Positions 1 through 64,000 are shown, counted from the stretch's first letter. The stretch: 64,000 nt of DNA from an uncultured Verrucomicrobiae bacterium (GCA_963769025.1 CAVYKI010000009.1:416001-480000), one strand, 5' to 3'. Notes: a model not told the origin generated them from the letters alone. Numbers and translations: made by a program.

Positions 1-5
1 CTTCG

Positions 6-28
6 GGTTCATCCGGGGAGTGATGGCT
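6..28 (+). repeat. Left inverted repeat of the IS
   Basis: Exact reverse complement of 1269-1291; starts with GG as ISL3 ends usually do. Confidence 0.95.
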
Positions 29-59
29 TACAGGGGTTGGGAAGTGGTAGAAGGGAGGG

Positions 60-1270
60 ATGAGCCAGAGCCTTTTGTATCATGCGTTTGGGGTCCGTGA
101 AGGGTATGAATATGTGAAGACCGGGTACGTGGAGGGGCGGGTGGAGTTTCATCTGGCGGTGAAGGAGGAGGAGCTGGTCTGCCCGAAGTGTGGGGCCGGA
201 CCGGCGATGCGGCGTGGCAAGCGTTGGCGGCGCATTCGCACGGTGCCCATTGGGCTCAAGGAAGTGGTGCTGGTGGCTGAGGTGCCGCGCTGCCAGTGCC
301 GGGTGTGCGGGCATGGGTTCGAGGTGGCCCCCTTTTTGCCCCGGCCTACGCGCACTACACGCATGGGCTCGCGGAGTTCGCCTGCGAGCTGAGCCGTTTC
401 ATGACGCTCTCGGAGGTGGCGGCGCTGGCGCATCTGGGGTGGGACACCGTCAAGGAGATCGTCAAGGCCGACCTGCGGCGGCGCTATGCGCGCATCCCGC
501 TGCGGGAGGTCCGGCGGCTGGCCATTGATGAAATCCATCTGGGCAAGAAGGCGAAGTTCCTCACGCTGGTCATCGATCTGGACACCGGTCGCATCCTCTG
601 GGTGGCCAAGGGGCGCGGCGGGGATGCACTGCGCAAGTTCTGGCGGCGGCTGCGGCTGGCCAGGGCACACATCGAGGCGGTGGCCTGCGACATGAGTGCC
701 GCCTACTGGAGCGCCATCCTCGAACACCTGCCAGGGGCGGCCATCGTCTTCGACCACTTCCACATCATCAAACTGGCCAATGAAAAGATCGACGACCTGC
801 GGCGCGCCCTCCAGCGCGAGGCCGAGGTGCTCGGCTACCAGACCCTCAAAGGCTCCCGCTACCTGCTGCTCACGGGCAGCGAGAAGCTCACCGAGGACAA
901 ACGCGACAGACTCGCCGAGGCCCTGCGCTTCAACCAACCGCTCTCCACCGCCTACTATCTCAAGGAAGAACTGCGCCTGCTCTGGAGCCGCGGCACCCGG
1001 GACGCCATGCGCCGCTTCCTGGAGCGCTGGATCGCCCGCGCATTGGGCAGCGGCATCCGCCAGATGGAAGGCCTGGCCAGGACCCTGCGCGCCCACGCCG
1101 CCGGCATCCTCAACTACTTCGAGCACCCCATCTCCAGCGGCAAACTCGAAGGCATCAACAACAAGGTCGGAGCCATGACTCGCGCCGCATACGGCTATCG
1201 CGACATCGAGTTCCTTCATCTCAAACTCTACAGCCTCCATGAATCCTCCCTCAAACTCAGCGGCGTTTAG
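60..1270 (+). CDS. ISL3-family transposase, split by a -1 frameshift near 328-337
   Basis: ORF 60-392 has a zinc finger (CPKC...CRVC). ORF 296-1270 has an HTH and the DDE motifs IDE, CDMSAAY, FDHFH and SGKLEGINNK...AYGYRD. Confidence 0.92.
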
Positions 1271-1291
1271 CCATCACTCCCCGGATGAACC
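1269..1291 (-). repeat. Right inverted repeat of the IS
   Basis: AGCCATCACTCCCCGGATGAACC; overlaps the transposase stop codon. Confidence 0.95.
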
Positions 1292-1463
1292 GGCCTTCGG
1301 AGGTAGGGAGCAGCCATGCGCCTTCAAAATGCCTTTCCAGTGAGCCTGTCTCGGTTTTGCGAACGCCATGCAAGTAGGCGAGACATTGCTCGGAAAGGGT
1401 GATAGCACGCTCAGCAGCACCAGTGTGGGTGTGCATATAGGAGGGAGGGGTAGTAGGTTTCAT
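1292..1463 (-). pseudogene. Possible 5' part of a gene interrupted by the IS
   Basis: Open frame MKPTTPPSYMHTHTG...WLLPTSEG runs straight into the IS end; no recognisable family. Confidence 0.35.
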
Positions 1464-1587
1464 ATGGAGCGCAGGCGCACGCGTGACATTGCTCATTTTG
1501 GATGAACGTGCGGTTCTTGCCCCGCTGCAAAGCCCGGTTGACAGATGTCGCTCAATCGAACAAAAGGCGCATCATGAATCCGACCCC

Positions 1588-2451
1588 ATGAATTCCTTCT
1601 TGAAAATCGTGATGATTTCCCTCCCGGTAGCCATGTTGGCTATCGCAGGATATGGTCTGTTGCAACGCTGGGAGACGAACGATTGGGCCTCATATTTCCA
1701 AGGCGCGGCTGTAGCTGCTGCCGTTCAAATATATCTGGTTTCAAACGTTGACAGCAGCCGACGGGAAAATGAAATTGCGAACCGGGAACTCTATCAGCGG
1801 TTCGAATTTGCATCGATCGACATTTTCCGGTTCGAGGCCCAGCACGTTGAGCTTATCGGTCCGCTATGGGTGAAGGATGCAGAACTTCCGAAGGAGGGAA
1901 GCGCAGACCGTATTGCCTTCATGAATTACGTTTGCCAAATGATGAACCTTTTCGAGATGGGTGTTTATTTCAGAAAACGCGCGATTGTGCCTGCGGACAT
2001 CTTCGGGAGCTGGGTGGCTTGGTTTTTTTCGGTCTCGCAGGCCCCTGGATTCCCTGCAATTTGGAAAGCCATTGAGAATGATTATATCGGCGAGCTTTCG
2101 CAAATTATGAGGGCTGGTTTCATACTTAACGTATGGGAGACTGGCGCCAGTGCGATCGAGCGGCGGGGACTCTTCGAGGGTTTGCAGCAGTTGTCGCGAC
2201 AGAATCGTGCGCGAGCCAGGAAATGGTTTCGCTGGCGCGCAGGGCCGGGTCTCTTCCCGCGTCGCCTCGAAACGCCGGTGACAAGGGAAGAGTTGCCACA
2301 CAAATGGCATGAAATCCCTGATCTGTCGCTTCACCACGATGGTTCATTGAAAGCAAAAGTATTCTATCACTGCGTCGGTGAACTGTTTGATTGCAACACG
2401 GTGCGCAATTGGCTCCAGCGGGAGAGAAATGAGATATGGGCAGCGTCGTGA
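1588..2451 (+). CDS. Hypothetical membrane protein: two N-terminal hydrophobic segments plus a helical domain (DUF4760-like NLFE motif, tentative)
   Basis: Long ORF in lower-GC DNA; ATG at 1588; motifs YQRFEFASIDIFRFE and NYVCQMMNLFE. Confidence 0.75.
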   Translation: MNSFLKIVMISLPVAMLAIAGYGLLQRWETNDWASYFQGAAVAAAVQIYLVSNVDSSRRENEIANRELYQRFEFASIDIFRFEAQHVELIGPLWVKDAELPKEGSADRIAFMNYVCQMMNLFEMGVYFRKRAIVPADIFGSWVAWFFSVSQAPGFPAIWKAIENDYIGELSQIMRAGFILNVWETGASAIERRGLFEGLQQLSRQNRARARKWFRWRAGPGLFPRRLETPVTREELPHKWHEIPDLSLHHDGSLKAKVFYHCVGELFDCNTVRNWLQRERNEIWAAS

Positions 2452-2954
2452 TATCCTGGGCGACCCGGAATTCTGACGTCGAGGCGTTGGTGCGGCTGTT
2501 CGTCGACAACACAGACTCGGTGTATATCTCACACGGGGAGATCCAAGGCGGAAGAGCGGTATCGATAGGTGAATGGGCTACCGACTTGGAGCGGGTGCTT
2601 GCTAATGAGTTTTCCGGAATTCTTGATGGATCTCCCAGCGGTTCAAGCTGGCGAGGATTGCTCACAGCCGCTGACGGAGGCAAGCACGTCGGATTAATGG
2701 TAGTCTCGGCCACGAAAGAATGCAAAGGCAGGCCGTATGCGACGCTTGAAGACATCGTTGTCGCGAAGGACGCACGGGGCAGGCGCATTGCCTCATTGAT
2801 GCTCGCCGCGTTCGAGCAGCACCTTAGGACAGAAGGAATTTTTCAGATCTTCCTGGAGTCCAGCATCCAAAACACGGGAGCCCATAAGGTTTTGAGCCAT
2901 TTGGGATTTGAAGCTTGTTCTGTCGTGATGGCCAAGACCATTGCACGTCATTGA
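2436..2954 (+). CDS. GNAT-family N-acetyltransferase
   Basis: Acetyl-CoA motif A (LEDIVVAKDARGRRIAS) and N..A...L..LGF motif; overlaps the upstream gene. Confidence 0.88.
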   Translation: MGSVVISWATRNSDVEALVRLFVDNTDSVYISHGEIQGGRAVSIGEWATDLERVLANEFSGILDGSPSGSSWRGLLTAADGGKHVGLMVVSATKECKGRPYATLEDIVVAKDARGRRIASLMLAAFEQHLRTEGIFQIFLESSIQNTGAHKVLSHLGFEACSVVMAKTIARH

Positions 2955-3000
2955 GCCGAATGCGTCATCCGCTGCCGTTGTCACCTAGCACTTCAATAAT

Positions 3001-3924
3001 TTGAGCTCCGTTGTAACGCCGATCACATGTGGTTCCTGTGGGGGCCCATCAAGGGTAATGGGAACCGAAGAGTTCCGTTGCAACTACTGCGGGTCGCGAA
3101 ACAGGGTCAATCAGGAGGTAGTGCTCTTTGTCGATCGGCACCGTGGTTTTGCCTCCGGACCGGCGAGACTCGTAGAGCCGCTCACAGGTTTGGTTCAGGC
3201 CATCGCCTCGTTGAGGTCTCGTAAAAGTGCTGATATGGACCGACTGGCTTCACAGCTCCGGGCCATTCTCAAGGAGCATGAGGAAGCGGTTTCTTTTTCG
3301 AACGCGGCCAAGGCAAATATGAGTGAAGCGCGCACCCGCGCCGAGGCCGCCATTTTCCGTGCTGCATTCGCACTTATCTCCGTAATTCTAATATTTCTGT
3401 GGCTGCAAGGGGCAGTCCAGCTCCCTTGGTATAAGAAAATTCTGCCGTTAATCGTTACCGGGATGATTGTTTGCGCTGGAGGGGGGGCGAGTATTGCGGC
3501 GGCATTGCTCTCATTGTTCAGCTACAAGGTGGGGGTTTTGGCGTGCGCGGTCGCTGGATCTTGGAGTTTACGTGAGTTTTGGTATTATCCCACTTTGGTC
3601 AAGGCAGCCTCGAAAGCCTGCGACATCAAAGAGAGCGAGCTCACGACCGCTGAACGCGAACTTAAAGCCAGGGCCGAGGAGGTATTTGCAGCTCACCGAC
3701 CTCTGATTTCTGTGGCATTGGAGTTTCTTAATTGTCTGTATGTCTTTCGTGCGTTGGAAGATGAAATTCCTATTGGCGTGAGAATGGATCATGCAGTTTC
3801 CGCCTTGAACGATATGACCTTCAGTTCGATTGTAGAAGACTGTGAAGGGTTGAAGAATGTTATCGAAAGAACGGAGAGCGCGCTGAAACTCAGCCTTGAT
3901 GACGTCAAGTTTCGAAACACCTAG
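3001..3924 (+). CDS. Hypothetical zinc-ribbon membrane protein (start uncertain)
   Basis: N-terminal CGSCGG...CNYCGS, coiled-coil-like segments, central hydrophobic helices. Confidence 0.7.
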   Translation: MSSVVTPITCGSCGGPSRVMGTEEFRCNYCGSRNRVNQEVVLFVDRHRGFASGPARLVEPLTGLVQAIASLRSRKSADMDRLASQLRAILKEHEEAVSFSNAAKANMSEARTRAEAAIFRAAFALISVILIFLWLQGAVQLPWYKKILPLIVTGMIVCAGGGASIAAALLSLFSYKVGVLACAVAGSWSLREFWYYPTLVKAASKACDIKESELTTAERELKARAEEVFAAHRPLISVALEFLNCLYVFRALEDEIPIGVRMDHAVSALNDMTFSSIVEDCEGLKNVIERTESALKLSLDDVKFRNT

Positions 3925-4005
3925 TTGAGTAGCTGCAAGAATATCCGCCACGCAAGTAGTGCGCTGGATGGCTTGTTGTCCACTGCAGGCTTCCCGGAGC
4001 GGGCG

Positions 4006-7000
4006 CTAGCGGTTGAAGAGGAACGCGGGTGTGTTTACGAGCGCCCAGACGAGATCCTGCGCGCCGGTGAGTCGGGGGTTCGCGAGCTGGGTCTTGCTCT
4101 GCGCGGCGTCGGCGCGGAGCTGGAGGAGCTTGGGATCGATGCGGATGGGGAGCTCGGCCTTGGCGAGGACGGCGCGGCGGTCGATAACGCCCGGGTCGGT
4201 CGGCAGCGGGAATTGGTTCTTCGCGAGGGTGAGCCGGCGCTTGCGGAGCTCGGGATCGTTCTCGTTCCAGTACGCGGCGATGGCGGCCTTGTCGTCCTTG
4301 CTGCGGAGTTGCGCGGGCTTCTTCAGCGCCTCGGTGACGGCGATGGGGAGGCCGATGTTGAGAGGCGCATTTCCGGTGGTGACGTAGATGCGGAAGCGCG
4401 CGATGGAGAATCCCGCGGGGCGCGGCTGGTTCAGGTCGAAGCGCAGGCGCAGGCCCTTCTTGTCGTCGCCGATGGGCTTCGCCAATGAGAACGCGGCGTA
4501 GTGCGGCACGCCAAACTGCGGGCTGATGGCCCAGCCGTTGTTGGCGTCGCCCTTCTTGTCGTCGATGGCCTTCGCCACTTCGAAGCTCGCCTGGCTGATG
4601 TCGGCGACGGCGCCGTTGAATTTCGCGTCGTCCGCCTGTCTCGCTGCGCCGAACGGGCCGGTCTTGAGGCCGATTTCGCCGAGCACGAAATTGCCGGCGG
4701 AGTACCCGGGGCCGAAAGCGGGAGCGGCGGCGTCGGTCAGCACCTCGATCATCACTCCGGTGATTCCCGCGAGCTTCGTATCCGCGAGCACGGTGTAATC
4801 CGTATTCCTCGCGGCCGGGCCGCTGGCCTTGATGGAGCCGTCGGGCAGCTTCACGAGTTCGACTCCGCCGGCGGCCTTCGGGTCGATCAGATCGAGCGGC
4901 ACCCAGCCGGTGTAGGTTTTTGCGATGGGCACCGTGGCCTCGAACTGCGCCTGCGCGGCCGCGAGGGTCTTCTGCTCGTAGTCTTTCACCGCGGTGGTCG
5001 CGGCGAGCACGGATTCCTTCCGCTTCTTCTCGGCCTCGGCGACCTTCGGCGCGATTTCCTTTTCGTGCCGGGCGAGTTCCTTCTTCGCCGCGTCGATGGC
5101 CGCGACGCGCTCGGCCTCGTGCTTCGCGATGATCGGGGCCTGCTCCATTTCCTTTTCGTCCAAGACTGCGACCAGATTTCTGTGCTCCTGCTCGATGATG
5201 GCCCATGACTCCAGCGCTTTTGCGATTTCGCCGTCCGTGGCGGGGCGGTTCAGCACGCGGGTGAAAATCTCGTCCACGAGTTTGCGGTCATCGGGCTGTG
5301 CGGTGACGAGCTTTGGCAGTGCATTGCCCGGGTCGCCGATGGCGTCGGCGATGGCCGGGCCGCTGAGGAGCGCCAGTCACGCTGCCGAGGCGCAGGTCGC
5401 TGTTGCGTTCGCATTCGCAGGAACTCTCGCGCGCGGGGCGGCCGGCATTGGCGAGGAAGCCGCTCGGCAGGTCCGACTGCGAATCCGCGAGCATCGAGGC
5501 GCCGACGCCGCCGGGGAGGCGCGAGCTCGCGCCGGTGACCTTCAGCACGGAATCGTAGAGCACTTCCGCGGGCAGCCGGCGCGCGAGCGCGTGCGAGTAG
5601 TTCGTCCGGTCGTCATCGTTCCACTTGTTCGTCTTGAGCGCGAGCTGGTAGGTGCGGGATTTGCAGATCTCGCGCAGCATGTGGCGCACGTCGAAGCCGT
5701 GGCTGATGAATTCCTTCGTCAGGTATTCGAGCAGCTCCGGGTTCGTCGCGGGGTTGCCGGCGCGGATGTCGTCGAGCGGTTCGATGATGCCGGCTCCGAG
5801 CAGGTAGCCCCATTGGCGGTTCACGTAGCTGGAGGCAAAGTAGCGGTTGTCCGGGAGACGTGATCCACTCGGCGAGTTGCTCGCGGCGCGGCAGCGGTTT
5901 TTCGCCTTCGCAGGCGCCTCGATCTTTGCGGGGAAGGGGAACGTGGGCTCGGCGACCTTGTTCGTGCGCAGGTGGATCATCTCGCCGTTCGGCGTGTCCT
6001 TCACGATTTCAAACAGCGCCTTCGCCTTTTCCACCGCGCTGCCCGCGAGCTTCGCGCCGCCTGCCGCGGGATCATCCGCAAACGACACCTGCGAAAAGAA
6101 TGCGCCGAGGTGGTAATACTGATCCTGCGTCCAGCGCTCGAAGGGATGGTCGTGGCACTTGTTGCAGTTGAAGCGCGTGGCGAGGAAAAGGTGCGTCGTA
6201 TTCTCCATCGTCTCCGCCGGGTCGCGGAGGATCTTCCAATAGCTCGCCGCGGGGTTCTCCTTGTTGGAGCCGGATGCGGTGAGGATTTTTTTGACGAACT
6301 GGTCGTAAGGCGTGTTGTCCTCGACCTCCTTGCGGATCCAGTCGCGGAAGAGCTGCACGCCCTGCGCGCCGAGGAACTTCGAGTTCACCTGCAGCAGGTC
6401 GCTCCATTTGTTCGTCGCGTGCTCGATGTATCCTGGCGAGCCGATCAGCTTGTCGATGACCGCGTCGCGCTTCTCGCGCATCGGCGTCGTGTCGGCGAGG
6501 AATGCGCGCACTTCCTCCGCAGTCGGCGGCATGCCGGTGAGGTCGAGATACACGCGGCGCAGGAAGTCGGCATCGCTGCAGACACCGGACGGCTCGATCT
6601 TCATGCGCTGCCACTTGGCGGCGACGAGTTCATCGATGCGTCCCCATGTCTCCGGCTGCTTCCACGTGAAGCCGCTGCGGTCGCCCATCACCGTGACCGT
6701 CGTCGCAGCGTAGTTCCCCTCGTAGCGCGCGAGCACCGGGGCCTCGCCGCGGCGAAGCGTGGTGATGAGGCCGTTGCCCTCGGGCAGCGCGCCCGCGACG
6801 TCGCCGTTGCCGCTCTCCACAAATGCCTCGGCCGTGACATCGCGCGTCTTGCCATCGGAAAAAGTCGCGACCACGCGGAACTGCTGCCACGCGCCCGGCT
6901 CGGGCACGACGGGATTTTTCGGAAACACCTCGATGCTTTTTACCCGCACGACACCGAGGTCGAGCTTCGCGCCGTCGGCGATCCATGCGCGCATGATTTC

Positions 7001-7651
7001 GTAATACTTCTCGCCGAGCTTCGTGCGCTGCCCGCCCTCGTGCGGCACGCCGCTGGTCGCCTTCAGGAGCATCAGCGAATCATCCGGTGACGCCGCATTC
7101 AGGCGCCGGCCCGCGAGATCGTCCTTCAGCGAACGGACGTCAAAAAGCGGATCGTAGCCGCGCAGCGAGAGCTTGAAGCCATACTTGCCGTCCTTCGCGC
7201 CGTGGCACGTGCCGGCGTTGCAGCCGAGCTTCGTCATCACGGGATTTACGTCGCGGATGAAATCCACGGCCACCTTGTCCGTGACGCCGGACACCTCCAC
7301 CGGCGCCGAGGCCTTCTGCCCGGAGAGTTCCACGGTCAGTGTTGCCGTGCCGTTCTTCCGCGCCTCGATGTGTCCGTATTTGGAAATTTCCGCGCAGGCT
7401 CCTCCGAGGCGGAGCGTCGCGAGACGGGTGACATCCGTCAGTTCGCCAGATGCCAGCTTCGCCGTCACGAGCACCTGCGCCGCCGCAAATTTTCCGTCCA
7501 GCGACACCTTTGCCGGCTCGATGGTGAGCGAGACGATCTTCTGCTTCGGCATCGCCTCCGCGGCGGGAGCGGGCATCATCGCTTCCGGTGCCGCATGGAG
7601 CAGCGGCAGGAGCGAAAGGGTGGCGAACAGGGACAGGGAGGCGCGTTTCAT
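4006..7651 (-). CDS. DUF1549/DUF1553 (PSCyt2/PSD1) protein with Ig-like domains; frameshifts near 5895, 5858 and 5377
   Basis: Signal peptide; motifs [50 protein letters not shown]-terminal [13 protein letters not shown]. Confidence 0.9.
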
Positions 7652-7900
7652 CGGGAAGGGGTTTGGCGAAGAGAGAACCGGGGTGGCAGGGGACTCTTAG
7701 CATGGACGGAGCGAATGAATACTGCAGATGCGCCCGAGTTCTTCCTTCTCCGCCACCGCCGCAGGATGACGTGCCCAAGTGAGGCGTTTCCGGGACCAAC
7801 ACCGGATTCCAAGGATGGCGCGATCCCGCGCCGGTGAGCCGGGGAGCAAGCGGGGACGGAGCAGCCCGGCCACCCGCGTTCCCGGCACCACGCGATCCTG

Positions 7901-8950
7901 CTATTTGTCTGGAGTGCCCTGCCTGACGGCTTCCTGCAACATCCCGAAAACGGAGGTCACCACGCTGGGAATGTTGACGATGTCGGGATCGACGCTCCGG
8001 AGCCATTCGGTGAACTTGTCTTTGTTCCCGGAGGTGGATGTGGTGCGCTCGCTGAGGCCTTCGTCGGCGACGGCGATGAGGAATTCCTTGAGGTGCCGCT
8101 GATGGACGTCCTGCAGGTCGATGAAGATCGTGAAGAGCGCATCATCGAGCTTCTTGTCGACCCACATCTCGGCCGCCTTGCGGATGAGGTTGCCGGTGGC
8201 GGTGCTGGATTCGGCGTTCCGGAGCTTGAATCGGCCGACGAGGAAAAGCACGAGCTGCGCGCGCGCCTCGCTCTGGGCGCGCTCAAGCTCGCTCGGGGTC
8301 ATGCTTTTGAGTTCGATCCATCGCTTTGAAAATGTGGGCCGGTAGGCGCCATTCTCCACGGAGCGGTCGTTGATGGCGTGGATGCACGACGCGAGCGTGA
8401 TGGTCGTGCCGACGCAGTCCGCCTGGCGGTAGTGGACGGCGGCAGTGTCGGCCTGCCGGAGTGCGTGGATGAGGACGGGCTGGAACTGGCGGATTTTGGC
8501 GTTGATACGTTCGATTTCCGTGCGGCAGTTGTCGGCGTTGCGAAGGGCATTGCTGACGTTCACGGTATTCGGCTGCCCGGTGAGACGGTTCGGCTTTTTC
8601 CATTCCTCCGCCGCGCGTTCCCACTGGATGATGCGTTTGTTCAGCTCCCCGATTTCGGCCTTGGGCTGGGTCACCAGCTTCCGTTCGTTGCCGAAGATGT
8701 CCTCGATGATGTTGGCAAGGCCGAGGAGGACGTTCCTGTCCGCGATTTTTGGATTTTTGCCCAGCGTCCTGAGTTCGGCTGCGGTCTTGGCAATGGTCTG
8801 GTAATCCGCAAATGCGAGGTTCCGGAGCAGCGAACTGATGCTGGCGGATTCGAGGAGCGGCTTGAACGTTGCCTGTGTCTCGCCGTGGGCAGGTGCGATG
8901 GCGGTGAGGACGAGTGCGGCGATGCAGGCGTAATACGTTCGGGTATTCAT
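7901..8950 (-). CDS. Hypothetical secreted helical/coiled-coil protein
   Basis: ~349-aa ORF with signal peptide MNTRTYYACIAALVLTAIAPAHG; no family recognised. Confidence 0.7.
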   Translation of the reverse strand: MNTRTYYACIAALVLTAIAPAHGETQATFKPLLESASISSLLRNLAFADYQTIAKTAAELRTLGKNPKIADRNVLLGLANIIEDIFGNERKLVTQPKAEIGELNKRIIQWERAAEEWKKPNRLTGQPNTVNVSNALRNADNCRTEIERINAKIRQFQPVLIHALRQADTAAVHYRQADCVGTTITLASCIHAINDRSVENGAYRPTFSKRWIELKSMTPSELERAQSEARAQLVLFLVGRFKLRNAESSTATGNLIRKAAEMWVDKKLDDALFTIFIDLQDVHQRHLKEFLIAVADEGLSERTTSTSGNKDKFTEWLRSVDPDIVNIPSVVTSVFGMLQEAVRQGTPDK

Positions 8951-9163
8951 TTGGTGCAGGTCAGTGATTCCAATCTTTGGAGGGATTCCTGCGCTCGATT
9001 GCAGAGAAACGAACTGAATGTCAAAAATGAACGGCATTCCGAGTGCGTGAGCGACTGGCATTCGCGCCGGACCCGCGGCACGCACGGGAAGGAAAGGCTT
9101 GCCGCCGTGATCCCCCTAAGACAAACGGAGCGCCCGCATTCATTCCGCCACACCCTCAATCCC

Positions 9164-10006
9164 ATGAAACGCTCCTCCTTCCTCGCCCTCGTCATCGCAG
9201 CCACGCTCGGTCTCCCCGCAATTGCCGCGGAGAAGGCGAAACCGCTGCGCGTCCTGCTCATCACCGGTGGCTGCTGCCATGACTACGTGGCGCAGAAGGA
9301 CATTCTGAAAAAGGGAATCGAGGCGCGTGCGAACGTGCTCGTGGAGCAGATGCACACGGACGACAAGAGCGTGAAGCCGCCGCTCCCGCTGTATGGGAAC
9401 CCGGATTACGCGAAGGGCTTCGACGTGGTGATCCACGACGAGTGCTCGGCGGGCATCTCGGACCCGGCGGTCATCGCGGGCGTGCTGAAGCCGCACGCGG
9501 ACGGACTGCCCGGTGTGAACCTGCATTGCGCGATGCACTCGTACCGCTTCGGCGATTTCCAGAAGCCCGTCACGCCCGGCGCGGACAATGCGCACTGGTT
9601 TGAATACCTCGGCCTCCAGTCCACCGGCCACGGCCCGCAGGAGCCGGTCGCGATCACCTTCACCGCGAAGGACTCGCCGATCGTGAAGGGTCTCGAGGAC
9701 TGGACGACGATCAAGGAGGAGCTCTACAACAACATCCAGATGCTCACCGGCAAGGAACTCGCGAAGGGCAAGCAGATCACGAAGGCCAAGGACGGGACGA
9801 CGAAGGAGACGGAGACGGTCGTGGCATGGACAAATGAATACGGACCGAAGAAGACGCGCGTCTTCAGCACGACGATCGGCCACAACAATGCCACTGTGGA
9901 AGACGCCCGGTATCTCGATCTCGTGACGCGCGGCCTGCTCTGGTCCGCTGGCAAGCTGAACGACGACGGCACGCCCGCAAAGGGCTACGGCCCCGGCGGG
10001 AAGTAG
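9164..10006 (+). CDS. ThuA-like (trehalose utilisation / GATase-like fold) secreted protein
   Basis: Signal peptide; LRVLLITGGCCHDY, LHCAMHSYR, KEELYN, RVFSTTIGHNN. Confidence 0.88.
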   Translation: MKRSSFLALVIAATLGLPAIAAEKAKPLRVLLITGGCCHDYVAQKDILKKGIEARANVLVEQMHTDDKSVKPPLPLYGNPDYAKGFDVVIHDECSAGISDPAVIAGVLKPHADGLPGVNLHCAMHSYRFGDFQKPVTPGADNAHWFEYLGLQSTGHGPQEPVAITFTAKDSPIVKGLEDWTTIKEELYNNIQMLTGKELAKGKQITKAKDGTTKETETVVAWTNEYGPKKTRVFSTTIGHNNATVEDARYLDLVTRGLLWSAGKLNDDGTPAKGYGPGGK

Positions 10007-10015
10007 GCGCCGCGC

Positions 10016-11114
10016 TCAGCGCGGCCTCAGCGACGGAATCGATCCAGGCATAGGCCTGCTCGCGGATTTCCGGCGGGAAATCGTGTGCGCAGTCGGGATG
10101 AAGAACGCGGAGATTTTCCGCGGCACCGTGCAGCCTGAAGACGGGCAGGGCGGCTTTGACGATGTTGTCCACGCTCTGCCATTTGAAGTTCGAGTCGCCG
10201 AGCGGCGCGCTGATGAGCACGCGGCGCGGGGCGAGCGCGCCGATGAGTTCGTGGAAGTCGAACGGGATGTCCGCGAGGCGGCCTTTGTAATTCGCGAGCC
10301 TCGGCATGTAGCGGTCCTGGCACCAGCCCTTGCCATGCTCCCAGAGCTCCGGCTTTCCGCCGTAGTAGTCGAGGTAGGAATCCAGCCCGCAGCTCGATAC
10401 GACGACCTTGATGCGCGGGTCGAAGACCGCGGTGTACACCGAGTTGTGCCCGCCGAGCGAATGGCCGATCGCGCCGTACGAGCCGGCCTGCACGAATGGC
10501 AGCGAGTCGAGCAGATCGAGGCCGCGGATGTTGTCCCAGATCGCCTTCATCGTGCCGCTCGCGTAGCCGAGCGCCTTCAGGTCCGGCTGGTAATCGGCGA
10601 GCTGCGGATAGGCGGGCGCCAGCGTGACGTAACCGCGGCGCGTCAGTTCCAGCGCGTAGGCGCGGTTCGTCGCGTGACCTTCTTCGACGACGACGCGGTT
10701 GCCGACGACGTTGTTGGTCCCATGCAGGCAAAGCACGGCGGCGAGCTTCGTTTTCCCGTCGAGCGCGGACTTTGGGATCAAAAGGAACGCCTTGGCGCGA
10801 CCGCCGGGCTCGCTGGCGTAGGTGATTTTCCGGCGGACGTGGTCGCCGGCGTCGATTTCCTCCTCGATCTGCATGTCGAGTGCGCAGCGTTTGTCCGGGC
10901 CGGGCAGGGGACCCATGACTTCCTGCATGCCGGCCAGGATTTCCGTGCGGCGCCTCTGCCAGTCGGCAGCGGTCTGCACCTTCGAGGTTTTTCCATCCGG
11001 CGTGTGAAATGTGAGGAGATCGTTCCGATCCAGACGGGGCGGATTGGCAGAGTCAGCGGCCGGGACGCTGTGGAATGCGGCGCACAGGAGCAGGAGGGGG
11101 AGTCTTGAGGGCAT
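10016..11114 (-). CDS. Secreted alpha/beta hydrolase (dienelactone hydrolase / acetylxylan esterase-like); probable indel near 10030
   Basis: Nucleophile elbow GHSLGG, VLCLHGT, HDFPP. Removing one base gives the ending WIDSVLRPR* at 10016 and avoids overlap with the convergent gene. Confidence 0.85.
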
Positions 11115-11128
11115 TGCGGTTTGCGGGT

Positions 11129-12514
11129 TTACTTTGCCGCGTGCTGGAACTGCGCGGGAAGGATTTCGCCGACTGCGCCGATGATGAGCTCCTCGACCTG
11201 CGGCGCGAGCCTCGTCGGGCGGTCGTAGTAAAGCATCGCGCCGGCGGCCTCGTAGCCGCCCTCCGCCCAGACCCGGCGCGAGGGGATATAGCATGGCACG
11301 TCATTCGAGTAAGCATTCACCCACAGCTTCTTGCCTAGGAAATCACGCTTGATGCGCAGGCTGTAATCCACGACGACTTCGCCGGGGAGGAACACCATCG
11401 CGAGGTCATTTCCAAAGCTCCATGTCTGCACGGAATAGGGAAGTTCGGTCATGAGCTTCTCGCCGCGGTCCAGCCGTTCGAGCTGCTTCTTTGCGTGGTA
11501 GGCATTGCTGCCCCTGGCCTCGACGCGCTTCTCGAATTCCTCCCTCGTCGGCAGCGTGTCGAATGGCAGCGGGAAGCGCTTCATCCGGCAGTCGAGCGTT
11601 GTCGGCGCGAGCGGCTGCATCTTGCCTTTCACAACGCGCTCCGTCTCCGTGGCGAGCGCGGTGCCGTGCTGGTTCGCGAGTTCGTAAGTGCCGCGCGGAT
11701 TCGGGTTTTGATCGCCTCCGCAGCCGATCGCCGTGAGCGCGATGGCATCGGGGAATGCCTTCTCGATTGCCTCCTGCGCGCAGCCGGCCCAGTCGCCGTG
11801 GATGCGATTGAATCCCGTCGTCGTGCAGTGGCACGCGTAGCCCGTGAGGACTGCGATGATTTTCCCATCGGCAGACGTCACGCGCAGCACCGGGAGCGCG
11901 TGGTCGGTGGGCCCCTCGGGGTTGGGCTTGTTCGCGTAGCCCGTCGGAGTCGGGAAGCGCCGGTTCATCGCAAAGCCGACCTCGCCATTCGCCCACGCAA
12001 CGTCGCACGGCCTGGCGGATGCGATGGCGGCGAGCGCGACCTGTTCGAGTTTGTCGGTCGTTTCCTTCGTGTAGCGCATGATGCGCGCGGCGTGATCCTC
12101 CGGGATGTCCGCCCCGAAAAGCGTCGAGAGCACGCCGCCGATCATCGGTGCGGAATGTGTGTGGCTCGAGCACAGCGCGACGCGCTCATCCGGCACGCCG
12201 GCTTTCGCCTTCAGGCGCCGCGCGACTTCATCGCGGACGTGGCCGGGCACTCCGCAATTGTCCACCGTCAGGATCACCGCCATCGGCCCGTCGCCCGCAC
12301 GCAGCGCGAGCGCCTTTGCAAAGATGCGCTGCTCGATTCCCTCAAACTCCGTCTTGCGCCCGCCGTAGCCGCTGAGCCGCACGGGGTAGTCGGGAGTGAT
12401 GTCCACCTTCGCCGCCCCGCCGGTCCAGCCCGGCTCTGCGGCGTGAAGCGGGACTTGTGCAACGGCGAGAAACAGGAGCGCGGTGAGGACGATTCGGGGA
12501 ACGGTGGTGATCAT
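11129..12514 (-). CDS. Neutral/alkaline ceramidase N-terminal-domain family hydrolase
   Basis: Motifs AKVDITP..LSGY, SHTHSAP, YACHCT, GCGGDQNP, LPGEVVVDY, GGYE. Confidence 0.85.
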   Translation of the reverse strand: MITTVPRIVLTALLFLAVAQVPLHAAEPGWTGGAAKVDITPDYPVRLSGYGGRKTEFEGIEQRIFAKALALRAGDGPMAVILTVDNCGVPGHVRDEVARRLKAKAGVPDERVALCSSHTHSAPMIGGVLSTLFGADIPEDHAARIMRYTKETTDKLEQVALAAIASARPCDVAWANGEVGFAMNRRFPTPTGYANKPNPEGPTDHALPVLRVTSADGKIIAVLTGYACHCTTTGFNRIHGDWAGCAQEAIEKAFPDAIALTAIGCGGDQNPNPRGTYELANQHGTALATETERVVKGKMQPLAPTTLDCRMKRFPLPFDTLPTREEFEKRVEARGSNAYHAKKQLERLDRGEKLMTELPYSVQTWSFGNDLAMVFLPGEVVVDYSLRIKRDFLGKKLWVNAYSNDVPCYIPSRRVWAEGGYEAAGAMLYYDRPTRLAPQVEELIIGAVGEILPAQFQHAAK

Positions 12515-12613
12515 GGGGGGCGCGACGGCGTCGCAAAGAATGAGAACCGGAGCTCCGCCCAAATGTTGGCCGATTCCTCGCGCAGCCGCGCGCCGCACCG
12601 GCGCGGGTGCCCG

Positions 12614-13318
12614 CTATTTCGCCGTGCGCGGCGGCAGATAGACCCGGCGCCGCTCGATCCTCGCTCCACGGGCGAGGAAAAACGCGCGCACATCGTCTTC
12701 CATGTGCCGGCCGTCGGGCAGGACATTCAGGTCGAACTGCAGTCGACCGCTCGGCGTGAGCCGCGACTCCGCGTCCTTCACGAAATAGTCCCACTCCGGG
12801 ACGCCCCAGTGCGAGCCGTCGTCGCGGCGGTTGAAGCACGTCATGTGCGCCGTGATGAGATCGAACGGCGCGCCCAGATCCGGGAGCGGCTGAAACGCGT
12901 GGATGGAGTGGATGGTCCGCGGGATTCCGAGCAGTGCGAGCATTCCGCGGAAGACAGGCTCCACGTCGAGATCGAGCCCGAGCACGTCGTGGCCGAGGCA
13001 TTTTGCGACGTGCAGAAAATATCCGGTGCCGCAGCCGACATCGAGGATGCGCAGCCGCGGCGGCGCCTTGCGGATTCGCAGGTCGCGGACGCGCTTCACG
13101 CTCGTGAGCATCCATTCCTCGACGTTGAGATATTTCGCCGGCAGCACGCGCTCGCCGGGCGTGTAATATTTTGCCCGCAGCTTTTCGACGCCGTCGCGGT
13201 CGATCGGCTCCATGAACTGCCGCCAGTCGAGCGGATACGCCATCCGGCGCACTCCCGCGGCGAGGCTGTGCCATCCATCGGAGCCAAAAACTTTCCTGAT
13301 TTTTTCTGCGAACGTCAT
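12614..13318 (-). CDS. Class I SAM-dependent methyltransferase
   Basis: Motif I ILDVGCGTG, VLGLDL, FDLITA. Confidence 0.88.
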   Translation of the reverse strand: MTFAEKIRKVFGSDGWHSLAAGVRRMAYPLDWRQFMEPIDRDGVEKLRAKYYTPGERVLPAKYLNVEEWMLTSVKRVRDLRIRKAPPRLRILDVGCGTGYFLHVAKCLGHDVLGLDLDVEPVFRGMLALLGIPRTIHSIHAFQPLPDLGAPFDLITAHMTCFNRRDDGSHWGVPEWDYFVKDAESRLTPSGRLQFDLNVLPDGRHMEDDVRAFFLARGARIERRRVYLPPRTAK

Positions 13319-13352
13319 TGGCGGGGCAGCGTTGAAGTGAGGCCTTGGGCGG

Positions 13353-13860
13353 TCAAGGCGATTTCACTGCCGCGTGTGCGACTTGCGCCGGTTTTTCCTC
13401 GCGGCGCTTGAAGTTGAGCTTGCCGCCAAAGTTCCCGCTTTCCCGCCAGCCGAGGTAGAAGCGGCAGTGCTTTCCCGAAAATGAAACGAAGGGCAGCGGC
13501 AGGATGCGATGTCGGGTCCAGGCCCAGTTCCATCCGCCGTCGGGCGCGAAGACTTCCGAGGGGATATCTGCCGGTGCGCGTCGTGGGCTTGTCGGTCACG
13601 CCGATGACGTAGTGGGTGAAATTGTGCAGCGGATTCCGCAGCTGCCAGGCGGTCCTCCGGCTCGGCGAACCGGGCCGGTACCACGCAGGCGGCTCAGGAT
13701 CGTCGGCATTGCCAAAGCTCCAGAGCGGATTCCACTTTTGCACCGTGCGGATGGGCGGCGAATGGACCTTGCCCGGTCGCGTGACGGTCGTGGGGCGCGC
13801 ACAGCCGGCGACGAGGGCGAGAAGGACGGACAGGCACGTGAGGCGCAGGCGTGAAGGCAT
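13353..13860 (-). CDS. Hypothetical lipoprotein, frameshift near 13560
   Basis: Lipobox LVAGC; W/N-rich body LRNPLHNFTHYVIG. The shifted frame continues EVFAPDGGWNW...FYLGWRESGNFGGKLN to a stop at 13353. Confidence 0.65.
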
Positions 13861-13939
13861 GGGGTTCGTGCACAGTGCCACGGAACATGCGCTGGCAAAG
13901 GCTGAAGGGGCGGTCGGCGCGGCGCGGCGCAGCGCGTGG

Positions 13940-15160
13940 CTATCGCGGACGGGGCGGAGCGCCGGGCGGAAGTTCGCCGCCGCGGTACTCGTCGGGCGTG
14001 AGCTTGCCGTCGCCATTCCTGTCGAGCTTCCGCAGCGCGGCTGGAGCGTTTGCAATTTCTTCTGAGTCGATGACGCCGTCGCCGTTCATGTCGAGCGCGC
14101 GGATGATCGGTGGCGGCGGCGGAAACCCGCCGGGCATCATGCCTGCGCCGCCCGGGCCTGCCGGAGCACCGCCAGGACCCTGAGGACGCCGCCCGCCAGC
14201 CTGACCGCGAGGCCCGCCGGGACCGGGGCCGCCTTTGCCAAAGCTCTCGTCGGGCGTCCCGTGCCATGCGCGCGGCAGGAACGGGAACGTCGTGGTGATG
14301 TGATAATGGTAGATGCCCTCGGGATGGTCGGGCGTCGCAGCCGTGTGGCCGTTGCACTCGTCGAGGTCGCCGCTGTCCTTCACAAATTCCCAATCCTGCG
14401 TGAAGCGTCCGTCGTAGTTGCCGCCCGGGCCGCCGGCGTCCGCGGGCCGCGCGCCGGCCTTGAGCCGGTAGCTGGATTTCATCGGGCGGATTGCGCTCTT
14501 CGCGTCCTTCGCATCGCCGTGGCAGTTCGCCGTGAAAACCGGGAAGCCGTCCGCGGCCCACGCGATGAGGAGCATCTTCCCTTCGTCACCGCCGAGCTTC
14601 TGCACGAGGCCGGTGGGCATCGCGTGGTAATGGTAGGCGCCGGTCGGCTGCACGTGCGCGTTGTGTTCGTCGAGGCCGAGGTCGAGGAAGCCCGTGTGCG
14701 CCTCGTAGCGCCAGCCGGAGCGCGGATCGTTGTTCCAAGTCTCGGCGGTGCCGGCTTCAAACGGCACTCCATTCACCGCGACGCCGAAAAACCAGCCGCC
14801 GCGGCGCTGCGGCTCACTCGCCGCGACCGGCTTCAGCGGAACGCGGAACGTGTATTCCTGCGGCGAAACCGTGTTGGGATTTCCGCGGCGTGGAAACTGG
14901 CCCGGCGCGTGGTCGGGCCAGCCGTTGGATTTGATGACGCGAAAGTCACCCTCGATCGTGACGCTGACGACGTTCTCGCGCTTCGCGGTCGCGCCGTTCG
15001 GATCGGGCCGGTTCGAGCGGATGCCCGCGCCGCCGAATGGCGGACGATTGCCGCCCGGGCCGTCCGGCGCCTGTGCGAGGAGAAGCGGAACTGTGGAGAG
15101 GGTGGCGAGGCCGATTGAGCAGAGAAGCGCGGCGCGGCGGGTGGTCGGGTGATGAGGCAT
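13940..15160 (-). CDS. YHYH protein with a C-terminal EF-hand pair
   Basis: [34 protein letters not shown]-hands [12 protein letters not shown] and [12 protein letters not shown]. Confidence 0.9.
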
Positions 15161-15261
15161 GGGAATCGGCTTGTGGAAATGGTTAACCCGCGGCCGAGGC
15201 GGACGGCACGGGGATTTACGCTTCGCTGACAATTTTCCGAACTCGCGCCGCTACGGAGATC

Positions 15262-16461
15262 TCAGCGGTCGCCGAAGAGCTGGGTCTCGGTCTGGTCGTC
15301 GCCTTTCCTCATCTCGCGGGGGTCGCGGCTGATGACGAAGCGTTCGAGCATCTCGTCCACGACGATGTCGGGCTTCTCGGATTCGATGATGCCCCTGTCC
15401 CAATTCTGCTGCCACACATAGACCACGCGGCCAAAGCTGTAGCCGAAAAATTTGCTGAGCGCGATGGCGAAGGAATCGCGGAACATGACCGCCTTCCCCT
15501 TCGCGGCGGGATTCTCCGAGACGAGGGGCTCGGTGCCCGGGATCCACTGCTTCGCGATGAGGTTCGTTTCCTTGTGCACCGCGAGCGGCGCGAGTGGCGG
15601 TCGCGGTTCGAGCACCGGCGTGTGCTTTTCCGGCAGGTAGGCCTCCTGGCCCAGCATCCGCGCGAGGTCTCCGCCCGGCTGATCAAAAGCTGTCTCGGCA
15701 AAGGCATCCTCATCCGGCGCGGTGGCCGGGACACCGAGCGAGGCGATCTCGCTCACGACGCGGCGGTACGCGGCGAAAGCGCCGCGCTCGTTCCAGTGCG
15801 TGTCCGTTTTCAGGTAAACCTGCGCGCTCTTCTTCGCATCGAACAGCGTTTCGCGAAGGTCGAGGATCGGCACGTCGCTCTTTTCGCGCATATAGGCGAG
15901 CAGCTGATCGATGCGCCGCGGCGAGCGTGCCCGGGCGATGAGCCAGTCGGGCAGATGCTCGGCGTAGATGCTCTGCTTGTCCGGCGGGATGACGAAGAGA
16001 TAGCGGATGCCACGCTCGCGCAGCCAGTCGCGCCGCCCCGTCAGCAGGAGGCGCCATTCTTCGAGGTCTGCATCGCTGAAGGGGCGCGAGCCGGTGATGT
16101 CGTCCACGGTCCGGCCGTCGGAGTAGAACAGCCAGCCGTCCTTCCCGACGAGCGTGTTCGCGATGCGCGAATCACGAAACAGCGTCCATTTCAGCCGCTG
16201 CTCCCAGCGCACGAGCTGGCGGCGGAATCCAAAATGGTCGGCGAACCAAGCTTCGGTGCCCGCGAAAAATTCACCGGTACCCTTGAGCGTCGGATGGAAC
16301 GTCGGGAATGTGGCGGGCGGGCGGTTTTCGTTCGGCGATGCGGCCCGGTCGAGGTGCAGGAAGCTGTCGGCCGTCGGAAGCCACAGGAACACAAAGAACG
16401 CGGCGATGAGCGCGATGTCCGCGCGGCGCTTCAGGATTTCACGGCTGGGAAAGAGCGTCAT
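15262..16461 (-). CDS. AlgJ/AlgX-like periplasmic O-acetyltransferase (DHHW-type)
   Basis: N-terminal [29 protein letters not shown]. Confidence 0.88.
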
Positions 16462-16465
16462 GGCG

Positions 16466-17922
16466 TCAGAACCGGAAATAGATGAAGGGATTGTAGGTGC
16501 CGCCGGCGAGCCACGCGGAGCAGACCAGCAGCAGTGCGATGACCATGACGCACTCGAAGGTCAGGCCCACGGAAGTCAACGCAGAGCCGGCGCGGTGCGG
16601 CATGCGCTCGGCAGGCCCGCGCGAGTTGCGCCTTCAGCCACGTCCACGCGGGCATCGCAAAAATCGCCCCGGCGACGAGCGCGAAGATCGACTGGTTGCT
16701 GGCGTAGCGATGGAGCGATTGCGTGACTTCGCCCGGCGTCGCGAGGCCAAGCATGTTCGCGAAAAACGCCAGCGCCTGCGGGAACGACGTCGCGCGGAAC
16801 AGCACCCAGCCGGCCATCACCGCGGCGAGCGCGTAGGCGTGGCGGAAAACGCGCGGCGTGCGTTCCATCCATGCACCGAAGCGAGTCCGCTCCAGCACGA
16901 GGAAGAGGCCGTGGTAGAGACCCCACGCGACAAACGTCCAACTCGCCCCGTGCCACAGCCCGCAGAGGAAAAACACGATGACGAGGTTGAAGTAGTTCCG
17001 CGGTCTCCGAGCAGCGGTTGCCGCCGAGCGGGATGTAGAGGTAGTCGCGGAACCACGTCGAAAGCGAGATGTGCCAGCGCCGCCAGAATTCCTTCACCGA
17101 TTGCGAGATGTAGGGGCTGTCGAAATTCTCGATGAACTTGAATCCAAACATCTTCCCGAGCCCGACCGCCATGTCCGAGTAGCCGGAGAAATCGAAGTAG
17201 ATCTGCACCGTGTAGCAAAGCGTGCCGAACCACGCGAGCGCGGGAGTCAGCTCGCCCGTCGGGAGCGCGAAGATCTGATCCGCCGGCAGCGCGACGGCAT
17301 TGGCGATGATCACCTTTTTTGCGAGTCCGCCGACGAAACGCCGGATGCCTTCCGCGAACTTTTCGCGCGTGACCACCCGCTGCACGAGCTGCGGAGCGAT
17401 GGCGCTCCAGCGCAGGATCGGCCCGGCGATGAGCTGGGGAAAAAAGAAGATGTAGAGCGCCGTGTCCGCGGGATTCCGCGCCGCGACGGATTTGCGACGG
17501 TAGATGTCCACGACGTACGACAGCGCGTGGAAGGTGAAGAACGAGATGCCGATCGGCAGCCGGATTTCGCCGATCTGAATTTCCGGGAGATGGAAGGCGG
17601 AAAGCACGGCGTTCGCATTCCCGACGGCAAAGTTGGCGTATTTGAAGAAGGCGAGCAGCCCGACGTTGAGCACGATGGCGACCGTCACTGCGGATTTTCT
17701 CCGCGCCGGATCCTGTTCGCGATCCACGCGCAGGCCGAGGAACCAGTTCACCAGCGTCGAGCCGAGCAGCAGGAAGATGAAGCCGACCTCGCCCCACGCG
17801 TAGAAGAGGAGGCTGACGACGAGGAGCAGTGCATTGCGCGCACGAAGTCCGGGCAGCAGCGCGTAAAGCGTCAGCACGACCGGCAGGAACAGGAATAGGA
17901 AAAGCGTGGAACTAAAGACCAT
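16466..17922 (-). CDS. AlgI/DltB-type MBOAT O-acyltransferase; frameshifts near 17000 and 16600
   Basis: [65 protein letters not shown]-terminal YNPFIYFRF. Confidence 0.92.
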
Positions 17923-18034
17923 CAGGACTCAGGCGCGCATTCGTATCCGACACGTCCCGCCTTGCCAGCAAATGCTCACTCCGCCGCCAAATTGTGCTTC
18001 TTTCCCGTGCATCGCGAAACCTACGCTCGCCGCC

Positions 18035-18985
18035 ATGAGCCAGTCTGTGATCGATCCCATCGCCATGCTGCGTCCCCGCCGACGCATCGAGGGCTTTTCC
18101 GCCATCCTGCTGCCGTTCCTCGCGAATGGCGACGTGGACTGGGCGGGTTTCACTGCGCACACGCGCCGCACCGTGGAGGCGGGCCTCGGCCCGGCGGTGA
18201 ACATGGATACCGGATTCGGCAACCTCATCGACGACGCGACGAAGCGCCGCGCGCTCGAAATCACGCAGGCCGAATGCGGCGGGCGCAGCTATGTCGCGGG
18301 CGCGTTCGTCGGCGACCAGCCGGGGGCGGCATTCGACTTCGAGACCTACGCTCGGCAGATGGAGATGATCCAGCGGCACGGAGGCACGCCGGTCATTTTC
18401 CAAAGCTACGGCCTCACGCAGCAGGGCGACGACGGGATCGTCGCCGCGTATGCAAAGCTCGGCACCGTCTCGGAGCGGTTTGTCGGCTTTGAACTCGGCA
18501 CGATGTTCGCGCCGTTCGGGAAGATTTACTCGCTCGACGTCTATCGCGGGCTGATGGGCGTGAAGCAGTGCATCGGCGCGAAGCACTCCTCGCTGCAGCG
18601 CGAACTGGAATGGCAGCGCATCCAGCTCCGCGACGCGACGCGGCCGGATTTCCGCGTCTATACGGGCAACGATCTCGCCATCGACATGGTGATGTATGGC
18701 AGCGACTACCTGCTCGGGCTTTCGACTTTTGCGCCGGACGTTTTCGCGAAGCGCGACGCCGCGTGGGCGGCGGGCGACCCGGCGTTTTATGAACTCAACG
18801 ACCTGCTGCAATACCTCGGCTTTCTCGCCTTCCGACCGCCGGTGCCGGCCTACAAGCACAGCGCCGCGATGTTCCTAAGGTTGCGCGGCTGGATCGGCTG
18901 TGATGACACGCATCCGAAATCGGCGAAACGGCCCGATTCCGACCGCGAGATTCTCGCCGACATCGTGAAACGGCTGCCGCGATAG
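18035..18985 (+). CDS. Dihydrodipicolinate synthase-like class I aldolase family protein
   Basis: AILLPF...VDW, AVNMDTG, Schiff-base Lys in IGAKHSS, YTGND. Confidence 0.82.
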
Positions 18986-19000
18986 CGCTCCTCTCATTCC

Positions 19001-20252
19001 ATGAAAATCATCCCCTCAGTTCTCCTCGCAGTCGTCCTGTCCGCGCTCCGCGTCTTCACCCGCGAACGGCCAGGCAGCAGCCGATCCTCTCGCAGCGTGG
19101 CGCCAAGGCGTGACCATCAGCGCCGCCGCGCCGAAGGAGGGACGGCATACGATTCACTCGTATTTCAACACCTGCCCGGAGAGTCCCGATGGACGCCATG
19201 TGCTGTTCTATGCCTCGACGGCGAAGGACGCGCATCACGGTGAGGTCGTCATCCGCGATCGCAAGACGGGCGAGGAGAAGGTGCTCGCCACGAACATCAA
19301 CGCCGAGGACGCGCACCGCGTCGCGTGCCAGCAATGGGTCTCCGGCGGCAAGCGCGTCGTCTTTCACGGCGAGCGCGACGGCGAGTGGTTTGTCGCCTGC
19401 GTGGATCTCGACACGATGAAGGAGCGCATCCTCGCGCGCGGCCAGCTTGCGGGCTGGGGCCAGCCGGATGCGGACATCGTCCCGCTCTACAGCCCGCACT
19501 GGAGGCCGGGCGCGCACCCCGATCTCGATTTGATCAACGTGGTGACCGGCGAGAAGCAGACGCCGGTGACCGTGGAGGCGCTGAAGCAGGCCTACCCGGA
19601 TTGGTTCGAGAAAACTTTTGCGGGGCAGAAGCCGTCCATCTTTTTCCCGATCCTCAGTCCGAATCTCGAACGCGTCTTTTTCAAGATGGCTCTCGCCACT
19701 GGCGATGATCCGCGCAGCAAGAGCGCCAGCGCGCGGCAGGGGCTCATCTGCTACAGCCTCGCGGAGAAAAAATTCCTCTTCATGAGTCCGAAGTGGGGGC
19801 ACCCGTCGTGGCAGCCGGACTCCCGGCACATCACCGAGATGCACTACACGGTGATCGACAGCAACGACGGGAAGGTGACGGCAAATCCGGGCATGCCGAC
19901 GAAGGCAATCCGCGCGAAGGCTGCTGCCAGCGGGGACACTTCCATCCTCGACGCCTACATGAAGGACGTAAGCGGCGATCACCCTTCGGTGAGTCCCGAT
20001 GGCAAGCTCGTCGTCACCGACACCACGCTCGAGAAGTTTGGCGGCACCCGGACCGAATGGGGCGTGGTGCTCGCCGATGCGAAAGGCACGGGTCAGGTCA
20101 TCATCCACAAATTCGACAACTCGAAAGGCGCACGGTCGTGGCGCGTGTCGCATCCGCATCCGGTCTTCAGCGCCGACGGGAGGCGCATTTACTACAACGT
20201 GAGCGACGGCGAATTCACGCGGCTGTTTGTCGCCGAGTCCGCCGCGCGCTGA
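19001..20252 (+). CDS. Secreted TolB/oligogalacturonate lyase-like beta-propeller; frameshift near 19049
   Basis: Signal peptide; repeats ESPDG, WGHPSWQPD, HPSVSPDG, HPHPVFSADG. Confidence 0.8.
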
Positions 20253-20267
20253 CCCGCATGCACGCCA

Positions 20268-20459
20268 TCACGCCCAGCTGGCGTTGTCGGCTCCGTCTGC
20301 GGCCTGGCGGATGACTGGCTGACCAGTAGCGTCCAGTCGCGATGCGGGACGTTGGCCCATTGCCGGAGTCGTGCCGTGCTCTGCGGCTGTTTGTTTGCCG
20401 CACGATGTGAGCAGCGACAGCAGTGCGAGACAGGCGGGAAAAATTCGTGACGAGCGCAT
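20268..20459 (-). CDS. Possible small lipoprotein (63 aa)
   Basis: MRSSRIFPACLALLSLLTSC lipobox; fills the intergenic gap. Confidence 0.4.
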   Translation of the reverse strand: MRSSRIFPACLALLSLLTSCGKQTAAEHGTTPAMGQRPASRLDATGQPVIRQAADGADNASWA

Positions 20460-20484
20460 CGTTCGGAGTCCACAACTCGCAGCC

Positions 20485-22000
20485 ATGGCCGAACCGTTCA
20501 AGCTCACCCGCATCCCGTCGCTCAAAACTGTCGATGATTTTTCGCAGACACTGCGCCGCGCTCGGCATCGAGCTGCCGTGCGAGGAGAAGGTGGAATCCG
20601 GCGCGGGTTCGCCGCTCGCGCAGCCGGTGCCGAACCTGACTGTGAACGGAAAGCGCATCGGCAACCGCGTGGCCATCCACCCGATGGAAGGATGGGACGG
20701 CACGACGGGCGGCGGCCTGAGCGAGGAGATGCGGAGGCGATGGCAGCGCTTCGGCGAGAGCGGCGCGAAGCTGATCTGCGGCGCGGAGGCGATGGCGGTG
20801 CGGCCGGACGGCCGTGCGAATCCGAACCAGATCATCATCATCGAGCAAAACAAGGCGGGCCTCGCGGAGCTGATGGGCATTTTGAAAAAGGCGCACGCCG
20901 AGCGCCACGGTACGGCGGACGATCTGGTCATCGGTTTTCAGCTCACGCATTCAGGACGCTTTTGCCGGCCGAACGAGAAGACGCGCTACGAGCCGCGCGT
21001 GGCATTCCGGCATCCGGTCCTCGACCCGAAGTTCAAGGTCACGAGCGACGCGCAGGTCTTCACGGACGAGGAGATCGAGCGGCTCATCGAGGACTACATC
21101 CGTGCGGCGAAGATCGCGTGGGACGTGGGCGCGGATTTCGTGGACCTCAAGCACTGCCACGGCTACCTGCTGCACGAATTCCTCGGCGCACATACGCGTC
21201 CCGGCAAGTTCGGCGGCAGCTTCGAAAACCGCACGCGCATCCTGCGCGACATCATCGCCGGCATCCGCGCGAGCGGGAACCCGATCGAGTTTGGCGTACG
21301 GCTTAGCACGTTCGACATGGTGCCGCACCGGCCAGACCCGGCGCTCTCCGTGCCCGGCAAGCTCGGGCCCGGCATTCCGGAGGAATACGCGAACGCGCTG
21401 CCGTATCGCTACGGCTTCGGAGTGAACCAGGAGAACCCGACGCAGATCGACCTCACGGAGACGTTCCAATTTGCCAAACTGTGCGCGCAGCTCGGAGTGA
21501 AAATCCTGAATACCACCGCCGGCTCGCCTTATTACACGCCGCATCTTCAGCGACCCGCCGCCTATCCGCCGAGCGACGGCTACCAGCCGGCGTATGATCC
21601 GCTGATCGACGTGGAGCGGCAGGTGCAAGTCGTGCGGCAACTGAAGGCGCGCCTTGAGGACCTCAAACTTCAACATTCAGGACTCGAAATCCCCGTCATC
21701 GTCGCCTCCGGCCTCAGTTATCTGCAGGAATATCTCCCTCACGTTTCGCAATACCTCTTGCGGGAAGGCTGGGCGGACATGGTCGGCATCGGCCGTGCGG
21801 TGCTGAGCTATCCGACGATCCTCTCGGACGCGGCGGCGAAGGGTGAAATCGAAAAGCGCTTCATCTGCCGCACGTTCAGCGACTGCACGACGGCCCCGCG
21901 CAATGGGCTCATCAGCGGCTGCTACCCGCTCGACAAGTACTACACGGCGAAACCCGAGGCCGCGCAGTTGAAGGAAATCAAGAAGCGCACCGGCGCGTAG
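20485..22000 (+). CDS. NADH:flavin oxidoreductase (Old Yellow Enzyme family); frameshift near 20541
   Basis: NRVAIHPMEGWD, QLTHSGR, DLKHCHGYLLHEFL, GGSFENRTR. Confidence 0.9.
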
Positions 22001-22124
22001 CATCGCGGACAAAATGCGCGTGGACCCCGTGCCGAACGACGGCGCGCTGGACGACCGGACGTTGGATATCGCTGAGCGCGCGATTGCTTCGCTATGCGCA
22101 CGCGCACAGTCTGCGGGTGCACCC

Positions 22125-25100
22125 ATGTCGCACACCCGCCTCTTTCCACTCGTCATCGCGTTCACGCTCGTTTGCACCGGAATCGCCCCGGCGCAGAGAC
22201 CTGAAACTCCCGCTTTTTCACCGCTCGGTGTCTCATTGCTCGACGGTGCTGCTTTTGCGCAATGGCTCGAAGGCAAGGAATCGCCCGTCCCCGGGGAGCC
22301 GCCCAAAGGCGGGCCGCAGGCGGTGGTGTGGACTTCGACAGGGAAGCCGGAATTCCGCGGGGTGAAATTTGGCGAAGGGCGCGAAGCGGGCGTGCGGCAT
22401 TTGCGGATCGGCTTTGCGCAACCGGTCGCGGTGGGCAGCGTGCTGGTGCGCGGCGGCGGGACGCTGAGCGTGCTCAAGCCGGACGCGGCGTATCCCGGCG
22501 ATCTCGCGGATGACGCGCAGTGGCAGCCTGCGGAACGGCTCGCCGGCGATGCGGCGTCGCGCGCGGAAGTTGGACAATGGCGGCTATCGCGCTGTGGACG
22601 TTGCCGCCGGGAACGCAGACGCGCGCGCTGCGTTTCAGCCATGTGCCTGCGCCGGGCGATCGCGAGATGGCGGGGTGGCTCGGCGGCGTGTGGCTATTGC
22701 CGGAGCGGCTGGGCAACGTGGCCCCGCAGGCGCTCGCGCAATCGAGCGCGCGCGACGACGCCTCGGCGAAGCTGGTGGACGGGAAGCACAACGACTGGCG
22801 CACGTGGGACAATGGCGAGACAGGGCGCGGCGCTGCCGGTTTCGGCGGAGCATCCGGAGGTCGTCACGCTCACGTGGCCGAAGCCCGTGCGGCTCGACGG
22901 GCTCTGCCTGTGTGGGCCGGCTTTCGCGCCGTGGAGGTGGATGCCTTCACCGGCGGAGCCGATGAAAATGTGCGCGAAGCGGCCGCCGGGAAATGGCGGC
23001 GCGTCGCGGAGAAGCGCGACATGGATTCGCTTTATCCGCTGCCGCTCGGGCCGCATTGGCTGGCGTTTTCCGCAGCCGTGGAGACGCGCGCGATGCGTCT
23101 GCGGATCACCGGCGGCGCGAAGTCCACGCACCCGCACCTCGCCAGACAAGGTAAAGGAAGGCCGCCGCGTGTGGCTCGGCGAAGTGCTGGCGCTCGCGCC
23201 GCTGAAGGATGCGGCCCTGACGTCGCTCGTCCTGCCGAAAAGCGGCCGAGGAGCCGCCGCCGATCCCGGTGAAGTTCACGCTGCCGGAAGCCGGGCTCGT
23301 GACGCTCGTGATCGAGGACATGCAGAATCACCGCGTGCGAAATCTGGTGAGCGAGACTCCATTTCCCGCCGGCGAAAACATCGCGTGGTGGGATGGCAGC
23401 GACGACCTTTTGCGCGATCCCGAGGCGGCGAAGCACGGCGTTTACAACATCCCCACGCGGCCGGTCGCGCCCGGCAATTACAAGGTCCGCGGACTGTGGC
23501 GCCGGCCCGTGAAGCTGCACTACGAATTCAGCATCTACAACGCGGGCAAGCCGGCTTGGACCACGGCTGACAACACCGGCTGCTGGATGACCACGCACAC
23601 GCCGCCCACGAGCGTGGCCACGGTGCCCGGCAGCCGCACGGCGGACGGACAGCCGCTCGTCTTCATCGGCGCGTACGTCGCCGAGGGCGGGCACGGTCTG
23701 CAATGGCTGCACGAGGACGGCACGAAGCTCGGCGGGCAAGGCTGGGTCGGCGGCACCTGGACCGGCGCACCGACGCTCGCAGTCGATGGTGGCAGCGCGG
23801 CAATCGCGGACCATCTCTGCTACGTCGGTTCGGTGTGGGATGGCGAACTGCGCCTCACGGCGAAGACGCGTGGGCTGGAGGACAAGCCGATCTTCAAGGC
23901 GCAACTTGGCAGCGATCCGCGAATCAAGAAACCGTCCGATGGCGAGAAACCTGCTGAGTTGGAAGGCTTCGACGGCGGCGAGAAAACGTATGTGCTCGCC
24001 GGCATCGCCGCGCGCGATGGGATCCTCGTCTGCTCGATGGTCCGGCAGAATGAGCTGCTCTTCGTGGATGCGAAGGCGGGCCGCATCGCCGGACGTGCGC
24101 CGGTGGAGAATCCGCGCGGCGTGGCCTTCGATGCGCGCGGCCGCCTGCTCGTGCTCAGCGGCACGAAGCTCCTGCGCTTTCCGGCACTGAACTCCGCCGA
24201 ACCCGCAGCGCTCGGAAAGCCGGAGGTCGTCATCGCGAGCGGACTCGACGATCCGCGGCACGTCATCGCCGACGCGGCGGGGAACTTTCTGCATCAGCGA
24301 TCGCGGCCAGTCGCATCAGGTGAAAGTCTTCTCGCCTGCGGGCAAGCTGCTGCGCGCCATCGGCAAACCCGGCGCGCCCGGCGTCGGCCCGTACGACCGG
24401 ACGCAGCTGAACAATCCGAACGGACTCGCGCTCGATTCGCAGGGCCGGCTTTGGGTCGCCGAGGCGGACAATCATCCGCGCCGCGTCTCGGTCTGGACGC
24501 CGAAGGGCGAACTCGTGCGCGCGTTCTACGGCCCCACGGAATACGGCGGCGGCGGCGTGCTCGATCCGCAGGATGCGTCGCGGTTCTTTTACAAGGGCAT
24601 GGAGTTCCGGCTCGATTGGAAGGCGGGACGCGATGAGCTCGTGCGCGTCTTCGCGCGGCCCGATCCGCTGCTGGACGCGCATGGCGGACACTATTCGCCG
24701 GACACGCCGCTGTATCCCGAGGCGCGAAGCGGCACGCGCTATTTCACGAGTTGCTACACGCACAATCCGACGGGCGGCGATCATGTCGCGTTCGTCTGGC
24801 GCGATGACGGCACGCGTGCGCACCTCGTCGCGGCGCTGGGCAACGCGCATTCGTGGGCTGTGCTGCAGGACAGCGGAATTCCGCGCAATCTGGCCGGAAG
24901 GCACGAAGCCGGAGGAGGAGAATCCGAAGCCCGAGCACCTCGCCACTTTCACATGGACCGATGCGAACGGCGACGGACGTCCGCAGCCGTGACGAGGTGC
25001 GGATGCTGAAAGGCCAGTCGCGCGGCGTGACGGTGATGAACGACTTGTCGTTCGTCGTCGCGCGGTTCGACGGGATGACCGCGCGGTTTTCGCCGACGGG

Positions 25101-26466
25101 CTTCGATGCCAAAGGCGCGCCGCGCTACGATCTCGCGAAGGCGGAGAAGCTCGGTCCTGCCGGCGGGCAGCCGCCATCGAGCGGCGGCGATCAGGCGCTG
25201 ACTGAAGCGGGCGGCTGGACGGTCACCACCAATGCGGTCGCGCCATTTTCGCCGTATGGCCTCGGCGGCACTTTCCACGGCGAGCCGCGCTGGAGCTATC
25301 CGAGCGCGTGGCCCGGACTGCACGCGAGCCACGAGGCCGCGGTGCCGGATCGCCCGGGCATGGTCGTCGGCCACACGCGGCTGCTCGGCGGATGGGTGAA
25401 GCCGGCGGGCGAGGCGGGCCCGATGTTCTGCATCAACGGCAACATGGGAAACATGTATCTCTTCACGGCCGACGGGCTGTTCGTTGCGCACGCTCTTCAA
25501 CGACATCCGCCTGCGCCCGAACTGGGCGGCGCCAGTCGCCATCCGCAACATGGATGTGACGGATGTCTCGCTGCACGACGAGAATTTCTGGCCGAGCATC
25601 ACGCAGACGCCCGATGGCCGCGTCTTCCTCGTCGACGGCGGACGCACCAGCCTCGTCCGCGTGGACGGGCTCGACTCGGTGCAAACGCCTCCCGGAACAA
25701 ACGATCACCGTCACCGCCGACCGATCTCGAACGGGCGCGCGACTGGTTCGCCAGCGCCGAGACGGCCCGGCAGCAGGCGCGCGGCAGCGGCATCCTCGGC
25801 GTGCCGCTGCGCAAGCAGCCGCCGCAGGTGGACGGCAAGCTCGACGACTGGCCGGCGACCACCGATTGGGCCGCGATCGATCGCCGCGGCACGAAGGCGA
25901 ACTTCAACAGCAACTCGCGCCCGTACGACGTGAGCGCCGCCGTCTGCGTGAGCGGCGACCGGCTTTTCGCCGCATGGCGCACGACGGAAAAGGATCTGCT
26001 CAACAACAGCGGCGAGACGCCGAACGCGCTCTTCAAGACCGGCGGCTGCCTCGACCTCATGCTGCAGGCCGACACGGATGAGCGCCTGCTCGTCACGCTC
26101 GTGAAAGGCAAGCCGCGTGCGATGCTCTACCGCGCGAAGGTTCCCGGCACGACGCAGCCCGTCGCCTTCAGCAGCCCGTGGCGGACGATCAACATCGATG
26201 TCGTGGAAGACGTGACCGCACAGGTGGCATTCGCGACGGATGGCAGCGGCAACTTTGAAATCAGCATCCCGCTGCAAACGCTCCATTGGCAGCCCAAGCC
26301 CGGCGATACGGTCCGCGCCGATCTCGGCGTGCTGCGCGGTTCGAACTGCCAGACCACGCAGCGGGTCTACTGGGCCAACAAAGCCACCGCCATCACCGCC
26401 GACGTGCCGAGCGAGGCCGAACTCACACCCAAGCTCTGGGGGAAGTGGCGGGTTCTATCCGAATGA
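22125..26466 (+). CDS. Large secreted multidomain protein (FlgD-like Ig, NHL/beta-propeller, CBM9-like C-terminus); about ten frameshifts
   Basis: Signal peptide; FTLPEAGLVTLVIED...VRNL...WDG; NPRGVAFD and NPNGLALD repeats; VDGKLDDWP and FEISIPL. Protein-like sequence alternates among the three frames. Confidence 0.8.
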
Positions 26467-27503
26467 ACAACGAGCCCGTCTCATCGTACCCGCCGCCGCT
26501 CCTCAACCGCGTCCGTGATGCTCAGCGCGCTTGTCTGCGCGGAGTGTGCATTGCGATCGCGTTGGTCCTGATGGGGGCGATTTCATGTCGCGCCAGCGCT
26601 GCAGAGGGCGGAAAATTCACGTTCACTGTGCTGAACGTCCCCGATGTCCAGCGCGGGGCCGGTCTCGCGATTGTCCTGCAAATGCCCGGCGGTAAGACCT
26701 GGCTGTACGACACGGGATCCGGTTATCCGGCAGAGAACGGCTGGGCGGGAGATTTCAATGCGGGGCGTGATCTCATTGTTCCGTTTTTGAAGGAGCGGGG
26801 AGTCACCGAACTCGCGGGGGTGTTGATGAGCCACGCGCACTACGACCACTTCGGCGGACTCATCTGGCTCAAGGATAATTTCCCCATCGGGAAGCTTATT
26901 GACTCGGGTTACGAATTTGCCGGCGCGAGCAATGCGGAATATTCCTCCGAACTGCGGCACTATTCACGGCTGCGCGCGGATTTCCAGCAGCGCGGAAAAC
27001 ACCTTGCGGCTCGCGCCGGTGACGCACTGAAACTGGACGACGCGCTCGAGATCGAAGTGATTGCTCCGCCGAAGGACTTCTTCAAAAACCCCGAGGGCGC
27101 GGTGCGCGCGCCGAACGATGGCCCGGCGCATTACCTTGTGAATGCAAATTCGCTGGGCATTCGGATCCGGCACGGCAGCGTCGTCTTTTACCTGCCGGGT
27201 GACATCCAGACGGAGGACATCGACCGGAGTCTGCTGCCGTTTGTCGATCACGCGAAAATCAAATGCAACGTGCTTGTCGCGCCTGGGCACGGTATTCATG
27301 GGTCGAAGGCGTTTGCCGAGGCGACGCGCCCGGAGGTCTCCATCGCGAGCGTGTTTCCGCGGTATGCGCGCGGATTGAAGAGCACTCCGGAGCTCAAGGC
27401 CGTCGGTGCGAAGACATACATCACGGGGATCCACGGGTGGGTGCAGGTCGTCTCCGACGGCAAGAGCTACACCGTCACCGCAGAGCATCCCGACGCGAAA
27501 TGA
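26463..27503 (+). CDS. Metallo-beta-lactamase fold protein, ComEC/Rec2-like
   Basis: LYDTG, SHAHYDHFGG, NANSL, PGDI, APGHG; ATGA overlap with the upstream gene. Confidence 0.85.
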   Translation: MNNEPVSSYPPPLLNRVRDAQRACLRGVCIAIALVLMGAISCRASAAEGGKFTFTVLNVPDVQRGAGLAIVLQMPGGKTWLYDTGSGYPAENGWAGDFNAGRDLIVPFLKERGVTELAGVLMSHAHYDHFGGLIWLKDNFPIGKLIDSGYEFAGASNAEYSSELRHYSRLRADFQQRGKHLAARAGDALKLDDALEIEVIAPPKDFFKNPEGAVRAPNDGPAHYLVNANSLGIRIRHGSVVFYLPGDIQTEDIDRSLLPFVDHAKIKCNVLVAPGHGIHGSKAFAEATRPEVSIASVFPRYARGLKSTPELKAVGAKTYITGIHGWVQVVSDGKSYTVTAEHPDAK

Positions 27504-27626
27504 ATCCGCAGGGGGAACCGCTCAAGGACGCCGGCCCGAACGGTGAACACCGTGGCCCCGCCGCTTTCCAAGAGAAGTTCGTGAATGATCAACTTTCATC
27601 AATCCACCCAACAACGTCATCACCCC

Positions 27627-29078
27627 ATGTCCCCCCGAAAATTCCTCCACCTTACAGCGGTTGCCATCCTTGCCATTCTATCCGAAGCGGGCGCTGCAGA
27701 GACTCCGGCGGCAAAATTCCGCGCGGGTGCCGCGATGAGCAACATCACGCCGAATCTCGACTCGGGGATTATCGGCGGCTTTGTGCCGTTTCCGGCGTCG
27801 CAAGTGCACGACGAGCTGCATGCGCGCTGCCTCGTGCTCGACGATGGCAAGACGATGCTTGCCTTCGTCGTGTGCGATTTGCTCGGCATTCACCGGAGCG
27901 TGAGCATCGAGGCGCGGAAGCAGATTCAGGAGGCGACCGGCATTCCGCCGGAGCGTGTGATGATCTCGGGCACGCACACCCATTCCGCCGCGAGTGCGCT
28001 GGGAGAATTGCGCTACACGTCCGAGCAGCCGCTCGATGAGTACCAGCGCTTCGTCGCGCGCCGGATCGCGGATGGCGTGCGGCGCGCGATTGGCGTCCTG
28101 CGTCCCGCTGAGATTGCATTTGGCACCGCGGAGGCGCCGGAGCACGTGTTCAACCGCCGCTGGTTCATGCGCGAGGGCACGGTGCCGCTGAATCCTTTCG
28201 GCAAAGTGGACAAGGTGAAGATGAACCCTCCCGGCGGCAGTCCGAACCTCACGGAACCGGCCGGCCCGACCGATCCCACGGTTTCCTTCATCGCGCTGCG
28301 CGAGCCCGGCGGAAAGCTGATCTCCATCTTCTCCGCCTACTCGTTGCACTACGTCGGCGGCGTCGGGAACGGGCATATCTCTGCCGATTACTACGGGATG
28401 TATTGCGAGGCGCTGAAAAGGCTGCAGCACGCGGAGGACAACGACCCGCCATTTGTCGCGTTGATGGCGAATGGCACGAGCGGTGACGTGAACAACATCA
28501 ACTTCCGCACGCCGCGCGCGGGCAAGGCGCCCTACGCGCAGATGCGCTACGTCGCCGAGGACGTGGCAAGGAAGGTGAGCGATGCGCTGGCGGGCGTGAC
28601 TTGGAAGGATCACGCGGAACTCGATGCTCGTTACCGCGAATTGCGGCTCTCATGGCGCAAGATCGAGCCCGAACTGCTCGCGTGGGCAAAGGAGAAGCAG
28701 GCAATCGCGACAGGCAGTCCGGCGAAGGGCGACCTGCCCGTCATCTACGCCGGTCGCGTCGAGCGCCTATCGCAGGCGACCGATCCCGCGCTCGTGCCGC
28801 TCCAGGCGTTTCGCGTCGGCGACATCGGCATCGGCACTTCGCCCTGCGAGACGTTTACAGAGACGGGACTCGAGTTTAAGAAGCGCAGCCCCTTCGCGCA
28901 CTCATTCATGGTCGAGCTGAACCACGGCTACATGGGCTACCTGCCCACGCCGCGTCACTTCGAACTCGGCGGCTACGAGACGTGGGCCGGCACGAACTAT
29001 CTCGAACCCGAAGCCTCGGTGAAGATGCTCGACGCGCTGCTGGAGATGACCGCGGAGCTCTCACCGAAGGCCCGATGA
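27627..29078 (+). CDS. Neutral/alkaline ceramidase N-terminal-domain family hydrolase
   Basis: AGAAMSNITP, HDELHARCLVLDDG, THTHSA, FNRRW, YSLHY, GGYE. Confidence 0.85.
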   Translation: MSPRKFLHLTAVAILAILSEAGAAETPAAKFRAGAAMSNITPNLDSGIIGGFVPFPASQVHDELHARCLVLDDGKTMLAFVVCDLLGIHRSVSIEARKQIQEATGIPPERVMISGTHTHSAASALGELRYTSEQPLDEYQRFVARRIADGVRRAIGVLRPAEIAFGTAEAPEHVFNRRWFMREGTVPLNPFGKVDKVKMNPPGGSPNLTEPAGPTDPTVSFIALREPGGKLISIFSAYSLHYVGGVGNGHISADYYGMYCEALKRLQHAEDNDPPFVALMANGTSGDVNNINFRTPRAGKAPYAQMRYVAEDVARKVSDALAGVTWKDHAELDARYRELRLSWRKIEPELLAWAKEKQAIATGSPAKGDLPVIYAGRVERLSQATDPALVPLQAFRVGDIGIGTSPCETFTETGLEFKKRSPFAHSFMVELNHGYMGYLPTPRHFELGGYETWAGTNYLEPEASVKMLDALLEMTAELSPKAR

Positions 29079-29164
29079 TCGCAGGTCCGGGACGCTGAAC
29101 GCATTTCGAACTGTTTTTCGCTGGAATTGCCGCGCGGGGGCGCAATGTTCGCCGCCCTTTGAAA

Positions 29165-30481
29165 ATGGACGACAGCCAACTCCCGACGCGCGAACTCTAC
29201 GACCGGCATGTGATTCCGACCTACGGCCGCTTTGACCTGCGCCTGGCGCGCGGGCGCGGCTGCGAGGTGTGGGATGAGGACGGAAAGCGGTATCTGGATT
29301 TCGGCGCGGGCATCGCGGTGACGAGCATCGGGCATGCGCACCCGCGGGTCGTGCGCGTGTTGCAGGAGCAGGTGGCGACGCTCGTGCATACGTCGAACCT
29401 CTATTTTACACGCCCGCAGGCGATCCTCGCGGCGCGGCTGGTGCGCCTCGTGGGTGCCGGCGGGAAGGTGTTCTTTTGCAACTCCGGCGCGGAGGCGAAC
29501 GAGGCGCTCTACAAGCTGGCGCGGAAATTCGGCAACGACGGCGCGCAGCCGCCGCCGAAGCACACGGTCGGCGAATTGGTGCAGAGGGAACAGGCGCGCA
29601 TCGGGATCGTGACGATGCTCGGGAGCTTTCATGGCCGGACGCTCGCGGGCATTTCCGCGACCGGGCAGGAGAAGGTGAAGAAGGGATTCGAGCCGATGGT
29701 CGAGGGATTCCGGCACGTGCCGTTCAACGACATCGCCGTGCTGCAGGAGACGGTGGATGCGCCGGGGACCGTCGCGGTGCTCATCGAGCCGGTGCAGGGC
29801 GAGAGCGGCGTGCATCCGGCGGACGCGGAGTTCTTGCGCGCGGCGCGGCGGCTGTGCGACGAACGGGACCTGCTGCTCATGTTTGACGAAGTGCAGTGCG
29901 GCCTCGGCCGGACGGGCGGATGGTGCGGCTGGAAGAGCATCGCGCCGGACGTGATGCCGGACGCCGTGAGCTGGGCCAAGGGCATCGCGGGCGGCTTCCC
30001 GCTCGGCGCGATCTGGGTGAGCGAGCGCGAGGTGAAGCTGAAGGACGGAACGTCGAAGAAGCTGTGCGACGTGCTCGGGCCTGGCACCCATGGGACGACC
30101 TTTGGCGGGACGCCGCTCGTGTGCGCGGGTGCGAACGAAGTGCTGGCGGTGATCGAGGAGGAAGGGATGCTGCAGAATGCATCGGTGATCGGCGCTCACG
30201 CACTTGAGGTGCTGCGCGCGATTCCTTCGCCGCTGATCAAGGAAGTGCGAGGCTTGGGCCTGATGATCGGCATCGAGCTTGCCACGGATTTTGAGGCGCG
30301 GGCAAAAGTGCCTGCGGGAAAAGCGCCGAGCCTCTGGCTGGTCGAGCGTCTGCACGAGGCGGGCCTGCTCACGATCCCGAGCGGCACGCACGCGCTCCGC
30401 TGGCTGCCGGCGCTGAACGTAACGCGTGCGGAGATCGACGAGGCAGCGGCGATTCTCGCGCGCGTGCTGGGCGCACTGTGA
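29165..30481 (+). CDS. argD: Acetylornithine aminotransferase (class III PLP)
   Basis: YLDFGAGIAV, HTSNLY, FCNSGAEANE, SFHGRT, EPVQGESG, FDEVQCG, AKGIAGG, HGTTFGG. Confidence 0.9.
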   Translation: MDDSQLPTRELYDRHVIPTYGRFDLRLARGRGCEVWDEDGKRYLDFGAGIAVTSIGHAHPRVVRVLQEQVATLVHTSNLYFTRPQAILAARLVRLVGAGGKVFFCNSGAEANEALYKLARKFGNDGAQPPPKHTVGELVQREQARIGIVTMLGSFHGRTLAGISATGQEKVKKGFEPMVEGFRHVPFNDIAVLQETVDAPGTVAVLIEPVQGESGVHPADAEFLRAARRLCDERDLLLMFDEVQCGLGRTGGWCGWKSIAPDVMPDAVSWAKGIAGGFPLGAIWVSEREVKLKDGTSKKLCDVLGPGTHGTTFGGTPLVCAGANEVLAVIEEEGMLQNASVIGAHALEVLRAIPSPLIKEVRGLGLMIGIELATDFEARAKVPAGKAPSLWLVERLHEAGLLTIPSGTHALRWLPALNVTRAEIDEAAAILARVLGAL

Positions 30482-30527
30482 GCGCGGAGGTTGCGGGGCG
30501 CGGTGTTCCGGCCTATTCGTCGTGCCG

Positions 30528-31502
30528 ATGAAAACCTCTCTCCCGTTGTCCGTGATTTTGGTGAGCGCGATGAGCGTTGCGTTCGCCGCCGATCCTGCGC
30601 CGCCCGAGGGCATGGTGCTCATCAAGGGGGGCACATTTTCCATGGGCAGCAATGACGGCGCGAGCGATGAGAAGCCGGTGCACGAGGTGAAGCTGAAGCC
30701 GTTTTTCATGGACCGCACCGAAGTGACGAATGCGCAGTTCGAGGAGTTCGTGAAGGCGACGAAATACGTGACGACGGCCGAGCGCGTGCTGACCTCGAAG
30801 GACATCCCGGGGCTGCTGCCGGAATTTGAGGGCAAGACGATGGGGCTGTGCTTCCGTGCGCCGAAGGGCGAGGTGGATTTGCGGAACACCGGGGCGTGGT
30901 GGCTGCCGGTCTTTGGCGCGAACTGGCGGCATCCCGACGGCCCGGAGACGGACCTGAAGGGTCGCGAGAATCATCCCGTCGTGCATGTGTCGTGGGACGA
31001 CGCGATGGCGTATTGCAAATGGGCGGGCAAGCGGCTGCCGACGGAGGCCGAGTGGGAATACGCGTCGCGAGGCGGACTCGATGGCTCGCGGTATGTCTGG
31101 GGCAATGAATTCAATCCCGGCGGGAAATGGATGGCGAACACGTGGCAGGGGAAGTTTCCCGAAGCAAACAGCGGCGAGGATGGGTACAAAAACACTGCGC
31201 CCGTGGGCACCTATCAGCCGAATGGATTCGGACTTTTCGACATGGCGGGCAACGTGTGGGAGTGGTGCTCGGACTGGTACCTGCCGGAGTATTACGCGCG
31301 CTCGCCGAAGGAAAATCCGCAGGGGCCGGACACGAGTTTCGATCCCGATGAGCCGGGCATCATGAAGCGGGTGACCCGCGGCGGTTCGTGGATGTGCGCT
31401 GAAAATTATTGCCGCGGCTACCGTCCGGCGATGCGCATGAAGGTCGCGCCGGACACTGAATTTCAGAACACGGGCTTCCGTTGCGTGAAGGACTTGCCGT
31501 GA
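30528..31502 (+). CDS. Formylglycine-generating enzyme (SUMF1-type) with intact catalytic motif and signal peptide
   Basis: EVTNAQF, HPVVHVSWDDA, RLPTEAEWEY, DMAGNVWEW, RGGSWMCAENYCRGYR, GFRC. Confidence 0.92.
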   Translation: MKTSLPLSVILVSAMSVAFAADPAPPEGMVLIKGGTFSMGSNDGASDEKPVHEVKLKPFFMDRTEVTNAQFEEFVKATKYVTTAERVLTSKDIPGLLPEFEGKTMGLCFRAPKGEVDLRNTGAWWLPVFGANWRHPDGPETDLKGRENHPVVHVSWDDAMAYCKWAGKRLPTEAEWEYASRGGLDGSRYVWGNEFNPGGKWMANTWQGKFPEANSGEDGYKNTAPVGTYQPNGFGLFDMAGNVWEWCSDWYLPEYYARSPKENPQGPDTSFDPDEPGIMKRVTRGGSWMCAENYCRGYRPAMRMKVAPDTEFQNTGFRCVKDLP

Positions 31503-32566
31503 GCGAACCGGCGGACACTGCACGCGCGGCCCGACGAACGGGATTCATTTTCGCCGGTATCGTCGTCGCAGCGGTGACGATGGTGACGGTGTGGCTGGTG
31601 CCGGAGGGGATGCGCATCGCCCGGAACCGCGACACGCGGCTGGCGGAGGCACGTGCGGGCAGCGACATGGTGCGCGTGGCGGGCGGGGCATTCACGATGG
31701 GCGCGAATGACGGCGCGCAGGACGAGCAGCCGCTGCACGATGTGAGGGTGAGCGCGTTTTGGATGGATCGCACGGAGGTCACAAACGAGGAGTTCGAGCG
31801 CTTCGCGAAGGCGACAGGGCACATCACGACCGCGGAATTGCCGCCTCAGGGCGGGCCTGAGGGCAGCTTGGCGATGGAGCAACGGCAGGCGGGCTCGTGG
31901 TGTTTCCAGCCCGGCCCTGATGCGCAGGCGTCAGTTCGAAGGACTTGGCTCGCTTTCGTCCCCGGAGCGAGCTGGCGCAGGCCACGCGGTCCGGGTTCGG
32001 ACATCGCGGGGCGGGGGAGATTCCCGGTCGTGCACGTCAGTCACGACGACGCGGTCGCCTACTGCAAATGGGCGCGCAAGCGCCTGCCGACCGAGGCGGA
32101 GTGGGAGTGCGCCTCGCGCGGCGCGAGGATTCTCACGCGCTATCCGTGGGGCAATGATGTCCGGGGTGAGAATGGGACGTGGATGGCGAACACCTGGCAG
32201 GGAGCATTTCCGGCGAAGGATGAGGCGTTGGACGGTTTCGCGGGGCTTGCGCCTGTTGCGAGATTTCCCGCGAATGGATCGGGACTGCACGACCTCGCGG
32301 GCAACGTCGCCGAGTGGTGTGCGGACTGGTACCAGCACGACTATTACGCGCAGCTCCGGCCGGATCCGAATCGCGCGGCGCATCGCAACCCGCGCGGACC
32401 GGAGGTGAGCACCGATCCGGCCGAGCCCGGCGTGTGGAAGCGCGTCGTGCGCGGCGGATCGTGGCTGAGCGACGCCGTCGCGTGCCGCGTCTCGGTGCGC
32501 GGGCGCGAGGCCCCCGGGTTCAGCGCGGAATGGATCGGTTTCCGATGCGTGAAGGACGCCCAATGA
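31499..32566 (+). CDS. FGE-sulfatase-domain paralogue, membrane-anchored, lacking the CxxxxC pair
   Basis: N-terminal TM; RLPTEAEWE, GNVAEW, RGGSWLSDAVACR, GFRC; GTGA overlap with the upstream gene. Confidence 0.9.
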   Translation: MSEPADTARAARRTGFIFAGIVVAAVTMVTVWLVPEGMRIARNRDTRLAEARAGSDMVRVAGGAFTMGANDGAQDEQPLHDVRVSAFWMDRTEVTNEEFERFAKATGHITTAELPPQGGPEGSLAMEQRQAGSWCFQPGPDAQASVRRTWLAFVPGASWRRPRGPGSDIAGRGRFPVVHVSHDDAVAYCKWARKRLPTEAEWECASRGARILTRYPWGNDVRGENGTWMANTWQGAFPAKDEALDGFAGLAPVARFPANGSGLHDLAGNVAEWCADWYQHDYYAQLRPDPNRAAHRNPRGPEVSTDPAEPGVWKRVVRGGSWLSDAVACRVSVRGREAPGFSAEWIGFRCVKDAQ

Positions 32567-34296
32567 GCATGAGCGAACGCGCGAAGCTCCGGTGGCAGCG
32601 ATTGGCGCGCGGCCTCGTTCTGCTGGCACTTCTCGCGCTCACTTTCGTCGCGCGCTGCCACAACCGCGAAAGCGTGTTCCATCACGGCGGCGTGTACTTT
32701 GTGGACGGCGACTGCTATTCGCGGATGACGCGGGCGAAGATGGTGTCGGAGGGGCAGTGGTTCATCCACCATCACGATTTCGAGAACTGGCCGCAGGGAG
32801 TCACGCCGCACACGACGGCACCGATGGACTGGCTGATTGTCGGCCTCAAGTCCGTCGTGGACGTGGTTTTCAAAATTGGCGACGCGCGTATTGCACCGGA
32901 GTACCGCACCCAATCACTTGATGTCGCAGGGGCGCTCATCTCGCCGCTGCTCGGCGTGCTGACTGCGGCGTGGCTTTGGTGGTGGGCCGGGAGGATGCGC
33001 GTGCCGTTCCGGGGGGCGATGGTGCTGCTATTCGCGCTGAGTCCCATCGCCGTCCACGGGACGGTGCTTGGACGGCCGGATCACCAGTCGTTGCTCATGT
33101 TCCTGCTGGCGGTCGCGCTTGGCTGCGAACTGCGGCTGATGCGTTCGGAGGATGACTCGAGGAAGCTCCGGCGCGCGTGGAGCATCGCCACGGTTTTCGC
33201 GTGGGGCATCGCGCTGTGGGTCTCGCTTTACGAGCCGCTGATGCTCCTGGTGCCGGTGAGCCTGACCCATCTCGTGATCGAGCGAAAAAAGCTCCTCGCG
33301 TCCCGGCGGGCGAAGAAGCTGATCGCGCTGGCGGGGTTCCTCGTGCTGATCTTTTTCCTCGAAGGCTGGCGCACGGAGGTGCCCGGTCCCGAACTGCGCG
33401 AGAGCTTCGCGCGCTGGTCCGCGGGCATCGGTGAACTCCGGCATCTGAATCCCACCGATGCCCTGCTCTGGGAATGGCTGGGTCTGCTCGTCGTGCTCGC
33501 GCCGGTGATGCTCTGTCTTGAAGCGCGGGAGGACCGGCGCGGGGTCGCGCTCCTCGCTGGCGTCGTGTTGCTGTTTGGCCTCACGGTCTGGCAACTGCGC
33601 TGGGGGTATTTTTTGCTGCTCGCCTATGTGATGTGCCTGCCGTGGATGCTCCGCGCTTTTCGCAGCGTCCCGATCGCGTGGGCTGCATTCGCCGTGGGGC
33701 TCGTGCCCATGGGCATGTCGTGGTCCCGCACTTTGCATCCCAAGGAAAAGATCGCACACGATCAGGCCTGGCGGCATCTGTCCCAGTCGCGGCTTCGCAC
33801 GATCGCCGCGAAGATGAGGGAGGGGCCGCGTGTTGGATTTCTCGCGCCGTGGTGGATGTCACCGCAACTCGCCTATTGGTCGGGTCAGCCGGGGGTCGCG
33901 GGGTCGAGCCACCAGAGCCTGCCGGGGACACTCGATGCAGCGCGCTTTTACCTTTCCACCGATGATGCGAAAGGCGCCGACTTGCTTCGCAAGCGACAGG
34001 TGGGATGGGTCATCGCGGATAACGCTTCGTACGATATTGCAGAGCGCGAACGATTGCTGGCCGTCACCAATTCCGAAGTCGTACTGGGTGTGCGCGCCCC
34101 GGAAGAGCCGCTGGGATACATTCTTGCCGAGCGTCCGAAGCAGGCGCCGAAGTATCTCCAGGAAGTCGGTCCCGGCGAACTCGGACTCGTGCTCGATTTT
34201 GCGCCGAAGACTGGACGCACCATCGAAAACCAAGGCATGAGAATCTATGCGACGCAGATGCATCATCTGTATCGTGTGCTACCGGACCTTCCATGA
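32563..34296 (+). CDS. STT3/AglB/PglB-like GT-C membrane glycosyltransferase with a variant WWD motif
   Basis: Polytopic; DGDCYSRM, GRPDHQ, GIGEL, QLRWGYF, PWWMSPQLAYW, DAARFYLSTD...LLRKRQVGWVI occur in AglB-like order. Confidence 0.75.
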   Translation: MSMSERAKLRWQRLARGLVLLALLALTFVARCHNRESVFHHGGVYFVDGDCYSRMTRAKMVSEGQWFIHHHDFENWPQGVTPHTTAPMDWLIVGLKSVVDVVFKIGDARIAPEYRTQSLDVAGALISPLLGVLTAAWLWWWAGRMRVPFRGAMVLLFALSPIAVHGTVLGRPDHQSLLMFLLAVALGCELRLMRSEDDSRKLRRAWSIATVFAWGIALWVSLYEPLMLLVPVSLTHLVIERKKLLASRRAKKLIALAGFLVLIFFLEGWRTEVPGPELRESFARWSAGIGELRHLNPTDALLWEWLGLLVVLAPVMLCLEAREDRRGVALLAGVVLLFGLTVWQLRWGYFLLLAYVMCLPWMLRAFRSVPIAWAAFAVGLVPMGMSWSRTLHPKEKIAHDQAWRHLSQSRLRTIAAKMREGPRVGFLAPWWMSPQLAYWSGQPGVAGSSHQSLPGTLDAARFYLSTDDAKGADLLRKRQVGWVIADNASYDIAERERLLAVTNSEVVLGVRAPEEPLGYILAERPKQAPKYLQEVGPGELGLVLDFAPKTGRTIENQGMRIYATQMHHLYRVLPDLP

Positions 34297-35687
34297 ACTG
34301 CGATTTTCTCATCATCGGCGGAGGCAGCGCGGGTTACGCCGCGGCGCGCACCGCCGTTTCACTCGGGCTGAAGACGTGCGTCGTGGACGGCGCGGATGAG
34401 CTTGGCGGGCTCTGCATCCTGCGCGGCTGCATGCCGAGCAAGACGCTGCTCGAATCCGCCAGCCGATACTCGACGTTGCGGCGCGCAGAGGAGTTTGGCC
34501 TGCGCGCGCGTGCGCTCGAAGTGCGCGGCCCGGAGATCCTCGAGCGCAAACGGAGGCTGATCGCCGGATTTGCTGAGTATCGGCAGGAGCAGCTCACCGC
34601 CGGAAAATTCGAACTGATCCGCGGGCATGCGCGCTTCCTCGATGCGAATACGGTCGAGGTGAAGCTGCGCGAAGGCGGCATGCAGCGCATCGAGGCCAGA
34701 AGCTTCCTGCTCGCGACGGGGTCTGTCGTCAGCGAACCGCCGCTCAAGGCCCTGGATGAAATCGACTGCTGGACCACCGACGAGGCGCTCGAAAGTGCCG
34801 AAGTGCCCGGGTCCATCATCGTGCTCGGTGGCGGGGCCACGGCGGTGGAATTTGCCACTTATTACGCCGGGCTGGATCGCGACGTGACGCTCATTCAGCG
34901 CAGCAAACAGCTCCTGACCGGAACCGACGCGGATCTCGCGCAGGCGCTCGCGCACGGCCTGCGGAATCGCGGGGTCCAGGTGTTCACCGAGACGAAGCTC
35001 GTGGGCGCTGAGCGGGCGGGGGATATGAAACGCGTCTCCTTCGAGCACGATGGCAACGAGCTCGCCGTGGACGCCGCGCAAGTGTTGCAAGCGCTGGGTC
35101 GCTCGCCGAACGTGCGCGGGCTGGGCCTCGATGCCGCGGGATTGAGCCTTGCAAAAGGACGCCCTGAGATGCGGCCCACGCAGCAGACCAGCCAGCCGCT
35201 CATCTTCGCGGCGGGTGATGTGTCGGGACCGTTCGAGATCGTTCACATCGCAATCCAGCAGGGTGAAGTCGCCGCCCGGAATGCCGCCCGCATTCTGGCC
35301 GGTGGAGCGGAACCGCTGGAGGAGACCGATTACCGGCTGAAGCTGTCCGTCATTTTCTCCGATCCGGAAGTGGCAACGGTCGGCCGCAGCGAGAACGAGC
35401 TGCGCGAGGAAGGCGTCGCGTTCCGCACGGCGAGTTATCCGTTCAACGACCATGGCAAGTCGATGTGCATGGGCGAGACGGACGGTTTTGTGAAGCTGAT
35501 GGTGGCGGAGGAGGGCGGGGAGATTCTCGGTGGCGCGTGCGTCGGCCCACATGCGGCGGAACTCATCCATGAAATCGTCGTCGCGATGCGCTTCCGGGCA
35601 ACGGCGGCGCAGCTCGCGGAGACGCCGCATTATCACCCGACGCTCAGCGAAATCTGGCAGTATCCCGCGGAGGAACTTGCGGGATAA
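34293..35687 (+). CDS. Class I pyridine nucleotide-disulfide oxidoreductase (dihydrolipoamide dehydrogenase-like)
   Basis: IGGGSAG, GGLCILRGCMPSK, AAGD, HPTLSE. Confidence 0.9.
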   Translation: MNCDFLIIGGGSAGYAAARTAVSLGLKTCVVDGADELGGLCILRGCMPSKTLLESASRYSTLRRAEEFGLRARALEVRGPEILERKRRLIAGFAEYRQEQLTAGKFELIRGHARFLDANTVEVKLREGGMQRIEARSFLLATGSVVSEPPLKALDEIDCWTTDEALESAEVPGSIIVLGGGATAVEFATYYAGLDRDVTLIQRSKQLLTGTDADLAQALAHGLRNRGVQVFTETKLVGAERAGDMKRVSFEHDGNELAVDAAQVLQALGRSPNVRGLGLDAAGLSLAKGRPEMRPTQQTSQPLIFAAGDVSGPFEIVHIAIQQGEVAARNAARILAGGAEPLEETDYRLKLSVIFSDPEVATVGRSENELREEGVAFRTASYPFNDHGKSMCMGETDGFVKLMVAEEGGEILGGACVGPHAAELIHEIVVAMRFRATAAQLAETPHYHPTLSEIWQYPAEELAG

Positions 35688-35729
35688 AAGGGCTGGCATA
35701 CCGTTCTGGCGCGAAGTTCGGCGGGGTGG

Positions 35730-35757
35730 TTGACACGCCCCCGCCGCGTCCCATACT
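35730..35757 (+). promoter_or_regulatory. Candidate sigma70 promoter for the bactofilin genes
   Basis: TTGACA (35730-35735), 16-bp spacer, CATACT (35752-35757), about 105 bp before the ATG. Confidence 0.55.
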
Positions 35758-35861
35758 GCCCCTCCGGTTTCGGGCGAAAAACTGAAAATTCCGTCTGAGA
35801 ATCGGGCCGCGCCGCGACGCCGGAATGCGGGAACATCCAACCAACAACTCCAAACAAAATC

Positions 35862-36257
35862 ATGGCAGACATCACGACCAACCAGAAGAACATCCTGAGC
35901 AGCGACGTCGAAATCAAAGGCTCAATCAAGTTTCAGAACGAACTCACCGTGGACGGCAAGGTGGAGGGGGAAATCACTTCCTCGGGCGTGCTCACTGTCG
36001 GTGAGAACTCGGAGATCAAGGGCGAGATCAAGACGAAGTCCGTGACGGTTTACGGCAAGGTGCATGGGAACATCACGGTCGAAGAACGCTGCGAGCTGAA
36101 GGCCCGCGCGACGCTCTACGGTGACTTGAAAGCGACGCGGCTCGTTATCGAGGAAGGCGCGACCTTTGTCGGCAAATCCGAGGTGACTCCGAACAAGGTC
36201 GCGATGAAGCAGCCGGAGATCGTGCGGAATCCCGAGACGCGCGCAGGCGGCCGCTAA
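35862..36257 (+). CDS. Bactofilin (polymer-forming cytoskeletal protein)
   Basis: Beta-helix repeats ILSSDVEIKGSI...VDGKVEGEI...LVIEEGATFVGKS. Confidence 0.93.
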   Translation: MADITTNQKNILSSDVEIKGSIKFQNELTVDGKVEGEITSSGVLTVGENSEIKGEIKTKSVTVYGKVHGNITVEERCELKARATLYGDLKATRLVIEEGATFVGKSEVTPNKVAMKQPEIVRNPETRAGGR

Positions 36258-36307
36258 CGGAAGCGCGTTCATCCCCGAGGTGGTTTTGCGCTGGTCGCGC
36301 GGGCGGT

Positions 36308-37177
36308 TTGCCCGTCCGCGCGGCCGGTGTTACTTTCGGGGACCAGAACGCTGGGAAACCCTCCGTGGCGAAAAACGCACGCAAGAACAGCGACAAGATG
36401 TCCGCCGTGTGCCCGCATTGCGGGTTCACGCAGGAGGAGTCTGTCGTGGCAAAGAGCACTTTCTGCCGGAAGTGCCAGGAGCACTATTCGCTGGAGAGGG
36501 CCCTCGCGGGGGAGCGCAGCATCGTCAAGGCGCCGTCGCTTTTTTCAAAGCTGACGCGGATGGTGGTCGGCGACCGGGAGCGGGAAGTTTGCTGCTTCAG
36601 TTGCGGCCACAAGCAGGTGCTGAGCACGGCCGCCCACAGCACGATGTGTCCGGGGTGCGCGGCCTACATGGATCTGCGCGATTTCAAGATCGAGAGCCCG
36701 TTTGGCCGCAGCGTGCAGACGGCCGGCGAGGTGCATGTCGCGACGCGCGGCGATGTGACGAGCACGCGGCTGATGTGCGGCTCGGCTTTCATCGAGGGCA
36801 GCCTGCGCGGTTGCATCGTCTGTACGGGCAGGGCGCGGGTGAAGATCAAGGGCAGGCTCACCGGCATGCTCGATTCGCAGCACATCCTTGTGGAGAAGGG
36901 GGCCGACATGGAGTTCGCGCGGCTGGTGCGGACGAAACTTTTCGAAGTGAGCGGCAAGACGCGCGCGCGGGTGCTGGCGGACAAGGTCGTCATCAACAAA
37001 GGCGGCTGGCTGGAGGGGACCGTCTATGCGCGGGCCATCTCCGTGGACAAGGGCGGCGTATTCAGCGGCGATCTGAATATCGGCCAGGAGGAATTCGACG
37101 TGCAGGAGGAGCCGATGGAAACGGACCGGCACATTGCGCGGTTCGACGACGACAACGTCGCGTTCGGTCCCGCATAG
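36308..37177 (+). CDS. Bactofilin-domain protein with two N-terminal zinc ribbons (start may be 36398)
   Basis: CPHC..CRKC and CFSC..CPGC, then repeats ending ISVDKGGVFSGDLNIG. Confidence 0.82.
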   Translation: MPVRAAGVTFGDQNAGKPSVAKNARKNSDKMSAVCPHCGFTQEESVVAKSTFCRKCQEHYSLERALAGERSIVKAPSLFSKLTRMVVGDREREVCCFSCGHKQVLSTAAHSTMCPGCAAYMDLRDFKIESPFGRSVQTAGEVHVATRGDVTSTRLMCGSAFIEGSLRGCIVCTGRARVKIKGRLTGMLDSQHILVEKGADMEFARLVRTKLFEVSGKTRARVLADKVVINKGGWLEGTVYARAISVDKGGVFSGDLNIGQEEFDVQEEPMETDRHIARFDDDNVAFGPA

Positions 37178-37189
37178 GGAACGCGGCGC

Positions 37190-38179
37190 CTACTTCGGCG
37201 GCGCAGGCACCGGCGGGACCGGTTTTGTGGCCGGCGGCGTGGAAGAGGGCGTCGCTGGCTCGGGGAGTGCCGGCTTTGGAGTCGCTGGCGCAGGCGTGCC
37301 GGACGTCGGCACGGGAGGCGCAGGCGCGGGAGGCGTCGCCGTTTCGGGCTTCTGAGTCGGCGGGACCGGAGTTGGCGGCGTCGTCGGCATCGGCAGCGGA
37401 GTCGTGACTCCGGCGGGAAGTCCGGGCGCGGGGGGCGTCGGAGCTGGTGTGATGCCGAGCGGGATTGCCGGCGGAGCGGGTGTCGGAGGCGGTGTGGGGC
37501 GCGGCGAACCGCCGGTCTTCCTTCCGGCGGCATTTTTGATTTCATCCAGCAAAATCCGCGCGTCTTCCGCGAAGGGATTGCCGGGGTATTTCTGTTCCAC
37601 GGACTCGAGCGCTTTTGCTGCTTCCTCGCCCCTGCCGAGCGCAATGAGCACCCGGGCCTGCCCCAGATATGCGAGCGGTGCAAAGGCACTGCTCCCGTGC
37701 GAAGCGGCAAACTGCTGGTAGGCTCCGAGGGCCTCGTCGAGTTTCCCGGCCGTTTCCAAAGAGGATGCGAGTGCATGCGAAGCGGGGACACGCAGCGGAT
37801 GCACCGGATATTTCTCCATGAATTCCTTCAGCGCCTGCGCCGCATCCGCGGACTTCCCTTCCTTGCGCAATTCTTCCGCCAGGCGGATGTACGCCGTGCC
37901 TGCCGCAGGCGTCCCCGACCAGTCTCCCGTCACCTTGCGATACTCGACTGCAGTCTTCGCAGCGGCGAGCGCCTCCTCCGAGCCGGCCTTCTTCCGGTAT
38001 TCCATGAACAGCCACACGCCCCACACGATCACCGCCAGCACCGCGGCGATGATAAGCCGGATGATGAGGCGCTGATGCAGGATCCAAAACGCCAGCAGGT
38101 CAAACTCCTGCGGCGGCTGCGGTGCCGGAGTGGAGAGAGCGGGCTTGGGCTCGTTGGAATCCGAGGCGGGTAGGGACAT
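37190..38179 (-). CDS. YfgM-like TPR membrane protein with a Pro/Thr-rich tail
   Basis: Single TM, TPR-like helices (FMEKYP, YLGQAR..LG), about 100 aa P/T/A-rich C-terminus. Confidence 0.8.
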   Translation of the reverse strand: MSLPASDSNEPKPALSTPAPQPPQEFDLLAFWILHQRLIIRLIIAAVLAVIVWGVWLFMEYRKKAGSEEALAAAKTAVEYRKVTGDWSGTPAAGTAYIRLAEELRKEGKSADAAQALKEFMEKYPVHPLRVPASHALASSLETAGKLDEALGAYQQFAASHGSSAFAPLAYLGQARVLIALGRGEEAAKALESVEQKYPGNPFAEDARILLDEIKNAAGRKTGGSPRPTPPPTPAPPAIPLGITPAPTPPAPGLPAGVTTPLPMPTTPPTPVPPTQKPETATPPAPAPPVPTSGTPAPATPKPALPEPATPSSTPPATKPVPPVPAPPK

Positions 38180-38317
38180 AGGGGCGCGAAATATTCAGAC
38201 CCGTCGCCAAAGTGCAAGACCTCCCTTGTCCCGTGCCGGTTTATTCCTCGGCCCCACACGGGCGGGCGTGCCGGGGGAAAACGGAAATCTCGCGGCGAGT
38301 CGAGGCGCGCCAATGCG

Positions 38318-39310
38318 CTACTCAGGGAAGCTCGCCAGCAATTCCTCGCGGGAGGTGACGGCGGTGCCGGTCTTCGCAACGACGATGCCGCTTGCGTGAT
38401 TGGCGATCTCGGCGGCTTCGCGCGGGGTCGCTCCGCCGGCGAGGGCGGCGGTGAAGACGGCGATGGCGGTGTCGCCCGCGCCGCTGACATCGATGACCTC
38501 CTGCGCGCGCGTGGGGATGTGGTGCGGCGGCTGGCCGGGGTCGAAGAGGACCATGCCCTGTTCGCTGAGCGTGACGAGCAGGTGGTCGCAGCGCCATTTC
38601 TCCAGGAGGACGGCGCCGACTTCGAGCAGCGCGCGATCCTCAAGGACGGAGTCGGCGGGCTCGGTTTCCTTCCGGCCGGCGAAACGGAAAGCCTCGCCGC
38701 GGTTGGGCGTGACGCACGTGACGTCATGCCAGCGGATGGGGTTGGTGGGCTTGGGGTCCACGGTGACGATTTTCCCGGCGGAACGTGCGGAGGTGACGAG
38801 CGCATCGACGAGCACCTGGTCGAGCAGGCCCTTGTCGTAGTCCTCCAAGATGATCGCATCGAGCGACGGCAGCAGGCGCTCGAAATGCGCGAGCACCTGA
38901 GTGCGCTGGCCGTCGGTGAAGCCGCGGCTCCGCTCGCGGTCCACGCGCACGACCTGCTGGTTGCGGGCGATGATGCGCGTCTTGCGGATGGTCGTGTAGC
39001 TGTCGTCGAAGACGACGCCGTCGAGCGCGATGCCGCGCGTCTCGAGCAGCCCGCGAAGGAGGCCGGCGTCGTGTCCCGTGCCCGCGAGGCTGATGAGATG
39101 CACGTGCTCCACGAACTCGCGAAGGTTGCGCGCGACGTTGGCCGCGCCGCCGGCGTCGAAGGTTTCCCTCACCACGTCCACGACCGGCACCGGCGCCTCC
39201 GGCGAAATGCGGCCGACCTTTCCCCAGATGAATTCATCGAGCATCATCTCGCCCACGACGAGGATGCGGCTCGATGGATTGAGGACGGAGGCGACGCGAG
39301 CGCGGTTCAT
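38318..39310 (-). CDS. rfaE1: D-glycero-beta-D-manno-heptose-7-phosphate kinase (PfkB fold, stand-alone HldE kinase domain)
   Basis: RISPEAPVPVV, GGAANVARN, QQVVRVD, DYDKG, VDPK, TPNRGE, DVSGAGDT. Confidence 0.88.
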   Translation of the reverse strand: MNRARVASVLNPSSRILVVGEMMLDEFIWGKVGRISPEAPVPVVDVVRETFDAGGAANVARNLREFVEHVHLISLAGTGHDAGLLRGLLETRGIALDGVVFDDSYTTIRKTRIIARNQQVVRVDRERSRGFTDGQRTQVLAHFERLLPSLDAIILEDYDKGLLDQVLVDALVTSARSAGKIVTVDPKPTNPIRWHDVTCVTPNRGEAFRFAGRKETEPADSVLEDRALLEVGAVLLEKWRCDHLLVTLSEQGMVLFDPGQPPHHIPTRAQEVIDVSGAGDTAIAVFTAALAGGATPREAAEIANHASGIVVAKTGTAVTSREELLASFPE

Positions 39311-40263
39311 TTGGCGAGGGCTTCACCCACCGCGGCGAAGAGCAGCGGCAGGTTGATTTCGTGATGGCCGACGATGTACACGCCGCGGCCGCCGAGCGCG
39401 GTGGGGCGGCGCTGGACGTTCTCCGCGGGGCGGTAGTGGCGCGTCATGTCGAAGGTGGCGGTGGTGAATTTCTCCGCCCTGTGGCCGAGGTTGCGGGCGA
39501 TGGTGAGCGCCTTGAGGAAGACTTCCGGCATGATGACCGCGCTGCCGACGTTCAGCACGACGCCGCCTTCGAGCTGCGCGCAGACGGCGGCAAAGGTCTG
39601 GAAATCGCGGTAGCTCGCCTCGCCGAGCACGGCGCCGTTCGTGGTCGGATGCTGGTGGATGATGTCCGTGCCGATGCCGATGTGGACGGTGACGGGCGCG
39701 CCGAGTTCCGCGCCGGTGGCCATGATGGAGAGGTGCCTGTTCGGAAACGCGAGGGCCGTTTCGCTCCGGAGCATGGCTTCGCCAAGGGCGCGTCCTGCGC
39801 CGAGTCCGCGCGCGACGCCGTCGGCCATCGCGGCGTTCATCATGCGGCCGGTCTCGTCCGCCATGCCGAAGCTGCCGTCATCCAGCCCGCGCTGCACGTC
39901 CTCACTCGTCTCGCCCTGGTAGCAGAGCTCGAAGTCGTGGATTGCGCCCGCGCCATTGAAAGCGACCGCGCTGACAAAGCCGCGCCGCATGGCGTCCACG
40001 ATGATGGGATTCAGTCCGACCTTGATGGCGTGCGCGCCCATCATGAGCAGCACGGGGCGTCCGCTTTTCACCGCCGCGGCGATCGCTCCGACGACGTGAC
40101 GGAGGTCCTGCACGGCGAGGAAATCCGGCAGCGAATCGAGGAACGACGTGAAGCTCGCGCCCGCGGTGTGCGGCTTGGCAAAGGCCTCGACGGCGACTTT
40201 GTTCGCGCGGTCGGCGACCGGGTAGGTGCGGATCTTGGAAAAATCGAGCGGCGGAAATTCCAT
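39307..40263 (-). CDS. Conserved hypothetical protein, deoxyhypusine-synthase-like fold (tentative)
   Basis: MGAHAIKVGL, NGAGAIHDFE, GTDIIH, GSAVIMPEVFLKAL, GHHEI; 4-bp overlap with rfaE1. Confidence 0.75.
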   Translation of the reverse strand: MEFPPLDFSKIRTYPVADRANKVAVEAFAKPHTAGASFTSFLDSLPDFLAVQDLRHVVGAIAAAVKSGRPVLLMMGAHAIKVGLNPIIVDAMRRGFVSAVAFNGAGAIHDFELCYQGETSEDVQRGLDDGSFGMADETGRMMNAAMADGVARGLGAGRALGEAMLRSETALAFPNRHLSIMATGAELGAPVTVHIGIGTDIIHQHPTTNGAVLGEASYRDFQTFAAVCAQLEGGVVLNVGSAVIMPEVFLKALTIARNLGHRAEKFTTATFDMTRHYRPAENVQRRPTALGGRGVYIVGHHEINLPLLFAAVGEALAK

Positions 40264-40266
40264 GGA

Positions 40267-41844
40267 CTACGATCCTGGCGCGCCGGGCGGCGGCTCCTGC
40301 TTCCACTTGTCGCTGCGAAACGGGCTGGCGGGCAGTCCGGCGCCATTCACGAGATTGAGGTCGGGGTTGTCCGCCCAGCCGTAGCGGATGGCGACGGGGT
40401 TCGGCACGTCCGGGGACGAAACGATGATGTGGTCGTGCCCGATCTCCGCCTTCGCCCAATGGAATTTCTTGTCCTCGCCCGCGAGCGCGAAGCCCTTGAT
40501 CGGCCCGCCGTCCGTCGTCTTCAGGCCCTGCGCGTGGCTCAGGTTCAGCCGGACCTTGCCATCCTCGACCTGCATGCCGCCGTAGAGCGGGCCGGAGTAT
40601 TCCACTTCGTTGAAATAGACCTGAGCGAGAGCCGAGAGCGCAAGGCGGTGCCCGACCTCCTGCTTGTTCTTCGGGTGGATGTCGTTCGCCTCGCCGACGT
40701 CGATGGCAACGGCCATGCCGGTGCGCGGGACTTCCAGCGTTCCGGTCTGCGCCTCACGGATCTGCGCCCAGTAGCTGTCCGTCGGCTGGTCGAATCGCTT
40801 TTGGAAATTGGCGAGTTGCACGAAGAGGAACGGGAAGTCCGACCCCTCCCGCGGCATGCCCTGTGCCTTCGCAAACTCATAGCGCCACGAGAGGATCATC
40901 GTCGGGAAAAGCTGGCCGTAGAGGTCCATGTTGCCGCGGTTGTTCGGTCCCGCGTTACTCTCGCCCTGATACCAGATCGCGCCGCGGATCGTGTACGAAG
41001 TGACGGGCGCAATCATCCCATTATAGAGGCCGCTTGGAGCGCCGTTCAACGAATCCGGTCCTTCGGGCGCGCGTGGCGGACGGGGGGCGGGCTTGCCTTC
41101 GGCCTTCGCCTTCTCCGCTGCCTCCTTGTGCGCGGCGAGTTGCTTTTCGTAAGCCTCCTTCGCGGCGGGATAGGCCTCCATCTTTTTCTGCCAATGCGCG
41201 CCGAATGCCTCGTTCGATTTCATCCCGCTCTCGGGGATCCACGTCTCGACCGGCGTGCCGCCCCACGATGTGTGGATGAGGCCGAATGGCTGTTTCGTTT
41301 TCTCATGGAGCTCGCGGACGAAAAAGTAGCCCACCGCGCTGAAGCGCCCCGCGTTCTCCGGAGTCGCGATCTCCCATTTGCCTGCGCAGTCATCGAGCGG
41401 CGTCTTGCTGCCTTTTTTCACCACGGTGAAGACGCGGATGTCCGGGAACTTCGCCGCGGCGATTTCCTGCTCCGCGTCCTTCGCCTTGTCCACGGTCCAC
41501 TCCATGTTCGATTGCCCGCTCGCGACCCACACCTCGCCGACTGCGACATTTTTCACGGCCAGCGTGTTTTTGCCCGCGACGGTCATCTCCTTGCCGGTGC
41601 CGGGCGTGAGAGCTTCGAGCTTCACGCTCCACTTTCCCGCTGCGTCGGCAGTGGTGCTGGCGGACTTGTCGCCGAGGGTGACGGTGACCTTTTCGCCAGG
41701 ATCGGCGGTGCCCCAGACGTTGGCTTTCGAATTTTGGAGCAGCACCATGTTGTCGCTGATGAGCGCGGGGAGTTTCACGTCGGCGGATGCCGTGAACGAG
41801 CAGCCGAGAAATGCGGCGAGGGCGGGGGCGAGTGGGAGTTTCAT
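40267..41844 (-). CDS. Sialate O-acetylesterase (SGNH) family
   Basis: GEVWVASGQSNME, FSAVGY, WGGTPVETW, IWYQGESN, DIHPKNK. Confidence 0.92.
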   Translation of the reverse strand: MKLPLAPALAAFLGCSFTASADVKLPALISDNMVLLQNSKANVWGTADPGEKVTVTLGDKSASTTADAAGKWSVKLEALTPGTGKEMTVAGKNTLAVKNVAVGEVWVASGQSNMEWTVDKAKDAEQEIAAAKFPDIRVFTVVKKGSKTPLDDCAGKWEIATPENAGRFSAVGYFFVRELHEKTKQPFGLIHTSWGGTPVETWIPESGMKSNEAFGAHWQKKMEAYPAAKEAYEKQLAAHKEAAEKAKAEGKPAPRPPRAPEGPDSLNGAPSGLYNGMIAPVTSYTIRGAIWYQGESNAGPNNRGNMDLYGQLFPTMILSWRYEFAKAQGMPREGSDFPFLFVQLANFQKRFDQPTDSYWAQIREAQTGTLEVPRTGMAVAIDVGEANDIHPKNKQEVGHRLALSALAQVYFNEVEYSGPLYGGMQVEDGKVRLNLSHAQGLKTTDGGPIKGFALAGEDKKFHWAKAEIGHDHIIVSSPDVPNPVAIRYGWADNPDLNLVNGAGLPASPFRSDKWKQEPPPGAPGS

Positions 41845-41892
41845 GGGAAAGGGCGCGCAGCTTGGCGGAGACGCGGGCGTGCGGCAAGCCTG

Positions 41893-43419
41893 CTACGGCG
41901 CGGCCTTCGCGAGCGGGAGGCGGATGCAGGCGGCCTCGCGGTCGTTCCGCACGACGAGAAGGTCGCCGCTCAGTGCGAGCGGATTCCACGTCTTCTCATC
42001 AAAGACGCGGAAGCGCGCGAGTTCGTTCGCGCCATCGGGCGTCGGACGGAGCAGGACGAGTTCGCCGGGGATCTCCGTCATTTGCAGGTAATGATCGCCG
42101 ACGAGAAGTCCCTGCCCATGACCGTAGCGGCCGTCCTTCCAGCGCACTTTGCCGTCCTTCAGATCGAGGCACGCAAAGATGCCGTCGCTCACGCCGTACA
42201 CGTAGCCGGCGCGCTCGGCGGGATTGGAAAATTTTGCCTGAAAGCGGATCGTCTTCCACACCTCGGTCGCGGCGGGCCTGCCGTCCGGGCCGGGTGCGAT
42301 TTCGACCAGCGCGCTGCCGACACCGTAGCCGCTGGAAAACAGAAGGCGATTCCCGCCAGTGACGATCGGTCGCGCGACGTGCGGGAGGCCCTTGCCCCAC
42401 GGATGCTCCCAGAGCACTTCGCCGGTGGAGGGATCGTGCGATGTGATCGCGCCGGTATTGAACATCACGATCTGCGGCCTTCCGGCGATCGTGAGGAGGA
42501 AAGGCGAGCTGTAGTTGATCCCGCGGCTGCCGCCGCGCCACACGGGTTCGCCGGTGGCGACGTCGTATGCGAGCAGCGATTTGCCGTCCGTCCCGCCGGC
42601 GCTCACGATGACTTTCCCATCGTGCACCAGCGGCGACGACGCAAAGCCCCACGTCGGCACCTCGACACCGGCGTCCGTCGGCAGATCGCGCATCCAGATC
42701 GGTTTGCCAGTCGCGAGTTCGAGACAGCGGAGGGTGCCCGTCGCGCCGAGCGTGAGGACGCGGTCGCCGTGCACGGTCGGAGTCGTGCGGGGGCCTTCGC
42801 CGGCGATGGAGGTGTTGAAGTGACCAGCGTTGGCGGTGCTCCAGAGCAGCTTGCCGGTGAGGATGTCGCGGCACGTGACAAGTTCCTCCTCGCCCTGCTG
42901 CTCGAGCGTCAGCGCGCGATCGCCCGCAATCGCAAAGCCCGACCACGCCGCGCCGACCGGCTGCCGCCACAGCACCTGAGGCGGATGGTTTTTCCAGTCG
43001 GGATCGAGTGCCGGGCCGTCGAGCCGGGCGTCGCGATTCGGGCCAAAGGCCTGCGGAAACTCGGCTCGCGTCACAGCCGGTGAGCCGGTGTTTGTCGCGC
43101 GTGCCGCCTCCGCGCCTTTCGCGAAACGGAACTCGAAGAGCGGGATGAAATCGCCGGTCATCCCGCGATGGCGGAAGAATGCCGGAAAGAGCGCGATCAT
43201 CACCAGCGGCGCGAGCCGCGCAGCCCACGGCGCGTGCGAGAGGAACAGCCACCACAGCAGCAGCAGCGCGCCCGTGGTGACAGCGGTCGCCAGGATCGCA
43301 AGGGAGCGGGCCTGCTCGTACGGCCAGACATCGAGCACGCGAATGACTGCAAATGCGATCGCGCCAAGAATGGCAATCGCGATGCCCGGCCACCAGCGGA
43401 TAGGTCGGCGTCCGGTCAT
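41893..43419 (-). CDS. PQQ-like beta-propeller protein with N-terminal TM helices
   Basis: GPNRD, LWRQPVG, GPRTTP, WGFASSP, YSSP, TWNPLAL. Confidence 0.88.
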   Translation of the reverse strand: MTGRRPIRWWPGIAIAILGAIAFAVIRVLDVWPYEQARSLAILATAVTTGALLLLWWLFLSHAPWAARLAPLVMIALFPAFFRHRGMTGDFIPLFEFRFAKGAEAARATNTGSPAVTRAEFPQAFGPNRDARLDGPALDPDWKNHPPQVLWRQPVGAAWSGFAIAGDRALTLEQQGEEELVTCRDILTGKLLWSTANAGHFNTSIAGEGPRTTPTVHGDRVLTLGATGTLRCLELATGKPIWMRDLPTDAGVEVPTWGFASSPLVHDGKVIVSAGGTDGKSLLAYDVATGEPVWRGGSRGINYSSPFLLTIAGRPQIVMFNTGAITSHDPSTGEVLWEHPWGKGLPHVARPIVTGGNRLLFSSGYGVGSALVEIAPGPDGRPAATEVWKTIRFQAKFSNPAERAGYVYGVSDGIFACLDLKDGKVRWKDGRYGHGQGLLVGDHYLQMTEIPGELVLLRPTPDGANELARFRVFDEKTWNPLALSGDLLVVRNDREAACIRLPLAKAAP

Positions 43420-43420
43420 C

Positions 43421-45448
43421 TCAGTTGAGCGAGCGCAGGTATTGCCAGATGGCTTCAAACTGGTCGGCGGCCTTTCCGCCGAGCACGTCGGTGATCTGCG
43501 TGGTCACGCCGTCCTCGCTGAACTTCGGCATCTTCGTATCCGCATCGATGCGCAGCGGTGCGAGAACCCAGCGGTGGAAAAATCCCTTCCGCACGCGCTC
43601 GATCGTGTTGCCGAAATTCACGCCGGGCGCCTCGAAGACCGCGGTCGCGGGCTCGTCCTTCACCGCATGACAGGTGGTGCAATTGAAGCCGCCATCCGAC
43701 CCGATCAGCCTTTCCCCTGCGGCGACCTTTTCCTTGTCCGGCACGGGCTCGGGCGGATCGGAAAGTGGAAGCCCGTGCTGCTGCGCGAGCCCGACTGCGA
43801 TTCCCATCGCCGGTCCGCCAAAGCCCGGCATGCGCGCGATGAGCCACGGGCGCGGCTTGTAAGGCGCAGCCCCGGCGATGAAGCTGCCCATCCAGCCCGC
43901 CTGCAGCTTTTCCCCAAACCACGTGAGGTGCGGCACCGCGGTGCCCGCGAGCGGCGCACCTTCGAGCTGCTCCTCGGGCTGGGGTGCGGCGTTCTGAAGC
44001 GCGGTCATCTCCTCCTCCACCTTCTGCCACGTGCTCTGAAGTCCGTCGCGCGGATGGCAGGCAGTGCAGTTCATGCGCGTGATCTGGCGCTCGGCAAACT
44101 CGGCAGGCGCGTCCTGCTTCAGCGATGCGAGGTCCGTGGCAATAAATGCAGCGAGTTCGTCTCGCTGCTTTGGCGAGAGCCCGAAGACGGGCGCCTTGCC
44201 CGCGTCTTCGGCGAGGCATCCTTTCGCGCCAGCCTTCACGACCGCGGCGAGCCCGGGCGCGGCGAGCGTGCTTTTTTCAATTCCGGGAATCGCGTGGCAG
44301 CTTGCGCAGCCGAGGCTCGTGGCGAGTGCCTTGCCATTCGTCGCGTCGCCTTTCACAGCGGGGAATTCCGACTTCGCATTGGCATAAAGGTATGCGCTGA
44401 GCTTTGCGGCCTCGTCGTCGGTCAGCCGGAAGTTTGGCATCCGTGTCCACGTGCTGTGCGCGGTGGGGTTCTTCAGGAACTCCGCGAGCGCCGCGGGCTG
44501 ATATTTCGCCGAGACATGCGTGAGCGGAGTGCGTGCGTGCTCATCCTTGCCGGAAAAATCTGGCGTGGTGTGGCAGGCGATGCAGCCGAGGTTTGCGAAC
44601 AGTCCTCCGCCAGCGGCTGCGATTTCCGCAGCAGCCCTTTCTGCCGGTCCTTTCGCCGGCGTCCCGAGCGTCGAGAGGTATGCGGCGATGTCCGCCGCCT
44701 GTTCCTTCGTCGTGTGGAGCGCAGGCATTGTGGCGTCGGGGCGGACGGCACGCGGATTCTCCACCCACGCCGCGATCCATTCCGGGCGAAAGCGCGCGCC
44801 CGCGTCCGCGAGGTCCGGCGCTGTCATCATCGTTTCCATCATGCCGTTGCCGTCCTTCGGGACGAGCGCGCCGCCATCGTGGCACGCGGCGCAGTGGAGT
44901 TGCGTGAAAAGCATCCGCCCCTCGCGCGTCTTCGCAGCGGCAATTTGGGCGGGCGGCGGCGTGTGTGTCCATGAGCTCGGAGGCACGGGTTCGCGCGGAA
45001 ATTCCTTCGACGCCCAGTGGAGTTGAAGTTGCGCGTCATCCTCGCCGTCGGTCGTGTAGTCGATGACGAACCGGTTCGCGCCTTTCTGAAGCTGCACCGT
45101 CTTGTCCGCATACTGCGCGGCGGCGGCACCGGCGGCGTCGAGTATTTGCTCGCCGTTCACCGAGACCTTCACCTGCCCGCGAACCTCGACGCTGAACGTG
45201 TATTCGCTCCGCAGCGGCGAATCCACATCGCCTTCCCATTTTGCAGTGAAGGGTCCCGCTGGGAGGAACGGGGTCGCAGGAGTGCCTTTCGGAACGTAGA
45301 GCGCGCAGAGTCGCGCCGCGCGTGTGTCCGACTTTCCGCCGGCGGTGAAAGTGACCGTGAGGCCCGGCGATTTTTCGGGAGCCGCGGAGAGCGCGTCCGG
45401 GAGCGGGAGGAAAATCGCAGCGAGGCAGGCAATGGTGATGCAGCGCAT
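43421..45448 (-). CDS. Secreted multiheme c-type cytochrome with a PA14-like domain
   Basis: Five CxxCH (CAACH, CIACH, CASCH, CTACH, CTTCH); PA14-like FTAKWEG...YTF. Confidence 0.88.
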   Translation of the reverse strand: MRCITIACLAAIFLPLPDALSAAPEKSPGLTVTFTAGGKSDTRAARLCALYVPKGTPATPFLPAGPFTAKWEGDVDSPLRSEYTFSVEVRGQVKVSVNGEQILDAAGAAAAQYADKTVQLQKGANRFVIDYTTDGEDDAQLQLHWASKEFPREPVPPSSWTHTPPPAQIAAAKTREGRMLFTQLHCAACHDGGALVPKDGNGMMETMMTAPDLADAGARFRPEWIAAWVENPRAVRPDATMPALHTTKEQAADIAAYLSTLGTPAKGPAERAAAEIAAAGGGLFANLGCIACHTTPDFSGKDEHARTPLTHVSAKYQPAALAEFLKNPTAHSTWTRMPNFRLTDDEAAKLSAYLYANAKSEFPAVKGDATNGKALATSLGCASCHAIPGIEKSTLAAPGLAAVVKAGAKGCLAEDAGKAPVFGLSPKQRDELAAFIATDLASLKQDAPAEFAERQITRMNCTACHPRDGLQSTWQKVEEEMTALQNAAPQPEEQLEGAPLAGTAVPHLTWFGEKLQAGWMGSFIAGAAPYKPRPWLIARMPGFGGPAMGIAVGLAQQHGLPLSDPPEPVPDKEKVAAGERLIGSDGGFNCTTCHAVKDEPATAVFEAPGVNFGNTIERVRKGFFHRWVLAPLRIDADTKMPKFSEDGVTTQITDVLGGKAADQFEAIWQYLRSLN

Positions 45449-45493
45449 GTTCTGCGCGATGTACGGAGCCCGCATTGGCGCGTCAACCGCGCA

Positions 45494-46699
45494 TCATTCC
45501 CTGCCTCTGCGCTCGGCGAGGATCAGTAGTGCCCGCGAGGCCTCATGCTGGTAGCCAAAGCCAAAAGGCAACCGCAGCCCCGGGCCGGCCTCGACGGCGG
45601 CCTGCAGGTCCGGCTCGTAATATTTCGCAAACAGCTCGATGGGCAGCGCACTGCGACCCCAGAGGTGCAACGTCCACCTGTCCTTCGGAAATGTGCGGTA
45701 CGGGATTCCGCTCGGATCCTGGACGATCGCGTAGCTGTGGTTCATCAGCCACTCGTTGATGCGCGTGAATTCGCTCTCGTGCGGCAGGAAGCTCGCGGCC
45801 TTCAGCAAGCTGCGCCCCATCCCTAGCGTCTCGCAAAAGCGCAGCACTCCGCCGTGCGATTTCAGCCCGCCATTCGAGAGGTCGCCGAAGAAATAATACA
45901 ACGTCTGCTGCGACTGCCTCGGCATCTGGAAACGGATGCGCACACCGGGCGTGCCGCCCTTCGCCCTCCCGTCCGTGGAGAGTCCGCCGTCCGATCCGCA
46001 GCGGACCGGCTGGACTTCCAAAATGCGCGCGTCTTCGCGGGCGAGGATGAGTTCCAGCACGGGCAGGATGCCGGGAAGGTGCCGCTGCTCCACATCCCTG
46101 CGGAGATCCGTGGTGATGAAAAAGCTGAAGTCGAGAAGCGAGCGAAGCGAATTGCGGAAGCTCGCGAGCGCGCCGGGAAGTTCGGCCGGCGGAATGCGCA
46201 TGGGATCCGGCTGGCTGCCCACCGGTTCACGCGCGCAGAGCACGTAATTCTTTGCGCGGGGGAAGAGCGCGTGCGGGTACAGGAAATCCGCCCCGCTGAA
46301 AAAATAAAATACCGGCGACTCCGACGTGTGCACTGCTCCGAGTGCCGCGGGCGCCCACGCGCGCACCTTTGCCATCCTCGCGCGTTCACTTTCCGCCCAC
46401 GCCGCGTCGAGCTCCCGCGCATGTTGCGTCCACTCCGGCACCAGCGCGAATCTCCGGAGTCCGACGCCGTGCGGCGTCAATCCTGCCAGCCAGCGCGCGA
46501 CGTCATCGTCCGTGGAAGCGATCCGCGGCTCCGGCGGCGCGGCAGGTTGGGGCGTGACCGTCCGTGCCGGGTATGTCGCTGTGGGCCTCGGAGCGGAGAA
46601 GGATGGATTTGAGCCCGGGTCCTGAGCGGGAGCGGGCGCGAGGAATGCGAGCGCGACACCGGAAAAAATGTGGCAGAGCTTGGACTTCGATCCCCTCAT
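45494..46699 (-). CDS. Conserved hypothetical secreted protein
   Basis: Signal-like N-terminus, Pro-rich linker, YFFSGADFLY, LLKAASFLPH, VQDPSGIPY, LPFGFGY. Confidence 0.75.
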   Translation of the reverse strand: MRGSKSKLCHIFSGVALAFLAPAPAQDPGSNPSFSAPRPTATYPARTVTPQPAAPPEPRIASTDDDVARWLAGLTPHGVGLRRFALVPEWTQHARELDAAWAESERARMAKVRAWAPAALGAVHTSESPVFYFFSGADFLYPHALFPRAKNYVLCAREPVGSQPDPMRIPPAELPGALASFRNSLRSLLDFSFFITTDLRRDVEQRHLPGILPVLELILAREDARILEVQPVRCGSDGGLSTDGRAKGGTPGVRIRFQMPRQSQQTLYYFFGDLSNGGLKSHGGVLRFCETLGMGRSLLKAASFLPHESEFTRINEWLMNHSYAIVQDPSGIPYRTFPKDRWTLHLWGRSALPIELFAKYYEPDLQAAVEAGPGLRLPFGFGYQHEASRALLILAERRGRE

Positions 46700-46820
46700 T
46701 GCATTCGCTGAATTGCGCATACGAAACCCACGGTGCCCTGCATGCTCCCGCCTTTTCAAGTGCGATCACCGGACGTTCGTGGACGTGCGAGCAGCCGGGC
46801 CGTGCGTGAGCAACGGGCGC

Positions 46821-48119
46821 TCAGGCGGGCCGCCGCCTTGATAGGTGGAAGACGATGAGGCCGAGAAGCAGCGTGCCGAGGCCGGCGAGGGATTCGAGGG
46901 GGCTTTTGTGGAAGACGTGCCAGATCATCCAGCCGTTCACGGTGAGGAAAATGAGCGGTGTGACCGGGTAGCCCCAGGCGCGGACGGGACGGGGGAGGTT
47001 TGGCTCGCGGCGGCGGAGCACGAAGACGCCGAGGACGGCGAGCCCGGAGCAGACTGTGATGGTGAATTGCACGTAGGTAAGCACCTTCTGAAACGTGCCC
47101 GTGACGAGCAGCACGGTGACGAGGGCGGTCTGCGCGAGCGTGGCGAGGATCGGGATGCCGCCGGCGCTCACGAGGGAAAAGGGGCGCAGCGGGCGGCTGT
47201 CCTCGCCCATGGTGGCGAGGACGCGCGGGCCGATCCACTGCATCGCGCCGACGGTGGAAAGCAGGCCGCCGGCGATGAGGAGGGCCATCCATTTTCCGCC
47301 CGTGGCGCCGAGCGCGTGCGTGCCTGCGATGAGGCCGACCTCGAGCTTGCCGGTGAGCTCGGCGACGGGCGCGACGCGGAGGAAGACGGAGTTCAGCGCG
47401 ATGTAGAGGACCGTGACGATGATGGTGCCGATGGCCATCGAAAGCGGGACGTTGCGCGAGGGGTTGCTCACTTCTCCGGTGACGTAGGAGGAGGCGTTCC
47501 AGCCCGCGTAGGCGAACATGACGTAGATGAGGCTGGTCGCAAATTCAGGGCTGAACATCCGCACGGCGTCGCCTGCCTGCGGTGTGAGCGCGCTGCCGCT
47601 GGCGGGCGCGAGGAAGCCCGCTGCGAGGAATGCGACGATGGTGAGCAGCTTCAGCGACGTGGAAAAATCCTGGAACCACTCGCGGAGCCGTGCGCTGGCG
47701 AGCATGGCGATCGTGATGGCTGCGAGCGCGGCGAAGGCCATGCCGGTCTCGGGAAGCGCGGGCCGAATTTCATGGGCGTACCTTCCAAACGCCATCGCCG
47801 CGAGCGCGACGGGCGCGGCAAAGCCCGCGGTGACCGCCGCCCAGCCCGCGAGGAAGCCGACGGACGGATGAAAGATGCGCGTGAGGAAATGATACTCGCC
47901 GCCGGAGCGCGGCAGTGCGGCGGCGAGCTCGGCATACGCGACGCTTCCGCAGAAGGCGCACACGCCGCCGACGAGCCACAGCATGAGAATGACGAATGGC
48001 GTGAGCCCGCCCGCGAGCTGGAAGCCGAGGCTGGTGAAGACGCCCGTGCCGATCATGTTTGCCACGACGAGGCACGTCGCGGTGTAGAGCGACATGGTGC
48101 CGGGCTTTCCTAGGGACAT
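46821..48119 (-). CDS. APC-family amino acid permease
   Basis: ANMIGTGVF, YAELAAALPRSGGEY, AYAGWN, GEVSNPSRNVP, WGYPVTP. Confidence 0.92.
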   Translation of the reverse strand: MSLGKPGTMSLYTATCLVVANMIGTGVFTSLGFQLAGGLTPFVILMLWLVGGVCAFCGSVAYAELAAALPRSGGEYHFLTRIFHPSVGFLAGWAAVTAGFAAPVALAAMAFGRYAHEIRPALPETGMAFAALAAITIAMLASARLREWFQDFSTSLKLLTIVAFLAAGFLAPASGSALTPQAGDAVRMFSPEFATSLIYVMFAYAGWNASSYVTGEVSNPSRNVPLSMAIGTIIVTVLYIALNSVFLRVAPVAELTGKLEVGLIAGTHALGATGGKWMALLIAGGLLSTVGAMQWIGPRVLATMGEDSRPLRPFSLVSAGGIPILATLAQTALVTVLLVTGTFQKVLTYVQFTITVCSGLAVLGVFVLRRREPNLPRPVRAWGYPVTPLIFLTVNGWMIWHVFHKSPLESLAGLGTLLLGLIVFHLSRRRPA

Positions 48120-48275
48120 ATGGCCGCGGAGGTTTCCGAAGAGCGCGGGGGAATGCGAGGGGAAAGGATTGCGGATTCCGGACACCGAATGGGTTCGCGG
48201 CGGGCCCTCCTTGCAGTCAGGCGTGATGCGGCGATTGGATCAGCCCGCCTCCTGCCGTCGTCGACTACGAAGGTT

Positions 48276-50627
48276 CTATCGCGCCGCCGACTTCGCGTAG
48301 GGGACGACGTGGATGGTGTTCAGGATGCGGCCGGGGACGGGCTGGCCGTTCTCGCCGTTCACGTTCATCTTGATCTCCATCTGGTCCACGGGGCGCAGGC
48401 CTTCGATTTCGAGGAACACCTTCTTGCGGTCGGCGCTCAGCTTCACGGATTTCACGGCGAGGTCTTCCTTGCCCTTGGTGCTGTCGGAAGGCTTGTAGCT
48501 GTCACTGCCGTAGTTGGCGCTCCACTTGTAGTTCCACTGCTTCACGGCGTAGTTCGCCGCGTCTCCGGCGGATTTTTCGTCGAGCGGATTGGTGAAGCCG
48601 ACCTCGATGCCGTGCGTGCGGACATTCAGCGTAGCGGGAAAAAAAATCTTCTTTCCCGTGTAGCGGACGCGCTGGAGGCAGCCGTCCTTTGCGGCGCTCG
48701 TCTGCCAGCCTTTGAGTCCGCAGATCCAGAGCTGGCCGTCGATCGCGTTGAAGCGCGCCCGCATTGTGCCGCTCTCAAATTTCACCGGGAAACGGAAGAC
48801 GCCGCCTTGCACGACATCGCCCGCCTTTTCCGTGAGCACGCCGTAGAGCCCGCACGTGCCGTAGCTCAGGTGCAGCATCCCGCCTGCGGGCAGGCCCCAC
48901 TTTTCGCCGGTGACCCACGCCTGTCCGCCGCCGGAATTATCCACGTCCTTCGGCATATAGCAGATGTGCTTGCCGGGCTCGGTCGGCGGGCTCGGTCGGC
49001 GAGAGAGATCGGCGACGGTGACGAAGTCTCCGGGCTTCACGATGTGGACGTAGCACATCGGCACCCACGTGCCTTCGTTGTCGCCGGTGGTGACTACATC
49101 GCCGGGGCCGACGCTGATGCCGTTCGGCGCGCGGAGGCCGGTGGCGAAAATCTCGAACTTCTTCCCGTCGGGCGAGATCTTGAACATGCAGCCGTTGTGA
49201 TCGCTCAGCGGCCCCCAGCCGCGGCCGCCGGGATTCACCGGTCCGCCTTTGGCGAAGTAGAAGTTGCCCTTGCTGTCCGTCTGCAGATCGAACGTGAATT
49301 CGTGGAAGCCGGGCGTGACCTGCACGTCGTTGTTGAAGCACTCGTAGAAGTCCGCCTCGCCGTCACTGTTCAAATCATGCAGCCGCGTGATCTGGTCTCG
49401 GCCGAGGACGTGCACCGTGTCATTCACGATGCGCAGCCCGAGTGCGTGGAAGAGCCCGCTCGCGTAGCGGCGCCAGGTCACTTCGCCGGTGAAGTCGTTA
49501 TTCGCCGGCGACATCACCCACACGTCGCCACTCCACGTGCAGATGGCGACGCGGCCATCCTTGAAGAAATCGAACCCGCCGGGGCGGATCCAGGACTTGC
49601 TCGGATTCGTGAAAGGCAGCTCGACGGTGTCCACCACGTAGGCGTCATTCTCCGCGGGAGTGCCGGCCTTTAGCGCGGTCTTCACCGTCTCGGACCAGTG
49701 CGCCGGGCCGCCCTTGGTGAAGGCGGCGAGGCTCTGCGGTTTCGCGGCGCCCTTGGCGGCGGCGATGAGCCTCGCTTCGTCCGCGGCGGTGCCCTTTGCG
49801 TAGGAAATCTTGAAGTTCTGTCCCGCGGCGAATGCCGACAGTTGCAGGATCACCTTCGATCCGTTCACCGCGAGCTTCGCGCCCTGCGGCAGCGCGATCC
49901 CGGCGATGGCCACGCGGCTGTCCGGATTTTTCGCGTCGTCCGAAACGACAATCGCCCCGTCCTGTTCAACGGCGGTCGCGCCTTCGCCCTCAAAGACGAT
50001 CTCGCCGCTCGCCGCTCCCGCGGTGAGCACGCTTGTCGTGCGCGTGAGCACTGCCTGGCCGTTCACCTTTTCCAGCGCCGGCATTTCGAGGAGCGATGCG
50101 GAGCCGACGGTGTAGCTGATGACCACGTTGTCGCCGTGCAGGTAGAGCCCGCGGTATTTCGCCCACTCCTGCGGCAGCGGGCCGAATGGCACGACCGCCG
50201 CGCCCTTGCCCGTGGGCAGTTTGCGCGGGTCGGCGAATCCGCCGTCCTTGCTCCACGTCGGCACCGGGTTCGTCTGAAAATGGATGCTCGTGCCTTTCGC
50301 GGGCGAGGGATTCGGGCCGTGTGCGCCGTCGAATGCCACGCCTTTGTAAGTCACGAACCCGCCCGTCCATCCCCCGGCCCAGCGGCAAAGATCGGTGTCG
50401 AAAAGCATCCCGCCCTCGTCAGCGCCGAGCTTGATCGCGATGCCTTTGTTCGCGCACGAGCCGCCGCCCTTGAGCGTATTCTTCCCTTCCGTGTTGTCCC
50501 ACGAAGCGGTGAGGAACCGCCCGTAGTCCATCTCCTCGTATTTTTTCGCCGCGAATCCGGCGGTGGTGGAAAATGACAGCAGGGCTGCGATTGCGAGACG
50601 GGTGCGGAGCGTGGGTGATTTCGGCAT
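48276..50627 (-). CDS. DUF6797-type secreted protein with a sorbosone-dehydrogenase-like propeller
   Basis: MDYGRFL, FDTDLCRW, YRGLYLHG, GDVW, ATGLRAPNG, DNEGTWVP, RARFN. Confidence 0.8.
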   Translation of the reverse strand: MPKSPTLRTRLAIAALLSFSTTAGFAAKKYEEMDYGRFLTASWDNTEGKNTLKGGGSCANKGIAIKLGADEGGMLFDTDLCRWAGGWTGGFVTYKGVAFDGAHGPNPSPAKGTSIHFQTNPVPTWSKDGGFADPRKLPTGKGAAVVPFGPLPQEWAKYRGLYLHGDNVVISYTVGSASLLEMPALEKVNGQAVLTRTTSVLTAGAASGEIVFEGEGATAVEQDGAIVVSDDAKNPDSRVAIAGIALPQGAKLAVNGSKVILQLSAFAAGQNFKISYAKGTAADEARLIAAAKGAAKPQSLAAFTKGGPAHWSETVKTALKAGTPAENDAYVVDTVELPFTNPSKSWIRPGGFDFFKDGRVAICTWSGDVWVMSPANNDFTGEVTWRRYASGLFHALGLRIVNDTVHVLGRDQITRLHDLNSDGEADFYECFNNDVQVTPGFHEFTFDLQTDSKGNFYFAKGGPVNPGGRGWGPLSDHNGCMFKISPDGKKFEIFATGLRAPNGISVGPGDVVTTGDNEGTWVPMCYVHIVKPGDFVTVADLSRRPSPPTEPGKHICYMPKDVDNSGGGQAWVTGEKWGLPAGGMLHLSYGTCGLYGVLTEKAGDVVQGGVFRFPVKFESGTMRARFNAIDGQLWICGLKGWQTSAAKDGCLQRVRYTGKKIFFPATLNVRTHGIEVGFTNPLDEKSAGDAANYAVKQWNYKWSANYGSDSYKPSDSTKGKEDLAVKSVKLSADRKKVFLEIEGLRPVDQMEIKMNVNGENGQPVPGRILNTIHVVPYAKSAAR

Positions 50628-50732
50628 TTGCGTCCCGCGACAATCAGGAAGCGCCCGTGTCCTTTGTAAGAAAGGAACGCCGCTCCGACGCGAATCGATC
50701 GGCGAGCCGCACTCAGGGCGCGCCAGTCGCAG

Positions 50733-53705
50733 TCAGTTCACGTAAGCCGCCTCGTTCGAGAACAGCAGCACCTGCACGTACGTCTCCCAAGGCGACAGGA
50801 CTTTCCGCGTGACCATGGAACCTTCGTTCTGGATCGCGCTGAATTTGCTGTCTCCGCGCCGCATGCCGTTGCCGGGCCTGCCTTTTCCGGCGGATGCCGT
50901 CTTCGCGGCGATTTGCGCGGCCACTTCGGCCTGCAGCCTCGCCTCGGTCGTCAGGAATTTGTTGGCCATCTGGATTTCCTGCATCGTCGGATAACGCTGG
51001 AAGATGAGCCGGTAGATCGCGGAGATGCGGGAGAGTTCGTTGCTTTGGCGGGTGATTTCCGGGCGGGCGAGTACCTTGCGCGTCACATCCACCGCCATCG
51101 CGCTGTTCATCAGGAAAAGCGCCTGCTGGGGGACGATGCTCGTGCTGCGCTTCGAGTTCGGCATGTCGGGATCGCTGAAGTCAAAGTGCGCCATGAGCTC
51201 GGGGAGATTGCCGCGGTCGATGTAGCCATAGACGCTGCGGCGGTAGCTGTACGGTTCGTCAGTGAGATTGACCGGCTTTCCGCCCACGGTGCGGTCGAGG
51301 TCGCCGCTGTAAACAAGCAGGCTGTCGCGTGTCGATTCGAAATCCAGCCGGCGGACATTCGCGCGCCAGAGGAGACGGTTGCCGGGGTCGAGCGTCTCAT
51401 ATTCGGTCCGCGTGTGGCTGCTCTCCTGAAACACGCGGGACATCACGATGAGCTTGTGCAGCTTCTTCATGCTCCAGCCGGTGTCCATGAACCAGTTCGC
51501 CAGGAAGTCGAACAGCTCGGGATGCGTCGGCTTTTCCGACATCGTGCCAAGGTCGTCGGGCGTCCGCACGAACCCCTCGCCGAAGTGGTGCATCCAGACG
51601 CGGTTCACGATTACGCGCGCCGTCAGCGGATTGTCCTTCGATGCGATGCACGTCGCGAGTTCATATCGGCCGCTTCCCTTTGAAAACTCAATGGACTTCT
51701 GCCCGGGGCTCAGGATCTCGAGGAAGCCGCGCGGGACGATGGCACCGCGCGTCTGCTGCTGGCCGCGGATGAACACCGGCGAATTTACCGGACGGTCCTT
51801 GTCCTTCACGACCATCGCCCGCGCCGGGGCGCCGGGGTGCGTGATCTCGAGAAGGTTGATCGCAGCGAAGTCGAGCCGGCCGCGGCCCGCGATTCGCCGG
51901 GGGAAATTTTCCGTCGCTGCCTCGAGCCAGTTCTGCGTGAGCAGCACGGCGGGCGCCATCTCGAACGGCCCACGCAGCAGATCGATCATCGCCTCGTCGT
52001 ATCCTGGGACGGCGACCGACGCCGCATTCCGCATCGCCGGGATGAACCCCTTGCTCTTGGCCGCGAGGCTTTCGAAAAGCTGCGCGTAGGCCTCCACTGC
52101 GGCGTCAAAGGTCTTCGGCTGCGCCGCAGTCAGCGCGTTTTGCACGAGCGGATTCGTCCCGCTGCCGGCTCGCTTCGGCATCATCGCCGACATGCCGCCC
52201 TTCTCCGCCATCGGCCGGTTTGCGAACTTCATTCCGCCGCCGTTTCGGAATGACGAAAGCGGTCCCCACACCGACGGATTCTGCTGCATCCCGCGTCCGA
52301 TGAACTGCACCAGCTCTGCGTCGAGCTTGTATTGCTCGACCATCGCCTTCTGCGCCTCGTTGCCCCGGCCCTTGCCGCCGCCAGCCGTAGCCGCGCGGAT
52401 GTAGGCTCCCGGCACGCGGTAAAATTCCGCCAGCTCCTTGCCCACGAGGTCATAGTACTGGCCGCCGATGCCCTTGATCAGCGCCGTGTATTTCTTCTCA
52501 AAATCCTGCTGCTGCGCAGGGGTGGCCTTCATGCCGATGAGCGGCTTTTCCGACGGCTCGGTGATGCTCGCGAACACGCCGTGCAGCGCGTAGTAATCCT
52601 TCGTCGGGATCGGGTCGAACATGTGGTCGTGGCAACGCGCACACACGACGGTCATCGCAAGGAAGCCCTTGCTCACCACGTCGATGCGATCGTTGATGAT
52701 GTCGTTCGCATTTCCAAAGCGCTCGCCGACCGTGAGGAACCCAAGCGCCGCCAGCCGCGGGTCATTCGGTGAGATGCCGGGAATGAGGTCCGCCGCAAGC
52801 TGTTCGACGATGAAGTCCGTGTACGGCTTGTCGTCGTTGAACGCCTTCACGACGTAGTCGCGGTAAGTCCACGCATCCGCGTAACGGTAGTCCGAGTTCC
52901 GGTTCTGGTTCCGCGTCCCGCCGACCGTGTCCGCATAGCGTGCGGTGTCCAGCCAATGGCGCGCCCAGCGCTCGCCGTACGCGGGCGAGGCGAGCAGGCG
53001 ATCCACCACCTTCTCGTACGCATTCGGCGCCGTGTCGTTCATGAATGCCTCCGTCTCCGCGTAGGTCGGCGGCAGGCCGGTCAGGTCATACGTCACGCGC
53101 CTCAGCAAGGTCTCACGCGTTGCGTCCGGCGATGGCAGCATTCCGTTCGCTTCCAGCTTTTGCAGGATGAAGTTGTCGATCGGCGTGCGGCACCACTGCT
53201 GGTTCTTGTTGTTGGGAAAAGCGTGTCGGTCGGGAGGCTGGTAGGCCCAGTGCTTCCGCGCGCTGTCCGTCAGTCCGCTCAGCTTGGTTTTCTTCGCCTC
53301 GGCTTCCGTTCGGGGATCGGGCGCGCCCATTTTGATCCACGTGGCGACATCCGCGATCTGCTGCGCGCTGAGCTTGCCACCGCTGCTTGAGGGCGGCATC
53401 TGGAGATCGGTGTCCGTGTAAGTCAGCGCCGTGTACAACAACGATTTTTCCGGGTCACCCGGGACGATTGCCGGACCTCCGTCGCCGCCCTTTTGCCAGC
53501 CCACCTTCGAGTCCAGCGTCAGGTTGCCTTTCGATTTTCCAGACTGGAGGGAATGGCACTTGTAACACGTTTCCGAGAGGAGCGGACGAATTTTCCCCTC
53601 GAAAAAGTCGGTCTGTTCCTTCGTCAGTTCCGCGGTCGCCGCCGCACAGAGTGGCGCGGGGAGAATGGCGAGAATGCCTGCAATAATGCGCGGGGTGGTG
53701 CTCAT
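50733..53705 (-). CDS. Planctomycete cytochrome c / DUF1549 / DUF1553 (PSD1) protein
   Basis: FFEGKIRP..CYKCH, HWAYQP, LLRRVTYDLTGLPP, YGERWARHWLD, CARCHDH, NPLTARVIVNRVW, RRSVY. Confidence 0.92.
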   Translation of the reverse strand: MSTTPRIIAGILAILPAPLCAAATAELTKEQTDFFEGKIRPLLSETCYKCHSLQSGKSKGNLTLDSKVGWQKGGDGGPAIVPGDPEKSLLYTALTYTDTDLQMPPSSSGGKLSAQQIADVATWIKMGAPDPRTEAEAKKTKLSGLTDSARKHWAYQPPDRHAFPNNKNQQWCRTPIDNFILQKLEANGMLPSPDATRETLLRRVTYDLTGLPPTYAETEAFMNDTAPNAYEKVVDRLLASPAYGERWARHWLDTARYADTVGGTRNQNRNSDYRYADAWTYRDYVVKAFNDDKPYTDFIVEQLAADLIPGISPNDPRLAALGFLTVGERFGNANDIINDRIDVVSKGFLAMTVVCARCHDHMFDPIPTKDYYALHGVFASITEPSEKPLIGMKATPAQQQDFEKKYTALIKGIGGQYYDLVGKELAEFYRVPGAYIRAATAGGGKGRGNEAQKAMVEQYKLDAELVQFIGRGMQQNPSVWGPLSSFRNGGGMKFANRPMAEKGGMSAMMPKRAGSGTNPLVQNALTAAQPKTFDAAVEAYAQLFESLAAKSKGFIPAMRNAASVAVPGYDEAMIDLLRGPFEMAPAVLLTQNWLEAATENFPRRIAGRGRLDFAAINLLEITHPGAPARAMVVKDKDRPVNSPVFIRGQQQTRGAIVPRGFLEILSPGQKSIEFSKGSGRYELATCIASKDNPLTARVIVNRVWMHHFGEGFVRTPDDLGTMSEKPTHPELFDFLANWFMDTGWSMKKLHKLIVMSRVFQESSHTRTEYETLDPGNRLLWRANVRRLDFESTRDSLLVYSGDLDRTVGGKPVNLTDEPYSYRRSVYGYIDRGNLPELMAHFDFSDPDMPNSKRSTSIVPQQALFLMNSAMAVDVTRKVLARPEITRQSNELSRISAIYRLIFQRYPTMQEIQMANKFLTTEARLQAEVAAQIAAKTASAGKGRPGNGMRRGDSKFSAIQNEGSMVTRKVLSPWETYVQVLLFSNEAAYVN

Positions 53706-53896
53706 GGATTGGGGTAGGGGAGGACAGCCGCCGGGAGGTCGGCAGACTGCTTCCCTTTCATGTAGCACAAAGGCCGCCTGCACGAAGCAGTTTTCCGTCC
53801 TTTCCGAGGGTCGCGTTCGCCAGAGATTCACGCCTCAAAAACCGTGCGATGCTCAACGCAGTTGAATCCTCCCGCGCCGCCGCGTAATGACACGCC

Positions 53897-54658
53897 ATGC
53901 ACCGCTTCCTCGCGTTCACCTTGCTCATGCTCACCCTCCTGCCTGCGAGTGCCCTCAGCGATCGCGAGCTTTCCTCCATCGGCAAGCGCGTCTGGCAAAA
54001 TGAGTGCGGCGGCACCCGCGAAGGACTCACCTCATGGAACACGGGTGAAAATTTCGCATCCCTCGGCATCGGTCACTTCATCTGGTATCCGAAAGGTGTG
54101 CGCGGTCCGTTCGAGGAGAGCTTTCCCTCGCTCGTCCGCTTTCTCTCCGAAAACGGCGTGAAGCTCCCGGCATGGCTCAAGCCCGATGCCGATTGCCCGT
54201 GGCGGACGCGGGCGGAATTCCTCGCCGCCGGAAAGGGTCGCCAGATGACCGAATTGCGCGACCTTCTCGCCGACACCGTCACCCTGCAGAGCCGCTTCCT
54301 CGCCCGCCGCATGGAGCAGGCCCTGCCGAAGCTCCTCGCCGAAACATCCGCGAATCGCCGCGAACATGTCCGCAAGCAATTCGGCCGGCTTCTCGCGACG
54401 GAAAAGGGGACCTTCGCGCTCATCGATTACGTCAATTTCAAAGGCGAGGGCACCAACCCCGCGGAACGCTACGACGGCCAGGGCTGGGGTCTTCTGCAAG
54501 TCATCGAAGGCATGGAAGACGAAGGTCCCGCAGCCCGTGCCTTCGGGGATTCCGCCGCGCGCGTTCTCACTCGACGCGTGAAAAACTCCCCGCCCGAGCG
54601 CGACGAAGCCCGGTGGCTCCCCGGCTGGGTCCGACGCGTGGCCGCCTACGCCAATTAA
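53897..54658 (+). CDS. Secreted conserved hypothetical protein, possibly lysozyme-like
   Basis: Signal peptide; WQNECGG, SLGIGHFIW, DYVNFKGEG, WLPGWVRRV. Confidence 0.75.
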   Translation: MHRFLAFTLLMLTLLPASALSDRELSSIGKRVWQNECGGTREGLTSWNTGENFASLGIGHFIWYPKGVRGPFEESFPSLVRFLSENGVKLPAWLKPDADCPWRTRAEFLAAGKGRQMTELRDLLADTVTLQSRFLARRMEQALPKLLAETSANRREHVRKQFGRLLATEKGTFALIDYVNFKGEGTNPAERYDGQGWGLLQVIEGMEDEGPAARAFGDSAARVLTRRVKNSPPERDEARWLPGWVRRVAAYAN

Positions 54659-54730
54659 TCCCCGCTGGCAGGCGCCTCCTTCCGGCGGCGGCCCATTCGA
54701 TGTTGGACGGTGTGCCCGCGCGACGATTCC

Positions 54731-55156
54731 TTACGGGCGCTCCCGTGAGAGCTGCGCGAGCGTCGCCCGGCCGTTTTCAAAAAAGATCGTCGTCACTTCA
54801 TTGATCGTCGGGCGCGGCCCGAGACGGGTCTTCTCGGTAAAATTCCGCTGGTCGTTTGCCCCCGAGCCAAATGTGGAACCCACGTCATCGACAGGACTGA
54901 TGTCCACAAACCGCTCGTGCACGTACACCCACACGTCGCCGCCGCCATTCGTCCTCAGCGGTGCGCCCATCGCCAGTTGGACCTGTTCCTTCGTCATCCC
55001 CTCCACCGCGGAGCCACCCGGCATTTTTCCGGTCCGCAGGATTTCGCGATGCGCCGCCGAAAGCTCCGGATGCGCGCCGGCATATTGCGAACCGGGAGTC
55101 GAACAGCCCGCAATGCAGAGAGTGATGAGAAGCGAAACGACACAGGCGACCTTCAT
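54731..55156 (-). CDS. Lipoprotein with a SmpA/BamE-like motif
   Basis: Lipobox IAGC; GMTKEQVQLAMGAP...VWVY. Confidence 0.72.
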   Translation of the reverse strand: MKVACVVSLLITLCIAGCSTPGSQYAGAHPELSAAHREILRTGKMPGGSAVEGMTKEQVQLAMGAPLRTNGGGDVWVYVHERFVDISPVDDVGSTFGSGANDQRNFTEKTRLGPRPTINEVTTIFFENGRATLAQLSRERP

Positions 55157-55280
55157 AAGACCGCACTTTCCGTCAATGCGCCGCCGCAAGTCGAGGCGCA
55201 ACAGCCCGCATCCCGCTGACATCAATTCCTTGTGAACGCCGCCGCACCCGCGCTAGCATCGCTCAAACCGGACCCCCACC

Positions 55281-55700
55281 ATGCACGCCGTACCCACCAT
55301 CGTTCAGATCATCTTTTACATCGCAGCCATGCTCGCTCCCGAAGGCGCGACGCACATGACGCTCTCACCAGGTCCCGATGAATCGAAGCACTTTGCCAAG
55401 ACAGCAGCAGGTGGCTGGCTCCTCGCATCCGATGCATCCGAATGGAAAGTCACCATCGACACCGTGATCATCCAGCCGAAGAAGGCGGGCAGCAAAGACG
55501 AACGCCGCAGGGTCTCCACCTTCATCGACAAGGCCCCCGGCCTCGCGAACAAGCTGCGCACGCATGATTGGACCATGAAATCCACGCTCCATCTCTCCGG
55601 CGGATTCACCATCGACAAGACCGAGGACGGCTTCCGAATCCGAGGCGAGAAAGTGGAAGACACACCCGACGTGGATTTCCGCGTCGTGTATTCCAAGTAA
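55281..55700 (+). CDS. Hypothetical protein
   Basis: 139-aa ORF with host-like codon usage; no family recognised. Confidence 0.65.
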   Translation: MHAVPTIVQIIFYIAAMLAPEGATHMTLSPGPDESKHFAKTAAGGWLLASDASEWKVTIDTVIIQPKKAGSKDERRRVSTFIDKAPGLANKLRTHDWTMKSTLHLSGGFTIDKTEDGFRIRGEKVEDTPDVDFRVVYSK

Positions 55701-55933
55701 AAGCGGACACGGCCGGGCAGCTCCGGGGAAGGGGCAGGCCCCGCAACCGGGTTTGCGGGAGGCAGCGTTGTGAAACGACCGGCGCAGCCAGCGTGGCGCG
55801 GAATTTTTCCGAGGGCAGGAGATTCGGGACGGTGCGGTCGCAGGATGGCCGGGCTTGCAAGCAACACAGGCGTGGGTAAACATCCCCGGCTTCGCTGCAC
55901 GCAGCGGCATTTCCGGTCGTGTTGCCTCCAAAA

Positions 55934-56005
55934 GTCCCCGTAGTTCAACGGATAGAACGCTGGTTTCCTAAACCGGTGATGTGGGTTCGATTCCCGCCGG
56001 GGACA
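55934..56005 (+). tRNA. tRNA-Arg (anticodon CCT); CCA not encoded
   Basis: Acceptor GTCCCCG/CGGGGAC, D arm GTTC..GAAC, anticodon loop TTCCTAA, T loop TTCGATT. Confidence 0.95.
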
Positions 56006-56137
56006 TTTTGTTGAACGGATCGCAATCCGCGCTCATCCGAGGACCCGGGCGGGCGGTGAACGGCTGAACAGTGCGCTTTCGCCGGATGCTCCGCAAAGTA
56101 TTACGCCCACTCGACCGCTCAACCGCGAAGATCGGGT

Positions 56138-56311
56138 ATGCTAAAATACGCCATCATCTTCGCCATTGTTGCCCTGATTGCAGGCGCATTGGGGTTCACC
56201 GGAATCGCGGGGGCCTTTGCGGCAATCGCCAAGGTTCTCTTCTTCATCTGCCTTGTCATTTTCGTGGTTCTGCTCGTCGCCGCCATTTTCATTGGGAAAA
56301 AGCTTTTGTGA
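56138..56311 (+). CDS. DUF1328 / UPF0391 (YtjA-like) small membrane protein, 57 aa; absent from the ORF track
   Basis: [44 protein letters not shown]... Confidence 0.9.
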
Positions 56312-56426
56312 ATGAGGCGGCGCAGCCTCCTGAACGCCCGCGTACTCGCAGCAGAAAAATACGACCAAACAGCGCTTTCGCGTGAGCGTGGCTCCCGTCA
56401 GGTTCCCGAGTACACGAACCACTGCC

Positions 56427-57053
56427 ATGACGCACACCACCATCACGCTCCCGCCGGAAGCTCCCATCATGGTTTTGCCCGGGGCGGTCCTTTTTCCAAA
56501 CACGATTCTCCCGCTCCGCATTTTCGAGCCCCGGTATCGCGCCATGCTCGAGTGGGCGCTGGAGCGCGACCGGATGTTCTGTGTGGCGCTCATGAAGCCG
56601 GGACTCACCGAGGCGGAAACCGAGGATCAGTTTTTTCACACCGCCGGCATCGGCCTCGTCGCGGCTTCGGTCACGCAGGCCGACGGTACGTCGAATCTCA
56701 TGCTGAATGGTTTGGCGCGTATGCGCTTAACCGGTTTCCCTCAGCGCGCGCCATTTCGAGTGGCGACGATCGAGCGGGTGACGGAGGTCGCCGCCTCCCC
56801 GGCGAGAGCTGAACCGCTCGTGGAAGCGCTTCGGGATCTGTGCTGCGCCATCACGGTGGATGGTTCCCGGCTGCCGGAGTCGTTCACGGAAGTTTTCGAA
56901 GAGATCGAGGACCCTGCCGTCCTCACGGATGCCGTCGCGAATTCGCTGGTGAGGGACGCCATGCAGCGTCAGCGCCTGCTGGAGCAAGCGGACCCGGTGG
57001 CCCGCCTCCGGGAACTCACGCGCATCCTCGGGGAGGAATTTCCGCGCGGGTAG
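56427..57053 (+). CDS. Stand-alone Lon protease N-terminal substrate-binding domain
   Basis: LPGAVLFP..LPLRIFEPRYRAML, DGTSNLMLNG, RQRLLE...RL. Confidence 0.9.
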   Translation: MTHTTITLPPEAPIMVLPGAVLFPNTILPLRIFEPRYRAMLEWALERDRMFCVALMKPGLTEAETEDQFFHTAGIGLVAASVTQADGTSNLMLNGLARMRLTGFPQRAPFRVATIERVTEVAASPARAEPLVEALRDLCCAITVDGSRLPESFTEVFEEIEDPAVLTDAVANSLVRDAMQRQRLLEQADPVARLRELTRILGEEFPRG

Positions 57054-57078
57054 CGCGATTGAAGCACACGTTCGGCCC

Positions 57079-57573
57079 GGCTTCGGCGGCTCACCGATTT
57101 TCTACGGAAACTTCGCGAAGGCGTTCCGCGAGACCAAGGATCACGAGGGGAATCCGTTCTGGTATCAGGGTCTGCTCTTCAACGAGTTTTACACCGCGCT
57201 GGACGGGAAGCAGCAGGAGAAGATCCTCGCCGGACGGGAGCCGCGTGGCGAGAAGCCGTCGGAGGTGATCCAGAAGCGGAAGGCGGACCTGCCGGGGCTG
57301 CCATGCGCGGAGTTGAGCAAGGATCAGCAGGCGAAACTGCTCGATACCATGCGGCGCATGCTCGCGTGTTTCCGGCCCGACGATGTCGCGGCGACGATGA
57401 AGACCATCGAGGACCGGAACATCCTCAGCCGGCTGTTTGTCTCCTGCTACGGCGGGGCTTTCGACATCGGCAGCGACAAGGTGTGGGACACCTGGCAGAT
57501 CGAGGGGCCGGACATGGTGTGGTATTTCCGCGGCGTGCCGCACATCCACACGTATTTCCATTTGGCGGTGTAG
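57079..57573 (+). pseudogene. 5'-truncated DUF3500-like gene remnant
   Basis: Frame reads GFGGSPIFYGN...GNPFWYQ...LDGKQQ...WQIEGPDMVWYFRGVPHIH. No room for the N-terminal half after the Lon-N gene. Confidence 0.65.
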
Positions 57574-57694
57574 GGAATCGAGCGGCGGGAGGCAGCCTGC
57601 CGAAGGCACCCCGCACCGCAGCGTCGAACGATCGCTCATCCTGCGGATGAAAACGCTGTTGAGCACGGCTCGGTTTCAGATCCATACTCGCGAG

Positions 57695-58477
57695 ATGAAA
57701 CGAAAAATGTTCCTCCCGTCTCTTCTCCTCCTCGCCGCATTACTGCCGGTCTCCTTTGCCGAGGAGAAGAAGCCGTCCGATGAAGGCTTCACGGTGATTT
57801 TCGACGGCAAGACGCTCAAAGGCTGGCATGTCAGCGCGAAGTCCGGGCACAGCCGCACGAGTGGGGGGAAGAGCGGCGGGAAGTGGGAGGTGAAGGACGG
57901 CGCCATCACTGGCACGCAGGATGTCCCGAAAAACGGCGGGCTGCTGCTCACGGATGAACTCTACGGCGAATTCGAGGTCGCGCTGGAGATGAACAACGAT
58001 TTCGGCCCGGACAGCGGCCTGTTTTTGCGGAGCACGGAAGAAGGCAAGTGCTACCAGGCGCTCGTGGATTATCACTCGGGCGGCAGCCTCATGGGCATCT
58101 ACGGCGAAGGGCTTGGCGGCAAGCCGCACCTGCGCTTTTTCAGCTTCGGAGCGACGCCCGACGCGATCGTGCTGCACCCCGACCGCACGCCGAGCGGCAT
58201 TCCCGTGGATGCGGACGGATGGAAGAAGCTGTGGAAGCACGGCGCGTGGAATGAACTCCGCGCGCGGATCACCGGTGGCGACAAGCCGACGATGACGACG
58301 TGGATCAACGGGGTGAAGATCATGGAGTGGACGGAGACGGAAGCGCGGTTGCCGGTGAAAGGCTCGATCGGCGTGCAAGTCCACGGCGGCGGCAAGCCGG
58401 AGGATTATGACGGGAAATTCGTCCGCTACCGGAACATCCGCGTGAAGCGCCTCGGGGCGGAGGCGGGAGGGAAGTGA
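57695..58477 (+). CDS. DUF1080 (3-keto-disaccharide hydrolase family)
   Basis: FDGKTLKGW, WEVKDG, DSGLFLR, WNE, IGVQVHG, YRNIRVK. Confidence 0.9.
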   Translation: MKRKMFLPSLLLLAALLPVSFAEEKKPSDEGFTVIFDGKTLKGWHVSAKSGHSRTSGGKSGGKWEVKDGAITGTQDVPKNGGLLLTDELYGEFEVALEMNNDFGPDSGLFLRSTEEGKCYQALVDYHSGGSLMGIYGEGLGGKPHLRFFSFGATPDAIVLHPDRTPSGIPVDADGWKKLWKHGAWNELRARITGGDKPTMTTWINGVKIMEWTETEARLPVKGSIGVQVHGGGKPEDYDGKFVRYRNIRVKRLGAEAGGK

Positions 58478-58568
58478 GAGTTGTGCAGACCCGGCGCCTG
58501 CGAGCGGGCGCGGTGATCAGTGGATCGTAATCCGGGAAGTCTCTGTGCGCGCGACGATGCGCGGGCGG

Positions 58569-59309
58569 CTACTTCTTCGCCGCGGAGTCGCCGAGGATTT
58601 TCTGCGCTTCGTCCGTGCCGATCTCGTGTACGAAAATGTTGCGCCAGCGGATTTCGCCGCCGTGGGTTTGGAGCATGATCGGGCCTTTGGTGGGCAGCGG
58701 CATTGTGCGGTCCCAGAAGTTCTCCATCACGTTGCCGTCCACGACGAGTTTGTCGTTGAGCCACACCCATGTGCGCGCACCGACTTGGCGGATGCGGAAG
58801 CTGTTCCATTCGCCGAACGCCCGATCCGCGAGCACGAGCGGGTCTCGGCCCGGCGTGTTCGGCGTATTGTTGAAAAGGCCGCCGGAGCCGAGGTGCGGTT
58901 TGCGGTCGGGCTTCTTGGGATCGAATACTTGGTTCTTGTCCCAGATTTGCACCTGCGGCGTGCCGCGCAGGTAGATGCCGCTGTCAGCGTGCGCCACGGT
59001 CTTGTATTCGACGAGCAGCTCGATGTCGCCAAGCTCCTCGTCGGTCGTCGCGTACGGGCCGGTGCCGCTGTTGACGAGTTCGCCATTTTCGACGGTCCAG
59101 TGTTTCGCGAAATCCTCGCGCTGTTGCTTGAGGTTTGCGTCCTTCTTTTCGCCGGTGAGTTTCGCCCCCGTGTGCGGGTTCAGTCCGTGCCAGCCGGTGA
59201 GATCCTTGCCGTTGAAGAGTGCGCGGAAACCTGTTGGCGGCGCGGGATCCGCCGCGTGGAGCGAACTGCATACGAGCGTAACGAGAAGGACGGGGAGAAT
59301 GAGTTTCAT
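58569..59309 (-). CDS. DUF1080 (3-keto-disaccharide hydrolase family)
   Basis: LFNGKDLTGW, DSGIYLRG, GEWN, LQTHG, WRNI. Confidence 0.9.
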   Translation of the reverse strand: MKLILPVLLVTLVCSSLHAADPAPPTGFRALFNGKDLTGWHGLNPHTGAKLTGEKKDANLKQQREDFAKHWTVENGELVNSGTGPYATTDEELGDIELLVEYKTVAHADSGIYLRGTPQVQIWDKNQVFDPKKPDRKPHLGSGGLFNNTPNTPGRDPLVLADRAFGEWNSFRIRQVGARTWVWLNDKLVVDGNVMENFWDRTMPLPTKGPIMLQTHGGEIRWRNIFVHEIGTDEAQKILGDSAAKK

Positions 59310-59525
59310 CGGGTTGGGGTGGTCGGGGAGATTTTCGAAACGTCGGAGATGCGCAGCAATCCCTCGGGAAGGACCCGTGAGGCGGCGATCTGCTATTTGC
59401 GAAGATGCACAGGCATTCGGTTTTTGACTGGTCGAGCGGATCCGATCTGAAACGACGGTGGGGGCGATTCGTGCCTTCTTCATCTGGTCTTCAGTTTCGT
59501 GCGCGACGATGCTGCCTGTCCACGC

Positions 59526-60176
59526 ATGCGCCTGCTCATTGTCGAAGACGAACCGGATCTGCTCAGCAGCCTCGCCGAGGCCCTGCGCGAGGATGGCTAT
59601 GCCGTCGATGAGGCGCCCGATGGCGAGGAGGGCATGACGAAGGCGCTCCACTGCGACTACGATGCGATCGTGCTGGATGTGATGCTGCCGAGGATCAGCG
59701 GGTTTGCGGTCTTGGAACGGCTCCGGGTGCGAAAGAAGACGCCCGTGCTGATGCTCACTGCGCGCACGCGCACGCCGGATCGCGTGCGGGGATTGGACAG
59801 CGGGGCGGATGATTACCTCGCAAAGCCGTATGAACTGCCGGAGCTCCTTGCGCGCATCCGCGCACTCGTCCGGCGGGCGGCTGGGAATGCAACCGCGGTG
59901 CTGAAAATCGGCGACGTGACAGTGGACCTCGCGGGCCACACCGTGACGCAGGACGGTGAGCCTGTGGCGCTCACGGCGCGGGAGATTTCCCTGATCGAAT
60001 ATCTCGCCCAACATCGCGGACGCGTGATCACGCGGGAGCAGCTTTACGAGCATCTCTTCGACGAAAACGACAGCAGCCTTTCCAACCTGCTAGACGTCCA
60101 TGTTTCCAATGTCCGCAAAAAACTCGGGCATGAGTTTGTCGCCACCCGCCGCGGGCTGGGCTACTGCATCGAGTGA
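59526..60176 (+). CDS. OmpR/PhoB-family response regulator
   Basis: LLIVEDE, LDVMLP, MLTAR, GADDYLAKP, TRRGLGY. Confidence 0.95.
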   Translation: MRLLIVEDEPDLLSSLAEALREDGYAVDEAPDGEEGMTKALHCDYDAIVLDVMLPRISGFAVLERLRVRKKTPVLMLTARTRTPDRVRGLDSGADDYLAKPYELPELLARIRALVRRAAGNATAVLKIGDVTVDLAGHTVTQDGEPVALTAREISLIEYLAQHRGRVITREQLYEHLFDENDSSLSNLLDVHVSNVRKKLGHEFVATRRGLGYCIE

Positions 60177-61618
60177 TGTTTCCCAAGTCCCTCCGCTGGC
60201 GGATTCAGATTTGGCACGGCTTTCTGCTCGCTGCTGTGCTGACCGGTTTCGCCTTCGCGGCGTACCGCTATCAGGCGGCAAATGATGTGCGCCGGCTGGA
60301 CGGTGAATTGCGCCAGCGCGTCCGCGCGCTCGCCGACGGGTTGCCAGGCTCCCGCGGTCCCGGAGGTCCCGGAGGTCCGGGTGGGACCCAAGCCGGGCGC
60401 TGTTGGCGCGCCGGAGTTCAGGCTACCCGCATCGCGCGCGATGTTCGAGCCGGCGGATGTTTCAGGTTTTTACTACATCGTATGGCGGCGGGACGGCTCG
60501 GAATGGGCGCGTTCCCCCCGTGCGCCGAGGGATGTCGAGATGCCCACCTCTGCCTTGACGCATCCGGCGGTGCAGGCGGAGCGAACGAGGGGACTCCTGC
60601 GGGAAGTGTACACCTTTACCCCGCCGGGCGAGTGCCTGCTCGCCGGCCGATCGAGCGAGCGGGAGCAGGCCGCCCTGCGCGAGTATGCGCGCTGGCTCGC
60701 CGCGATATCCGGCGGCGTGCTGGTGTTTGGCCTGGCCGTCGGGTGGTGGATAGCCGCGCGCGCGATCCGCCCCTTCGGGGTCATCGCTGCGGCTGCACGA
60801 CGGATTGCGGCCGGGGAACTGGGCGAGCGCATTGCCTCGGGGAGACCGAAAGCGAACTCGGACGTCTTTCCACGACGCTGAATGAGACCTTCGCGCAGCT
60901 CGAGGAATCGTTCGCGCGCCAGTCGCGTTTCACCGCGAATGCCGCGCATGAGTTGCGCACGCCGGTTTCCATCATCCTCGCGCAAGCGCAGCGCGTGCTC
61001 ACCCGCGAGCGCGATGCGGCGACGTATCAGCAGACGCTGGAAACGTGCGTGAACGCAGCGCGACGCCTCCAGCAGCTCACCGAGTCGCTGCTCGAACTGA
61101 ACATGCACGACGCCGGTGCGGTCACTTTGAAGATGGAGGCATGCGACATTGCCGACATCGCGCGCGAAATCGCCGGACTCGTCCAGTCGCTCGCTCACGA
61201 TCGTGGGATATCCCTGGCTCTCGACCTGATGCCCGCGCCGTGCGTCGCTGATGCCAGCCGCATCGCGCAACTGATCCTGAATTTCCTGACGAACGCGCTC
61301 GATCACACGCCGGCCGGCGGGAGCATCACGGTCCGCAGCGGTGCCGAGTCCGCGCAAGCCATCGTCAGCGTGAGCGACAACGGTCCCGGCATCGCGGATG
61401 AGCATCTGCCGCGCATCTTCGACCGTTTCTACCGGACCGACGACTCCCGCAACCGCCGCACCGGCGGCGCCGGTCTCGGACTCGCAATCTGCAAGGCCAT
61501 CGCCGATGCGCACGGAGCGACGGTCGAGGTCACGAGCGTGCCGGGGAAGGGGAGCACGTTCACTCTTCGGATTCCGGCGCGGCAGCGCGAGGAAGCTGCG
61601 ACAGCGGCGCACGTGTGA
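60176..61618 (+). CDS. Sensor histidine kinase (HAMP-HisKA-HATPase); compensating frameshifts near 60385 and 60840
   Basis: AHELRTP, N box NFLTNA, DNGPGI, FDRFYR, GAGLGL. The second TM lies in the 60282-60881 frame. Confidence 0.9.
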   Translation: MFPKSLRWRIQIWHGFLLAAVLTGFAFAAYRYQAANDVRRLDGELRQRVRALADGLPGSRGPGGPGGPGGTQAGRCWRAGVQATRIARDVRAGGCFRFLLHRMAAGRLGMGAFPPCAEGCRDAHLCLDASGGAGGANEGTPAGSVHLYPAGRVPARRPIERAGAGRPARVCALARRDIRRRAGVWPGRRVVDSRARDPPLRGHRCGCTTDCGRGTGRAHCLGETESELGRLSTTLNETFAQLEESFARQSRFTANAAHELRTPVSIILAQAQRVLTRERDAATYQQTLETCVNAARRLQQLTESLLELNMHDAGAVTLKMEACDIADIAREIAGLVQSLAHDRGISLALDLMPAPCVADASRIAQLILNFLTNALDHTPAGGSITVRSGAESAQAIVSVSDNGPGIADEHLPRIFDRFYRTDDSRNRRTGGAGLGLAICKAIADAHGATVEVTSVPGKGSTFTLRIPARQREEAATAAHV

Positions 61619-61662
61619 ACATTGCGCTTGTGCGCGATCGAGGCGTGTGCGAAGCGGCGCGG

Positions 61663-62568
61663 ATGCGGCAACAGGAAGAAAATACCGGCTTTGTGCTCGT
61701 GACCGTCGCGTCCGGCGCGCGGAGCCTGCACTCGCTGGAACACGGCGAGACGTTTCATCCCGTCGTCGGTCCGATGGCCGAGGCCCATGGCCTTCACGTG
61801 GCGCAGTCGCGTCTTGCCGAGCGGGCGGGGAAGTGTGAGCGGCCCTTTGTGATTTGGGACATCGGCCTTGGCGCGGGCGCAAATGCAGTCGCGGTTCTGG
61901 AGGCGATGGCGGAAGTGGAATGCCCGGCGCGGGTGGAATTGCACAGTTTCGATTCCACGACGGAGCCGCTCGAATTCGCGCTGACTCACGCCCGTGAACT
62001 CGAATACCTGCTGCGGTGGCAGGAACCTGCCGGGCGCCTCATTCAAATGGGTCGCGCGTCCACGGGAAATGTGGACTGGCATTTTCACCGCGGCGACTTC
62101 CGTGAGTTCGTCCGCGCTCCGCGCACGGTGGAGGCGCCGGACGCAATTCTTTACGATCCGTATTCCCCGGAGGTGAACCCAGGCATGTGGACGCTGGAGC
62201 ATTTCACCCATCTGCGCGCGTGCCTGGACCCGGCGCGTCCCTGCACGCTCACGAGCTACAGCCGCTCGACGGCCGTGCGGGTGACGCTCGTGCTCGCGGG
62301 CTTTTTCACCGGGCGCGGCGGGGCGATTGGGGAAAAGGATCAGACGACCGTGGCCGCGACGCATCGCGAACTGCTCGCGCAGCCGCTCGATGCGCAATGG
62401 CTCGGTCGCGTGGAGCGCTCGACGCGCGGCGCACCTCGGCGGGAAGGCGTGGGTGGCGGTCCGATTTCGTCGGCGGATTTTGCCGTGCTCCGCGGGCGCG
62501 TTGGCGTAGCGGCACGCGCTGCCGATCCGAGGGCGATGGGAGCGTGCATTTCAAAAAATGGCCGCTAA
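61663..62568 (+). CDS. Stand-alone MnmC-type (mnm5s2U34) methyltransferase domain protein
   Basis: GETFHP..G..EA..H, DIGLGAGAN, YDPYSPEVNPGMWT, SYS...VR...AGF. Confidence 0.78.
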   Translation: MRQQEENTGFVLVTVASGARSLHSLEHGETFHPVVGPMAEAHGLHVAQSRLAERAGKCERPFVIWDIGLGAGANAVAVLEAMAEVECPARVELHSFDSTTEPLEFALTHARELEYLLRWQEPAGRLIQMGRASTGNVDWHFHRGDFREFVRAPRTVEAPDAILYDPYSPEVNPGMWTLEHFTHLRACLDPARPCTLTSYSRSTAVRVTLVLAGFFTGRGGAIGEKDQTTVAATHRELLAQPLDAQWLGRVERSTRGAPRREGVGGGPISSADFAVLRGRVGVAARAADPRAMGACISKNGR

Positions 62569-62613
62569 GGTTGGGATTCCCTCGGGACTTCTCCCCACAA
62601 CCCTTCCCACCCT

Positions 62614-64000
62614 ATGATCCGCATCCCTGGACAACCCGGCCGCGACCTCTGCGATTCCCACCTCGGCGTCACCCGGCGCGATCTCCTGCGCGTCGGCGGC
62701 AGCGCGCTGATGGGGCTCACGCTCGGCTCCCTCTTTTCCCTGCAAGCGCGTGCGCGCGCGGCAGGAAGCGCCCCGGGCTGGGGGAAGGCGAAGCATATCG
62801 TGATGGTGTATCTGCAGGGTGGCCCGTCGCATCTCGACCTGTGGGATCCGAAGGAAAATCTGCCGGACAAAATGCGCAGCCCGTTCAAGAGCATCCCGAC
62901 GCGGATTCCCGGGGTGCATTTTTCCGAGGTGCTGCCGGAACTGGCGAAACTGAACGACAAGTTTTCCATGATCCGGTCGATGAGTTACACGCCGAACGGG
63001 CTCTTCAACCATACGGCTGCGATTTACCAAATCATGACCGGCTACACGACGGACAAGGTTTCGCCGTCCGGCCAGCTGGAGCCGCCGAATGCGAAGGATT
63101 ATCCGAACTTTGGGAGCAACATCATCCGGCTGAAGCCGCCGACGGAGCCGGTGCTGCCGTTCGTGATGCTGCCGCGTCCGCTCCAGGAATCGAACGTGGT
63201 CGGCAAAGGAGGGACCGCGGGATTCCTTGGCAAGGCTTACGATCCGTACACGCTTTTCCCAGAGGGAGACGACCTTGATCTTTCGAAGATGAACCGCGTG
63301 AAGGTGGACGACTTGAAGCTGCGTCCCGACGTTTTTGCGACGCGACTGCAGCGCCGCGCACGGCTGCGCACGGCGATCGAGGATTCGATGCCGGACATCG
63401 AGAAGGCCGTCGCGAACTACCAGCTCGACGAATATTACGACAAGGCGCTGAACCTCATCAGCAACGGCAAGGCACGCGAGGCGTTTGAAATCGACCGAGA
63501 GGACGACAAGATGCGTGCGCGTTACGGGCTGAATACGTTTGGCCAGAGCCTGCTCCTCACGCGTCGGCTCATCGAGGCGGGGACACGAGTCGTCGAGGTG
63601 ATCTGGCCGAAGGTGGCGAACAGCGACAACCATTCGTGGGACATGCATGCGGGTCTCACGAACCGCATGAAGGATCAGGCCGCGCCGATGCTCGACAAGG
63701 GTTTCTCGGCCTTTCTGCAGGACATGGAGTCGCGCGGATTGCTCGAGGAAACGCTCGTTGTCGCGCTTGGGGAATTTGGCCGCAGCCCTGAAAAGGGCGT
63801 GAGCACGAGCGGCAACGTGAACAGCGCGGATGGACGCGATCACTGGCCGTATTGCTATTCCGCGATCGTCACAGGGGCGGGGATGAAGCGCGGGTATGTC
63901 CACGGGGAAAGTGACGCGACCGGCGCGAGCCCGAGGGAGAAGCCGGTGCATCCGACCGAGCTGCTCGCGAGCATCTACCACTCTGTCGGCATCGACCCCG
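62614..64000 (+). CDS. DUF1501 protein, running off the window end
   Basis: Tat-like [41 protein letters not shown]. Confidence 0.92.

Follow-up and report, generated by a model that had tools for sequence, protein, structure and literature searches.

Within the window, the 64,000-nucleotide stretch of DNA that was analysed, positions 30528-35687 hold four plus-strand genes joined by three consecutive 4-bp overlaps at 31499, 32563 and 34293 (Table 1). Direct reading of the sequence confirms this arrangement, which the preliminary description had reported. FGE1 runs from an ATG at 30528 to a TGA at 31500-31502, and its stop shares a GTGA with the GTG start of FGE2 at 31499. The stops of FGE2 (TGA 32564-32566) and GTC (TGA 34294-34296) each share an ATGA with the start that follows, ATG 32563 for GTC and ATG 34293 for PNDR, whose own stop codon lies at 35685-35687. 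Alternative in-frame starts are available for FGE2 (TTG 31481) and for GTC (GTG 32314 and ATG 32569); the four starts chosen here are supported by homologues, and in the homologue alignment the relatives of GTC begin at or after its MSMSE... start, none earlier. The ORF list contains three further 4-bp overlaps elsewhere in the window (13315, 23269 and 39307), and since such overlaps are common here, we read three in succession as the mark of an operon and not as an oddity; the four genes are thus presumably co-transcribed. The identities first proposed for them (FGE, pseudo-FGE, STT3-like transferase and disulfide reductase) were right in all four cases, that of the Pfam-less GTC by way of its predicted fold.

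Table 1. Features of the four-gene locus and its flanks
Feature	Position	Strand	Description	Basis or remark
argD	29159..30481			46 nt 5' of FGE1
Promoter-like element	30490..30519	+	GTTGCGG ... TTC..GC.TAT	TTGCGG-17 nt-TATTCG; ends 9 nt before FGE1 ATG
FGE1	30528..31502	+	Predicted secreted Cu-type formylglycine-generating enzyme, 324 aa	PF03781, 300 bits
FGE2	31499..32566	+	Membrane-anchored FGE paralogue, 355 aa	PF03781, 238 bits; first Cu-binding Cys missing
GTC	32563..34296	+	STT3/AglB-like GT-C glycosyltransferase, 577 aa	WW-hydrophobic-S-P instead of WWDYG
PNDR	34293..35687	+	Cytoplasmic class-I flavoprotein disulfide reductase, lipoamide-dehydrogenase-like, 464 aa	Pyr_redox_2, Pyr_redox, Pyr_redox_dim
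Sigma-70-like promoter match	35730..35757	+	TTGACA-16-CATACT	PNDR-bactofilin gap
Bactofilin 1	35862..36257	+	131 aa	PF04519, E=3.9e-28
Bactofilin 2	36308..37177	+	289 aa	PF04519, E=1.9e-14; GC3 0.86
Terminator-like hairpin	37509..37530			

Relatives of the locus come from Chthoniobacterales and other Verrucomicrobiota, in keeping with the initial guess of a PVC bacterium, and the host is a soil-type, Chthoniobacterales-type verrucomicrobium. Synteny was compared over the best 80 of 237 loci, many of them from fragmentary MAGs. The initial caution that linkage could be incidental, given argD just upstream, was well placed, as different relatives carry different upstream genes while the promoter-like element before FGE1 is conserved. 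Its GTTGCGG and T.C..GC.TAT blocks are invariant in 8/8 aligned loci, including L001, L007 and L008, where the gene upstream of FGE1 is not argD. The strict pattern occurs in exactly one copy in 8 of the 80 loci, always 12 nt 5' of FGE1, and upstream of GT-C in FGE-less loci it was found in 0/58. A generic sigma-70 scan made no call on the element, and a looser form of the pattern is not rare (2 found, 0.88 expected by chance). We infer a promoter function for the element.

The tandem FGE pair

FGE1 covers positions 3-255 of 255 of PF03781, that is, the whole catalytic core, and aligns end to end with the copper-dependent FGE of S. coelicolor (6muj, E=1.3e-95) and with human SUMF1 (1y1e, E=2.8e-82). 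Aerobic enzymes of this kind use O2, Cu and a reductant to turn the Cys of a CxPxR motif into formylglycine. Near its C terminus a C-x4-C pair (SWMCAENYCRGYR) falls in register with the Cys pair of the S. coelicolor enzyme, and this pair is present in 12/15 FGE1 sequences. The N terminus differs from those of the known enzymes in carrying a cleavable-type signal sequence, in which residues 3-21 are hydrophobic and AFA/AD comes next. The FGE1 of the window most likely functions in the periplasm as a copper-dependent formylglycine-generating enzyme.

FGE2 spans the same 3-255 of the 255 PF03781 positions and belongs to the same fold family, its closest solved structure being the copper-dependent T. 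curvata FGE (6s07, E=6e-60). In the alignment to 6s07, however, a Ser replaces the first Cys and the second is followed by a 3-residue deletion. None of 18 FGE2 sequences has the first Cys, and 11/18 keep the second; because it lacks the Cys pair, we do not file the protein as an FGE and call it a pseudo-FGE. In place of a cleavable signal it has an N-terminal membrane anchor, where an RR precedes the hydrophobic residues 17-35. With the first Cys gone, two-thiolate Cu(I) binding would have been lost, yet the gene is retained by selection (dN/dS 0.10-0.22).

The pseudo-FGE had been likened to human pFGE/SUMF2, and the two do share the state of a disabled, extracytoplasmic paralogue beside an active FGE. 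We considered orthology to SUMF2 and rejected it: the matches of FGE2 to FGEs reach E=6e-60 to 1e-55, against 5.8e-42 for SUMF2 (1y4j), and FGE2 is 51% identical to the neighbouring FGE1 and, unlike SUMF2, is membrane-anchored with one Cys kept in 11 of the 18 sequences. Since FGE2 lies nearer to FGE1 and the true FGEs than to SUMF2, sequence comparison indicates that it is a local duplicate of FGE1 and that the inactive copy arose independently. FGE-sulfatase domains that lack the catalytic Cys pair and serve as a binding scaffold also occur in PorK/GldK, which were matched in the FGE1 and FGE2 searches, and in the Tsi3 T6SS immunity proteins, for which a role as non-enzymatic protein binders is documented (bioRxiv 10.1101/2021.05.21.445229). 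True FGEs are much nearer to FGE2 than these proteins are (E=6e-60 versus about 1e-24), and the window ORFs scanned included no T6SS or T9SS genes.

None of the 80 loci has FGE1 without FGE2, while the reverse does not hold. FGE1 is dispensable within the operon: L017 lacks it, the copy in L011 carries an internal deletion, and in L001, L007 and L020 another residue stands in place of its second catalytic Cys; this amounts to two losses or truncations and three losses of a catalytic Cys, in 5/17 related loci that keep FGE2. In L001 and L007 the replacement is Cys to Leu, yet dN/dS for FGE1 is 0.04. In L017 and L011 FGE2 stays joined to GT-C, a persistence that hints that FGE2 may serve GT-C.

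A predicted STT3/AglB-like transferase

GTC matches no Pfam family, even at E<=10, and the NCBIfam model archaeo_STT3 matches it weakly and in its N-terminal part only (residues 18-260, E=0.0025). The AF2 model (pLDDT 93.9, pTM 0.93) has helices from residue 5 to 419, about 13 in number, and then a mixed alpha/beta domain, an architecture and size similar to those of the nearest known system, the short AglB-S of A. fulgidus. In a Foldseek search of the PDB the 18 top matches were all STT3, AglB or PglB (E 5e-12 to 7e-8, TM 0.55-0.64), and by sequence the C-terminal domain is homologous to AglB-S (3vgp, E=1.7e-8; 3vu0, E=4e-7). GTC is accordingly predicted to fold as an STT3/AglB/PglB-type GT-C. 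Its family is large, with 2455 matches in one search and 1294 clusters at 50% identity (E<=1e-3) in another; it is a Verrucomicrobiota-wide, undescribed STT3-like family and is the most interesting part of the locus. Of 80 members compared, only 9 match AglB_core-like.

Among 80 diverse members D-x-D, D-H, S-x-x-E, R-W and WW features are conserved. Position 48 is D in 72 and E in 8; D50 is kept in 79, D173 in 78 and H174 in 79; E74/N75/P77, W219, E224, R346-W347 and W431 are invariant (80/80), and S221-x-x-E224 as a motif is invariant or nearly so. OSTs carry acidic motifs in the first external loop, a second motif of the D-x-D/D-x-H type and an (S/T)-x-x-E in EL5, and by motif pattern D48, D50, D173, H174, E224 and R346 are candidate counterparts of OST catalytic residues. 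The WW of GTC and its D458-x-x-R461 align on the peptide-binding domain of AglB-S, the latter at the D-x-x-K (D-A-A-K) of that protein with Arg in place of Lys; D is kept in 58/80 members and R in 63/80, and the site may be a DK/MI-type motif. The clearest departure from the known enzymes is at WWDYG, which in this family reads WW-(L/F/I/M/V/Q)-S-P: position 432 is L in 35 members, F in 10, I in 7, M in 6, Q in 6, V in 5, E in 3 and D in 1 of the 80. In OSTs, which glycosylate Asn residues of proteins from a lipid-linked glycan, the Asp of WWDYG reads the +2 Ser/Thr of the N-x-S/T sequon. With this Asp lost, while acidic residues and an Arg that appear typical of OST catalysis are kept, the acceptor rule of GT-C must differ from that of known OSTs. 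Most likely the enzyme would use a polyprenyl-phosphate-linked donor and, in the periplasm, pass its sugar or glycan to an acceptor.

GT-C may, however, not be a protein glycosylase. A lipid, polysaccharide or cell-wall acceptor, with an envelope or cell-shape role tied to the bactofilins and an FGE pair that merely hitch-hikes on transcription, would fit the replacement of the sequon-reading Asp by hydrophobic residues, the scarcity of Pfam matches in the family (STT3 PF02516 in 0/80, PMT_2 in 4/80) and the finding that the non-OST GT-C enzymes DPY19, ArnT and AftD are also significant fold matches. It would fit, too, that a bactofilin is the most ancient neighbour, lying 3' of GTC in 42/61 loci with at least 2400 bp downstream and directly after it, with no PNDR, in 7 loci. 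We regard this reading as a minority possibility, however, as every one of the 18 top fold matches is a protein N-OST, the alignment to the AglB-S peptide-binding domain takes in the whole C-terminal domain, WW and D-x-x-R included, and E224 within S-x-x-E and D48/D50 show little or no variation. OSTs use the S-x-x-E and D-x-D pattern to activate the amide acceptor.

Reductase, bactofilins and the age of the array

PNDR aligns with 1ebd over its full length (E=5e-78) and shares with dihydrolipoyl dehydrogenase (E3) the FAD/NAD(P) and dimerisation domains, the CxxxxC disulfide and H-x-H-P-T-x-S-E with its His-Glu dyad; the motifs CILRGC and HYHPTLSE are kept in 53/53 and 52/53 orthologues, respectively. 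It differs from E3 in scoring below every NCBIfam equivalog cut-off (365.3 bits on lipoamide_DH, against 408.8 required), in having no E1/E2 (2-oxoacid dehydrogenase) genes among the window ORFs scanned and in adjoining GT-C in 48/66 loci. No signal peptide, TM or hydrophobic segment was detected in PNDR, which bears out the initial caveat that the reductase appears cytoplasmic. Beyond PNDR lie two bactofilin genes, the second overlapped by a longer ORF (36280-37407) to which no family could be assigned.

FGE2 adjoins GT-C in 17/67 loci and both FGE genes are present in 13/61, while in 50/67 no FGE-like gene is adjacent to GT-C; in FGE-less loci the upstream position is taken by gyrB/gyrA, dnaB or ksgA. 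In an NJ tree, which carries no support values, the FGE-bearing loci form one clade with an FGE-less subclade nested inside, and a basal clade without PNDR keeps the bactofilin. These comparisons point to an old GT-C/reductase/bactofilin array to which the FGE pair appears to be a recent addition in one clade. The gene order is conserved across Verrucomicrobia only in part: the four-gene coupling is kept in that clade, but most relatives have no adjacent FGE. The supposed role of the reductase as a source of reducing power for FGE is unlikely, because PNDR is cytoplasmic and already adjoined GT-C when the FGE pair was inserted.

Within the FGE-bearing clade the arrangement is well kept. In the 11 closest loci (L001-L011) the 4-bp overlap is found at 11/11 FGE1-FGE2, 10/11 FGE2-GTC and 8/11 GTC-PNDR junctions, the others being ambiguous as they were extrapolated from an alignment beginning at residue 2. 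Purifying selection acts on each of the four genes (dN/dS 0.04-0.22), and relatives with as little as about 48% GT-C identity and saturating dS still show the gene order and its translational coupling. Such retention exceeds what neutral drift usually leaves and could reflect a real functional link.

A probable composite operon and its possible roles

The reading to which we incline, with moderate confidence, is of a composite operon. The ancestral array would have comprised an STT3/AglB-fold GT-C, then a lipoamide-dehydrogenase-like flavoprotein and then two bactofilins, and in one clade a tandem FGE pair with its own promoter-like element would have been inserted 5' of it. FGE2, on the outer face of the inner membrane, would most likely have a non-catalytic role, be it that of a tether, a holdase or a regulator, and PNDR would act in the cytoplasm as a partner of GT-C and not of FGE. 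The analysis shows the gene identities, fold, motif states, synteny and selection, with hints on topology, whereas the enzymatic activities, co-transcription and any contact or common substrate of the FGE pair and GT-C are predictions. On present evidence the link between the FGE pair and GT-C is one of co-expression in a single compartment and not that of an obligate machine.

The preliminary description had gone further and proposed an integrated, ER-like periplasmic module. In such a module FGE1, with FGE2 as its modulator, would furnish newly exported sulfatases with formylglycine, the STT3-like enzyme would add a glycan, and the reductase would provide reducing power. The co-encoding of an FGE, an inactive paralogue and an STT3-fold enzyme with overlapping stop and start codons, kept in a clade under purifying selection, is the part of that proposal that stood, and FGE1, FGE2 and the C-terminal domain of GT-C are all predicted to face the periplasm. 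FGE and OST enzyme types both act on unfolded linear motifs. The module as a whole seems improbable to us, however: the GT-C/PNDR pair is older and mostly without adjacent FGE genes, FGE1 is lost, truncated or Cys-deficient in the 5 loci noted above, PNDR is cytoplasmic with no membrane electron shuttle encoded at the locus, and GT-C lacks the WWD Asp by which N-x-S/T is read. In addition, the window ORFs scanned contained no sulfatase gene and no genes for glycan assembly; the lack of the latter also separates GTC, with its flavoprotein reductase and bactofilin neighbours, from the STT3/AglB/PglB systems.

Alternatively, the STT3-like enzyme may have recruited the FGE paralogues, FGE2 above all, as accessory subunits for substrate capture, which would keep unfolded, Cys-containing stretches of exported proteins at the membrane, by analogy with the Ost3/Ost6-type oxidoreductase subunits of the eukaryotic OST. 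The membrane anchor of FGE2, its conservation despite the universal lack of the first Cys, its attachment to the GT-C start where FGE1 is missing or gutted, the constrained Cys-to-Leu FGE1 of L001 and L007 and the precedent of Tsi3 all speak for this proposal. We nevertheless hold it to be unlikely, for the 50 loci that have no FGE-like gene next to GT-C imply that such a subunit is not needed for basic activity, and the FGE1 of the window retains a complete active site. Less likely still is its boldest form, in which the anchored pseudo-FGE, with or without its secreted sister, would be an accessory subunit of a non-canonical STT3-like transferase and capture Cys-motif segments, of sulfatases for example, for glycosylation and/or oxidation before folding. 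If true, the locus would represent an independently evolved bacterial counterpart of the ER FGE/pFGE/OST neighbourhood and of Ost3/6-type subunits, and the members of the WW-hydrophobic-S-P STT3 family would form a new class of protein glycosylases in bacteria, whose sequon is not N-x-S/T.

The sigma-70-like match 3' of PNDR is the sole one in 28900-37600, where 1.0 is expected by chance, and is only suggestive of a promoter. The space between PNDR and the first bactofilin is the single sizeable intergenic gap of the array.

Operon layout and the two FGE-like proteins

Direct reading of the sequence confirms four plus-strand ORFs in 30528-35687 whose consecutive stop and start codons share 4 bp, as the preliminary description had it, and its gene calls are borne out by Pfam, PDB matches and predicted fold: a formylglycine-generating enzyme (FGE1), a pseudo-FGE (FGE2), an STT3-like glycosyltransferase (GT-C) and a disulfide reductase (PNDR). 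Further in-frame start codons are present (TTG 31481, GTG 32314 and ATG 32569); the starts originally assigned fit the homologues, and relatives of GT-C begin at the same Met or further in. Over the 11 related loci nearest to the window, the -4 junction is found in all 11 between FGE1 and FGE2, in 10 between FGE2 and GT-C (the other being an ambiguous extrapolation), and in eight between GT-C and PNDR (the other three being ambiguous extrapolations). Because such overlaps are frequent in the window (GC about 65%), with three more in its ORF list, the triple overlap is the sign of an operon, not something anomalous; since the plus-strand run of genes reaches from about 17906 to about 37400, shared orientation by itself says little.

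The promoter-like block preceding FGE1 is present in 8/8 aligned loci, whatever gene lies upstream, and it occurs exactly once in each of eight of the 80 related loci and before GT-C in none of 58 FGE-less loci. Its retention regardless of the upstream gene suggests that the four genes are served by a promoter of their own and that argD, found upstream in some relatives only, is an incidental neighbour, a caution already voiced for this linkage.

Features in and around the operon
Feature	Position	Strand	Remark
ISL3-family transposase	296-1270	+	near window start
PSCyt/PSD1 protein	5288-7651	-	DUF1549/DUF1553
Ceramidase-like paralogue	11129-12598	-	E=1e-16
MBOAT acyltransferase	15262-17922	-	with adjoining AlgX-like SGNH protein
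Ceramidase-like paralogue	27585-29078	+	E=1e-13
argD	29159-30481		upstream of FGE1
Conserved block GTTGCGG ... TTC..GC.TAT	30491-30519		TTGCGG-17-TATTCG; 12 nt before FGE1 ATG
FGE1	30528-31502	+	
Overlap GTGA	31499	+	FGE1/FGE2 junction
FGE2	31499-32566	+	
Overlap ATGA	32563	+	FGE2/GT-C junction
GT-C	32563-34296	+	
Overlap ATGA	34293	+	GT-C/PNDR junction
PNDR	34293-35687	+	
Sigma-70-like match	35730-35757		PNDR-bactofilin gap; weak evidence
Bactofilin	35862-36257	+	first of tandem following operon
ORF of 375 aa	36280-37407	+	probable shadow ORF
Bactofilin	36308-37177	+	second of tandem
Terminator-like hairpin	37509-37530		weak evidence
PSCyt/PSD1 protein	50733-53831	-	DUF1549/DUF1553

FGE1 (324 aa) spans PF03781 completely (300 bits) and matches the characterised enzymes of S. 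coelicolor (6muj, E=1.3e-95) and T. curvata (6s07, E=1.4e-83) and human SUMF1 (1y1e, E=2.8e-82); its C-x4-C pair lines up with that of characterised FGEs, and its N-terminus forms a hydrophobic signal-like segment. FGE2 (355 aa, 51% identity to FGE1) has an N-terminal anchor made of RR and a hydrophobic segment and, relative to the T. curvata FGE, carries Ser in place of the first Cu-binding Cys and a three-residue deletion after the second. Its match to FGEs (E=6e-60) is closer than that to human SUMF2 (E=5.8e-42), which argues that this predicted inactive FGE paralogue is of independent origin. The likeness to SUMF1/SUMF2 is that of an inactive, selected paralogue beside an active FGE, although the origin here is independent, and the pair offers a simple bacterial system in which to ask what dead FGE paralogues do. 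FGE-like proteins without the catalytic Cys serve as non-enzymatic immunity proteins, as documented in one preprint (bioRxiv 10.1101/2021.05.21.445229). For FGE2, identity as a T6SS immunity protein or a T9SS PorK-like protein was rejected on similarity and on gene context among the window ORFs scanned.

A Verrucomicrobiota family of STT3-like proteins

GT-C (577 aa) falls in no Pfam family, even with the threshold relaxed to E<=10, and NCBIfam archaeo_STT3 matches it only weakly, over the N-terminal part (E=0.0025). Its AlphaFold2 model, built from an 80-sequence alignment (pLDDT 93.9, pTM 0.93), has its helices between residues 5 and 419, with a globular domain after them. The best 18 fold matches in the PDB are all catalytic subunits of oligosaccharyltransferases (OSTs), including yeast and human STT3 (E 5e-12 to 5e-10, TM 0.59-0.64), A. 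fulgidus AglB (7e-10) and C. lari PglB (6e-8), with DPY19, ArnT and AftD ranking below them. Against PDB sequences, the sole match of the family profile is to the C-terminal domains of AglB-S, the short paralogues of A. fulgidus, and it covers the whole domain (3vgp, E=1.7e-8; 3vu0, E=4e-7), with the D-x-x-R of GT-C aligned on the AglB-S D-x-x-K. In a language-model atlas the protein adjoins clusters with STT3 and AglB_core-like domains; among 80 diverse family members, Pfam STT3 is found in none and AglB_core-like in nine.

Active OSTs need a pattern of D-x-D, D-H, S-x-x-E and Arg, and the Asp of their WWD motif reads the +2 Ser/Thr of the acceptor. Counted over the same 80 members, R57, E74, N75, P77, W219, E224, R346, W347 and W431 are invariant, and D50 (79), C51 (76), D89 (79), D173 (78), H174 (79), W430 (75), S433 (63) and P434 (77) are nearly so or frequent; position 48 is Asp in 72 and Glu in eight. 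On pattern match, we take the D-x-D, D-H, S-x-x-E and Arg residues of GT-C as the putative OST catalytic pattern. Position 432, which aligns with the Asp of WWDYG, is Leu in 35, Phe in 10, Ile in seven, Met and Gln in six each and Val in five, and Asp in one of the 80. With the OST-type pattern kept and this Asp replaced, we infer that GT-C would be active as a transferase and follow another rule for its acceptor; across the family the catalytic core looks intact and the acceptor-reading motif appears rewritten. Inspection of the GT-C translation by eye found no FGE substrate motif of the CxPxR type.

The family is large, with 2455 matches in a word-indexed search and 1294 clusters at 50% identity (E<=1e-3), and its named sources are Chthoniobacterales and other Verrucomicrobiota, among them the cultured Chthoniobacter flavus Ellin428, in which GT-C, PNDR and bactofilin genes occur with no FGE gene beside them. 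One homologue (47% identity) comes from a contig of 1.6 kb that was binned under Granulicella (Acidobacteriota; CAIZFH010000072.1) and groups with Verrucomicrobiota sequences; the assignment is probably a binning error. Known bacterial STT3-type enzymes are mainly the Campylobacter-like and Desulfovibrio-like PglB, and such enzymes are wanted as glyco-engineering tools. A family that spans Verrucomicrobiota with no Pfam or NCBIfam assignment would broaden known OST-like chemistry, with C. flavus as a cultured handle.

A full-text literature search, with subscription-only work outside it, found neither the STT3-like family nor the FGE/pseudo-FGE pairing described, and nothing on an OST in Verrucomicrobiota. 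The extracts retrieved for formylglycine with bacterial OSTs concern engineering and the human ER and contain no natural bacterial cluster, and those for OST and WWDYG concern engineering and eukaryotic work. In PMC4973528 the bacterial STT3 homologues reported are just a handful that fall within Euryarchaeota, and the present family is not described; OST genes are not mentioned in the first 300,000 characters of PMC7203096.

Assembly of the array and unequal fates of its FGE genes

Relatives were sought in one genome per species, and the best 80 of the 237 loci found were compared, neighbours being scored by local tblastn with the window proteins over loci with enough flank. PNDR lies directly downstream of GT-C in 48 of 66 loci (52 anywhere downstream) and a bactofilin downstream in 42 of 61, whereas FGE2 is directly upstream in 17 of 67 and both FGE genes are upstream in 13 of 61. 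In seven loci a bactofilin immediately follows GT-C and PNDR is missing; where FGE is missing, the genes upstream of GT-C are unrelated ones such as divergent gyrB-gyrA, dnaB and ksgA-nudix. A neighbour-joining tree of 75 GT-C sequences (BLOSUM62 distances, no support values) places the window and the FGE-bearing loci in one clade, containing a nested subclade (L021-L032) that lacks FGE and bactofilin, and has a basal clade without PNDR. The simplest history has GT-C and bactofilin as old, PNDR as an early insertion, and the FGE pair as the latest arrival, gained in a single lineage with one later loss. Within the array, the GT-C/bactofilin neighbourhood appears to be the most ancient component, and it hints at a function in the envelope or in cell shape. 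The 375-aa ORF overlapping the second bactofilin gene has tblastn matches of 35-68% in related loci and belongs to no family; the overlapping frame, with its bactofilin domain and higher GC3, is probably the real gene, and the 375-aa frame probably a shadow ORF that reflects conserved high-GC DNA.

PNDR (464 aa) is a class-I flavoprotein disulfide reductase closest to dihydrolipoamide dehydrogenases (1ebd, E=5e-78), scoring 365 bits in NCBIfam, below the cut-off of 408.8, and bearing the motifs CILRGC and HYHPTLSE. A role as polyprenol or dolichol reductase was set aside on the CxxxxC and His-Glu disulfide-reductase signature, which belongs to another flavoprotein class. The protein has no hydrophobic segment and is therefore cytoplasmic, and it goes with GT-C, not with FGE; the suggestion that it supplies FGE with reducing power is unlikely on both counts.

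All four genes show dN/dS of 0.04-0.22 in eight pairwise comparisons within the FGE-bearing clade, yet the two FGE genes have fared differently. FGE1 is absent from one locus (L017) and in another (L011:6506-6889) is an in-frame remnant, residues 1-87 fused to 280-324 with 88-279 missing, beside FGE2, GT-C and PNDR that are still intact and overlapping. Both catalytic Cys are kept in 12 of 15 FGE1 sequences, the second being Leu in L001 and L007 and Asn in L020; the Cys-to-Leu pair (L001:6008-6985, L007:6002-6979) has a dN/dS of 0.04. FGE1 dS between these two loci (0.158) is far below that of three neighbouring genes (0.55-0.63), which could reflect recent exchange or conversion of FGE1 alone, or unusual constraint. 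FGE2, in contrast, is missing from no locus of the clade that has enough upstream sequence; its first Cys is found in none of 18 sequences and its second in 11. The losses and Cys changes of FGE1 set against a constant FGE2 point to FGE2 as the steadier partner of GT-C, and this constancy is the best argument for what may be some functional tie. The same comparison shows that formylglycine formation by the putative enzyme encoded in the operon is not essential to the gene arrangement. One FGE-less locus in the nested subclade has the start of an FGE1-like gene (L024:17318-17614, 69% identity) at the locus end, about 6 kb downstream of PNDR; FGE genes can therefore move away from GT-C.

The four genes had been read as an ER-like extracytoplasmic maturation module. 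The gene calls stand, and gene order and overlaps are kept in the FGE-bearing clade; but the reductase is tied to GT-C, the FGE pair is missing upstream in most loci and would be a late addition limited to one clade, and its catalytic member is expendable. A unified module is possible but is not the preferred interpretation. The evidence best supports a composite operon, which would co-express periplasmic FGE1 with a selected, inactive, membrane-bound paralogue, FGE2, together with the cytoplasmic Lpd-like PNDR and an STT3-like transferase, as yet uncharacterised, whose acceptor motif is rewritten. FGE2 may have a role beside GT-C; complex prediction for the two gave an ipSAE of 0.00 in two runs, which, made without controls, is evidence neither way on binding.

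Other genes in the window

Window ORFs were scanned against Pfam in partly shared sets of 9, 8 and 35, and among those scanned, sulfatase genes were absent, as were genes for glycosyltransferases or flippases of glycan assembly and for E1 or E2 of a 2-oxoacid dehydrogenase. The window also holds an ISL3-family transposase and two PSCyt/PSD1 proteins, a type typical of Planctomycetes and Verrucomicrobia. Two paralogues carry the N-terminal domain of neutral/alkaline ceramidases, which is unusual in bacteria, and the MBOAT acyltransferase with its adjoining AlgX-like SGNH protein looks like a polysaccharide O-acetylation pair.
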